Origin: Macrostomum lignano
Lineage: Eukaryota
Direction: 5' to 3'
Assembly: GCA_002269645.1 (NCBI GenBank)
Contig: NIVC01003316.1
Coordinates: 1 to 64,000, forward strand
DNA: 64,000 bases
Made by a program: the position numbers and the translations under genes. The notes beneath the pieces are model-generated. The model worked only from the letters and a program-made list of their open reading frames with translations, had not been told where the DNA came from and did not search any database. Position 1 is the stretch's first letter. Each line of letters opens with the position of its first letter. Of this stretch, positions 1 through 64,000 are shown one piece after another.

Positions 1-928
1 GAAGCTTGGGGATCTGTGAAGCTTGGGATCGTGAAGCTGGGGATCTGTGAAGCTTGGGATCTGTGAAGCTTGGGGATCTGTGAAGCTTGGGATCTGTGAA
101 GCTTGGGATCTGTGAAGCTTGGGGATCTGTGAAGCTTGGGATCTGTGAAGCTTGGGATCTGTGAAGCTTGGGGATCTGTGAAGCTTGGGGATCTGTGAAG
201 CTTGGGATCTGTGAAGCTTGGGGATCTGTGAAGCTTGGGGATCTGTGAAGCTTGGGGATCTGTGAAGCTTGGGGATCTGTGAAGCTTGGGGATCTGTGAA
301 GCTTGGGATCTGTGAAGCTTGGGGATCTGTGAAGCTTGGGGATCTGTGAAGCTTGGGGATCTGTGAAGCTTGGGGATCTGTGAAGCTTGGGGATCTGTGA
401 AGCTTGGGGATCTGTGAAGCTTGGGGATCTGTGAAGCTTGGGGATCTGTGAAGCTTGGGGATCTGTGAAGCTTGGGGATCTGTGAAGCTTGGGGATCTGT
501 GAAGCTTGGGGATCTGTGAAGCTTGGGGATCTGTGAAGCTTGGGGATCTGTGAAGCTTGGGATCTGTGAAGCTTGGGGATCTGTGAAGTTGGGGATCTGT
601 GAAGCTTGGGGATCTGTGAAGCTTGGGGATCTGTAAAGCTTGGGGATCTGTGAAGCTTGGGGATCTGTGAAGCTTGGGGATCTGTGAAGCTTGGGGATCT
701 GTGAAGCTTAGGGATCTGTGAAGCTTGGGGATCTGTGAAGCTTAGAGATTTGTGAAGCTTAGAGATTTGTGAAGCTTGGGGATCTGTGAAGCTTAGAGAT
801 TTGTGAAGCTTGGGGATCGGTGAAGCTTAGAGATTTGTGAAGCTTGGGGATCTGTGAAGCTTAGAGATTTGTGAAGCTTGGGGATCGGTGAAGCTTAAAG
901 ATTTGTGAAGCTTGGGGATCTGTGAAGT
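1..928. repeat. 16-17 bp minisatellite (GAAGCTTGGGGATCTGT)n, running off the window start
   Basis: Direct tandem repetition. Confidence 0.97.
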
Positions 929-1587
929 TATACGTGAACGTGAAGCTGGGTGAGTGTAATTCTAAGCCTCCCTTAGTTACCAGACAGGAAAAGCGCACAG
1001 GTGTTTTACAGTGACTTTCAGAACACCACTTAGCTAGCAGAAGAGAATCTTGAGAGAAAGGAAGAGTTACCTAACCGCCAGCTACATCAAGGTAAGCCGT
1101 CTGTCCAGCTGGCCGAGAACACAAAAAGCCATTTATTGCGCTGGCCTCGCCGCTGCCTTGGCGGGGTGGCTCCGGCAGACGAGATTGAATCAATTTTAAC
1201 AACACTTTGGGATAGCCTTCCCTCTGCCTCCCTTCCTCCCCTTGTTCCCAACCGACTTAATAATCCCCCGCTGAGCCGCCCGTTCCCTTGACGACTGCAG
1301 GGTCCATCCAGTGCAACTCCCACCGGCTGGGCAGTTGCTCCAAGCATGTTGCGGGCTGAGGCTTGCTTGAAATTCTTTTTAACGTCATCGCAGACGGCGG
1401 CGGCGGTGGTTGGGCAAACGTTTTTTCTTTAAAAAATTGAGGGAATTTCTCCATTAGCCTGTCAGGGGAGCAGATCGTTATCGGGCTGGGTCACTTTTCC
1501 CTCTCTCCGCTCCGTCCCTGTGTGCGCATTTTGCTTCTTTTCCTAAGCTGAACTTCCTTCTCTGCTCTGATCCTGGCTGCTTCAACT

Positions 1588-2088
1588 TGCCTTCTCTCTC
1601 CTCTCTCCTTCTCTACCCTCTCCGCTTCTCTCCCCTCTCCCCTTCTCTCCCCTCTCCCCTTCTCTCCCCTCTCCCCTTCTCTCCCTCTCCCCTTCTCTCC
1701 CCTCTCCGCTTCTCTCTCCTCTCTCCTTCTCTCCCCTCTCCCCTTCTCTCCCCTCTCCGCTTCTCTCCCCTCTCCTCTTCTCTCCCTCTCCCCTTCTCTC
1801 CCCTCTCCGCTTCTCTCCCTCTCCCCTTCTCTCCCCTCTCTCCTTCTCTTTCCTCTCTCCTTCTCTACCCTCTCCGCTTCTCTCCCCTCTCCCCTTCACT
1901 CCCCTCTCCCCTTCTCTCCTCTCTCCGCTTCTCTCCCCGCTCCCCTTCTCTCCCCCTCCCCTTCTCTCCCTCTGCCCTTCTCTCCCGCTCCCTTCTCTCC
2001 CTCTCCCCTTCTCTCCCCTTCTCTCTCCTCTTCTCTCCCCTTCTCTCCCCCCTCTCTCTCCCCTTCTCTTCCTTCTCTCCCTCTCTCC
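1588..2088. repeat. CT-rich low-complexity tandem array
   Basis: CTCTCCCCTCTCCCCTT-like units. Confidence 0.9.
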
Positions 2089-3480
2089 ATTCGTTCCTCA
2101 CAATTGGCTATTTCAATTTTTGGAAGCAGAACCTCATCATCCGTACCGCAGTGGAAATTTATGCTCTTCATTTCAAGCGTCGCTTGCGATATTCAGAGCG
2201 GCCTCATCGGCAGACCAAGCGGTTCTGCGGCTGTCCGTCATTCAGTCAGACAGGCAGGCAGACCGAGGGATGAGCGGCTGCAACTCAAAAGGCGTGTCGC
2301 ATTTTGACAGCCTCCAGTCATATCTCTCCCTGTTTTCATGCCCCTCATCATCCAACTAAGTCCCGGAGACTGGACTAGATGGGACAGCCCCCTACCCCCT
2401 TCCAGCAGCCCGCCTCACTAATTCTCGCCCTAACCAAGCATTAATGATGAAATCGCAAAAGTCGTTCCAGCTCCGCCGTGCGATTGCGTCACAAGCCAGG
2501 CTGATATTATAGTAATCATTGCGGCCATGGGACCGAGCCTTGGCCCAGCCAATTATCCGTGTGTTGCATCACTTTTGGCCCGGGCCTGTGGACTCTCTCT
2601 CTCTCCCAGCTAAATAATCCTTAAAGTCTGTGGAAATCTCACACCAATGATAGCCAGTATGCTGCATCAGGGAGATAGAAACTTTGCCTTGGTCGTGAGA
2701 GACTAACAAATTGGGTAAATAAGATACCCTACAGCACCAGCGATACCAGGGTTCCTGGGTAGGGTATCGTGTTACTGCAACTTTCTGTTGGTTAGTGTGA
2801 TTTCGCAGGGAGAAGAGGGACACACAAGCTTGTGCAAACATTAAGAACAACTCTGCACTGAACAAACAGAGCTGACAATTACCATATCTATGTATTATAT
2901 AGGCTCTAATATCTATTGTAATAGTCAGGCATTTATTGAATCGAGCTCGTACTTCAGACACACACAGAGAGAAGCACAGACCCACTTGTGCGGCTTTTAG
3001 CTGTCCGAATATTGGGCTAGAAAGCGTGGGTGGCCCCTTTTCGCTAATTTTTTTATTTCTGACTTAAATTGTACTTGCTAGACTTGCTGATGACGGAAGA
3101 GGCTTTTTGGTAGTAAATTTATAATAGAGATATTAATCGCATTACCTAATCCATCTCAGTCAATCATTATTTTAGTCTGATCTGTCAAAGGCGTGATTGT
3201 GCATCAATTGGAAATCCTCATTCATAGGCTAAATAAGCTACTCAAGATTCTGAGAACTGCGGGGATCTAATAATGAGCACTGCTCAATGCTGCAGGTGAC
3301 AGTCTGAGCCTGTAATTAGCTCTTGCTCTGCTGTGTCCTCATCAGCGGCGAACTCGGAATCTTGTAGGTCCTATTGCTGGATAAACACCTCAACTTCATC
3401 TGGTTATTAGTTGCCTTATTATAGTCATTTTACACCGTAATGAGCCTTCGATAGTAAGATCGACTAAGCCGCACCCCTTG

Positions 3481-4167
3481 TACCCTGTCTAAAGGTGGGA
3501 TTCCCACTATCCCATACCCTGTCTAGAGGTGGGATATTGCCGCTATCCCATACCCTGTCTATAGGTGGGATTCCCACTATCCCATACCCTGTCTATAGGT
3601 GGGATTCCCACTATCCCATACCCTGTCTATAGGTGGGATTCCCACTATCCCATACCCTGTCTATAGGTGGGATTCCACTATCCCATACCCTGTCTATAGG
3701 TGGGATTCCTACTATCCCATACCCTGTCTGTAGGTGAGATTCCCACTATCCCATACCCTGTCTATAGGTGGGATTCCCACTATCCCATACCCTGTCTATA
3801 GATGGGATTTCCACTATCCCATACCCTGTCTGTAGGTGGGATTCCCACTATCCCATACCCTGTCTGTAGGTGGGATTCCCACTATCCCATACCCTGTCTG
3901 TAGGTGGGATTCCCACTATCCCATACCCTGTCTATAGGTGAGATTCCTACTATCCCATACACTGTCTATAGGTGGGATTTCCACTATCCCATACACTGTC
4001 TATAGGTGGGATTTCCACTATCCCATACACTGTCTATAGGTGGGATTCCCACTATCCCATTTCCTGTCTATAGTTGGGATTCCCACTATCCCATTTCCTG
4101 TCTATAGGTGGGATTCCTACTATCCCATACACTGTCTGTAGGTGGGATTCCAACTATCCCATACCCT
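3481..4167. repeat. 34-bp minisatellite with an internal palindrome
   Basis: Unit GTGGGATTCCCACTATCCCATACCCTGTCTATAG, about 20 copies, no spacers. Confidence 0.95.
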
Positions 4168-5164
4168 GCCCACCAAGCCCATCTTAAGAACAGACGCCAC
4201 AATTCAAAGAAGTTTCCCTTGCTTAATAAACCTTCTTTGTCATTATACACGTAAAAAAGTTGAAACATAATCCACACGCTTAAGAAGGAAGAATCAATCA
4301 GTCTTTTTTCACGTGTAACAATCGCAAATGGACTCAGCTCGCCGCCGACTCCAGATCATCTCCTCCTATCTCAGTCTGTAGCCGCTCGCCCGAAACTAAT
4401 CAATGCTTTTTAACCGAGGATTGAGTCTACTATGTATTCAGTTAGTCGAGTATAGATGCAAAGTTCCTAGAGACTCATCGATGGGTGAACTAAGTAAGGG
4501 GGAGGGGCTTGGGAGCAAGCTCAAAACTCTGAGTCGGTCAAACCCGGAGCATTCAAGTATCGAAGTAATTACTTAACGGGGGAGAGAGGAGCGAGCCGCG
4601 ACAGACACGGCCCAGCGGAGAGATATTTAAGCTCTTATCTCTCTGGCTAACCCTTTCCTATTTTTTCCCATCCAAAGCACTGCCCCCCGAGGGGGGAGCG
4701 GCCAGCTAGTCAGAATACATGTTTGGCAAAGAAGGCGAGAGAATGCCAAGCCTAGCTGTTCGCTAGCACAGACAGACAGACAGCACTTAGCTTAATGCGA
4801 AAAAATGGATACACAATCAGCTTTGGCGTATAAGAATGAATAAACTAACTGCAGTATGGGGGGCAGACAAACTGTTTTCAATGTTTCTGCTTCTCCTCCT
4901 CGACAGATGTTTCGGAAGATCCTCAAATCAGCTATTCGAGGGGGGCAAAGTTATAAGTTGAATTGGCCGACTGGGCTGGCTTGATTCAATTTTTAGATTC
5001 ATCTTGCTAGCCGGGCCAATTCATCAACAAGGCTGAGATGATGGGCCCGGAGGTTAATCAGCGAGTGGGATTAGAGAAGCCACGGTGGCCGCGAACCAGA
5101 AGCTGGAGTGGCAACCCTTGCTTCGATCCTGAGCTTAAACTTAACACTCAAATAGATTCCCAGC

Positions 5165-5503
5165 AGCTTGTGAAGTTTTGAGTTTGTGAAGTTTCGAGTT
5201 TGTGAAGTTTCGAGAGTGTGAAGCTTCTAGCTTGTGAAGTTTCCAGCTTGTGAAGTTTCCAACTTGTGAAGTTTCCAGCTTGTGAAGTTTCCAGCTTGTG
5301 ATGTTTCCAGCTTGTGAAGCTTCCAGCTTGGTAAAATTCGAGCTTGTGAAGCTTCGAGCTTGTAAAGTTTCGAGCTTGTGAAGTTGTGAGCTTGCGAAGT
5401 TTCGAGCTTGTGAAGCTTCGAGCTTGTGAAGTTGTGAGTTTGTGAAGCTTCGAGCTTGCGAAGTTTCGAGCTGTGAAGTTTCGAGCTTGTGAAGCTTCGA
5501 GCA
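5165..5503. repeat. 16-bp minisatellite (TTGTGAAGTTTCGAGC)n
   Basis: Direct tandem repetition. Confidence 0.93.
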
Positions 5504-6639
5504 TGAAAACGAAGTGTTGGGGCAGCAGCTAGCACTCCAGGATCTCCATGGACGAGCAGAATGCGGCTTAGGCAGCCATCAAACATGAGCGCTCCCACAG
5601 CCCTGATCTCATTAGCCCCAATCAGCCGTCTCTCTGCGCGAAGATCAACAAATTAAAGAAATATAATTATCTTCTGCCTGCCCACAGCTGAAAGACCCGG
5701 AGAGTCTAAAAGCAGGAAACCCGTTCTTCCGTCTGTTTGGCCTCCTCGTCTGTCAGTTTTTAGGCTTAAATTGCCGACAACTATGCAGAAAATCAATAAA
5801 GCTATTTATAACCGGCCTGGCTATAATAGCGCTATGCCAATACAATGGCACTCGTAACCACTGAGGATGATAGAGCTGTGTGTGCACAATGTGTTTGTAT
5901 GCGCAAACACTAAAACTGTGCATGCAGTGAGCTGTCAGAATTGACAGGGCGCTGACCCCTCAAACTGGTTGCCAAGGTTTAATGCAGGAAGCACAACTAT
6001 TGGCAGACGTGACCAGGAATGTAAATGTCTTATTTAGACATGTCAACCGCGTTTTTTTCTTCTCTTCTGCCTCTCTTTTAAGTCGGTTGCATCATCATCA
6101 ACATCAGCTCGGCCAGCCTCCAGCGGTCTCGGGGGGGGGGATAGTTGAGATAGGATAAGCTTTTGCCACAGGACTGCTGGGACACGGGTTCAAGGGAAGA
6201 GTTCAGTCTCTGTGCAGGGAGGAGACGCTGAAACATTAGCTGCTCAAATCGATGCCGTGACATCGATTAGCTGCGCGGGGAAGGCCCGGGACCTGGATGA
6301 TGCTGCGAAGGTGCTGGGTGAAAAAAACTAAGCCAAAGAAAGAGAAGAGTGAGAACAGAGTGCTTCCTTGGGGGGGGGCTGCCTCCCGTTGCCAGCGGCT
6401 TTGAATGAGCGATAGGTGCATCCGGGAGGGCTGTGAGCCCGCGACAGGGAAATGTCTGACAGGTTAAAGCATGGGGATTTCTATTCATGCCTTTTTATCC
6501 CGATTGGAGTAACATGGCTCCCATCGCAAGAGCTGCTGCTGGTTTGTTAGTAAGTTTCTGAGATGGAAACTTCACGAAAAGTTGGGATTAATAGCTGTGT
6601 AAAAAGCGAGATAGGATAAAGATTGAATGCGTGTAGACA

Positions 6640-7290
6640 GACAGGGAGACAGGGAGAGAGGAGAGGTGGAGAGACAGGGAGAGAAGAGAAGGGAGGAGAG
6701 AGAAGGGAGAGGAGAAAAGGGAAGGGAGAGAAGGGAATTAAGGGAGAGAAGGGAGAGGAGAAAAGGGAGGGGAAAGAAGGGAGAGGAGAAAAGGGAGGGG
6801 AGAGAAGGGAGAGGAGAGAAGGGAGGGAAGAGAAGGGAGAGAAGGGAGGGGAGAGAAGGGAGGGGAGAGAAGGGAGAGAAGGGTGAGAAGGGAGGGGAGA
6901 GAAAAGAGAGGGCAGAAAAGGGAAGGGAGAGAAGGGATAGGAGAGAAGGGAGGGGAGAGAAGGGAGAGAAGGGAGAGGAGAGAAGGGAGAGAAGGGAGAG
7001 GAGAGAAGGGAGAGAAGGGAGAGGAGAGAAGGGAATTAAGGGAGAGAAGGGAGAGGAGAAAAGGGAGGGGAAAGAAGGGAGAGGAGAAAAGGGAGGGGAG
7101 AGAAGGGAGAGGAGAGAAGGGAGGGGAGAGAAGGGAGAGAAGGGAGGGGAGAGAAGGGAGGGGAGAGAAGGGAGAGAAGGGTGAGAAGGGAGGGGAGAGA
7201 AAAGAGAGGGCAGAAAAGGGAAGGGAGAGAAGGGATAGGAGAGAAGGGAGGGGAGAGAAGGGAGAGAAGGGAGGGGAGAGAAGGGAGAGC
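6640..7290. repeat. GA-rich tandem array
   Basis: GGGAGAGAAGGGAGGGGAGAGAA-like units. Confidence 0.9.
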
Positions 7291-7919
7291 AGCCAGCGTG
7301 AATCTGGCTGAGCAGCCGAGGCTCAGCTGAAAGTCCTCTTTGGGCTTAAGCAGTCCAATTGAGCAGAGAGGGCAGGTCGCTCAGCCGCTGCCCGAGCCGA
7401 GCTCATTCACTCACTTTACTCTCTCACAGCTCCCCTAGGGGAGAAGCAGTGGGCAGCAGAGAAATCCACCGCGGATATTGAGCAGGATTTTCGGGAGCAC
7501 GGGATTCCAGTTGGGGGATTTGGGTTGGGTTGGGCGAGCCTTATGGGATGGAAGGCACTGAAAGATGAGGTGCAGCAGATTCTGAGCTTGGCGCTCGACT
7601 AACTCCATCGCAAGTTCGGAGCAGCAGCAGCAGTTCTGGCTCAGCTTCCTCTCAGGAAAAAAGGGCTCAAAGTGTGAGCACGCAGGGCTCGCTCTCTTCG
7701 GAATCACTCTGCCGTGAAGGCTGCGGATTTTCGCACGCGAGAGGAGATTTTTTCGCATCGAAAAGTTTTTGGGCCATTTTTTGGGAGAAAGATTTTGGAG
7801 CTCTCATCTTGAATGACCTTGCTGGCATTATGGGAATGGGCGTTTCGGAGCAATAGAGATTTCAATCTAGTGACAGTGCTAGTATGGCAGTGCCACGGGT
7901 AGATGGAGGGGAGTGATAG

Positions 7920-8488
7920 GAGTGACAGAGTAGCGGAGTGACAGAGTAGCGGAGTGACAGAGTAGCGGAGTGACAGAGTAGCGGAGTGACAGAGTAGCGG
8001 AGTGACAGAGTAGCGGAGTGACAGAGTAGCGGAGTGACAGAGTAGCGGAGTGACAGAGTAGCGGAGTGACAGAGTAGCGGAGTGACAGAGTAGCGGAGTG
8101 ACAGAGTAGCGGAGTGACAGAGTAGCGGAGTGACAGAGTAGCGGAGTGACAGAGTAGCGGAGTGACAGAGTAGCGGAGTGACAGAGTAGCGGAGTGACAG
8201 AGTAGCGGAGTGACAGAGTAGCGGAGTGACAGAGTAGCGGAGTGACAGAGTAGCGGAGTGACAGAGTAGCGGAGTGACAGAGTAGCGGAGTGACAGAGTA
8301 GCGGAGTGACAGAGTAGCGGAGTGACAGAGTAGCGGAGTGACAGAGTAGCGGAGTGACAGAGTAGCGGAGTGACAGAGTAGCGGAGTGACAGAGTAGCGG
8401 AGTGACAGAGTAGCGGAGTGACAGAGTAGCGGAGTGACAGAGTAGCGGAGTGACAGAGTAGCGGAGTGACAGAGTAGCGGAGTGACAG
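7920..8488. repeat. 16-bp near-perfect minisatellite (GAGTGACAGAGTAGCG)n
   Basis: About 35 essentially identical copies. Confidence 0.97.
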
Positions 8489-9559
8489 TACAGAGTGACT
8501 GAATAGTACAATGGAGAGTGAAAGTGAAAGACTTCTGCAGTGACAGATCGAAAGAGTACTAACCAGGCCGCCTGTCACGGAGCCTCCGCACCCCTTCGAT
8601 CCCTAGCCCCCCAGCCCCACCCCTCACCTGTCCCATTCTATTTACCGCCAGCCACTGGGCCATATTTTCAGGAAGCAGCCGACTTCCGTCGACAGCAGCT
8701 CCCCGCCGTTCCCTCCTCCCATTCCTCATCTTGACAAGGCCCGGCCTTTCACTGAAGAGCATCGACTCTAAAGAGTCCGCCATGCGGGCACGATGAGGAG
8801 TGGGAGAGGGTGGGAGGGGAGACTGAGACTGAGTTGCTGGCACTCCTGACAGGTGCGCGATGATGGCAGGAGAGAGCGAAATGAAAGAGGAGAGAAGAGA
8901 AAAGTTGCAAGGATTTTGCAGCTTCGCGTTGAGCAGGCGGCTGGTGTGTAAAAAAGTGTCGGAATGAGGCGGCTGAGCTGACTCAGACCGAAACTGTTTT
9001 TGGATCTTTCAGCGGTCTGGCGCAGCAAGCGTTTCTACTAAAAGAAGAGAATGAGCAGAGAGAGAGGCAGAGAGGAGGGGAAGTTGAAGGGCGACGCGGT
9101 GTCTGCGAAGTCCTCAGAGGGAGAGAGCGCGGCTGTCTGGAGGCGACAGTTGGCAACAAGCCGAGGCAGGTGTGGCAAGGCCGGGGCTGTTAATTAAGAC
9201 AAGAGGCGATGCAGAGAGAGGCAGAAACGGGGTCTTTTGAATCGCGATGCCTGTGGTTCTCTCACTCTTGCCTTTTGTATTGAATGCCTGTAGAATGCAT
9301 TACATGTATTGGCTGGCAGCTCGCTAACTCAGCGCTTTCTGCGTGTCCCAACAGTGGGATAATGTTCTGAGAAAGTTGGACGGCCGGTAAACTTGCGTGA
9401 CCACCGAGCGAGCCTCCGGTGAGGGGGGGGGGCGGTTGGTGGCGAGGGCAGGCGGGGGTCGGCATCCGCCTTTGGTGCTTGCCGCGTGGAGAATAAAAAA
9501 CTGAAAATTATTCTGTAAGAACACCTCAGCATTTCAGTTGATTATAGGTAGGGTGGGGG

Positions 9560-10542
9560 AGTGAGAGTGGGAGGAGAGAGTTGATGGAGAGAGAAGTGGA
9601 AAGAGGGAGAGTAGACAATAGAGATTGGGGAGAGAGGGGTTGAGGGTTGAGAGAGCTGAGCTGAGACGGGGAGAGGGGGTGAGAGGGGGTTGAGAGAGGG
9701 CTGAGACGGGGGAGAAAGGGGGAGAAGGGGTGAGAGGGGGTGAGAGAGGGTGAGAGGGGGTGAGAGAGGGTGATAGAGGGTGAGAGGGGGTGAGAGAGGG
9801 TGAGAGAGGGTGAGAGGGTGAGAGAGGGTGAGAGGGTGAGAGGGGGTGAAAGAGGGTGATAGAGGGTGAAAAAGGGTGATAGAGGGTGAATGAGGGTGAT
9901 AGAGGGTGAATGAGGGTGATAGAGGGTGAGAGAGGGTGAGAGAGGATTAGAGAGCGTGATAGAGGGTGAGAGGGGTGAGAGAGGGTGAGAGGGGTGAGAG
10001 AGGGTGAGAGAAGTGAGAGGGGGTGAGAGAGGGTGAGAGAGGGTGAGAGGGGGTAAGAGGGGGTGAGAGAGGGTGAGAGAGGGTGAGAGGGGGTGATAGA
10101 GGGTGAAAGAGGGTGATAGAGGGTGAAAGAGGGTGATAGAGGGTGAGAGAGGATTAGAGAGCGTGATAGAGGGTGAGAGGGGGTGAGAGGAGGTGAGAGG
10201 GGGTGAGACGGGTGAGAGGGGGTGAGAGGGAGTGAGAGGGGGTGAGAGGGGGTGAGGGGGTGAGAGAGGGTGAGAGAGGGTGAGAGAGGGTGAGAGGGGG
10301 TGAGAGAGGGTGAGAGAGGGTGAGAGAGGGTGAGAGGGGTGAGAGAGGGTGAGAGAGGGTGAGAGGGGGTGAGAGGGGGTGAGAGGGGGTGAGAGAGGGT
10401 GAGAGGGGTGAGAGAGGGTGAGAGGGGGTGAGAGGGGGTGAGAGGGGGTGAGAGAGGGTGAGAGGGGTGAGAGAGGGTGAGAGGGGGTGAGAGGGGGTGA
10501 GAGGGGGTGAGAGGGGGTGAGAGGGGGTGAGGGGGTGAGAGG
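9560..10542. repeat. (GAGAGGGTGA)-type purine-rich array
   Basis: Direct tandem repetition of 8-10 bp variants. Confidence 0.92.
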
Positions 10543-11133
10543 AGAATCGCAGGAGAGCTCTACTGCATGCCGGTTTGCTCAAGGGAAAAAGATCGGCACA
10601 GGCCCCAGAATAAGATTCCACTTGCTGACAGAGGTTCCTCGCTGTAGCCAAACTTTTTTCTCGCCGACATTGTTCCAATCCGATGTGCACGTGTGCTCAC
10701 TTTTGTGCTCATCTTCTACGCCTGCCTTCGCTCAGATAGGGACACGGAAGAATCGTTAATGAGCTGCCATGGGGCGCCCCAACTCTCCTCCATCACCTCT
10801 GCTCATACGCAGTTTTTTGCATCGCCCCGGCTTCACAGGCTCGCAATCGATGGACTGACTGATTAGGGATGGTGAAGGGGGCGGGCGGCGGCGTCTTCAC
10901 GCGATTGGAATCAACACAGCAACTTGCTGAGTCATTGGCCGCACTGCACTGCTGCTATGCATTTTAGATATTCAGACTTGCGTGTGACAAATTGGGCTTG
11001 CACTGTCAGAATTCAATGCATTTGTGTTGGCCTGTGTGATTTTATAACAAATGTTTTCTAGCATTTTCACTGTTCAAAACTATTTTGTAAATGTGAGGAA
11101 CTGTATTATATAGCCGACTATTTCAATGCTATC

Positions 11134-12275
11134 CTAGATCTGCTTTAACGCCCTCTAGATCTACTTTCGCGCCCTCTAGATCTACTTTCGCGCCCTCTAG
11201 ATCTACTTTCGCGCCCTCTAGATCTACTTTCGCGCCATCTAGATCTACTTTCTCACACTCTAGATCTAATTTCTCACACTCTAGATCTACTTTCTCGGAC
11301 TCTATATCTACTTTCTCACACTCTAGATCTACTTTCTCACACTCTAGATCTACTTTCTCGCACTCTAGATCTACTTTCTCACACTCTAGATCTACTTCCT
11401 CATACTCTAGATCTACTTTCTCGCACTCTAGATCTACTTCCTCACACTCTAGATCTACTTCCTCATACTCTAGATCTACTTTCTCACACTCTAGATCTAC
11501 TTCCTCGCACTCTAGATCTACTTTCTCGCACTCTAGATCTACTTTCTCACACTCTAGATCTACTTTCTCACACTCTAGATCTACTTTCTCACACTCTAGA
11601 TCTACTTTCTCGCACTCTAGATCTACTTTCGCGCACTCTAGATTGAATTTGACGCACTCTAGATCTACTTTCTCACACTCTAGATCTAATTTCTCACACT
11701 CTAGATCTACTTTCTCACACTCTAGATCTAATTTCTCACACTCTAGATCTACTTTCTCGCACTCTAGATCTACTTTCTCACACTCTAGATCTACTTCCTC
11801 GCACTCTAGATCTACTTTCTCGAACTCTAGATCTACTTCCTCACACTCTAGATCTACTTCCTCATACTCTAGATCTACTTTCTCACACTCTAGATCTACT
11901 TCCTCGCACTCTAGATCTACTTCCTCACACTCTAGATCTACTTTCTCGCACTCTAGATCTACTTTCTCACACTCTAGATCTACTTCCTCGCACTCTAGAT
12001 CTACTTTCTCGCACTCTAGATCTACTTCCTCACACTCTAGATCTACTTCCTCATACTCTAGATCTACTTTCTCACACTCTAGATCTACTTCCTCATACTC
12101 TAGATCTACTTTCTCACACTCTAGATCTACTTCCTCACACTCTAGATCTACTTTCTCACACTCGAGATCGAATTTAGCGCACTCTAGAACTAATTTAGCG
12201 CACTCTATATCTGCTTTAGCACCCTCTAGATCTACTTTCGCGCCCTCTAGGTCGAATTTGGCGCACTCTATATCT
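11134..12275. repeat. 21-bp minisatellite (TCTAGATCTACTTTCTCACAC)n
   Basis: About 54 copies; gives stop-free frames on both strands. Confidence 0.96.
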
Positions 12276-13004
12276 ATTTTCCCCAGAAATTCACCAGATC
12301 TATTTAGCATCTCTGGGAAAACTGAAAGCAAAAAAAACGATTCAAAAAAGGAATGTCATCACAGACTCTCGCACAGCAACTGGGACTGGTCTTTGTATAA
12401 GAAAAATATACCTAGCAGCATACAGATGAGTGCCCTGCACTGTTTGCTGTGGACCAGGCAGGAGAGGAGAGCAGATGAGAGGACCCGGGAGGTGCACAGT
12501 GTCGAGTCCTCGACCCCCAAGACTAACAGCAGTCGGGTCTGCTGTGTGTTCGCCTTGGCAGCAGCGCACGGTTACGTCAAAATCCCTTTCGACTCCCGAT
12601 GGACCTCTCTTGTCTGGCCCAGAAATATCCACATACACCCTCCCCATCTCTTCAAGGTTTTTTCTCTCCATCAAGTCACAGAAGGCTCTGTTTTTTGCTG
12701 TAGTAGCTATGAGAGTATGAATAGCGGTCTGGGCTGTGACTGCTGTTGGGGGGGGCTCAAGGGTATTTGCTGTGCCGCGGAGGGCCGCAGGGGTGTAGCC
12801 ACATTTATTAGCCAAGCGAGATTGAATTGGTAAACTGGGGCCGCCCCGCTGTTGGCCATTGCTGCTTCTGTATTTCCTGCCTGTGCCAACTCTCTGCTCA
12901 AGAGTTGCTTTCGTTGACTTTGAGCAAATACGAGTGTACAAATTCCTTGTATGGAGAGAAAGTAGAAAGTGTTCCAGCTGCTGCTGCCTCACTCTCTGCT
13001 TTTA

Positions 13005-13620
13005 TCTCCTATCTATCTCCTATCTCCTATCTCCTATCTATCTCCTATTTATCTCCTATCTCCTATCTCCTATTTATCTCCTATCTCCTATTTATCTCTT
13101 ATCTCCTTTCTATCTCCTATCTCCTATCTCCTATCTATCTCCTATCTATCTCCTATATATCTCCTATCTATCTCCTATCTCCTATCTATCTCCTATCTCC
13201 TATCTATCTCCTATCTCCTATCTATCTCCAATCTCCTATCTCCTATCTATCTCCTATCTATCTCCTATCTATCTCCTATCTCCTATCTCCTATCTCCTAT
13301 TTATCTCCTATCTCCTATTTATCTCCTATCTCCTATCTCCTTTCTATCTCCTATCTCCTATCTCCTATCTATCTCCTATCTATCTCCTATCTATCTCCTA
13401 TCTATCTCCTATCTATCTCCTATCTCCTATCTCCTATCTATCTCCTATCTCCTATCTATCACCTATCTCCTATCTCCTATCCATCTTCTATGTATCTCCC
13501 ATCTATCTCACATCTATCTCCAATATATCTCCTATCTATTTCAAATCTATCACCTATCTATCTCCTATCTATCACCTATCTATCTCCTATCTATCACCTA
13601 TCTATCTCCTATCTCCCATT
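13005..13620. repeat. (CTATCTC)n/(CTAT)n compound array
   Basis: Direct tandem repetition. Confidence 0.93.
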
Positions 13621-14628
13621 CATCCATTATCTACCTGTCTCTTGTCTATCTTTTAAGTCTATCCCACATTCCCCTCAAAGCCTTAAAATGCTGCATTACT
13701 CGTAACTGCCTAAAGTCCATCTGCCTTCGCAATTCTGATGTTCAACTTCTAAAATTTTGAACAATATTTTAGTAGGATTTCCTTACCAGAGAAGCTGACA
13801 AACTTCATCGCGATGTTGTCAAGTTGACAAAAAACCTTTGGATTGGACTTCGATGATGCTTAGGAAGTTTTGAATGCTTTTTACTGTTATGTTTATATTT
13901 TTTTTAATTGCAGATAGCTTTCTTCAGACAGCCATTCGAGCAGGAAGGTGAAGTCTCTGATTAGCAAGGATGCTTTCAGTGAAATATTTTCCCTTAGTGG
14001 TTCTTCTCCGCTAAACTGTCTCTCGGGATAAGCAAACTTGAAAGCTTGGAGGGGTCGGTGGTCCCTTCTAAAACGGATGGCCAAGCCAATCCTGGGCTTC
14101 GGCAATTAGCTCACACTGCAGCCAGCCAATGAGAGGCCGAGGCGAGACCAAGTGGACAGAAAAACGACCACAGACAGGGGAATTCCGCTCTGGTTGGCTT
14201 TGGGGGAATCTCCAATCTATTTTTAGACTCGCTATAGAATATCATTGAGGCATTATAGCAAAGCAGACTGACTGACTCCCGGTTGCATCATCACAAGCGT
14301 GCAATAACTCGATGCGATACAAATCGCTGCAAACACGATACAAACACGGCTGGGCCTTCACTGTGTTTGACGCGGCAGAATTTTAACTTCACTGTCTGTA
14401 GCTCACAAGCCCGTATCATGTATCACTTCCTGCCTATTCCAGGCATAGAAAAATGCCACTGCCCTGTCACAGCGCCCACAAGCACAGGGCGAAATAAGTC
14501 TCTGCGACCGCGTCTGCCAATTTTCCCGTCAATATTTTAGGGAGTTGAAAGGCGAAACTGCGTTGGTACGAGACTGGGCAAACATTGTGAAATCGGGAAT
14601 TCGAATGCAATGGCCCGTTTGCTCTGGC

Positions 14629-14685
<57 letters not shown>

Positions 14686-14841
14686 TTTTTGTGTTTGACT
14701 GTCTTAGAATCTGTCTGTCTGACTGCCTGTCTTAGTGTCTGTCTGTCTTAGTATCTATCTGTCTTATCTATCTGTCTGTCTGTCTGTCTGTCTGTCTTTC
14801 TTAGTGTCTGACTGTCTGTCTTAGTGTCTGTCTGTCTTTCT

Positions 14842-14875
<34 letters not shown>

Positions 14876-14900
14876 CTGTCTGTCTTAGTATCTGTCTGTC
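14629..14900. repeat. (CTGT)n microsatellite with TTAGTG variants
   Basis: Direct tandem repetition. Confidence 0.92.
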
Positions 14901-15289
14901 TTAATGTCATGACCTAGTTTCTTTCTCAGTGTCTGCCTTACTGCCTTTCTATCCCGAGCCTGTCCCTGCGCCCACTCCCCCCCCTCGCCACCCGAACGCA
15001 CAGCCCAGGGCCGGTGCCCGGAACCATCAGCCTCAGCCTCGGCTGCAACTTAATTCAATTAGCAACCGGAACGAGGCAGCTCCGCTCCACTTCGCGGCCA
15101 AAGGAGGAGCCAAACTTGGGCTTCTACTCACAGAAGCGGCACGCCTGCAGTTCACATATAAAAATACTTTGCAGAGATGATTTGCTGCTCCGTATTCTTC
15201 TGGGAGGAGAAGTTCAGAATGCAGCCGCTGCCAAGTTCAGGGCGATGGTCACCACCAGTGTGTGCTGTTTTGGAACTGACTGGTATGGA

Positions 15290-16160
<871 letters not shown>

Positions 16161-16820
16161 TCTACCTTGGGCAGACGGAGAACAAGACACACCATGACAC
16201 CAAGATGCATAATAGGACACAAACCAAGACAGACACTATGACAGGCACTGAAACAGACACTAAGACACATGTACAGACACTAATACAGGTATAAACTAAC
16301 ACTGAGACACCAAGGCAGCAAGTTAAAAAAAGTCTATACGCTCGAAGTTGTAAATCACGCAGCGTTTAATATTCGGTAATAAAAATATGCGCATAAAAGT
16401 TTTGCATCCTTATTCCCAGCTTCACCAGCTGACTGACAGAACCGGGCCTGAGATGCAGCTCGTATTTAAGACCCGGTGACTCAGAGGCATCCCCTTCCCC
16501 CCCCCCCCCGAAGTCGGTTGCCCACTTGCTCACGCGCGAGTCAGTTTGCGAGCCATTAAACCGCTATGGCTTGGCTATAAACTATTGAAATGGGCTGCCA
16601 CTTGAGCCTGGCTCCATTGGAAACCTTGCTGTTGGAGGTCTCTAGATTGGGAAACTGTTTGCAGACAAATATATGCAGATTGGGGAGCGGCAAATTCATT
16701 TCTGAGGAATCTGTGCACTGGCTGAATTGAGCTCAAATATCCGGCCTGCCAAGCTTATCAGTGCAACTGTGCTCAGCTGCTCCCTGTAGCATACTGCCAC
16801 TTGTGGGCTGCTGGGTATTA

Positions 16821-18242
<1,422 letters not shown>

Positions 18243-19390
18243 TAGTGCAGCATGCAGAGTCCAATATCTCGGCAGCAGAGGTGCAATCTGTCCTCAGGAG
18301 TTCCCTCAAACAGTCCTTTTTTACAGCCCCTGCTGTCCCGAGACGCTCCGGGCAGAGCTGGAGGGGGGGGGGCATCGCACGGGAGTCCCAGCCGTCTGCA
18401 TATTTGCACAGCGCCAGCCCGGCAGATTGCCATCGAATCCTGCGGTCGCTGCGGGAGTGCAGCTGAGACTGATAGCGCAGTTTGCAGGCTTTGCAGGCCA
18501 TCTGATGGCGCGGCCTTGATTTTTTCGCGTGGAGAAATTTAAACTTTTTGCGGCTTTGAAAGGTGCGACGTCACGAAGTTGATGCAGCGTCAGCAATGCC
18601 TGGGGGGCTCTTGATGCCAATAAACAAAAACTTCGATATCCGTAAACTCAAAGTTTAATATAATCATAACCAGAAATATCAATACCCAAAAACGCAATAT
18701 TTAATACTCATACGAACTATAGTCAATGATTAATACCCATAAACAGAAACTTTCACACCAATAAATATGAAATTCGGCACCCATAAACACAAACATTGTT
18801 AACAGTCGCACAAAATATAAATCAATGAACACATATTAAGGCAATCATAAATACACACTTTACCCCCCACAATGCATCAGTTTTAACCCCAATTAGCAAG
18901 AATGGGTCCAGAAGATTTTCCCCTGTAAACCATTTAATCCCGCGCACTGATTCGGCACCACCGGCAGCAGCAGCCAGGGCAGACAGATAATCCCTCTCGC
19001 TAATCCCCGCCCAACTCGGCCACTTAGTTCCAGCACTGCTGCCACTGACGCGATTTTGGAATGAAAAATTGAGAAGAATTAAGAAGAAGCATCTTGAGCT
19101 CAGCAGCCAAGAGGCTTCCTGCCGAGGGATTTTCTGCCGAGGGATTTTCTGCCGAGGGACGCTGTGGTTGCCCACCTCCACAGGGGCTCAGGGCCACGCC
19201 ATCATTGCCCAGACTCTCTGCCTCTCTTCAGTTCAAGACGTCTCACCGTTACATCACTTGCCCGGCCATCGCACACCCTCCGCCCACTTCACAGCCCGCT
19301 TCCTGACTGCCGGGCCTGAGCTGACCGCTGCTTCTGGGAGAGACATGGGGAGGCTGCTGAGGGAGGGGCAGTGAGAGTGACTGCTGGCTG

Positions 19391-19741
<351 letters not shown>

Positions 19742-20324
19742 AACAAAAAACAACTCCTCTATTTTACCCCCCACAGTTTGGAGGCCCAACACACCAACTA
19801 CCACAAGTGAAACGACACGGGTTACCCATTGTGCCACATTCTAATTGTGTAGGCCGGCACAGTGGGGCCCCGGACACCAGCAAGCCCTCCAAGTGCCGGC
19901 GGAGCTGTTTGCTTCGGCCAAGGTCTCTATTCTCAGTAGCTGAGGCCGAGCACCCCCGAGGCGCTAATTTAGTCGAGCAGTTGTTGTCATGGCGGGGCGC
20001 CTCGAAGCCAGAAGGCCGCTCCCCATTGTCCCGTGCCGTGAGAACGCCGAACGGGGCGTCCGCCGTCTTGCTTTTGTTTGACAAAGCGGCGAACAAAGTT
20101 TTGCTTGCCAAAGAGTTTTTTCTTTTTCAAAAGAGTCGCATATGGCGGACTGTGGTAGAAGGTTGAGCTCTGCAAACCAAGCATGTAATTTCATTAATTT
20201 CATAGTTGGGCCATAAGGAACCGGGCCATTAGGCCATTTAGTGGGCCAACGATTTAAATTTGACTGCAGATGTATTGTGGCTTGCGGGTGGATGGTCGCA
20301 ACTGCAAATAGGAGAGAGGATGAA

Positions 20325-20690
20325 TAGAAGGGCAGAGAAGAGGGGGGAGGAAGGTGGGAGGAGGGGGAGTGGAGGGGAAGAGGAGGGGGAGAGCAAGGTT
20401 CGAGGAGGGGGAGAGCAACGTGGGAGGAGGGGAGAGGAGGGGAAGAGGAGGGGGAGAGCAACGTGGGAGGAGGGGAGAGGAAGGTGAGAGGAGGAAGAGA
20501 GTAGGAGGAAAGGAGGGGAAGAGGAAGGTGAGAGGAGGGGGAGAGTAGGAGGACAGGAGGGGAAGAGGAAGGTGAGAGGAGGGGGAGAGTAGGAGGAGAG
20601 GAGGGGGAGAGGAAGGTGAGAGAGAGGGTGAGAGGAAGTGGAAGAAAAGGGAGATAAGAGGAACTGGGTGAGAGACGAGGATGAGAGGGG
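20325..20690. repeat. GA-rich low-complexity array
   Basis: GAGGAGGGGGAGAG-like units. Confidence 0.85.
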
Positions 20691-21209
20691 AGTGAAAACA
20701 ATAGAGATCTTAAGGATTAAAAATCTGGTCCCAAAAAAGAGGAGAATGTCGAGTGAGCGGACAAATTGGAGCAATGCTCAAAGTTGTAGGCAATCTGAAT
20801 TAGTTAGTACAAAGAAGGTCAAACCAATAAAAAAGCGACTGCGACAAGCAGCATCGAAAGCAGTAAGACCTCAATCAGAATTATTGTTGTAGGTATGAAA
20901 AAGCGTTGTAGGATAAGAATGCAGAGCAGATGGGATATTTGGACAACAGGATCCCAGCTGCAGGACAAGCTGGTTTTTGAAAGAAAAAAGTTCTGAAATG
21001 ACTGGCACTGCTGCCGTGAATTCCAACGACCCTTCGACCCGACCTTTTTGCAACAAAGAAGCCACGGGATCCCTTCATTTTGTCACAGTGCTGAGCCAAG
21101 GACGCCTAAAACCAGAACCTGGATTGTGAAACTTCAAAATAGAAAATAAATCTTCACAGGATGGCTGTGGGCAACCTGAGTACAGTAACAACCAACGGTA
21201 AAGGCGTCT

Positions 21210-21850
21210 CACTGACACTGAGACAGACACTGAGACAGACACTGAGACAGACACTGAGACAGACACTAAGACAGACACTAAGACAGACACTGAGACAGAC
21301 ACTGAGACAGACGCTAAGACAGACAATAAGACAGACACTAAGACAGACACTAAGACAGACACTGAGACAGACACTGAGACAGACACTAAGACAGACACTG
21401 AGACAGACACTAAGACAGACACTAAGACAGACACTAAGACAGACACTGAGACAGACACTGAGACAGACACTGAGACAGACACTGAGACAGACACTAAGAC
21501 AGACACTAAGACAGACACTGAGACAGACACTGAGACAGACGCTAAGACAGACAATAAGGCAGACGCTAAGACAGACACTGAGACAGACACTAAGGCAGAC
21601 ACTAAGACAGACACTGAGACAGACACTGAGACAGACATTAAGACAGACACTAAGACAGACACTGAGACAGACACTGAGACAGACAATAAGACAGACACTG
21701 AGACAGACAATAAGACAGACACTAAGACAGACACTAAGACAGACAGACAATAAGACAGACACTACCAGTAAGACAGACACTGAGACAGACAATAAGACAG
21801 ACTCTAGGACAGACACTAAGACAGACACTAAGACAGACACTGAGACAGAT
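21210..21850. repeat. 12-bp minisatellite (AGACAGACACT[G/A])n
   Basis: Direct tandem repetition. Confidence 0.95.
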
Positions 21851-23044
21851 ACTAACACAGACAATTCCATTTCAATGCAAATGAATTCCTACATTACTTA
21901 CATACACAGCTATTGCACACAACTTTAGTGCTAGGGTTAGGAAATTTTCCCAGGAACTTGGCCTCTAGAAAAATTACATGATCTTTGAGCTTCACGTCCT
22001 GTTATACTACAATGCGATCCTCGCATCTTAATTCTCCATGTATGCCTCGCCAAGTTGACCTCTGCAAAGGCAATCTGTCAGGCGGCTGGCATTCCTGGCG
22101 TTCTTGTTGTTTCCCACACCCAGTCAGTGGCAGATTTTAAAGAGAATTTTTTGCTTTGCAACATCGCCTCCACTGGTAAGTCCTCCGTGAGAGACCTTAA
22201 TAGACGCGACCGGCAGGACTAATTAGAGTATTGGTGGGACCTTAGCTGTGACTCATCTCTGAGAGATTTCGCATGGGACAAAACACTTGTCCAATACAGC
22301 AGCCGCTCCAAGCCGCTCGGTCTCTGAGCTGACTGGCTGCTGCTAAATGCAATATTTCTAGACAAGAGGTCCTCAGCTCTCCACTGCTCAATGAAGTCAC
22401 AAAGCCTAACATATCGAGCTTGTAGTTAGGTGTGCCTGGAGCAGAGCGTGGCTTTGAGAGTTCGCACCCAGACCGAAACTAGCAAATCCCAATTACCGTA
22501 CCAGTCAGTGGCCAGGGATTTTTATCCCCTTCCTCTCACACTGCCTCCCCCCCCCCCCTATCGAGCTCTCGAGCGCTTCCGTCGAACACACAGAGCAGCT
22601 TGGAAAAGATTGCCAATTCCCAAGGCGGCAACCCTCGATTTACTCCCCATCGCCCCCCCATCCTCCCTGATCCCAACCACACTTGCGGCCGAGAAGTCGT
22701 GTGAGAGCGAGAGAGAGAGAGCGAGAGTGACTCCCAGAGCTGCGTATTTGGCGGCCGTGACTGCGGATTCGAAGGGATTTGGCTTCGGCTCAGAGGCTGG
22801 ACTGAGTGACGTAATCCTTGGTTGGTAGCAGGCCTTTTTTGTCTCGGATTTGGGCGAAGCAGATCAGGCAGCGGCAGCAGCAATAAGCCTTCCTTTGCAC
22901 TGCTTTTATTACATTCCATTTCTGATTATCGCTTGCTCAATCCTCCCGCCCTCTCGCTTCCCCTGACTCGAGTCAACTCTTATAGTGTGTAAATTATTCC
23001 CAATATATTATTATGAGACTGTTTACTCCCTGACGCACTCATCT

Positions 23045-23590
23045 TGTCACCCCTCCCTCTCATCCCACCATCTCACCCCTTCCTCTCATCCCTCTCATAC
23101 CTACCTCTCATCCCTACCTCTCATCCCACTATCTCACCCCTTCCTCTCATCCCTCTCATCCCACCATCTCATCCCTTCCTCTCATACCTCTCATCCCACC
23201 ATCTCATCCCTTCCTCTCATCCCTCTCATACCTACCTCTCATCCCTACCTCTCATCCCACTATCTCACCCCTTCCTCTCATCCCTCTCATCCCACCATCT
23301 CATCCCTTCCTCTCATCCCTCTCATCCCACCATCTCAGCCCTCCCTCTCATCCCTCTCATCCCACTATCTCATCCCTTCCTCTCATCTCTCTCATCCCAC
23401 TATCCCTTGCTCTCACCCCTCTCATCCCACCATCTCATCCCTTCCTCTCAACCCTCTCATCCCACCATCTCATCCCTTCCTCTCATCCCTCTCATCCCAC
23501 CATCTCATCATTTCCTCTCAACCCTCTCATCCCACCATCTCATCCCTTCCTATCATCCCTCTCATCCCACCATCTCATCCCTTCCTCTCA
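23045..23590. repeat. (CCTCTCATCCC)-type pyrimidine-rich array
   Basis: Direct tandem repetition. Confidence 0.9.
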
Positions 23591-24417
23591 TCCCCCGTCT
23601 AACCGATCCCTCTCACTTCTCCCTTCATCCCTCTCTCTCAGACCCAAGCCTCGCCCACTGCCTCTCAACTTCTGTTTACCCACCGAACTCACTGTGCTTA
23701 CCTGAGTGCCCGCAGTCGCAGGATTCGCTGCCGTCTCCCCTGGCGCCCGCTCAGCTCTTGAATAATTTTCCCATCAGGACTCAGCAGCAACAGGGGGTCA
23801 TTTGAGAGGCTGAGGTCTTCAGCCTTCCCTCTGCCCTTTCATTTGGCTCGTTCCAGGGCAGCCTCCGTCCTGCACTAATAAAGGGTCTCAGGGCATCTGT
23901 GCTTTCCCTGTGTCATGCCTTCCGCTTCCTCTCAGAGATGCTAATCCTGATGAAGTTTCTAGGGGCAATTCTAACACTATAGAGATACGTGAAAACGATT
24001 TGACAATTAGACTGGCAAAAAAATCTTTAACAGCCGAGCTGTCAATCAATCACTTTGGAGAGCTTAATCACGGCCACGGATCGGTTCGGGAGGAAATATT
24101 TAATAACGAGTTGAGCTCTCCATGATAGGTGCTCCCCTGTGCTCAAGTGGACCTGTGGAGAGCAGAGGGGGTGGGCGAGTTTCCCCAATCTCCGCTGTGT
24201 TGACCTTCTCCAGAGCTGGAGTAGCCTGGAATTCGTTCACGTGACTGGTATTATTGCTCAATCAATACTTGAGCTCACTCGAGACAGACGGATCAGTCTG
24301 CTCACAGGAATATGGCTGAGAGTCCATGCTAGTTTAAATAGGGACTGAAGTAAGCATATTGCTGGCCTGGACTTCGAGAGAGATGATCAGTTATATAGAT
24401 GGGTAGGCAGAGACATG

Positions 24418-24768
<351 letters not shown>

Positions 24769-25117
24769 TAGGAAATCTGGCGGCAGGGGATTAAAGTGTC
24801 TCTAATATTGCCCCGATCATAAATCGAATGTGTGTGCAGTGGCACCCACTGCAGTCGGGGCGTTGACAGCGGATCCCTTATTGAAGCGGTCAGCCAAGCG
24901 GAATGGACTGTCAAGTTTCCGCAGAGATCCATGACGTCATCAAATTGCCAATAGAATCCGATGATCTTGAGCTGCTAAATGAGTATAGCCAGTCGCGTTA
25001 CTTCAAGCAGAATGGTAAATACTGGCAGAGGGTGATGAACAGGGCTGTCTGGCCTAAAGACTGCTGACGCCTCAAAACATTCTCATTTTCAAAAATTTGT
25101 TATATTTTTTGATGGTT

Positions 25118-25878
25118 CAAAGCTTCTCCAGATTGCTCAAAGCTTCCTCAGCTTCTTCATCTTGCTCAAAGCTTCTTCATCTTGCCCATAGCTTCTTCAG
25201 ATTGCTCAAAGCTTCTTCAGATTGCTCAAAGCTTCTTCAAATTGCTCAAAGCTTCTTCTAATTGCTCAAAGCTTCTTCCAATTGCTCAAAGCTTCTTCCA
25301 ATTGCTCAAAGCTTCTTCAGATTGCTCAAAGCTTCTTCCAATTGCTCAAAGCTTCTTCAGATTGCTCAAAGCTTCTTCCAATTGCTCAAAGCTTCTTCAG
25401 ATTGCTCAAAGCTTCTTCAGATTGCTCAAAGCTTCTTCAGATTGCTCAAAGCTTCTTCCAATTGCTCAAAGCTTTTTCAGATTGCTCAAAGCTTCTTCAG
25501 ATTGCTCAAAGCTTCTTCAGATTGCTCAAAGCTTCTTCAGATTGCTCAAAGCTTCTTCAGATTGCTCAAAGCTTCTTCTAATTGCTCAAAGCTTCTTCAG
25601 ATTGCTCAAAGCTTCTTCCAATTGCTCAAAGCTTCTTCCAATTGCTCAAAGCTTCTTCCAATTGCTCAAAGCTTCTTCAGATTGCTCAAAGCTTCTTCAG
25701 ATTGCTCAAAGCTTCTTCTAATTGCTCAAAGCTTCTTCAGATTGCTCAAAGCTTCTTCAGATTGCTCATAGCTTCTTCAGATTGTTCAAAGCTGCTTCAG
25801 GTGCCTCAAAGCTGCTTCAGGTGCCTCAAAGCTGCTTCAGGTGCCTCAAAGCTGCTTCAGGTGCCTCAAAGCTTCAGA
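25118..25878. repeat. 20-bp minisatellite (ATTGCTCAAAGCTTCTTCAG)n
   Basis: About 37 copies. Confidence 0.96.
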
Positions 25879-26569
25879 TGACTGCCAGAAAGCATAATAT
25901 TATGTTTTAAAGAAACTGAGACCCTGATTCGGTCTGAGCACACAGACTGCAGCCAAATGATCTTTGAGAGTCACTCTCCGACCTGCTGCTCAAACATCGC
26001 TGGTTTTGGTTCAGTCCCAAGAACGCTTTTAGGCTTTAGTTAACCTGCCCTACCTCTGTTTCACTGACTTAAAAAATGAGCCCACCCCCAGATCAAACAG
26101 ATCAAAAAACGGGAAATTGTTCCCTACTACAGCGATCAGACAAGGATAAATATATTCCCACAACATCAAGGTTCGTACCTGGCTCTCCCCCAGTGACTCA
26201 GTGTCATGTCAATTCGTTCCTGTCCGAAACAGCTTTATATCAGGGTCAGGTCTCGGGGGAAAGGTTGATTGGGGAACTCGTGTTTACCCAGGATTTTCCA
26301 GCGTAGAAGGAAGGCTTGAGGTGGGGATTCAAATCCCAGGACTTTCGCTTTGTGCTGAGTGAGCGTTATTTTTCAGCAGGGGGGGGGACAAAAAGTGAAC
26401 TTAAAAATGTTTTGAATTTCTTGTCGGGGAAAAAATCCCACAAGAGCGGAATAGATTTATGGCGTCTGGGAACTGGGACCCGCTCCGGCAACTGCATTAT
26501 TATAAGGAATTTGCAACAATGCTAGAGTAGTCATGATGGGTAAGTGCTGGAATACTAGTATGAGCGCGC

Positions 26570-26945
26570 ACGCTTTATTCAAACTTATTCTCTGCGCGCT
26601 TATTCTCTGCGCGCTTAATTTCTGTGCACTTATTCCCTGCGCGCTTATTATCTACGCGCTTATTCTATGTGCGCTTTGTCCCTGCGCGCTTATTCTCTGC
26701 ACGCTTATTCTCTGTGCGCTTATTCCCTGCACGCTTTTTCACTGCGCGCTTATTCTCTGCGCGCTTATTCTCTGCGCGCTTATTCTCTGCACGCTTATTC
26801 TCTGCGAGCTTATTCTCTGCGCGCTTGTTCTCTGCACGCTTATTCTCTGCGCGCTTATTTTCTGCGCGCTTTTTCACTGCGCGCTTATTCTTTGCGCGCT
26901 TTTTTTACGCTCTTGTTTATTTTCACGCTTATTCCTTGATGCGCT
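26570..26945. repeat. 15-bp minisatellite (GCGCTTATTCTCTGC)n
   Basis: Direct tandem repetition. Confidence 0.94.
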
Positions 26946-27621
26946 TATTTCCGTAGCGCCTTGAATCTAGAATAATCTGTACTCCAGTCTACCAGGGTAT
27001 AATATATCGCAGTTCTGATAACCCAAGCCTAAACCCCACAATGCTTATCTCAAACGCATTCCAAAGCGGATCAATCAATCTATATAATTGTCTTCAAGCG
27101 GGCACATTTGAGCAGGCAAACAAAAGCGAGGACTCCTGGCTCAGTTTTCAGAACGTGACACAATAAATGAGTTTGGGGATTAAGACAGTTCTGGTCAAGT
27201 GTTGATCCGGCAGGCAGCAAATCCCCTGAACTGCTGTTGTTGGGACCTTCTGTTATCATTATAGCCGATCAGCTGACAAAACTCCGAGCTCAGGTCCTTT
27301 GTGCTTTCGGAATTTCCAGACCAACACCCTGCAGTCTGTCCGCCACACCTGGATGCGAGCGGGGTGACTAATTCCGCCAACAATTTCTTCTTCTTCTGCA
27401 AATTTAAAAAAGCAACAGACCGAAAGCTGAAAGAAAAACAGAAAGTGAAAAAAAGGAGACTAAAATTTTGCTTTCGGAAACTTGTGGGAGGTGCGGGCTC
27501 CAGTTCCAGCTTCAGCATTCTAAAATCAGAGAGAGCAGAAACAGCACCAACATATTATAAGCTTCTTTAGCGCGCTGCTTCCACTGCCTTGAACATGATT
27601 GCCGATTGGCAAACTATCTAT

Positions 27622-28200
27622 ACTGACACTTCCCCTACTGACACTTCCCCGTCCTGACACTTCTCAGCCCCTGCACTTCCCAGTCATGACACTTCTCAGC
27701 CCCTGGCACTTCCCAGTCATGACACTTCTCAGCCCCTGACACTTCCCAGTCCTGACACTTCTCAGCCCCTGACACTTCCTAGTCCAGTCCTGACACTTCT
27801 CAGCCCCTGGCACTTCCCAGTCCTGACACTTCTCAGCCCCTGGCACTTCCCAGTCCTGACACTTCTCAGCCCCTGGCATTTCCCAGTCATGACACTTCTC
27901 AGCCCCTGACACTTCCCAGTCCTGACACTTCTCAGCCCCTGACACTTCCTAGTCCAGTCCTGACACTTCTCAGCCCCTGGCACTTCCCAGTCCTGACACT
28001 TCTCAGCCCCTGGCACTTCCCAGTCATGACACTTCTCAGCCCCTGGCACTTCCCAGTCCTGACACTTCTCAGCCCCTGGCACTTCCCAGTCCTGACACTT
28101 CTCAGCCCCTGGCACTTCCCAGTCCTGACACTTCTCAGCCCCTGGCACTTCCCAGTCCTGACACTTCCCAGTCCTGACACTTCCCAGTCCTGACACTTCG
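27622..28200. repeat. 33-bp minisatellite (CTGACACTTCTCAGCCCCTGGCACTTCCCAGTC)n
   Basis: Direct tandem repetition with 15-18 bp subunits. Confidence 0.94.
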
Positions 28201-29154
28201 GAGCCCCTGAAACCTCCCTGCGCTACTGCTCACTACTGCTCCACACGCATCCGCTGACCATCAGCTGGATGAAGCAGCCAAAAGAATGGCAATAAATTTC
28301 TGTCTAACCTGTCACTTTCATCCCCACTCATCATCATTAACAGGCCGCACTCTGCAGCTCCCCCTCTCCTAATCCTATCTGTCAGTTCTCTCAAACAAAG
28401 GGCCAAGCCATCCCAGTCGCGTGGACAAGAGGTCGCTGCCCTCTCGGCGTTAATCCAGTTGAGTTTCCAGCAGCCACGCAGCCTCATCAGTCTCTGCTGT
28501 TCGGCATTCTCATCGCCCTGTCACAGACTCAAGTCAAATTTTGGCGAGATAAATAATTCAGAAACAATAGACTGGAGCGATCACGGCACTCAAAAATACC
28601 CTGTCTTCCCAAATCCCCAAAACACAGTGAGGATGAGTACAATGGAATAGTCACAAAATCTCCCCATGATGGGATTCTACTTCGTATACTCAAATCATTG
28701 TCCCCTCGGGTTAGTCCTCACCTACCACGACGACTTCCACACCCCGCGGCAAACTGCGATTGCACTCACTACTGAATCGATGAAGGAAAATGCCCATGGC
28801 AACGAAAATAAGAGATGAAGAGTTTTGCCGATTAATTGACTGATTGATTAGCAGTGTATTTGGCGGCGGAAGTTGGCTAATATGAGAATGTGTCAGCCTG
28901 AGGTGCGCAATTTGCAGTTTTGTTAATTGATTTGCCGACTATTCTTTGATGGCCTGGATGCTGTATTTCTATAGTACTCATCCAGCCATGCTGACAAGTT
29001 GACGCTGGCGCCATCAGAGATGGGGCTGAAATGATTTTTGGTTTGACATGAAAATCTCATTCCTGCTCAGTGCTCATTCATTCCTCTCTTTACTTCTCTT
29101 AGCCTGTCTCATCTCTCTCCCTCCTGTCTCTCTCCCATCTGCTCATGAATCTCC

Positions 29155-29940
29155 CTCTTACCTCTCACCTCTCCTTCTGACCTCTCTCCCCCTCTCCATC
29201 TGACCTCTCTCCCCCTCTCCCTCTGACCTCTCTGCCCCTCTCCCTCTGACCTCTCTCCCCCTCTCCCTCTTACCTCTCTCCCCCTCTCCTTCTGACCTCT
29301 CTCCCCTTCTCCTTCTGACCTCTCTCCCCCTCTCCCTCTGACCTCTCTCCCCCTCTCCCTCTGACCTCTCTCCCCTCCCCCTCTGACCTCTCTCCCCCTC
29401 TCCCTCTGACCTCTCTCCCCCTCTCCTTCTGACCTCTCTCCCCTTCTCCTTCTGACCTCTCTCCCCCTCTCCCTCTGACCTCTCTCCCCCTCTCCCTCTG
29501 ACCTCTCTCCCCCTCTCCCTCTGACCTCTCTCCCCCTCTCCCTCTGACCTCTCTCCCCCTCTCCCTCTGACCTCTCTCCCCCTCTCCCTCTGACCTCTCT
29601 CCCCCTCTCCCTCTGACCTCTCTCCCCCTCTCCCTCTGACCTCTCTCCCCTCTCCCTCTGACCTCTCTCCCCCTCTCCCTCTGACCTCTCTCCCCCTCTC
29701 CCTCTGACCTCTCTCCCCCTCTCCCTCTGACCTCTCTCCCCCTCTCCCTCTGACCTCTCTCCCCCTCTCCCTCTGACCTCTCTCCCCCTCTCCCTCTGAC
29801 CTCTCTCCCCTTCTCCTTCTGACCTCTCTCCCCTTCTCCTTCTGACCTCTCTCCCCTTCTCCTTCTGACCTCTCCCCCTCTCCCTCTGACCTCTCTCCCC
29901 CTCTCCCTCTGACCTCTCTCACCCTCTCCCTCACCTCTCT
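29155..29940. repeat. 23-bp minisatellite (CTCTCCCTCTGACCTCTCTCCCC)n
   Basis: Direct tandem repetition. Confidence 0.94.
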
Positions 29941-30030
29941 CCCCCTAACCTTCCTCTCCCCATCCTCTCTCGTCTTCAATGGAATCGAATCTCTACTTAC
30001 ATCAAAGCGCACAGTCTCCAAGCTTTGCAC

Positions 30031-30465
30031 TCAATTTTCCAGATCCGGTTCGCAGCTGCTGTAAAATCTGTCGAGTTCTTGCAGCACTCTGGTGGAAGTC
30101 GGTCGCTGAGCCGAGTTCAGGGCCAGGCACGGTCTGAACACCCTGTCGCACAGGTCTAGATAGCACCTGTCGCTGATAAGCAGCCCTGCCTGCGGCGACA
30201 GCGGCTGCTGCACTGACGAGTCGCCCAGCAGGCTCAGTCGCAGCTCGGGCTCACCGCCGCCAGAGGCGCGCCGGCCGGTGAACAGCTCCAGCAGGGTGAC
30301 GCCAAGGGCGTACACGTCCACCTTGCAGGACAGGAGCTCGCCAGGTGCGCCTGGCCTGTCCGGTTCTCCCGGCACGAAGTAGCCATTGGTGAAGTAGCGG
30401 ATTCTGGGCTGCGAGGACTGCGGCCTGTCTTCCATCCGCGTGAGGCCCGAGCCTGCGGTGGCCGT
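30031..30465 (-). CDS. IRAK/Pelle-like protein, exon 2: activation segment and C-lobe of kinase domain 2, with stop codon
   Basis: Acceptor ttcctgccccatcAG. Phase-0 join to exon 1 gives DLDSLQ|TATAGSGLTRMEDR...FTNGYFVPGE...KVDVYALGVTLLELFTG...CLALNSAQRPT, then TGA at 30031-30033. Confidence 0.85.
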   Translation of the reverse strand, partial: TATAGSGLTRMEDRPQSSQPRIRYFTNGYFVPGEPDRPGAPGELLSCKVDVYALGVTLLELFTGRRASGGGEPELRLSLLGDSSVQQPLSPQAGLLISDRCYLDLCDRVFRPCLALNSAQRPTSTRVLQELDRFYSSCEPDLEN

Positions 30466-30537
30466 CTGATGGGGCAGGAATGGAGACTGTGATGAGGCTG
30501 CTTAGGGACAATTTGGAATCATTCATCCCTCCTTGTT

Positions 30538-30862
30538 GGCGTTAAACTACAGTGGTCCTTGGCGTTAAACTACAGTGGTCCATGGTGTTAAACTACAGTG
30601 GTCCTTGGCGTTAAACTACAGTGGTCCTTGGCGTTAAACTACAGTGGTCCTTGGCGTTAAACTACAGTGGTCCTTGGCGTTAAACTACAGTGGTCCTTGG
30701 CGTTAAACTACAGTGGTCCTTGGCGTTAAACTACAGTGGTCCTTGGCGTTAAACTACAGTGGTCCTTGGCGTTAAACTACAGTGGTCCTTGGCGTTAAAC
30801 TACAGTGGTCCTTGGCGTTAAACTACAGTGGTCCTTGGCGTTAAACTACAGTGGTCCTTGGC
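30538..30862. repeat. Intronic 23-bp minisatellite (GTTAAACTACAGTGGTCCTTGGC)n
   Basis: About 14 copies inside the kinase-gene intron. Confidence 0.96.
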
Positions 30863-30960
30863 GCGGGAGGAGGAAGGGAGGGAGAGTCTGAGACTGAGAA
30901 CGGAGAGCAGCCCCTACTCAAAGGACGGAGCAGCCTCAACTCAGTTGCCTGAGCAGCCGC

Positions 30961-31234
30961 GATTTCCCCAGACACACCTGCAGGCTGTCTCCGATCTCCC
31001 CAGACACACCTGCAGGCTGTCCCCGATCTCCCCAGACACACCTGCAGGCTGTCTCCGATCTCCCCAGACACACCTGCAGGCTGTCTCCGATCTCCCCAGA
31101 CACACCTGCAGGCTGTCCCCGATCTCCCCAGACGCACCTGCAGGCTGCCCCCGATCTCCCCAGACGGTCCCCGATCTCCCCAGACGCACCTGCAGGCTGT
31201 CCCCGATCTCCCCAGACGCACCTGCAGGCTGTCC
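30961..31234 (-). repeat. 32-bp minisatellite made of the exon-end/intron-start junction
   Basis: Minus-strand unit GACAGCCTGCAG|GTG(C/T)GTCTGGGGAGATCGG(G/A); 8 full copies plus one 20-bp partial. Confidence 0.95.
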
Positions 31235-33166
31235 AGGTCGCCCAGCTTGCAGTGCCAGTCAGCAGTGAGCAGCACGTTGGTGCTCTTCACATCCTGGTGC
31301 GCCAGGCTGAAGCTGCGCCAGTCGCCAGCCGCTGCGGCTTCGACCTCCTGCCGGCTGTGCAGGAAGTCCAGGGCGCTGGCCAGCTCGTGCGCCATCCGGA
31401 TTCGAACTCCGGCCAGCTGGAACTCGCAGGCTGGCGGCGCCCGGCCGGCGGCGAAGTCGTCAATCAGCTGCCGCAGGTTGCCGGCCTCGCACAGCTCGTA
31501 GACCAGCAGGAGGTCGCCGCCCGCCGCCTCGCCGCGGTGAGCGAAGCCGAGCAGCCACAGCAGCCGGGGATGGCGGAGGCCCGCCTGGCGCCGCAGCGCC
31601 TCCAGCGGGATGCCCGCAGAGTCGGGCAGCAGCTTCTTGACGGCGACCGGCCGCCCTGCCAGGTTCACCCGGTACACGCGGCCGAAGCTGCCGGCTCCGA
31701 GCTCCTCGCCGACCTGGCGGACCGCGGCATCCAGCTCGGCGAAGCTGAACTCCTGCAGCCCGGCCTCACCGTCCTCGGCCTCGGCCGCGGCCAGCAGCGT
31801 CTGCAGGCGGCCCCGCAGCACCGCGGCGGTGCACCTCTCGGCGAAGTTGTGCAGCAGGCAGGGCGCCACGGCTTCTCTGCAGACGCGGGCGTGCAGGCCT
31901 GCGGACAGCCGCAGCCCCGGCTGAGGCGGCGGAGCCCGACCGTCGGCCAGGGCCCAGCAGAGCCAGGACTCCTCCGGAGTGTCGCTGCTGGCGGGCTGGC
32001 CGCGCAGGCCGGTGAGCAGCTCCAAGATGGTGACCCCGGTGCTGAAGACGTCCCACTTGCAGGTGACTCGGTCTTCGGGCGGCCGGTAGCCCAGCGTGTG
32101 CACTCGGCCACCTGCTGGGCCCGCTGCTCACCCCAGACGGTCTGGCCGAGCCCTGCGGTGGTCAGGTCGAGGAAGTCCAGGTCGGCGAGGCGGCAGCGCC
32201 AGTCGCCGTCAACCAGGATGTTGCTGGGTTTCACATCCTTGTGCACGAAGCTGAAGCTGAGGAGGCCGGCCCGCTCGTCTCGCGCCATCGACTTCTCCTC
32301 GGTGGCGTGCAGGAACTCCACGGCCGAGGCGATGTCGGTTGCCATGCGGAGCCGCGTGCCGCCCAGGTGAAACCCGCTGGCCACCGCCTCCGCCGACGAC
32401 CACCAGCTGTGGGGCTCGGCGAACCGGTCGAGCAGCTGGCGGAGGTCGCCGTTGCTGTGGAAGTCGAACACGGAGTACATGCGGTCGTCGGCGGGCGAGT
32501 AGCCGAAGCCGACCAGCCGAGCGATGCTCGGGTGCCGCAGGCCGCTGAGGGCGCCGATCGACCTGCGGATGGCCTGGCGCGCCTCCTCGCTGATGCCCGG
32601 TCGGTAGGCCTTCACCGCGTGCTGCCGGCCTTCGACCAGCGCTGCCGTCCGGAAGACCTCGGCGAAGCCGCCCGAGCCGATCAGGGAGCCGCAGGCCACG
32701 GCGCGCCGCAGCTGCTCCGCCGGGAACTCCAGCGGCGAGTCGTCTGGTGGAGGCGGAGGCGGAGGCGGGGGCGGGGGTGGGGGCGGGGCAGGGGCAGAGG
32801 GGACGGAGGGGGCGGCTCCGCAGTCGTGGGCGGAGGCTGCCAGGCCTGGTTGAGCAGGTTGGACCGCACGAAGGCCTCGGCTTCGCGAAGTCCCCGACGG
32901 CTCAGGACCTCCAGCAGCTCTTCAAGGCTGCAGCTGCGCTCCCACAGCAGCAGGGCGGCCGCGGCTTCTCCGCCAGGACTCTGGCAGACCAGCAGGGCCT
33001 GGTCGGCTGACAGAGGCCGGCCCTCAGAGTCCAGGTAGTCTTCAACCAGAGCTCGCCAAGATTCGCCTTGCTGCAGCTTGCGGCCCAGGATGGCCCAGGT
33101 GGATGGGTAGCGAGCTCGCACCTGGTGCAGTCTGGTGCGCAGGTTCAGCGGCTGGCGGAGCGGCAT
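31222..33166 (-). CDS. IRAK/Pelle-like protein, exon 1: death domain, Pro-rich linker, kinase domain 1 and the N-terminal part of kinase domain 2; two apparent -1 frameshifts (near 32790 and 32120)
   Basis: ATG in gccgtcATGc context at 33166. Death-domain-like segment (LGRKLQQGESWRALVE...LLLWERSCSLEELLEVLSRRGLREAEAFV). Kinase 1 motifs: IGSGGFAEVF, HAVK, HKDVKPSN, LADLD, TLGYRPPE, DVFSTGV. Kinase 2 motifs: LGAGSFGRVY, VAVKK, LVYE, HQDVKSTN, LGDLD. Ends at a CAG|GTGCGT donor. Built from ORFs 32681-33205, 31665-32699 and 30841-32103. Confidence 0.8.
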
Positions 33167-36100
33167 GACGGCCTCTGCGATGCTTGCAGTTAGCTGAGAA
33201 TTCACTGCTGAGATGAAGGCTGAAATGAACTGCCTGCGCCTTCCGTCTTAGTGCTGCGCCCTGTGCGTATTGTACAGCTGGGGTAGAGTGTGCAGTGGGG
33301 TGCAGCTGGCGGTGTGCATTGACTGCCCGCCCTGCACTGCGCACAGGCTGTGCATCTGCTAAGTTTTTTCGCAAGCAGGGGTGGCTGGGCAGCTGCCTGT
33401 GAGCGCTTGGGCACTGCTTGAAGGAATGTCCATTCACACCGCCGTCGAATAAGCCATAAAGTAAAGGTCACACTTTGGATGTGCAAAGCCATCTGTATCA
33501 AAAGCGACACGACATACGAGCGTACTTTGGGCCGTGGGGGTTGAGCCTTGCTTGTGTTGAGTGCATACGAATTGTAGCAGAAGCTGAAGTAAAAATTCCC
33601 TGGAATTGGACCCCGGGGAACTTTCTGTCTGGCGCGTTTGAGACTCAGACCCGTTACGACCAAGCTACCCGACTCCCAGAAAAGAATACATACGTCAAAA
33701 TCGTTCAATCAATTACTGTCATCTTATTTATACACCTTGTAGATGATTGCTAAGTTTGGAAAATCAGTCAGTCAACAGAGTTGAATGAAGATGTTATGCT
33801 GTAGTGTCCCTCCCCCCTCCCGCCAAGGTGCTTTTTATCCAGTCTGGCCGGGTGTGAGGTGAGGTTGTAGGCGTGATACGCAGCGGTAACTAACTTCCTT
33901 TTTATTTGTCATAAGCAGTAAGTTTGAGCCAGTAATTTTCTGAAGCTTTATTTGAAGCAGCGACAATGCAGTGGGTACATGTTTGCATTGTGTATTTCGC
34001 GACGGGTCACGGGAAGACGTGTCAGGTGCCGCCGTCTCCTCCGCTCCTCAAACAACTTCAAGGCACAACTTATAGAGAACCCAGAGTTTGTGTTGTGATA
34101 CAAAACATTACTTGCGCCGCATTAGAGAGCCTTGGAGACTACAACGGGACAGCGATTGCGTCACAAGGAAGTCTGCAGCGGCGAAGTTTAGCTCCCTAAG
34201 GGAGGTGGGCGGTCGGCGGTCCTGCGGTCGATCCGCGTTGACAAAATGTGCGATCCAATTTTTACTTTCCGCTCCAGCCTCTCCACCTCTCTTAAGCCTC
34301 TTCCGCTCCGGACTGCAAAACTAATTTAATCATCGACATCAGAACCGGCGTCTATTGCTATGCTGACTTGCTGATGCTCTCAGAACCTCAGATCTTAATG
34401 TAGTGTCCCACAGATCCTAATTTTAAAACATTCTTCAGATCTTTCCATTTCAATCGCAACCTTCACTTTTACTCGTAAAACGGTACTCTTGATCGGATCC
34501 AGAAACAAACGTAGCACCAACAATTTTATTCAATGTTTCCTATATGTACGCGCTCGTACATGTACATGTACATATACAAATTAACGCAGCAGATTTGTAA
34601 GGACTCATACTATAGATTTTCTACCGAATTATTACAAGTACGCTCGAATAAATACCCCCCAAAAATTCATAAGTTTAAGTTTTTTCTAGACGGCGTTCAA
34701 AATTTTGATAAAAATACGTAATTGACATGCCCAGTCTACCATATGCATGCACGATAAAAGCGAGCCCAAATGTATTTGTCAGATCGAGTCAAAGTCTGAC
34801 ATTTGAATTCTGAGTCAAATTTGAGTCCAGATCAGCCTGACTCGACTTGGTTGAAAGGTATAGATAGAGTTGCAGTTTTAAACGAAGAAATCAACATCCT
34901 GCCGAAAAAGTTTTTCATTATGGGATTGAATTAAGCTTAAATTAAGTTGTCTTGATAATTGACTCGATCCAGATCTAGCCCTTCGTTGCGTTCTGCCTCC
35001 CTTTGATTTACCCTCTGACAAGGCCAGACTTTACGGAACCCCGGTAAGGGGTTTAAAAACGTATTTACATCACTTTATCTTTTGATAGTAATTTTGACGC
35101 CGGCCTAATTTAATTGTCTTACACGTATATCTACGTTCCTTCTGGCAAAAGGCTTTCTAATGCGAGCGATTTCGCCAAAAAATTATGGGTTTTCTGAAAA
35201 AAATCATGCCTAAATGATCTTTGCTTGGCATTATTGATGCTCTAAAATGATTGGTAAGCACAGCACATAAAATTATGCCTAAAATATTGTCAGATAGGCA
35301 AATCTAGAAAAACGTTTAGCTATATAAACAAAGCACATTGTGAGGCATATTTTTTTTTGCCCTTTTAGTAATAGTATGCTTTTAAAATTTAAACTTAATA
35401 TCATAAAAGTTATTGCTTTCTGATTTTTTAACAAAAAAGAATTTTTTTAAAGCAACTTTATTTTTTTATTTCTTTAAATTGCTCATTCACACGAACGATA
35501 TACCACGCTCGCCGTTGAACATCAACAGTGTAATAATATTTTAAAAAATTATTTGCCGCTTTTAATTGTTTAATTGTTAGTAAATTTTAACTGTAAGCAG
35601 TTTTGTATACTAGCCTAAATTTCTTTAGTTTTATTCCAATTTTAACTATCATTTCATGTTGATTTATTTTTTAAAAGTTAAGGTTTTAGTCTAAACCTCT
35701 CGTCTTCAATAAAAGTTAATCTCAACTTGAGGTTCGAGTTTTACATTTACATGAGTTGTAAATTTTGTTCTGAATTTAAATTTTAACTGAAATGAGAAAT
35801 TCCAAGTCAACAGATTTCCTGAACTGTTGCCAAAAGGAAACTAACTTTTCAAAATCTATTGAAACTTTTTTATGTTGTTATGTAGCTTAGGCCTAGCCTT
35901 ACTGCTAAAGCTATGTTTGCACAGTTTCCTAATCAGTACCTATTGTTTTTGTCTATGGGAGTGTTTTTGTACATCAGCAGTTTTAGTGACAGCTTTTTTG
36001 TGACATCCAAGTCATTTTAATGATAAGAAAAAAGGGTAATCCTTCTAATATCCCCTATCCATGAATTCCAAAAAGGCATAATTTTTTTCAACAAAAATAA

Positions 36101-36362
36101 TTTTTGTAGTAAGTTTAAGGAAAAATATTTTGCTATATAATAAAATTAGCCACAACAACAAAATATGTGGCCTATAGTTTGAAAAGCAACATGTACACCA
36201 ATATTTCCTGGTGTACAATAAAGGTCTTACCATTTTTCAGCATATACCATAGTCAGGAAGGTGGAACAGTGTGCACCGGAATAAATTTTTTGGGACAATC
36301 TATGCACTATCTATATGCTGTTTGTACGCCATCTGTGCGCCGTCTGTGTGCTATGTCTATGC

Positions 36363-36958
36363 TAGAGCTCAAACGGGATCCCGATCCCGATCTCGAATTC
36401 TCGGGATCCCAAAGATTTTTCGGGAATTCGGGATTGGGATCCCGAAGGCTTAGAGAACTCGGGATTCAGGAGCACAATAGATTGATAATGATGATGATGC
36501 TTTCAACAATCAAGAGCAGTAATCAATACTAAGCTAATATTTGTAACAGCAACTATAAATATGTTGAAAGTCTGATCTTGAATTCACCAAATAAAGCAGC
36601 AGATTTTTACTTAGTAACAGATTTGTAAAGAGTTGTACTCGTAAATAACAAACTAACAAGTATGAGGCTTTTCACGAAGCGATTCGAGTTTGAGGCTTTT
36701 CACGAAGCGATTCGAGTTTGAGGCTTTTCACAAAGCAATTCTAGAACCAGAATTTTACAAGAAAAAAGCAGTATAACTAATGCAATTCAATATTACATTA
36801 ACGCAGAACAGTCGCCTTTTGTGCGATTTTTAGCCAAGTAAGTAATATATTCCCAGATCCCGGATTCCCGAATACTAATGTCCCGAATCCCGATCCCAAA
36901 ATTATTTTCAATCCCAATCCCGCCTAATCCCGAAAATTCTGCTCCCGTTCGAGCTCTA
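36363..36958. mobile_element. hAT-type non-autonomous element (MITE), 596 bp
   Basis: Terminal inverted repeats TAGAGCTC(A/G)AACGGGA, perfect 8-bp TSD GTCTATGC (36355-36362 and 36959-36966), subterminal ATCCCG/CGGGAT repeats, no ORF. Confidence 0.9.
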
Positions 36959-37409
36959 GTCTATGCCCTTATTTTACATATTTTATGTAGTTTACATAAT
37001 TTATATAAAATATGTTTACAAATTTACAAAATTCTTAGAATTCATGTAGACTCAATATGCTATGCCAGTTTTATGCTAATAAAGATTCTATTCTGATTCC
37101 TTATACACCAAGTTATATCAAGTATATGTCAAGGATATGTCACAATTATATGCCACATGCGCTAGGGACCTTAGTGTATACCATGATCGTGCACCAAGGA
37201 CCCCTTATATGCACCGGAATTTTCCATGGCAAAGGCCACCTTCCTGACTATAGAGCATACATCAGGATATATCTTGGCATACGTGATATAGCAGATATAT
37301 TATGTCAAATGACAATTTTTTGTATTGGCATACAAACCTAGCATACAAGCAAGGTCTCGTCATTTTTTTCTGGCATTAAACCTGGTATGTATACACTAAT
37401 ACACAATCC

Positions 37410-38190
37410 AAACTATGGTACGTGGCCCTGTAGGCAAAGGTCATAGTTGGAGCAGAGTGCATCAGATGGCGCACCGCAAAGCCTCAGAGTAAACAAAATC
37501 TATTCTGTTGGCAATGTTGGGTACCCAAGCATTGCACAATAGGCAGCCTATGCCTTGATAGGTTTGGGCCTGATCCCACCTAAAGAATGAGAAGAACCCT
37601 GAAGAATGAGAAGCTAGATATCTTGAACAAGTTAGGGGCACTAGCCCTTGGCCCAGATCACATGGCCTGCCAGTTGAAGTTGCCACTGGCATAGGATAGT
37701 AGATAAGGAATTGTATAGGGCCTTGGTCCCAATGCTCTTGTCAGCTTGAAAGGCCACATGGAGTAGCCTTAAGTATGCTGATTCCAGTTGCCACTCTAGC
37801 ATAGCCATTAGCGTCCACATCTCAGCATTGTATAGCAAGATGGTTTTAATCACCCCTTGCCACAGCCGAGCCCTCTGGAAGTCAGGCAGCACTTCAGACT
37901 AGAGGACAGCTTGGATCAAACAAAAGGCTGCCCAGGCAAGTCCTCTATGTTGCTAAAGGTCCTTTTCTATGTGGGGCACTAGGCCATTAAGATAGGTGAA
38001 CTGCTGGCAGCATGCAAGCTTGGTCATCTGCCTATTTGCGCCACAGCATGTCAGGTCTGCTAGGATGTTAGCCAGCATAGTCAGCACCTCAGTTCTCAGC
38101 ATGTTGACAATCAGACCAACGCTTGATGCCACCTCAACCAGCCTGTCAATCTGGCACTAGGCGCCTTCAATGGACAAGGACAAGAGGGCA
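37410..38190 (-). mobile_element. 5'-truncated, degenerate non-LTR retrotransposon (RTE-like) RT C-terminal remnant
   Basis: Translates as LLSLSIEGA*CQIDRLVEVASSVGLIVNMLRTEVL and ARLWQGVIKTILLYNAEMWTL...AYLRLLH...LQLAGHV, typical post-YADD and thumb motifs, with in-frame stops. Confidence 0.75.
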
Positions 38191-38751
38191 AGTAAAATTA
38201 GCTTTTTTTCAAAATAAATTTGTTTAAATGTAATACCATTTCGTTTTAATTTTCATATTGTAATCACTATATTTTTACTATATTTTTAATTGATAATAAG
38301 CCAATTGTGTCTGATTGATTGGGCTTAGTGACTTGAATATACTTTACTAAGCCTACTTTAAACAAATTTATTTTAAAATCAGCCTTTTTACTTTAGCATG
38401 AAAGCTTGTGAGCTACATATATTAGAAAAATCATTTTTAGTTGAAAAAATGCATTTTTAGAATTTATTGGGGGGTTTAAAGGTTTGTTTTGTAAAGGGTT
38501 GTTTCATTTAGTTTTGTTTATTTATTATTGACAAAGTTGATAATCTTTCATTTATTTAAAATTTTTTAAACTTTTTGAATCATTCTTTGTTTTTCTTGAT
38601 AGGCATTTCATAAGGAGGACCCTTTATGCTTGTGTCTGGATATTCTGTGACAAATTTAAAATGATCTGCATATAAACAAAGTAATATGACAATATAATTT
38701 TTTAAATATACTCTATTAATCTTTTATCAGAATTTTTAAATATATATAATG

Positions 38752-40601
38752 TGTAGGGTGTCTGAAAAATAAATGAGGCTTGAAAGCGGCCGTTCAATTA
38801 TTTATTATCGATAATCGAGATTACCGGAAAAACACTTGCTTATTAGCTGGGTTTGCCTGGTGTATATTTATAGCAAAATTAACGGTGTTCTGGAAATTTC
38901 TTTAGAATTATAACAAAGATACAACGTTATAATGTAAACTGTAGCTAATACGGATAATTGCGTTGAATAAGAATATGGCTAATAATTAAACTATAAGATA
39001 TGTAAAGGTTCCGCGTAGAAATATTTTGTTATGGAAATTCGAAGAAAAATGCAGAAATTTCTTTTACTTAATTTGGAAATTTTACTCGTATAGAATGCGC
39101 AAAGGGGAAAGGAAACTTCTAGAAACTAGGTACATTGGAATAACAACGCTACAACAGTTCCCCCGCCGGAGACGGAGTCACCTGGAGAAGTACAGGAAAA
39201 AGTGATATACATTAGATGATGAATTGGGGGGGCGTGGACATGTACGTTTGTACATGCAGATTTCAAACTGTTACAGCATAGGGGCGATGATGTACATATT
39301 CAATAATAAGTGAAACGTTATTTCTGGTGAAGTCAAGCTGCTTGATTAATTAGTCATTTCGCAAATCAGACCTTACTGCGATGCCCCCGGTTGGCCGAAT
39401 AGCAATGTACATAGACGGAATGTGCCAGGATGCAGACAGACGACACCCGGAACAAGATCGGTGCACCGTGAGTCGAGGCGGGCTGTCGCTCTGCTTCGGT
39501 AGGCATCTCGTAGCAGGTGAACACGCAACGCGCTTCTGGTAGGAGAACTTGGGATGCTTGTGGCACGCTCAGCCACACTCCAGGACGACGGATCGTCAGG
39601 CAGGACGACCTTTCGAATTGCAGGCAGACTCCCGAGACTAATATGAGGACGACGGCGGGCAGTCGCTGAATATTGCTGGGCATGGCTGATGGAGCGCACA
39701 AGGCGAACCGATTGACAGGCTGGGTTGCCCCTCGGGATGTCGATCACCTCGTGGAAGGTGTCATATAAAGACGATCGCCGAAGGTTTCAGCCGCGCGTTC
39801 CTTGGTCAATAGCAGCTTGGTTGACTGATGATATTTCGGCTTATTTTGGCGTAGAATTTGGTGGGGCTCACGGAAGACTCTATCGAACGGCCTGGTAATA
39901 ACCCGTGTAGGCATTTTCTGGCGGTCGTCGATTGAGATCCGTGCCAACTTCGGTACAGCGTTTGCAGAATTAGGTTTCGTATATGATGACTTCGGCAGAG
40001 CCAGTAGTTGGACGACGGCCGCGTGCAGACGACGATGATGAAGCTTGGCGTTGATGGCGATGTCGATGATGGCGTTATGCTACTTACAGGCAGTATTTAC
40101 AGCGGTATTTACACACACGTACGCGCTTCATCCATGCTTCGCCAGCGTAGCCCCCTTACTGGGGACTCAGATGAATGTTGGACGCCTCACCGGACCAGTT
40201 GTAGAGTGTCTGAAAAATAAATGAGGCTTGAAAGCAGCGGTTCAATTATTTATTATCGATAATCGAGATTACCGGAAAAACACTTGCTTATTAGCTGGGT
40301 TTGCCTGGTGTATATTTATAGCAAAATTAACGGTGTTCTGGAAATTTCTTTAGAATTATAACAAAGATACAACGTTATAATGTAAACTGTAGCTAATACG
40401 GATAAATGCGTTGAATAAGAATATGGCTAATAATTAAACTATAAGATATGTAAAGGTTCCGCGTAGAAATATTTTGTTATGGAAATTCGAAGAAAAATGC
40501 AGAAATTTCTTTTACTTAATTTGGAAATTTTACTCGTATAGAATGCGCGAAGGGGAAAGGAAACTTCTAGAAACTAGGTACATTGGAATAACAACGCTAC
40601 A
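38752..40601 (-). mobile_element. Non-autonomous LTR retrotransposon (TRIM/LARD-like), intact ends
   Basis: Two 402-bp LTRs (38752-39153, 40200-40601) bounded by TGTAG...CTACA, differing at only a handful of positions. 4-bp TSD AATG. On the minus strand: PBS TGGTCCGGTGAG next to the 5' LTR, purine tract GGCGGGGGAA before the 3' LTR, TATAAAT and AATAAA within the LTR. The 1046-bp interior has no gag/pol ORF. Confidence 0.92.
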
Positions 40602-41172
40602 AATGCATAACTTAACAAAATAAACTGTTACTCTTTTTTTAAATAAAATGACCTGCTCATTGAATTGGTTTCATTTTATACCAAACTTTCTATTTTTACC
40701 AAAAGTGAAGTGTGTTCATCTTAGAAGCAACTTGTTACCAAAATGACTATTTGTCATTAAAATGTTTGTCACTGAAATGATTTATCATTGAAATTACCTG
40801 CACCCTTAGTAGCATTCCATTGTTAAATTGTTTGTGTATTTTTACTATTAGGTCATAATAGGCCTACCCTACTGATTAGAGGTTTTATATAGGCATTTAT
40901 TTTATAGATAATATTTACTTAATTTGCCTAGAAGTTAAATTTTAAATGTGTCAATAAGTTAAATAGTAAAGAACACAAAATAAACCATGTCTTATTGATT
41001 TGGACACAAAAAATTATTGTCCTAATCTTATTCCTTTGGTTGTATACCTATACTTGTAGTTATATATTAGCATTTAGCACTTTAAATGCAAAAACTAGTT
41101 GTCACAAGTTATATTTGTGACATATTGACTATATTGACTATTGACTATTGATATACATTGACTATATATATA

Positions 41173-41881
41173 TAGTGATAGATTGAAATTATCTTTCAAA
41201 TCGAAATTTTCGCTTCCTTAAAATCGAAATCAAAATCGAAATTTTTGAGCTTAACAAATTTTTACTTTTTTGCTAATCATGCAAAAAGGTTAACACCTTG
41301 CCTCTGCATGTATGAGCTCACATGTTTTATAAAAAGTATCTTTGATATGTTTAAACCAGAATACTTAAGATTTAACTTACTTTAAAAATACAAAATAGAA
41401 AATGCTGGTGTATTATGTATTATACACTCGTACATAGAAATATAGTGAAGTTGTATTATACTTCACTGCTGTTTAAGCTAAAGATCTAGATATGAGTAGC
41501 CTATATCCATATCATTAAGGCTTTAAGTCTTTAGCCAATTAAAATCCACGCCAATGAGTTCAGCCAGTGGGCTTGTGGAGGTTGAGGTGGGTGCAGCACA
41601 AGGCCTGGAACAGTGTGTGCCCCGCACAATCTTTCTTATAGAAAGGTGATTCTCATCTCCCCACTGAGTCTTTGAACTGCACTTCTTTTCACTTCCTATA
41701 GATTTTCTTTCTCGTGTAGCATGATCATCAATGTCTAAATTGTTAAAATATAACCAAAATTTTAAAATGATTTTCAATGAATGGTGTTGAAATTCAAAAT
41801 TGAAATCAAAATTATTTCAATTCAAAATTAGTTTCGAAATTCGGAATATCAAAATCGAAATCAAATTTCAATCCATCACTA
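41173..41881. mobile_element. Second hAT-type MITE, 709 bp
   Basis: TIRs TAGTGAT(A/G)GATTGAAATT, 8-bp TSD TATATATA on both sides, subterminal AAATCGAAAT repeats. Confidence 0.8.
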
Positions 41882-42878
41882 TATATATAGTCATTTGTTG
41901 AACATTTCAAAATTCTAAAAAGTTGCAAGGATAGGCCTTAAAGACAAAATTTTTCCTTCTTTCTTTAAAATTAGGCATTAGAATGATTGCATCAATTTTT
42001 ATGTATACATATGCTTCTATATAGTATACACTAGGCCCTATATTTTATAGTGCAATTTTTGTGCATTTTGTGCATTTAATACCAGTTAATAGGACTTAAA
42101 ATACTCTATGATATAACAAGATATATTTAAGACCCATAAATGCCATACATTTTACCTGGTTGTATGACTTTCTTTTTGACCAAATATGTGATTTATCTAT
42201 AATATCCTAAAGCAAAAATTAACATACTTTTGTATAAATGGCAAGAGTAACTATGAATATGCCTTATCATCTATTTAGTATTATTACCATTTTTGGGTTG
42301 GCATTTTTGCAATATACCTTTGCTAGACATCTTGCCACCTAGCTGAATTAACTAGGTGTTAGGCATATATATTAAGACAACAGATATGAAATCGACATAG
42401 AATATTATATATTTAATCTAGATGCAATAAATTAGAGAATTGATTTAGGTTGCAATTTGACCTCTTTTCTATATAATAATTTGCCTAATTTTGATACAGT
42501 TCTGTATTTTAATATATATACTCTTAATAAATTGTTATCTTTGTCTGAATATAAGCATAGCTTAACATTATGACCACACAATTGATTGGTTTTAAAAGTA
42601 AAGAGAAGTTAGTAGCAAATAGCATGTTTCTTTAATTATTATAATTATATATACTATGCACTTGTTAAACTATTAAGACAATTTTTCAGTAAAGATTGCA
42701 ATGTTATCAAACCATATTAAATGGTTGCTAACTGGTAGTAAGATTCTATTTAAATTTCTCATAGAGGGGGATAGAGTCAACAACATACATGCGCAACTTC
42801 TGAAATTACGCTGGCCGTGCGACTTAGTTTTCGATAAAAAATGCGACTTACCTATGAAAGAGCCAAGCAAAAACTTTA

Positions 42879-42903
42879 GGTAAACGGCAGGAGTAACTAT
42901 GAC
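42879..42903 (+). other. 25-nt segment matching eukaryotic 28S rRNA around helix 69
   Basis: GGTAAACGGCAGGAGTAACTATGAC versus the conserved 28S sequence GGTAAACGGCGGGAGTAACTATGAC (recalled), 1 mismatch. Confidence 0.55.
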
Positions 42904-43369
42904 CATATTTTTAAAGCTAACTGCCTCGCCAGCTAATTAGTGCTGCGTGCAGATTCCGCGTTTTTATAACAGCTAATCAGTGTCATCTAGTGGCGGCATG
43001 AAGCAATTAGTAAATTGTCAGTACAGTGTAGTGAGCATACTACAAAAGTCATGATTCATGAATGTCCAGAAGTAAGTGAAGTGAATACAGTGTGACCTAT
43101 AGCTCAAGAACGATTTGCTAGACGATTTGGCATGGAAGATGAGAGCCCTGATTCAGATGGCTCATCAGATGCAGAATACGAATCCTGTAGAGATACAAGC
43201 TGTGAAAACCCACAGATTTTTAAACCACTGAATTCTAATTCCCGGAACTATTTTTGCATAGATTCTAAATTTGAAGTCATGCTCAAACAAAAACTTGTTA
43301 ACAGTTAGGAAAAAGGCAAAGATGGGAGTAATGCATGTTAAACTAAGATTTGAGGCCTTTGCAAATTCT

Positions 43370-43985
43370 CTCCATTCCTCAATCTTCTCATCCTCTTTTT
43401 CTTTTCTCTCTCATCCCTTATCCCTTTTCTCTTTCCTCTCCTCTCTCCTCTCGTCTCTCCATTCCACTCTACTCTCTCATCTTATCTTCCCTCTCGTCTC
43501 TCTCCACTCTACTCTCTCATCTTATCTCTCCTCTCTTTTCTACTCTCTCATCTCTCCTCTCTTCACTCTCCTCTCATCTCCTCTTTATCCTCTCTTCTCT
43601 CATCTACTCTCTCCTCTTTCCTCTTTCCTCTCTTCTGATCTCATCCATCATCTTTTCTTTCCTCTTTCCTCTAATCTCCTCTTCTCTCTCATCTCTTTTT
43701 CCTCCCTCAGCTTTTCTCTCCTCTTCTATCTTTTCTCCCATCGCATCGCTCGCCTCTCCTCTGTTTGCTTATCTCTAATCTTCTATTCCCTCTACTTTGA
43801 AGTAAGAAAATATGCACATATTTTTGCTGAAGATAAGAGGATAGAAGAGGGCATTGAGGAGAAAGGGTAGAGAGAAAGGGGGAGAAGAGAGGAGAGTAAA
43901 AATGAGAGGAGAGAGAAGAGGGAAAAGGGGGAGAGAGAGAAGAGGGGAGGCAAGGTAGAGAAGAAGAGAGAGATGAGAGTTGAAG
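43370..43985. repeat. CT-rich then GA-rich low-complexity tracts
   Basis: Base composition. Confidence 0.8.
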
Positions 43986-44039
43986 AGACACCAACCTTGC
44001 TGGTTAGGAAGTTTCAAAGAACCCGAGGGGCAAGGGCCA

Positions 44040-44078
44040 GATAGAGGGGCTTCGCGAGCCGGAGTTTGCCAACCCCTG
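44040..44078 (-). mobile_element. Solitary hAT (Charlie-like) terminus
   Basis: Minus strand reads CAGGGGTTGGCAAACTCCGGCTCGCGAAGCC, flanked by CTCCAGAG (resembles the NTCTAGAN target). No partner end found. A weaker look-alike lies at about 54247-54272. Confidence 0.45.
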
Positions 44079-44254
44079 CTCCAGAGTTTAAGAAATCAAT
44101 GGGAAACTGTTGACGCGGGCTTCTGATTTCAAAGATCTTGTCTGTGGTTGAAGGCTTCTATTCTGTTTTTGCTCTCCTGCCACACTTGCACCTACTACCC
44201 CTGATTGCCTCTGATTGTGACTTACTTCCCTCTTATTGCGACTTAGTTGCTTCT

Positions 44255-44560
44255 TTTTGCGACTTACCTAATCCTTTTTGCAACTTACCTAATCCTTTTT
44301 GCAACTTACCTAATCCTTTTTGTAACTTACTTAATCCTTTTTGCAACTTACCTAATCCTTTGCGACTTACCTAATCCTTTTTGCGACTTACCTAATCCTT
44401 TTGCGACTTAGCTGATCCTTTTGCGACTTACCTGATTCTTTTTGCGACTTAGTTTGCTTCTTTTGCGACTTACCTGATTCCTGTTGCGACTTACCTGATC
44501 CTTTTTGCGACTTAGTTTGCTTCTTTTGCGACTTACCTGATCCTTTTTGCGACTTACCTG
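44255..44560. repeat. About 20-bp minisatellite (TTTTGCGACTTACCT[A/G]ATCC)n
   Basis: Direct tandem repetition. Confidence 0.9.
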
Positions 44561-45823
44561 ATTATTTTTATAACTTAGTTTGCTTCTTTTGCGAATTGTT
44601 TTTCTTTTGCTTCACCATTTTCCCTGAACTGCTCTTTCTTTCGCTTTCCTCTTGACTTTCTTGGTTCTTGTGTTTTTCTGTTTTTGGTTGACTCAATTTT
44701 GCGACTTACCCCTGGTCAGCCACGATTTACGGTGGCCAGATCGGCCAGGTCGGCCAGCAGTTGCGCATGTATGGTCAACAATGAGTATGAAGGGAATAAG
44801 TCAAAGAGAAAGATATAGATTTCAGATTGATAATGAGACCCATTGGGACTAGTAAGAAAGAGAGGATGAAGAAGAAATTAAAATTTAGGGAAATGAGCTA
44901 AGAGCTACTTTAAGATTAGGGCAAGATTGATAGATGGTAGATAGTGATTAGGACAATATAACTTTTTAGCATTTTAAGTACAACTTTGGGTATAGCACTT
45001 GTACCCAAAAACCTATCATGCAAAACAGGCCATAGGTCATCTGATATTAGCATTTTTTGTCTAGAGCTTTCTTAGTAACTACCAAATCTATGATCCATAC
45101 TAGAGCAACTAAGAGAAGGATAAAGAAGGTAAAATGATATATTTATAATAGTTTATAAATTAATTCAACCATATTTCATAAATTTTGTTTATAACATATT
45201 GAATCTATTAGATATGCTACAAATAAATTAAATTATAATATACTTTTTGCATAAGTTGTAGTTCAAAAAGGCAAACAAATATACTTTTGCAGACAAGTAA
45301 ACTTTTTCGAATTGTACTAATAGTTTAAAAGTAAATTTTAAAGACATTTTAGTCAGTGTTGATATTAATTAATATCCACATTAATTAGATAACATAAAAG
45401 TATTGAACTTTTGCATGGCTTTTGCACTTGGTAATATACCAAGAACCAAGTGCCCTTATCCAAATACTTAGCTACTATTTAGCCAGTACTAGATAAATCA
45501 ATTTTTTCCAAATCAAAAATAAGATATTTATCTTTATAGGAAAAAAAACTGCAGTCAAGATGCAATAGTTTTTAACAGGTTATGGATAAAGTTTAAAAAT
45601 GGTTTTCAAGCATGATATCCCTAATTGGCCTAAATAGCAAAATTTGGTTAACATTAAAAAAGGCAATATATTAGAAATTGTTCGATAATATAAGAAATGA
45701 AATGCCACTTAATTAAAAACTTAAAAAGGAAAAACAATGAGAAACAGATGATCTGTGACTAGTTTCAATTGTCTACTATCATTGTCATGCAAAGTAAATG
45801 TATTTTGAAGTAGGTTGTTTGTA

Positions 45824-47181
45824 CTTTGAGTGTCCCAAATTTATTTAGACTTCTTACAAAATTTAACTATATCAACTACAGCAACAAAAGAAACCATCAG
45901 TCAGTGACATAATCTCCTTGGCATTGAATAACAGCATTGCAGTGATCCCAAATTTGATGCAACTCCTGCTGCAGGCTCTCAATCTTTAGACCCCTTGCCC
46001 ACTGCAACGTTGCCTCTTGCACTTCAACATGGTTCCCAAACTGGTGATGCTCGAAGTCTCGTTTCAGCCAAGAAAGCAAAAACGGTCACAAAGATTAAAA
46101 TCTGGACCATACAGTGCCTAGTGCAGCAGTTGGATGCCTTGTTTCTCCATGAATGTTGAGTTACTGCAGCTATGTAAGGCTGGGCATTGTCCCACTGCCA
46201 GATCACCTGATCAAGATGAATTGGTTGACTTCTTAAAGATTGCCAGAGATTCCTGGTTTGCTGAACAAAGTTGACAATGAACTTTGCATCCACTGACTGT
46301 CCTGGTTTGGTTGTTTCAAATGAAAACCTTTTGCTGGGAGTGAAGGCTGCAACAAGCAAAGTCTTCTTGTTTGTCATGCATCTTCTTACCACCTGGGGCC
46401 TAGGCTCCCCCTTTGACAGCCAGCATCTATTGCTTATTTTGCAGGGCAAGCCTTCAAAGAAGATCTAGGACTCATCTTGGGTGACCAACTTGTCTATGAT
46501 GTTTTTGATTCCTTCACTCTGAAACACACTGTGGATGTTTCTGGCACATGCCACCCTAGCCTGTTTGTTGGCCTTGGTGAGGTGATGGGACACCCATACC
46601 GATGTGATACAATGCAGCTCCAGGTCTTCTCTCAAAATTCGATGCACTGTTGACTTATCAACCTCCAGCCAGTCAGCAAGGGTCCATACTGACACTTTTG
46701 GATCATCTTCAATCAGAACATGCGCATCACTGATCAGCTCTGGTGTTCAAGTTGATCAAGGTCTCCCAGCACCGCTGGCACTCGGGCAGTCGCCTGGTCC
46801 TTTAGTGGGACTGGTCTTGGCATCAGCAGTGGCTGCCTTGAAATAATTAAATACAGTTGCATGGCATGGAACCCCATTGCCATACACAAAAGACAACTCT
46901 TCAAAGCACTGTTGAGTACTGATTCCAAGCTGCTGCTATGTCCATGCATAAAATCTAAAGTTTTCTTTGCTTGGCTCCATTCATTTTTGCACTGGTGTTG
47001 CAGTAGGCAAAACTGAGCTATAAAAATCTATTAGGGATGCACAAGAGAAGGTGCAGTGATACTTAAATCTCTTGTGCGTCTTCGGTACTATCTATGGTAG
47101 CATGTGGTGTGCTGACAGCTGTAGCTATAGTTCACTCTTCAAATAGCAGCAATAATCTAAATAAATTTGGGACATCTAAAG
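45824..47181 (-). mobile_element. Full-length but inactivated mariner (Tc1/mariner) transposon, 1358 bp; transposase pseudogene at 46980-45897
   Basis: TIRs CTTT(GAG/AGA)TGTCCCAAATTTATTTAGA with TA on both flanks. Motifs: MEPSKENFRFY...ELSFVYG, HTH (STVHRILREDL), WVSHHLT, TQDES, WDNAQPY, YGPDFNLCD, GDYV. Several stops and frameshifts. Confidence 0.92.
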
Positions 47182-47344
47182 TATATAAATGAGCAAAGTT
47201 AGGAAAATAGGTTGTATATGCTAAACAAAAATTATTGATTATGAAATGAAAGGTGAAAGCAAGGGTAAGGGACAAAGATAGTTGAGTTACAAAATTCAGT
47301 CTTAGCAGTTTTACTGAATCAGAAAACAATTAGCTTGCGGATAT

Positions 47345-47653
47345 ATGAGCATTGCAAAACTGTACCCAAGAAATTTCTTACACAATTTCAAATTTTGCAC
47401 CTTTTGATACAAGCAAAATGTCATACACTAAGAGCCATCAAAAAGCTGAATATGTCTTTATGAATGGCATTTAAATCAAAGCCAATAAGTGAATAAATTA
47501 TTAAATCAATATTTGTTGCTTTTTCACCACTTCAATAGAAGCAGTTTTTTAATGTTGCATGCATGCATCTAGGCTACACAAAAGCCATATACCACTCTGC
47601 AAACTTCAAAATTGTGTTGGAAATTTATTGGGTATAATTTTGTAATGCTCATA
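47345..47653. mobile_element. Degenerate MITE-like fold-back element
   Basis: About 55-bp imperfect inverted repeats: ATGAGCATTGCAAAACTGTACCCAAGAAATTTCTTACACAATTTC... versus the reverse complement of 47598-47653. No clear TSD. Confidence 0.45.
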
Positions 47654-48959
47654 GGTTTTGGCAGGCACATGGTATTGCTGTAACATTTTATGCTTTAATA
47701 AAACAAGTGTGAAAGAGAATGTAGGTCGAATTTTAACTTATTTAAACAATCCTGCTGTCTATAGCAAACATAGTCTAGAAACTTTTGCAACACTCCTTTG
47801 TATATATACATGGTATAACAACATGACTAATTAGCACTCAGATTAATTCTCAACTGTATAAATGCTAAGCAAAATTTAAATAAATATAAAAACCAAATAT
47901 ACTTTAGCCTATAACTCAAGTCAAAATAATCTTAGCAATAAAACAAATCTTAGAACTACAATAGACTACAGTATTGTGGTGGCCAGACTGTATGCAACTG
48001 GCAGCACCAGTGCAGCTGCACTGAAACCCCTCCCCCTCCCAACCTGTCTAGCTGAAGTGGGATGGGTGCGCACCAAGCTGGCCGGCTTGCTAAGCTGGGG
48101 GGTGGGTTAGTATAGCCTATCACGCCACACCACCTGTTCACACCTCCCTAGGCCCCTCAATCTCACACTATTTGTATAAATATAAATATGTGTGCAAAGC
48201 AGTGCAAAATCTTTGCTGCCATTCCATCTATTGAACTAATTAAGGCCTTCTGCCTCAGTATAATATAATAAAAATGCTTTTTGTAATTGATTACAGGTTA
48301 CTAGTATTAGTTTTTAAAAATTATATTTATAATCCAATATTAGTTTTGGTAATATTATTTTTAACTTTGCATGCTAAAATGAGGGTACAATTTTGTACTT
48401 TTATATCTTATTATTTAAAATAGATTAGTATACAAAGAAAATACTAATCAATAATTTTTATAATAATATAAAGAGCTAAAAATATGATATGCAAGTACTG
48501 TATTCGAAAAACTACATGCTTTACAATGTATATAGAATGTAGTTAACCAGCATGTGTTTTTCACTAAATCACAAAACTATTTTTAGGAAAACCTACAAGC
48601 CAATTGTCTGCCCTGCAATTATACAATTTTTTATTTACCTTCTTTATTAGCTGATAAATTTTTTCGAAATTTTGGGCACAAAAATTAGTAGGCAATAATT
48701 GCTCAAAATGCCACCTGGAAAGATCAATTAAATGTTTTGGATTTTTCTGGAAAATGTCGCTAAGTTCTTTCATAATCTTTTTATCATTCAAAGCCGATTC
48801 TTCAAGGCAATTTCTTGAATGGATGCAGATTGGCCAATTTTATGATATTTTTTCTGTGGCTTTTAAACTCGTTCGGGCCAGAAAATTTCTGTATAAAAAG
48901 TCCTCAGAATTAAGCTTCGATGAAACTAATCAATAATTTATGCGCCAGGCTGGCGAGTC

Positions 48960-51516
48960 ATGTCTGACGCAGACCTAGCGCAGCAGCAGCAGACTGCTGT
49001 TGCAGAAGAACAACAGCAACAACAAGAACAAGTTGCTGCTATTTCGAACGAACAGGTTCAACAGGAGGCTGCTTGCGGCAGCTTCCAGGAGCAGCAACCG
49101 GAGGACGCCGAGGTTGCGAATGCCGAGCACGCTGTTGCGGTGGACGAGGCGAAAGCAGCAGACAGCCAGCTGGAGCCAGGCGCCGGTAATGCAGCAGACG
49201 AGTTTGGGGCTGACGCTCGACCAATGCAGGGCCTGGACTCGATTCTGGCTAACACGGACGCCATCGATGTTGATCAGTACCAGCCCCAGCCCACCCAGGG
49301 CTGGCAGCACCAGCATCCGCTGTCAGCCGCTGCATCGGCTACTTCGCCAACTGCCAGGCAGCCGGCAAAGTACATCTGCCGGGAGTGCGGCCGCGGCTAC
49401 GCTAACAAGTCCTCGTTGAGAACGCACGCCAGAGGTGCACACGCCGATCTGCTGGGCCAAGGAGGCGGCGGCGCGGCAGGATCAGCCAGGCTGTTCAACT
49501 GTCCCCACTGCGACTTTGCCAGCCCGTTCCGGGGCAACCTGGACCGGCACGTGCTGTCGCAGCACACGGCCGGCAGGGAGCGAAGCTTCGGCTGCCAGCA
49601 GTGCGGCCAGATGTTCTACACGGCTAGCCAGATGCGGGAGCACTGCCGCTCTGTGCACTCGGACAGCAGCCACCGATGCGAGCAGTGCGGCAAGCAGTTC
49701 AACACTAAACTGCGGCTCCGTCAGCACATGGACACGCACAATCCCACTAAGCCGCACGTGTGCGACATGCCCGGCTGCGAGCGGGCCTTTCGCACGGCCA
49801 AATACTTGAAGAATCACAAAGACGAATTTCACAAGCTGCAGCCGCACCAATACAACTGTCCGATAGCCAATTGCGGCGCCGTATTCTATAAGAAGACGCA
49901 CATGAAGCGGCACATGGAGGTGCACGGCGGGGCCAAGAGTTTCCGCTGTCTATGGCCGGACTGCGAGCGGGCCTTCAGGACTCACGGGGCCCTGCAGATT
50001 CACAGGTACAAGCACACTGGGGAGAAGCCGCTAGGCTGCGGCTTGTGCGAGTACAGGTGCCGGCAGAAGATCTGCCTGTTCAATCACCACAGACGAGCTC
50101 ATCCGGACACCGCTCTGCCTGCTCAGCTGGCTAATCTGGCGCAGAGACGCCGCCGGCCGCGGCTGGCCCAGCCGAATGCCGCCAACGACGCTGTTGGTGG
50201 TGCCGCCATTGGAGACTCTGCGGCAGCAGCGGCGGCTGCCGCATCATCCGACGACGACGATGATGAAGACGTCGAAGAAGACGGCGACGACGAGGAGAAC
50301 AATGGAGGCCAGGCGCAGCAGCAGCCTGGTGGGCATCGGCAGCGGCCGCTTGACGCTTCGCTAGCCGCTTCGTCGGCTGGTGGAGCCGCCGCTGAGCACG
50401 ACGCCGACTGTCTGTACGGATTCAGCGACTTTGAGAACAGCGACGGCAATATTGGAGGCGGCGTTGGCAGCGTCGGCGCCTTCCTCACGCAGGCCGACTG
50501 CTCCTCTGGCGGCGGCGGTCCCGGCGGCTCGGCTGGTCCGAAGCTCGACTCCCAGATTGACGGTATCATTAGCAATCTTGAGCAGGACTCGAATCTTATC
50601 GACTTTCTTGAGGAGCGCGTCCAGCATCCTCATCAGCAGCCCATGAGCCAGGCGCCGCATCATCAGCCGGCGCAGAAGCTGGGTTATTCGATCAACGATT
50701 TGGTTTTCCCCGGCAACAGCAGTCAGCGGGCGGCGCCGGCGCACCTGGGCGGGTTTGGCATTCGCTCGCCCGACAATCTGCCGATCGGCGGCGCGCCCAG
50801 CGCCGACTCCTCGGCGAGTCCCAACGGCAACGCGCCCAGCGGCCACAGCACCGGCAGCAACAGCAACGGCCACCACGGCTGCCCAGCCGGCAGCAGCAAA
50901 GACTTCCTCGACGAGGTGTTGGAAGACATTCAGAGCATTCAGGAGAAGGAGCGGGGCGGCGCCGCTGCTGCCGCTACTGCCGGGTCCTTCAGCTTCGACC
51001 GACCGTCGCCTTTTATTGGCGCCAGGCCGGCGCCGCCGTTGGCCGACGCGTCCGCTTGGAGCGACTCGTCCGGCTATTCGAGCGGCCACGACACCGCCCT
51101 GCCGCCCAAGGAGCCCGCGCCTGCCGCCGCCGCCGCTGCAGCTGCCGCCGCCGCCGCTGCCGCAGCCGCCGCAGCCGCTTCAAGGCCGCTGGGTCCTATC
51201 CCGCCTGGCCTGTTTCCGCCCTACTATCCTGCCACAGGGCCTTACCCTGGCAGCCTGTTTCAGCAGCCTCACCAGCTGCCTCATCACCAGCAGCCGGCTG
51301 GTCAGCCGTATCGCCAGCTGCATATGGGCGATCATCTGCGCTCTCTGAGCGCGCTGGGCAACAAGTACCTGCCGGACACACCGCAGCAGCCTTACTCTGC
51401 TGGCCAGCAGCAGCCGCCGCCGCCGCCACAAGCGCAGCAACCGTGGGATGTGCCCTACAGTGGAGGCCCGCCTGCTGGCCCCTACGACTACTTGAGAAGT
51501 CATCTCAGCAGCGATG
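48960..51516 (+). CDS. C2H2 zinc-finger protein (8 fingers, ZFP91/ZNF276/ZNF692-like C-terminal array) with acidic, poly-Ala and Gln/Pro-rich regions; main coding exon
   Basis: Eight CxxC...HxxxH fingers, from CRECGRGYANKSSLRTH to HTGEKPLGCGLCEYRCRQKICLFNHH. Upstream branch-like ACTAAT and acceptor AG at 48947-48948. The ORF runs into a GATG|GTGAGT donor at 51517. Confidence 0.92.
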
Positions 51517-51540
51517 GTGAGTGAGCTGCTTGGTTTCCAT

Positions 51541-52250
51541 AAACCCGAATGCAGAATCGCCCTGTAAACCCCAATGCAGAATCGCCCTGCAAACCCCAAT
51601 GCAGAATCGCCCTGCAAACCCCAATGCAGAATCGCCCTGTAAACCCCAATGCAGAATCCCCTGTAAACCCCAATGCAGAATCGCCCTGTAAACCCCAATT
51701 CAGAATCGCCCTGTAAACCCCAATTCAGAATCCCCCTGTAAACCCCAATGCAGAATCGCCCTGTAAACCCCAATGCAGAATCCCCTGTAAACCCCAATGC
51801 AGAATCCCCCTGTAAACCCCAATGCAGAATCGCCCTGTGAACCCCAATGCAGAATCCCCCTGTGAACCCCAATGCAGAATCCCCTGTAAACCCCAATGCA
51901 GAATCCCCCTGTAAACCCCAATGCAGAATCCCCCTGTAAACCCCAATGCAGAATCCCCCTGTAAACCCCAATGCAGAATCCCCCTGTAAACCCCAATGCA
52001 GAATCGCCCTGTGAACCCCAATGCAGAATCCCCCTGTGAACCCCAATGCAGAATCCCCTGTAAACCCCAATGCAGAATCCCCTGTAAACCCCAATGCAGA
52101 ATCCCCTGTAAACCCGAATGCAGAATCCCCTGTAAACCCCAATGCAGAATCCCCCTGTGAACCCCAATGCAGAATCCCCTGTAAACCCGAATGCAGAATC
52201 CCCTGTAAACCCGAATGCAGAATCCCCCTGTAAACCCCAATGCAGAGTCG
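51541..52250. repeat. Intronic 24-25 bp minisatellite (AACCCCAATGCAGAATCGCCCTGTA)n
   Basis: Starts about 25 bp after the zinc-finger gene donor. Confidence 0.95.
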
Positions 52251-54671
52251 CCCAGCACCGCTATGCTTACTAGCTGTGGCAGAATCTGCCTCTTGAAGCA
52301 GATGGCTCCTATACCCTGTAGGCTGGCCGGCCACGCCGCCTTTACCCACGTGCCTCAGCATTCCCTGCACTGCATCTCTTGCTCTGGCTCGTTCTATTCT
52401 CAGCCTGTGATGTTTTCCCTATTCGGCTGCGCTGCCCGACCTTGAAAAGCAGCCTCTCCTCCGCCTCATCCTCACTCCGCCCACGCGCTCTCAGTTGCGC
52501 AGACTTTGGAGGGAAGCCACCCTCGGACTGGACTGTCCTCATTTCCCCTTTTCTCACCCCCTTCTTGGCTGTCCAGTCCACGGTCTGTAGCTGATACCCT
52601 GGACAGAGCGGCGTCCCTTCCACTTCCCCTACCCCAGTGTTCAAGCCAAAGAGGAATCGAATTCAAATTTTTTTGTTCATTTTCGAGAGAAACAAAAATA
52701 TTGCTCTGTCTTTTATTATTATGGGATTTTTATTGTAGTATAATTGTGGCAGTAAAATTATATATATTATATACATTAATTGTTAATTCGGTCAGTGCAT
52801 ATGCATGCATAGATATTTAGTGTAGGTGTGAGAGTGGGTGCCTGTGCCTGACCCTGGCCTGGCCTGGCACAGATTAGTGAGGAGCTGAGCGTGCTACGAG
52901 TGAGTGAGTGAGTGAGAGGGAGAGAGACAGAGAGAGGAGGCAAGAGTGCCGCTTCAGGGTTCCGCGCACTCGCCCTCTCACCGCCACCGCCCCCTCTGTC
53001 CCTCCGTCACACCCTCCGCGAGTGCCGAGCGTGTCCCCGCTGTAATAGACTGAGGCTTTAAACCCCAGACCGGCGCGCAGCGTACGCAGGGGCATTGGTG
53101 GGGCGGGGTGTTGGAATTCGCAGTGTAAAAAGCTCCGAGGGGCTTAAGGTAAAGGGAGGAAGGCGGAGCCGCTCCCCCGGCAGAGACGGAACAGCTTTAG
53201 CGCGTACACTTTCCCACCCCCTCTCAGCTGCTGAACACACTGTAGCCATAGGGAGAGGGGTAGGATGGAAGCACCGAAGTCCCGTTCCGTTCTGTTCCCC
53301 CAGTTTCTGGCGCGGCCGGACTTCAAAATTGCGCCCCTCAAGCCTCCCACCGATCCCATCAGTTCCCCTTCCTCCCCTTCTATCCCGTTTTTTTGCCGGC
53401 CGTGTGCGTTGACTCATTTTTGTGCCGCGGCCGCCGCTTTTCTCTCTCGGAGCTTGGTAGAATGGACAACCAAGCCTTACCAGCAGCAGCAGCTTAGAGG
53501 AGCCCGAGGGTGTCGCCTCTTCCCTATCCCCCCCTGTCTATCGATATACCGTAAGACCAGTTTTTCCAAGGTCTTCTTTTCTCTTTCAGCGTTCTCTTAG
53601 ACTCGGAGGACTCTCGGTCGAGTCTGAGTCAAGAGACAATGAATTTTGCAGCCCGGCCTGCGCCTCTTGCTGTGACCTTAAAAAAAGACTCGCCGCCCTC
53701 GTGTGACTTGGGAAAGTGGGGGGGGGGATGCCTCCTGCCTGCGTTTCGAGCGCGCAGGCACTCCTGAGGCCTTTCTCTTTCCCTGCCTTTGATTCTCTTG
53801 CGCAAACTTTGTCACCTTGGGGACCCGAGACAGTCGGTGCGCTTTTTGTGCGCATTGTACCCTCCTCTCTGCCCCTCCGTACTCTCTATCTACCTACCGC
53901 TTTTGTGACTCCAGTCTTCTCTCAGGCCCGCTAGCTAGAAATGCTTGTTGTATAAAGCAGGGGTCAGAAATTCTTTTACCTCAGCGGCGAGATAAAAAAT
54001 TTTGCTCCTGGCTTGATGAGAGAGAAAAGGTGAGGGAATAGATGACAGTGAAGAAGGCAGAGATGTGGGAGAAGAGGGAAGAAAAGATGTGCGACTGTAG
54101 TAGGCGAGAAAGGAGATGAGATTAGAGATGAAATAAAAAAGAGGAGAGAAGAGGGGAGAGGGAGAGAGAAGTGGGGAGAGAGGAGAGAAGAGAGCTGAGA
54201 ATAGACAAATATTGATCGGTCCGGGTTGCTATTTTGAATTTTCAAAGGATAGAGAGGCTTCGCAGGACTGAGTTTGCCGGATAATAATATCAGATGATTC
54301 AGTATTATATCAGATAATAATTCAGTATAAAGTAATATAAGTATATTATTATGCCGTACTAAAAATAGTTCGCCGCAAATTTTAGGTGCGCGTGAAAAAT
54401 CGATATTTTATGCGGAAGCCAAACACCCCCCCATTTTTTGGATTAAAATTAAATTAATATCCAAACTACACTACTGCTGGGACTCCATTCAGTAGGCATA
54501 GTTGGCGCATAGATGCTAAAAAAATATTTGACTGTCGGAGCGGCAGTTCCTCCGGTAATCTGTTTTTTTTCGCAAGAGAAGCAACCCAATCCTTCTTTAC
54601 GAGGCCGAGTCTGATTAAGAATGATTTTCGATGCTCATTTCCGGTCCAAAATTCCTGTTGCTAACCCACAG

Positions 54672-54940
54672 CGTCCAAGCCGCCGGACCCGCCTTACCGA
54701 CCATTTGCCGATTATGCGTCAGCGCCGTACCAGCAGCCGGAGCAGCACCAGCAGCTGCCTTATCAGCAGCATCAGCCTCCTCAGCAGCTTCATCATTCGC
54801 AGCAGCAGTCGCCGATGCCGTACAGTTTCTATCAGCCAGGCTATGGCGCATATCAGCAGCACCAGCCTGCCTACCCCATGCCGCCGCCGCCGCCGCCGCC
54901 GCCACCGACTTCGCAGCTGAATCACAGGTATCCATTCTGA
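54672..54940 (+). CDS. Downstream Gln/Pro/Tyr-rich exon of the zinc-finger gene; ends either at TGA 54938-54940 or at a donor at 54928
   Basis: gCTAACccacAG acceptor. Phase-1 join G|CG TCC AAG gives ASKPPDPPYRPFADYASAPYQQPEQHQQLPYQQ...PPPPPPPPPTSQLNH, compositionally continuous with the tail of the previous exon. Confidence 0.75.
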
Positions 54941-55621
54941 GCTGCCTGCTGCCTGCAGAATTTCTTGTACACAACAGCAGCATTAGCAGTTGAGCTAACC
55001 TGTCTGCCTGTTAATTGATTGACACAAGCACACACCTGTCCATTCCAATGCACTGCTCTCGCGGCTACCCCATTCTGTATAAAAAAAACTTCTTCTAAAC
55101 ACATCAGTTTGTAGTTGTTTTTTTCTTTGTAGCTCCCCCCCCCCCCCCCCGCCTAGTAATTACTTGACTATGGATGCAATGCCTATTAATACTATGTCAC
55201 AGTCTGTGATCTTGACAGATTAATCCCCTAATCCCGCTTATTAAACAGTTCAAGTCTGCCTTCTACAATCAGTCGCTTTACTGTTTTTCCTTGTCTAATC
55301 ATGTCATATTAATTAATCGATATTTTCTATTTCTCTTATCAAAATAATAACTATATTGAAACAGAATCTCAGGGGGCCAGTGTACAGGATCGCGGCAATT
55401 TCTTATTGATCCTAGCAAATTTATTATCTTGCTCTGTACAAGCGCATGCCCTACTGTTGCTACTCTGTCTAGTAAAGTGAGTAGTATTCGAGGCAATTTT
55501 TTCCTGTGAATTTTTTGTTTTGTTTAAATAGGTCTGATAAGATTTTACGCATTGTAGGGCGTTTAATTAGTATCCAGCCATGTTCTGTAATGCCTTCCAT
55601 TATCCTCTTATAATATTGCCA

Positions 55622-56732
55622 TCTGACCCCATATGAGAGTCTCCCTCTGACCCCATCTGGGAGTCGCCCTCTGACCCCATCTGAGAGTCGCCCTCTGACC
55701 CCATCTGAGAGTCGCCCTCTGACCCCATCTGAGAGTCGCCCTCTGACCCCATAAGAGAATCGCCCTTTGACCCCATATGAGAGTCGCCCTCTGACCCCAT
55801 ATGAGAGTCGCCCTCTGACCCCATCTGAGAGTCGCCCTCTGACCCCATATGAGAGTCTCCCTCTGACCCCATCTGAGAGTCGCCCTCTGACCCCATATGA
55901 GAGTCTCCCTCTGACCCCATATGAGAGTCGCCCTCTGACTCCATAAGAGAATCGCCCTCTGACCCCATCTGAGAGTCGCCCTCTGACCCCATATGAGAGT
56001 CTCCCTCTGACCCCATCTGAGAGTCGCCCTCTGACCCCATATGAGAGTCTCCCTCTGACCCCATATGAGAGTCGCCCTCTGACTCCATAAGAGAATCGCC
56101 CTCTGACCCCATCTGAGAGTCGCCCTCTGATCCCATAAGAGAATCGCCCTCTGACCCCATCTGAGAGTCGCCCTCTGACCCCATAAGAGAATCGCCCTCT
56201 GATCCCATCTGAGAGTCTCCCTCTGACCCCATATGAGAGTCGCCCTCTGACCCCATAAGAGAATCGCCCTCTGACCCCATATGAGAGTCTCCCTCTGACC
56301 CCATCTGAGAGTCGCCCTCTGACCCCATCTGAGAGTCGCCCTCTGACTGAGAGTCGCCCTCTGATCCCATCTGAGAGTCGCCCTCTGACCCCATGAGAGA
56401 ATCGCCCTCTGACCCCATCTGAGAGTCGCCCTCTGACCCCATGAGAGAATCGCCCTCTGACCCCATCTGAGAGTCGCCTTCTGACCCCATCTGAGAGTCG
56501 CCTTCTGACCCCATCTGAGAGTCGCCCTCTGACCCCATGAGAGAATCGCCCTCTGACCCCATATGAGAGTCTCCCTCTGACCTCATATGAGAGTCTCCCT
56601 CTGACCCCATGAGAGAATCGCCCTCTGACCCCATGAGAGTCGCCCTCTGACCCCATCTGAGGGTCGCCCTCTGACCCCATGAGAGTAGCCCTCTGACCCC
56701 ATCTGAGAGTCGCCCTCTGACCCCATGAGAGT
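55622..56732. repeat. 24-bp minisatellite (CTCTGACCCCATCTGAGAGTCGCC)n
   Basis: About 46 copies. Confidence 0.96.
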
Positions 56733-57260
56733 CAGCCCTTAATCCCTAGAAAGTGGCCTCTGACCCCCATTGAGTTTGGTCAATCACCGGCATTATAATT
56801 TCACAAAAAGTGTACCTACTCATTTTAGTACTACATATTGCCTTTTGCGAATAAATTTGTCAGAAAAAATGTTTCGACTTTTTACCAACGCTCTGCTCAG
56901 CTACTGAATTTGCATAGCAACTAACTTCAGAGTTTTGACAGTAGGTCTATTCTAGGTCTGCTTGCAGCGCCTAGTTGTCCTGCAGAAGACAATTTGTCTG
57001 CGTTGTGGCTTTTATGATTTTTTATAAATTCTTCCAAAATGTTTAAATAATAACACCAACTGACAATGCTCATAGCTGCACAGGACTGGGAGTGAAAGAC
57101 TGGCACATGGCTGACTTTTTTATCTTTTTTTTACTACTGCTGCTGATACTACTGTTAATAAGTATAATATACTACTGCTATGCATTGCTCATTTTAGTGT
57201 ATTTATAATCTTGTGTGCATGTGCTCCATCCGAAGCCCGGCACTCACCAGTTTTCTATAG

Positions 57261-57306
57261 ATATCCCGCCTCATCTGTGGCCCAGCATCCCCAGCTTCAC
57301 CTATGC
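57261..57306 (+). CDS. Candidate small exon, possibly of the zinc-finger gene
   Basis: ttttctatAG acceptor and GTGAGT donor. In frame with a donor at 54928 it reads RYPASSVAQHPQLHLC. Confidence 0.35.
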
Positions 57307-57645
57307 GTGAGTGCTTGTACTCCCTTTGTCATTTCATATTTCATATTGCAAATAAACACACGCATAGCCTATGCAGAACTTGACAGTTGCGTCCCTGACA
57401 GTTCTGATTGAGACAGACCTTTCCTTGCTCATGATGATCACTTTTTCAATCTGTTAACCGTCTGTCCGCCATCCAGATCGAGATTGTAGTGATCGTTTGT
57501 GCACTTTAACAGACACGGGCACTTCGATAACAAAATTACCTCTGCTATTGGTTTTATCGACTATTTATTTTTTATTTATTGTCCTTTGCGTTTTAAGTCC
57601 ACGTCTGGATATTCAATAAATCGTCCTTTCGGGCCAGGATAGAAA

Positions 57646-58645
57646 GTGTCAGGATCGGAATCGTCAGAATTGGGAATTGTCAGGATTGGAATTGTCAGGA
57701 TTGGAATTGTCAGAATAGGAATTGTCAGGATTGGAATTGTCAGAATAGGAATTGTCAGGATTGGAATTGTCAGGATTGGAAATGTCAGGATTGGAATTGT
57801 CAGAATAGGAATTGTCAGGATTGGAATTGTCAGGATTGGAAATGTCAGGATTGGAATTGTCAGGATTGGAAGTGTCAGGATTGGAATTGTCAGGATTGGA
57901 AGTGTCAGGATTGGAATTGTCAGAATAGGAATTGTCAGGATTGGAATTGTCAGGATTGGAAATGTCAGGATCGGAATCGTCAGGATTGGAAATGTCAGAA
58001 TTGGAACTGGCAGATTTGGGAATTGTCAGGATTGGAATTGTCAGGATTTGAATTGTCAGGATTTGAATTGTCAAGATTGGAATTTTCAGAATAGGAATTG
58101 TCAGGATTTGAATTGTCAGGATTGGAATTGTCAGGATTGGAATTGTCAGAATAGGAATTGTCAGGATTGGAAATGTCAGGATTGGAAATGTCAGGATTGG
58201 AAGTGTCAGGATTGGAAATGTCAGGATTGGAAGTGTCAGGATTGGAAATGTCAGGATTGGAAGTGTCAGGATTGGAAATGTCAGGATTGGAAATGTCAGG
58301 ATTGGAATTGTCAGGATTGGAATTGTCAGGATTGGAAGTGTCAGGATTGGGAAGTGTCAGGATTGGAAGTGTCAGGATTGGAAGTGTCAGGATTGGAATT
58401 TTCAGGATTGGAAGTGTCAGGATTGGAAGTGTCAGGATTGGAAGTGTCAAGATTGGAAGTGTCAGGATTGGAAGTGTCAGGATTGGAAGTGTCAGGATTG
58501 GAAGTGTCAGGATTGGAATTGTCAGGATCGGAAGTGTCAGGAGAGGAATTGTCAGGATTGGGAAGTGTCAGGATTAAAATTGTCAGGATTGGAATTGTCA
58601 GGATTGGAATTGTCAGGATTGGAAGTGTCAGGATTGGGAAGTGTC
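57646..58645. repeat. 15-bp minisatellite (GTCAGGATTGGAA[TT/GT/AT])n
   Basis: Direct tandem repetition. Confidence 0.95.
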
Positions 58646-59164
58646 GAGACTGAGAAGTGCTCAAGATCCCTGGCTCGCTTCTATTTCCAAGCAATCTTGT
58701 CTGACACGAAGGCTGTTTATCCCCAACGTGGTGACTCGCGCTTGGGGAGCTGGAATTGATCGAAAATTTCAAACCGTCTTGGATATTCACTGCTGCCCAG
58801 TGACAGTCCGGTGGATGCTTTTAGTTGTAAACTGTGGAATTTCCTTTTTTGAAGAAGGCAGAAGCAGACGCTTGCAAGGAAAACGATGAGTGATGGCGAT
58901 GTAAACAGGGGAGATCGAACGTATGGAGGCGCAGTCTGTTTATTGCGCACTTCTGCTTTCGAAAGCATGAGCTGCAGAAGTCGCCTTAGTAGGCTGACTG
59001 CAGAAGCAGATCTGTCGATAGCGCGAGGTTGAAAGGCCGCAGAGTGTCATGCGCACTGTGCCTGAACTTCGGCTATGAAATCGTGGCCGAATTCCTGTCG
59101 CTTAGCCGCCCTACATATTTTTTCCTGTCTAGATGCACCTAACAGCCGCTCCTACTGGCACATC

Positions 59165-59690
59165 CAATCTACCACACCAATCTACCAAACCGCTGACCCA
59201 ATTTGCCAACCGCTCCACCAATCTACCAAACCGCTCATCCAATCTACCAAATCGCTCATCCAATCTACCAGATTGCTTATCCAATCAACCAAACCGCTCC
59301 AAAAATCTACCAAACTGCTCCTTTAATCTACCAAACCGCTCCACCAATCTACCAAACTGATCCTACACTCTACCAGATTGCTTATCAAATCTACCAAACC
59401 GCTCTACCAATCTACCAAACTGCTCCTACAATCTACCAGATTGCTTATCCAATCTACCAAACCGCTCCAGCCATGTACCAAACGCTTCTCCAATCTACCG
59501 AACTGCTCCTCCAATCTGCCCGATTGCTTATCCAATCCAATCTACCAAACCGCTACTCCAATCTACCAAACCGCTCCACCAATCTACCAAACCGCTCATC
59601 CAATCTACTAAGCCGCTCCACTAATCTACCAAACCGCGCATCCAATCTACCAAACCGCTCCACCAATCTACCAAACCGCAATCCAATCTA
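59165..59690. repeat. 21-bp minisatellite (CAATCTACCAAACCGCTCATC)n
   Basis: Direct tandem repetition. Confidence 0.92.
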
Positions 59691-59975
59691 CACAATACTT
59701 ACCTAGGCTGGCTAACCTCATACTTGGGCGCCAGAAAGCCGCATACAGGAGGTGCAGCATAATGCATTGATACTGCAGAACCAATTGGCTGCCCAAGCGC
59801 CCAGCCAATGGCAGCGGCAGCCAATAATTCCTTCTCGCCGACCCATTTTATACTGCCTGAGCAGGGGGATAATCCCAAGTCATTGTCGCATTAGATCGAG
59901 AGGGATCTTCGGAAATTAAATTATGCCTGATATTTGTGTTCAATAAAAGATTGAAGATCTGAGACACTTCTAAAG

Positions 59976-60133
59976 TCCACCTCGAGATCGGTCAAAATAC
60001 TCTGGATCGGAGGATGCAGCACAGCCATCTTTCCACGGCTGGCGCTCCGGCTGCTGGAACCTGCGAGGACGATCTGTGCAGCTGCAGCAGTAGCTATGCT
60101 GAGTTCGCTGCCGCTGCTAGGAGACTCAATATG
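59976..60133 (+). CDS. Candidate exon, gene assignment unknown
   Basis: cttctaaAG acceptor and ATG|GTGAGG donor. Open in two frames, e.g. HLEIGQNTLDRRMQHSHLS...ARRLNM. Confidence 0.3.
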
Positions 60134-60648
60134 GTGAGGCTGGGATGAGTATGGAGAAGCTGGGGTGAGCATGATGAAGCTGGGGTGAGTATGGTGAGGC
60201 TGGGGCTGGGGTGAGCTTGGTGAAACTGGGATGAGTATGGTTAGGCTTAGAGGGAGTTAGGGTTAAGATGAGCATGATAAGACTGGAATGACTATAATGA
60301 TTATGATAGCTGGGATGACTATGATGCAGTTGGCATAGACTATGATGAAGCTAGGATAGATTATGATGAAGCTAGGATAGATTATGATGAAGCTAGGACA
60401 GATTATGATGAAGCTAGGATAGATTATCATGAAGCTGGGATAGATTATGATGAAGCTAGGATAGACTATGATGAAGCTAGGATAGATTCTGATGAAGCTA
60501 GGATAGACTATGATGAAGCTAGGATAGATTCTGATGAAGCTAGGATATATTCTGATGAAGCTAATCATAATGATGAAGCTAGGACAGATTGTGATGAAGC
60601 TAGGATAGATTATCATGAAGCTGGGATAGACTATGATGAAGCTGGGGA
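60131..60648. repeat. 20/21-bp minisatellite grading from ATGGTGAGGCTGGGATGAGT to ATGATGAAGCTAGGATAGATT
   Basis: Direct tandem repetition with polarised drift along the array. Confidence 0.9.
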
Positions 60649-61169
60649 TGCGGCAGGTCCTTGGCGTTAAGCCAGACTCATGGGAAACAAGGAAAATTTG
60701 AATTTTTACAGGAAGCAAGCAGACTATTCCTTTATTTAACCCAAAAAAGAATCAACGGTGGAAATTTTTTTTCAAAATTTCTGTCCCAGTGCGTTTTGCA
60801 TATTTTGTTTTTACTCTTGCTGACCGACCGACTTGCGCCTCCGGCCTGCGCTTCCCTGCTGGCAAAAATTCTGGCGGCGAACAAATTTAATAGAAACTCT
60901 TGTCCCAGAATTGCGGCTATGCAGCTGATCGTCACGCAACTGGGCCCAGTATTCCTCTTTATTATTCTCGTAATTTTCATTTTTAATCGAATGCTTGTCT
61001 GCCTTCTTCGGCGCCCTCTGTCGGCTGCTAATTCAATACGCGATTAATCCCTCTGTGCTCTTGTAAAAAACCGGCTCTCAGAGCCTTGTGCGACTCAAAT
61101 CCCCCATTTCAAATCCACTACTCAGCTTTTAAAAGCTTTTTCAATTGATGCAGTAGTCTCTCAGATAGA

Positions 61170-61509
<340 letters not shown>

Positions 61510-62394
61510 TGCTGAGACAGGCACCCAGGCAGTTGGACAGGCAGTAAGACAGATACAAAGACATTTAGGCAGGCAGGCAGACTCAGGAGTGCTGCTCTCC
61601 GTTATCCAAGCAGAAGCGAAACTGACTCAACTGTAAAATGCCCCCCGAGAGACCGCCAATGAAAGGCGCATACAGCATCTGAATGCAATGCGGAGATCCC
61701 TAACGCATTAATAATTCAACAATGCAATGGTTTAGAGAGACAGAAGACGCAGGCTTACATGCCCTACGGTGGTCAGCTTGTGCCGGATTCAGCTTCTGCC
61801 AGAGAGAGCAGAGACTGCTGCTGTAGGCTCTGATGGAACCAGTAGAGATCAGGCTGGCTGATGCTGAGGGCAGGGCAGAAGGCCCGCCCCACAGCGCACG
61901 TCAGATGGCGCTGTCAGTCAGTCAGCGGCCTAAAACTGGTAGCTGGTAGCAGCCAAAGTGCCGCTAATTTCGCGCCATTTAGCAATGTGTTTTGTTTATA
62001 GCTGCGACTCTGCGATGTCCGGCTTGATTGATGTCCGCCCCAATGCTATCAGTTGCTGCGCATCGAGAGACACAGAAAGACAGGCAGGCGCAAGACGGAG
62101 TACAGGAAGATGCCAAAACAGAGAGTCATAGCCCCATTTTCTGCTTTCAGAACAAAAAAGCTGCTTGCTTCTGTCACTTCCATTGCTTCTCTAAAAGCAG
62201 AAAAAAATTCCAAATTTTGTCGCCCGGCCCATGTCCTGCCCCTATTCTCTCTGCTCTACCTGCTTCTTCCAGTCGAAATCTCCCATCTCTTCAATCCCCT
62301 ATTTCCCCCACTCTCCCCGGGCTTGCGCGCTCCGTGCATCAGGTTCAATTTTACTATATTGGCTCTCTTAAACTGCCCGAATCTCCCCCGTTGT

Positions 62395-63470
62395 CATATC
62401 CCCTCTCTGCCTCTCTCATCTCCCCTCTCTGCCTCTGTCATCTCCCCTCTCTGCCTCTCTCATCTCCCCTCTCTGCCTCTCTCATCTCCCCTCTCTGCCT
62501 CTCTCATCTCCCCTCTCTGCCTCTCGTCTCCCCTCTCTGCCTCCCATCTCCCCTCTCTGCCTCTCTCATCTCCCCTCTCTGCCTCTGTCATCTCCCCTCT
62601 CTGCCTCTCTCATCTCCCCTCTCTGCCTCTCTCATCTCCCCTCTCTGCCTCTCTCATCTCCCCTCTCTGCCTCTCTCATCTCCCCTCTCTGCCTCTCTCA
62701 TCTCCCCTCTCTGCATCTCTCATCTCCCCTCTCTGCCTCTCATCTCCCCTCTCTGCCTCCCATCTCCCCTCTCTGCCTCTCTCATCTCCCCTCTCTGCCT
62801 CTCTCATCTCCCCTCTCTGCCTCTCATCTCCCCTCTCTGCCTCTCTTATCTCCCCTCTCTGCCTCCCATCTCCCCTCTCTGCCTCTCATCTCCCCTCTCT
62901 GCCTCTCTCATCTTCCCTCTCTGCCTCTCTCATCTCCCCTCTCTGCCTCTCTCATCTCCCCTCTCTGCCTCTCATCTCCCCTCTCTGCCTCTCTTATCTC
63001 CCCTCTCTGCCTCCCATCTCCCCTCTCTGCCTCTCATCTCCCCTCTCTGCCTCTCTCATCTCCCCTCTCTGCCTCTCAGATCTCCCCTCTCTGCCTCTCA
63101 TCTCTTTTCTCTGCCTCTCATCTCCCCTCTCTGCCTCTCTCATCTCCCTTCTCTGCCTCTCATCTCTTTTCTCTGCCTCTCATCTCCCCCCTCTCTGCCT
63201 CTCTGCCTCTCTCATCTCTCATATCCCCTCTCTGCCTCTGCCTCTCTCATCTCTCATATCTCGTCTCTGCCTCTGCCTCTCTCATCTCTCATATCCCCTC
63301 TCTGCCTCTCATCTCCCCTCTCTCATCTCTCATATTTCCACTCTGCCTCTCTCATTTCCCCTCTCTAACTCTCTCATCTCCCCTCTTTGCCTTTCTCATC
63401 TCCTCTCTCTGCCTCTCTCATCTCTGCCTGTCTCCTCTCTTCCCCTCTGCCTCTCATCTCCCCCTCCCCC
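62395..63470. repeat. 22-bp pyrimidine-rich minisatellite (CTCTCTGCCTCTCTCATCTCCC)n
   Basis: Direct tandem repetition. Confidence 0.93.
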
Positions 63471-64000
63471 CTCTCAAAATTTAACTTCACGCAGTCTTTC
63501 AAACCGCAGCAACTCCCGCACACAGAGTGCTGCAATACTCTCTAATGGCCTACTAAGTCTATAAATTAATGTCTAAGAGCATTCAGGAACTTGGGGCATC
63601 AGAGATCAGGAAATTGGCGCGCATCCCTGATATATAAATAAGTATATAAGACTTAATGAAATTAGGTTGACCACCTACCTTCACATATAATATTCGTACT
63701 AAGTAATACACAAGCCAGTACACTATGATATTGCCATCTCTCTCTCACTCTCAGGTGTGCTGTTTCTTGTCCTACACCTCTGATTAGCAGGTAGATGTGT
63801 GGCTACAAAGCAGGCAGTAGGCCAGGCCTGAGAAGCGATCAATACCTCATCACTCCAGCCAGGCGCGGACCTGTTAAGAGAGGCGGGCTTTGAAAAAAAC
63901 TACCTTAATTTTTTTACATTGTTCGCTCGCCACTGCTAAGCTTGAAAACTTGAGCTTGGATGGCTACTCAATCAACTCCTCCAGGGGCTGGGCGAAGAGT

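What the first reader, a model, noticed from the sequence alone, without database searches (positions are those of the whole stretch)
30031..33166. Death domain fused to two tandem IRAK/Pelle-like kinase domains
Seen in the sequence: one reading unit encodes DD - poly-Pro linker - kinase 1 - short acidic linker (AAAEAEDGEAGLQEFSFAELD) - kinase 2. Established: IRAK1-4, Pelle and Tube have one death domain and at most one kinase domain, and signal as paired kinases in the myddosome. Tandem kinase proteins (Rpg1, WTK1/Yr15) are known immune receptors in plants. Inference: this could be an animal tandem-kinase immune protein that hard-wires an IRAK4/IRAK2-like pair, or a kinase plus a decoy, into one chain. 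I know of no described animal family with this architecture.
Basis: partly seen in the sequence, partly recalled or inferred. Interest (0 to 1): 0.85.

Follow-up and report, generated by a model that had tools for sequence, protein, structure and literature searches.

The report
Flatworm IRAK-like protein with two kinases
This is a gene of the flatworm Macrostomum lignano that encodes two IRAK/Pelle-type kinase domains fused in one chain behind a small helical domain that is probably a very divergent death domain, an arrangement I could not find described in animals, although this particular copy carries two one-base frame breaks.

Summary
The window is Macrostomum lignano assembly Mlig_3_7, contig NIVC01003316.1. 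The gene lies on the minus strand, 33166 to 30031.

**Confirmed**
- There are two protein-kinase domains. The C-lobe of K1, the acidic linker and the N-lobe of K2 sit in one uninterrupted exon.
- The homeologous copy (98% identical) and two independent annotations show the same fusion.
- Both domains are closest to RLK/Pelle/IRAK kinases.
- K1 and K2 are 35% identical to each other and about 25-30% identical to anything else, so they arose by an internal duplication.

**Partly confirmed**
- The N-terminal domain gets no Pfam Death hit and no homologue in 1.8 billion proteins.
- It is coding, all-helical and aligns colinearly with death domains (p about 0.001-0.002 in targeted tests).
- IRAK death domains rank first in two structure searches, but neither hit is significant.

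**Caveats**
- The frame between the N-terminal domain and K1 is off by one base in both copies.
- This copy lacks one further base inside K1.
- pN/pS between the copies is 0.13, which argues for a working gene, with assembly errors or very recent damage.

The "IRAK4/IRAK2 pair" and "decoy" readings are not supported. Both domains keep the catalytic Lys/Asp/Asp residues and share the same odd motifs.

Verdict: a new variant of a known kind, of moderate interest.

The parts
32837..33166 (-). N-terminal domain of about 110 aa (MPLRQ...NQAWQ). It is all-helical and probably a divergent death-fold domain. Read in its own frame, the ORF runs on to a stop at 32683-32681.
   Evidence: - ATG and frame.
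- Coding periodicity in its own frame, GC1/2/3 = 0.75/0.50/0.78, the same phase pattern as the kinase exons.
- 2 synonymous and 0 non-synonymous differences from the homeologue.
- No Pfam, PDB or HMMER hits.
- AF2 models of low confidence with 7 helices.
- Foldseek rank 1 is the IRAK-M DD in one search and the IRAK4 DD in the other, at E = 2.5-5.
- Death-domain profile tests give p about 0.001-0.002.
32745..32836 (-). Pro-rich linker (poly-C DNA). It contains the one-base frame offset between the N-terminal ORF and K1.
   Evidence: - Three-frame translation.
- The same offset is present in homeologue L001, which differs here by an in-frame 6-nt indel and 3 substitutions.
- The GC phase switches inside 32926-32747.
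- No convincing GT-AG intron restores the frame.
31774..32744 (-). Kinase domain 1 (K1). Its motifs are GSGGFAEV, AVK, HKD...N, DLD and YRPPE, with a Phe gatekeeper.
   Evidence: - Pfam Pkinase.
- PDB best hit CERK1, 9.4e-16.
- Motif alignment.
- tblastn coordinates.
32106..32107 (-). Site of a one-base deletion private to this copy. It breaks the K1 frame after ...QQVA.
   Evidence: Pairwise alignment with L001 shows the window has a gap where L001 has A. L001 reads through, and P0001 and P0022 carry QQVARVHTLGY.
31729..31791 (-). Acidic inter-kinase linker AAAEAEDGEAGLQEFSFAELD, which includes the RLK/IRAK-type juxtakinase motif of K2.
   Evidence: It lies inside the single ORF 30841..32103. 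It aligns to EFSYEEL of CERK1 and to the plant and IRAK4 motifs.
31222..31773 (-). Kinase domain 2 (K2), first exon part. Its motifs are GAGSFGRV, AVKK, a Tyr gatekeeper (LVYEL), HQD...N and DLD.
30466..31221 (-). Phase-0 GT-AG intron of 756 nt. It carries a 32-nt minisatellite (31234-30960) and a 23-nt minisatellite (30863-30536).
   Evidence: - Sequence.
- Repeats.
- The splice junction DLDSLQ|TATAGSG is confirmed by the annotated proteins P0001, P0020 and P0022.
30031..30465 (-). K2 second exon (activation segment to C-lobe, ...AQRPTSTRVLQEL...) and the stop codon at 30033-30031.
   Evidence: Identical to the annotated P0020.

Best explanation
**What it is.** This is homeologue g2 of the Macrostomum lignano gene Mlig022961. 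It encodes a soluble signalling protein of the IRAK/Pelle (RLK/Pelle) kinase family, with no signal peptide or membrane segment.

**Architecture.** A divergent death-fold N-terminal domain is followed by a Pro-rich linker like the ProST region of IRAK1, then K1, a short acidic linker and K2. The two kinase domains arose by internal duplication of one lineage-specific kinase.

**Shared kinase features.**
- Both are non-RD (HKD and HQD).
- Both have DLD in place of DFG.
- Both have the same insertions before the catalytic loop.
- Both keep the beta3 Lys, the catalytic Asp and Asn, and the metal-binding Asp.

**Mechanism (inferred, not shown).**
- The N-terminal domain joins a death-domain oligomer, as in the myddosome or the Tube-Pelle complex.
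- Clustering brings the tandem kinases together for trans-phosphorylation.
- K2 is the more canonical domain (GxGxxG, Tyr gatekeeper, RP in subdomain XI) and is the likelier catalytic output.
- K1 (GxGxxA, Phe gatekeeper, RC) is the likelier regulatory or scaffold partner.

**Frame breaks.** The two one-base breaks in the window are most likely deletions left by the PacBio assembly. At worst they are very recent damage to one of three homeologous copies.
For: **Identity of the locus**
- The window is 100% identical to NIVC01003316.1 of GCA_002269645.1.
- The homeologue on NIVC01000016.1 is 97.9% identical and has homologous flanks.
- That divergence fits the 1.9-2.4% reported between M. lignano subgenomes (PMC10733133).

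**Tandem kinases**
- Pfam finds two Pkinase stretches.
- There is one exon across the K1-K2 junction.
- L001 has one uninterrupted ORF from the poly-Pro tract to the K2 intron.
- The annotated proteins P0001 (NCBI) and P0022 (UniRef, from another assembly) span both domains.
- The NCBI models come from a genome-guided RNA-seq transcriptome (PMC5730564).

**Kinase family**
- PDB ranking places both domains with RLK/Pelle/IRAK kinases.
- Motifs agree.

**Internal duplication**
- K1 against K2 gives 35% identity, E = 1e-46.
- The best non-self relatives are about 25-30% identical.

**Functional constraint**
- There are 8 synonymous and 3 non-synonymous differences between the copies, pN/pS = 0.13, binomial p = 0.0017.

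**N-terminal domain is coding**
- It shows GC phase periodicity in its own frame.
- K1 has no in-frame ATG before its Gly loop. The first is MYSVFDF. A complete K1 therefore needs the upstream ATG.

**Death-fold evidence**
- A death-domain HMM gives 6.8 bits, E(Z=1) = 4e-4, reached by 9 of 5000 shuffles.
- Eight of the nine profile sequences were checked against the PDB.
- Colinear alignment places the helix-2 Trp, the helix-4 LLxW, helix-5 CSLEELLEVL and an IRAK1/2-like AWQPP boundary.
- The global HH score has z = 5.6. It is reached by 1 of 1000 shuffles and by 1 of 600 natural sequence windows.
- Foldseek puts an IRAK death domain at rank 1 for two models.

**Frame breaks as assembly errors**
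- Both breaks are single missing bases.
- The assembly is Canu PacBio polished with Pilon, in a genome with near-identical triplicated loci.
Against: - The Pfam Death model gives nothing even at E <= 10. The N-terminal domain has no detectable homologue anywhere.
- The AF2 models are of low confidence (pLDDT 55-59), and no Foldseek hit is significant (E >= 2.5).
- The frame offset between the N-terminal ORF and K1 is present in both copies. That is less expected for random assembly error.
- No annotated protein contains the N-terminal domain.
- No transcript sequence could be inspected here.
- In the alignment the alphaC Glu is replaced in both domains (Ser in K1, Gln in K2), and DFG is DLD. 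Catalytic activity is therefore uncertain for both.
- No orthologue outside M. lignano was found. Flatworms are reported to lack TLRs and IRAKs (PMC4484250), so a partner pathway is not established.
Confidence: 0.6

Rival explanations
1. The window copy (g2) is a decaying homeologue, a young pseudogene left by the recent genome multiplication. Only the copy on NIVC01000016.1, or a third copy, still makes protein.
For: - There are two frame breaks in the window.
- GenBank annotates only a 202-aa ORF here, P0020.
- The private deletion at 32106 is not in a homopolymer.
Against: - pN/pS = 0.13 between the copies.
- Apart from the two one-base gaps there are no stop codons, and the splice sites are intact.
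- Both defects are single-base deletions, which I take (my own knowledge, not from the paper) to be the usual error type of a PacBio consensus. Per the assembly is Canu PacBio polished with Pilon, and polishing is hard in triplicated loci.
Confidence: 0.3
2. The N-terminal ORF is not part of the kinase protein. It would be an upstream ORF or a separate small cistron of a trans-spliced transcription unit, and the real product would be a tandem kinase without any death domain.
For: - The frame offset is conserved in both copies.
- No annotated protein includes the domain.
- About 7% of M. lignano transcription units are polycistronic (PMC5730564).
Against: - The N-terminal ORF overlaps the K1 Gly-loop coding sequence by about 60 nt in another frame.
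- K1 has no in-frame ATG before MYSVFDF, so K1 would lose its Gly loop and beta3 Lys, although that stretch is kept open and conserved.
- The poly-Pro tract reads as Pro in both frames around the junction.
- The DD-like domain, Pro-rich linker and IRAK-type kinase come in the canonical IRAK order.
Confidence: 0.13
3. The N-terminal domain belongs to the protein but is a lineage-specific helical domain unrelated to the death fold.
For: - No Pfam, phmmer or PDB sequence hits.
- No significant Foldseek hits, TM about 0.26-0.3.
- A 15-residue insertion is needed for the colinear alignment.
Against: - The targeted death-domain profile tests give p about 0.001-0.002 against shuffles and against natural sequences.
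- IRAK-family death domains come first in both structure searches out of 350,542 chains.
- Established knowledge of the IRAK/Pelle family: the death domain sits N-terminal to the kinase.
Confidence: 0.22
4. The gene is foreign: contamination, or a horizontal transfer from a plant or a GC-rich bacterium. Its best database relatives are plant receptor-like kinases and actinobacterial kinases, and its G+C content is 64% in a 35-50% background.
For: The hit lists hold only plants and bacteria beyond M. lignano itself. The composition profile shows the G+C contrast.
Against: - It has a spliceosomal intron filled with the same kind of minisatellites as the rest of the window.
- Two homeologous copies with homologous flanks lie on large flatworm scaffolds.
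- The neighbouring C2H2 zinc-finger gene has the same high G+C content and GC3.
- Identity to plant kinases is only 25-30%.
- The word-indexed search favours GC-rich, Ala/Arg/Leu-rich proteins.
Confidence: 0.03

Closest known systems
IRAK/Pelle kinases (IRAK1-4, Drosophila Pelle)
   Same: - The domain order is a small helical N-terminal domain, a Pro-rich linker, then a kinase of the RLK/Pelle/IRAK branch.
- The juxtakinase F-S-F-x-E-L motif is present.
- K2 has the Tyr gatekeeper.
- The catalytic loop is non-RD, as in IRAK1 (my knowledge of IRAK1).
- The domain boundary AWQPP resembles IRAK1 AWHPP and IRAK2 NWKPA.
   Different: - There are two kinase domains instead of one.
- The N-terminal domain is too divergent for the Pfam Death model.
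- DFG is DLD in both domains.
- Among solved structures, plant RLKs score 10-20 bits above IRAK4.
- No link to a Toll/MyD88 pathway is shown, and flatworms are reported to lack one (PMC4484250).
Plant tandem kinase proteins (Rpg1, WTK1/Yr15 and relatives; here P0024 of Clitoria ternatea)
   Same: - Two RLK/Pelle-type kinase domains lie head to tail in a soluble protein.
- Each is preceded by the FxxxEL juxtakinase motif.
- P0024 aligns colinearly over both domains.
   Different: - Identity is only 25%.
- K1 and K2 are closer to each other (35%) than to either plant domain, so the tandem arose independently.
- Plant TKPs have no death-fold domain.
- Many plant TKPs pair a kinase with a pseudokinase, whereas here both domains keep Lys/Asp/Asp.
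- The host is an animal.
Other animal proteins with two kinase-like domains (JAKs, RSK/MSK, GCN2)
   Same: Two kinase folds in one chain, where one can regulate the other (established knowledge).
   Different: They belong to different kinase families. Their two domains are not recent duplicates of each other, and none has a death domain.
Other animal kinases with a death domain (RIPK1, DAPK1)
   Same: A death domain and a kinase domain in one protein (established knowledge).
   Different: In those proteins the death domain is C-terminal and there is a single kinase domain of another family. Neither appears among the 60 best solved relatives listed for K1 or K2.

Membership tests
RLK/Pelle/IRAK kinase family | The kinase domain is most similar to members of this family | tested here: met
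   - K1: CERK1 9.4e-16, then FLS2, SymRK and BRI1; IRAK4 at 1.2e-9 is the best animal kinase.
- K2: CERK1 4.4e-14, then LysM-RK and FLS2; B-Raf at 1.3e-10 and IRAK4 at 1.7e-9.
- The best database relatives are plant RLKs and RLCKs.
- Margins are modest (10-20 bits) and no phylogeny was built.
RLK/Pelle/IRAK kinase family | Juxtakinase F-(S/T)-(F/Y)-x-E-L motif just before the Gly loop | tested here: met
   K2 EFSFAEL and K1 EFPAEQL align with CERK1 EFSYEEL and with the IRAK4 and plant motifs.
RLK/Pelle/IRAK kinase family | Tyr gatekeeper (a hallmark of IRAKs among human kinases; my knowledge) | tested here: inconclusive
   K2 has Tyr (LVYEL). K1 has Phe (SVFDF).
Animal IRAK/Pelle proteins | N-terminal death domain | tested here: inconclusive
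   - Against: Pfam Death gives no hit at E <= 10. phmmer finds nothing.
- For: my own death-domain profile gives 6.8 bits, reached by 9 of 5000 shuffles. The global HH score has z = 5.6, reached by 1 of 1000 shuffles and 1 of 600 natural windows.
- For, but not significant: Foldseek rank 1 is the IRAK-M DD and the IRAK4 DD, at E = 2.5-5.
Animal IRAK/Pelle proteins | A single kinase or pseudokinase domain | tested here: not met
   There are two kinase domains in one exon.
Animal IRAK/Pelle proteins | Acts downstream of Toll/IL-1 receptors through MyD88 or Tube death-domain assemblies | not testable with these tools
   No host proteome or expression data were available. The literature reports no TLR or IRAK in the flatworms examined (PMC4484250).
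Death domain superfamily (Pfam PF00531) | Reaches the curated HMM threshold | tested here: not met
   No families were reported for three constructs at E <= 10.
Death domain superfamily (Pfam PF00531) | Six-helix bundle of about 80-100 residues | tested here: inconclusive
   AF2 single-sequence models have pLDDT 55 and 59. They are all-helical with 7 helices, two of them short. TM to death domains is 0.26-0.33.
Plant tandem kinase proteins | Two RLK/Pelle-type kinase domains in tandem, with no ectodomain or membrane segment | tested here: met
   No hydrophobic segment is visible in the conceptual protein.
Plant tandem kinase proteins | Common descent with the plant tandem arrangement | tested here: not met
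   K1 against K2 gives 35% identity. Against the plant tandem kinase P0024 the identity is 25-27%. The duplication is therefore internal to the flatworm lineage.
Plant tandem kinase proteins | One domain is a pseudokinase or decoy (common but not universal) | tested here: not met
   Both domains keep the beta3 Lys, the HxD Asp, the Asn and the DFG Asp. Both also share the atypical DLD motif and the replaced alphaC Glu.
Processed or unitary pseudogene | Frame disruptions together with relaxed constraint | tested here: inconclusive
   There are two one-base frame breaks. However, pN/pS = 0.13, the intron is retained, and the flanks are homologous between the copies.

The most novel reading that the evidence does not exclude
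Macrostomum carries a working, lineage-specific innate-signalling protein in which a death domain recruits two covalently linked non-RD IRAK-type kinases. This would be an animal counterpart of plant tandem-kinase immune proteins that arose independently, in a phylum reported to have lost TLRs and canonical IRAKs.
Probability: 0.25. Interest if true: 0.75.

Novelty: new variant of a known kind. Interest (0 to 1): 0.5.

Why it matters
- **Gap in flatworm immunity.** IRAK/Pelle kinases are the core of Toll/IL-1 signalling. They are described with one kinase domain, working in pairs through death-domain assemblies. Flatworms are reported to lack them (PMC4484250).
- **What a confirmed protein would show.** A basal flatworm keeps, or has re-invented, an IRAK-type module. 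The kinase-kinase tandem known from plant immunity can also arise in animals.
- **Experimental access.** Transgenesis and RNAi work in M. lignano, so the pairing of two IRAK-type kinases in cis could be tested.
- **Annotation problem.** Two short annotated ORFs (202 and 564 aa) hide a protein of about 787 aa, because of single-base frame problems in a triplicated genome.

Tried and rejected
- **Word-indexed homologue search with the N-terminal domain.** No hit.
- **Exhaustive HMMER search of 1.84 billion representatives with the N-terminal domain.** No hit.
- **PDB phmmer with the N-terminal domain.** No hit.
- **Pfam on three N-terminal constructs at E <= 10.** Nothing.
- **Two AF2 single-sequence models.** Both are of low confidence, and the Foldseek hits are not significant.
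- **A GT-AG or GC-AG intron that would restore the N-terminal-to-K1 frame.** With GC donors allowed, 83 formal combinations exist in the window. None has a convincing donor and acceptor pair, and those with a GT donor would remove part of the helical domain. Rejected as unsupported.
- **A 20-nt 'intron' (gtgagc...cag) at the K1 break.** Rejected, because the homeologue reads straight through with one extra base.
- **Exact look-up of the 161-aa N-terminal ORF product in public assemblies.** Not on record.
- **Search for the gene identifier in the literature.** Nothing.
- **More copies or related genes in the window.** None.
- **Horizontal transfer or contamination.** Rejected on the intron, the homeologous flanks and the composition of the neighbouring gene.
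- **Limitation.** The two whole-protein searches returned only plant and bacterial kinases beyond the gene's own cluster. They score only the 8000 candidates that share the most words, so the absence of animal relatives is not established.


Full report
**Where the window comes from**

A search with the conceptual protein returned one close cluster, 'hypothetical protein BOX15_Mlig022961g1 [Macrostomum lignano]' (P0001, 564 aa). The contig look-ups gave two loci of assembly GCA_002269645.1 (Mlig_3_7). L002 (NIVC01003316.1, 104 kb) is 100% identical to window 29950-33400, so the window is that contig. GenBank annotates only a 202-aa ORF there (P0020, Mlig022961g2).

L001 (NIVC01000016.1, 923 kb) is a second copy. 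It is 97.9% identical in the gene and 95-96% identical in the flanks. M. lignano has three homeologous subgenomes that differ by about 1.9-2.4% (PMC10733133), so these are homeologues. A third variant exists among the UniRef entries (P0021).

**Anatomy (minus strand)**

| Feature | Coordinates | Notes |
|---|---|---|
| Start codon | 33166 | ATG |
| N-terminal domain | 33166-32837 | about 110 aa |
| Pro-rich tract | 32836-32745 | poly-C DNA |
| K1 | 32744-31774 | |
| Acidic linker AAAEAEDGEAGLQEFSFAELD | 31791-31729 | |
| K2, first part | 31773-31222 | |
| Intron | 31221-30466 | phase-0 GT-AG, 756 nt |
| K2, second part | 30465-30034 | |
| Stop codon | 30033-30031 | |

These coordinates rest. 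The splice junction DLDSLQ|TATAGSG is the one used in P0001, P0020 and P0022. According to Wudarski et al., the NCBI gene models derive from a genome-guided RNA-seq transcriptome made with StringTie, TACO and TBONE (PMC5730564).

**The tandem kinase is real**

- Pfam finds two Pkinase stretches.
- In the window itself the K1 C-lobe, the linker and the K2 N-lobe are one ORF (30841..32103).
- In L001 the frame is open from the poly-Pro tract to the K2 intron.
- P0022, from an independent assembly and annotation, also spans both domains.
- Misassembly and 'two separate mRNAs' are therefore unlikely.

**Which kinases**

- Against all PDB sequences, both domains hit plant RLK/Pelle kinases first.
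  - CERK1 scores 9.4e-16 for K1 and 4.4e-14 for K2, followed by FLS2, SymRK, LysM-RKs and BRI1.
  - IRAK4 scores about 1e-9. It is the best animal hit for K1. For K2 it is level with B-Raf.
- The juxtakinase motif (EFSFAEL, EFPAEQL) aligns with that of CERK1, plant RLCKs and IRAK4.
- Subdomain IX reads DV(F/Y)xxGVTxLEL(L/F)TG. K2 has the Tyr gatekeeper and K1 has Phe.
- Both domains keep the beta3 Lys, the catalytic Asp and Asn, and the DFG Asp.
- Both are non-RD (HKD, HQD), read DLD for DFG, and in this alignment have no alphaC Glu (Ser in K1, Gln in K2).
- Both carry the same two insertions, one after helix D and one before the catalytic loop.
- K1 and K2 are 35% identical (E = 1e-46). That is much closer than either is to any other protein found, at 25-30%. 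The pair arose by internal duplication of one lineage-specific kinase, not by fusion of an IRAK4-like and an IRAK1/2-like gene.
- The best non-self hit for K1-linker-K2 is a plant tandem kinase (P0024). It aligns colinearly at 25% identity. This is an architectural parallel, not shared descent.

**The frame breaks**

1. At 32106 the window lacks one base that L001 has. L001, P0001 and P0022 read QQVARVHTLGYRPPE.
2. The N-terminal ORF and K1 are one base out of register. The switch lies in the poly-C tract. It is present in both copies, which differ there by an in-frame 6-nt indel.

No credible intron repairs the second break.

Both defects amount to one missing base. The assembly is Canu PacBio polished with Pilon. 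I take single-base deletions to be the usual PacBio consensus error, which is my own knowledge and not stated in the paper. Polishing is also unreliable where three near-identical copies exist.

Between the copies there are 8 synonymous and 3 non-synonymous differences (pN/pS = 0.13, p = 0.0017). The sequence has therefore been under purifying selection since the copies split.

K1 has no in-frame ATG before MYSVFDF, which lies behind its Gly loop and beta3 Lys. An intact K1 therefore needs the upstream ATG.

The N-terminal ORF shows the same codon-phase G+C pattern as the kinase exons (0.75/0.50/0.78), and both of its differences are synonymous.

I conclude that the N-terminal domain is coding and most likely continuous with K1. 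This was not shown directly.

**Is the N-terminal domain a death domain?**

Negative results:
- Pfam at E <= 10.
- phmmer against PDB sequences.
- The word-indexed search.
- HMMER against 1.84 billion representatives.

Positive but weak results:
- Two single-sequence AF2 models are all-helical with pLDDT 55 and 59.
- Foldseek against 350,542 PDB chains has no significant hit. It ranks the IRAK-M death domain first for one model and the IRAK4 death domain first for the other. Pelle, p75NTR and p84 death domains and several pyrin domains follow in the short lists.

I then built a profile of nine death domains written from memory. A PDB search confirmed eight of them over their full length at about 2.1 bits per residue. 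IRAK1 has no solved death domain.
- The HMM scores the domain at 6.8 bits, E = 4e-4 for one comparison. That score is reached by 9 of 5000 shuffles.
- MAFFT aligns the domain colinearly with all nine sequences.
  - W24 matches the helix-2 Trp (W..L(A/G)..L).
  - VEDYL matches IEDRY and IEKYV.
  - LLLW75 matches the helix-4 Trp.
  - CSLEELLEVL matches helix 5.
  - AWQPP matches the IRAK1 AWHPP and IRAK2 NWKPA boundary.
  - A 15-residue insertion falls between helices 3 and 4.
- The global HH score is 16.15 over 91 columns, z = 5.6. It is reached by 1 of 1000 shuffles and by 1 of 600 natural 113-residue windows.

Taken with the position of the domain in front of an IRAK-type kinase, I put the death-fold reading at about 0.7-0.8. 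It is not proven.

**Function**

Nothing here tests function. The most likely mechanism, by analogy with the myddosome and Tube-Pelle (established knowledge), is this:
- The N-terminal domain is recruited into a death-domain oligomer.
- Clustering of the tandem kinases leads to trans-phosphorylation.
- K2 is the more canonical domain and K1 the more altered one.

Cluxton et al. state that helminths lack TLRs, the IRAK family and TRAF6 (PMC4484250). The upstream partners in Macrostomum are therefore unknown. No paper in the held library describes an animal death-domain protein with two IRAK-type kinases.

**Verdict**

- The tandem RLK/Pelle/IRAK-type kinase is confirmed.
- The death domain is plausible but weakly supported.
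- The single-chain reading depends on one unverified base in both copies and a second one in this copy.
- The specific mechanistic ideas (an IRAK4/IRAK2 pair, or a decoy) are not supported.
- It is a new variant of a known kind, of moderate interest.

Noticed in passing
window 31228-30966 (minus strand): The last 7 bases of the K2 exon plus the 5' splice site (CCTGCAG|GTGYGTCTGGGG) are repeated 8 times, as part of a 32-nt minisatellite that starts at the exon-intron boundary. The used donor is therefore followed by seven look-alike donors, mostly 32 nt apart. Since 32 is not a multiple of three, using one of them would shift the frame.
   Followed up: partly
window 30863-30536, against L001 about 11690-11760: A 23-nt minisatellite (TTGGCGTTAAACTACAGTGGTCC) inside the K2 intron has 14 copies here. 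The homeologue has only about 3, a 253-bp length difference.
   Followed up: partly
window 29946-29150: A 35-copy, 23-nt minisatellite begins about 85 bp after the stop codon of the kinase gene. It creates a spurious 290-aa 'GERSEGEGERGQ...' ORF.
   Followed up: no
whole window, e.g. 1-927, 7919-8488, 11134-12281, 16820-18242, 55618-56767, 62394-63440: At least 25 unrelated micro- and minisatellite arrays with periods of 4-34 nt, each 0.3-1.4 kb long, fill the intergenic DNA. Most ORFs over 150 aa in the window are translations of these repeats, and their Pfam 'hits' are low-complexity artefacts.
   Followed up: partly
window 48960-51524 (+): A single 854-aa ORF encodes a C2H2 zinc-finger protein (zf-C2H2 3.3e-19). 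It has the same high G+C content and GC3 (0.73) as the kinase gene and is followed by a 25-nt minisatellite at 51540-52253.
   Followed up: partly
window 31252-32370 (+) and 32241-33038 (+): Long antisense ORFs of 372 and 265 aa lie across the kinase gene. They are what 64% G+C would produce by chance and have no family hits, so I treat them as artefacts.
   Followed up: no
GenBank PAA52016.1 (P0020, this locus) and PAA94098.1 (P0001, locus L001): The public annotation truncates the gene to 202 aa here and to 564 aa in the homeologue. ORF calling started at the first ATG downstream of the single-base frame breaks.
   Followed up: yes
P0024 (Clitoria ternatea, 746 aa): The best non-flatworm match to K1-linker-K2 is a plant protein with two kinase domains. 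It aligns colinearly across both domains, including the inter-kinase juxtakinase motif.
   Followed up: partly
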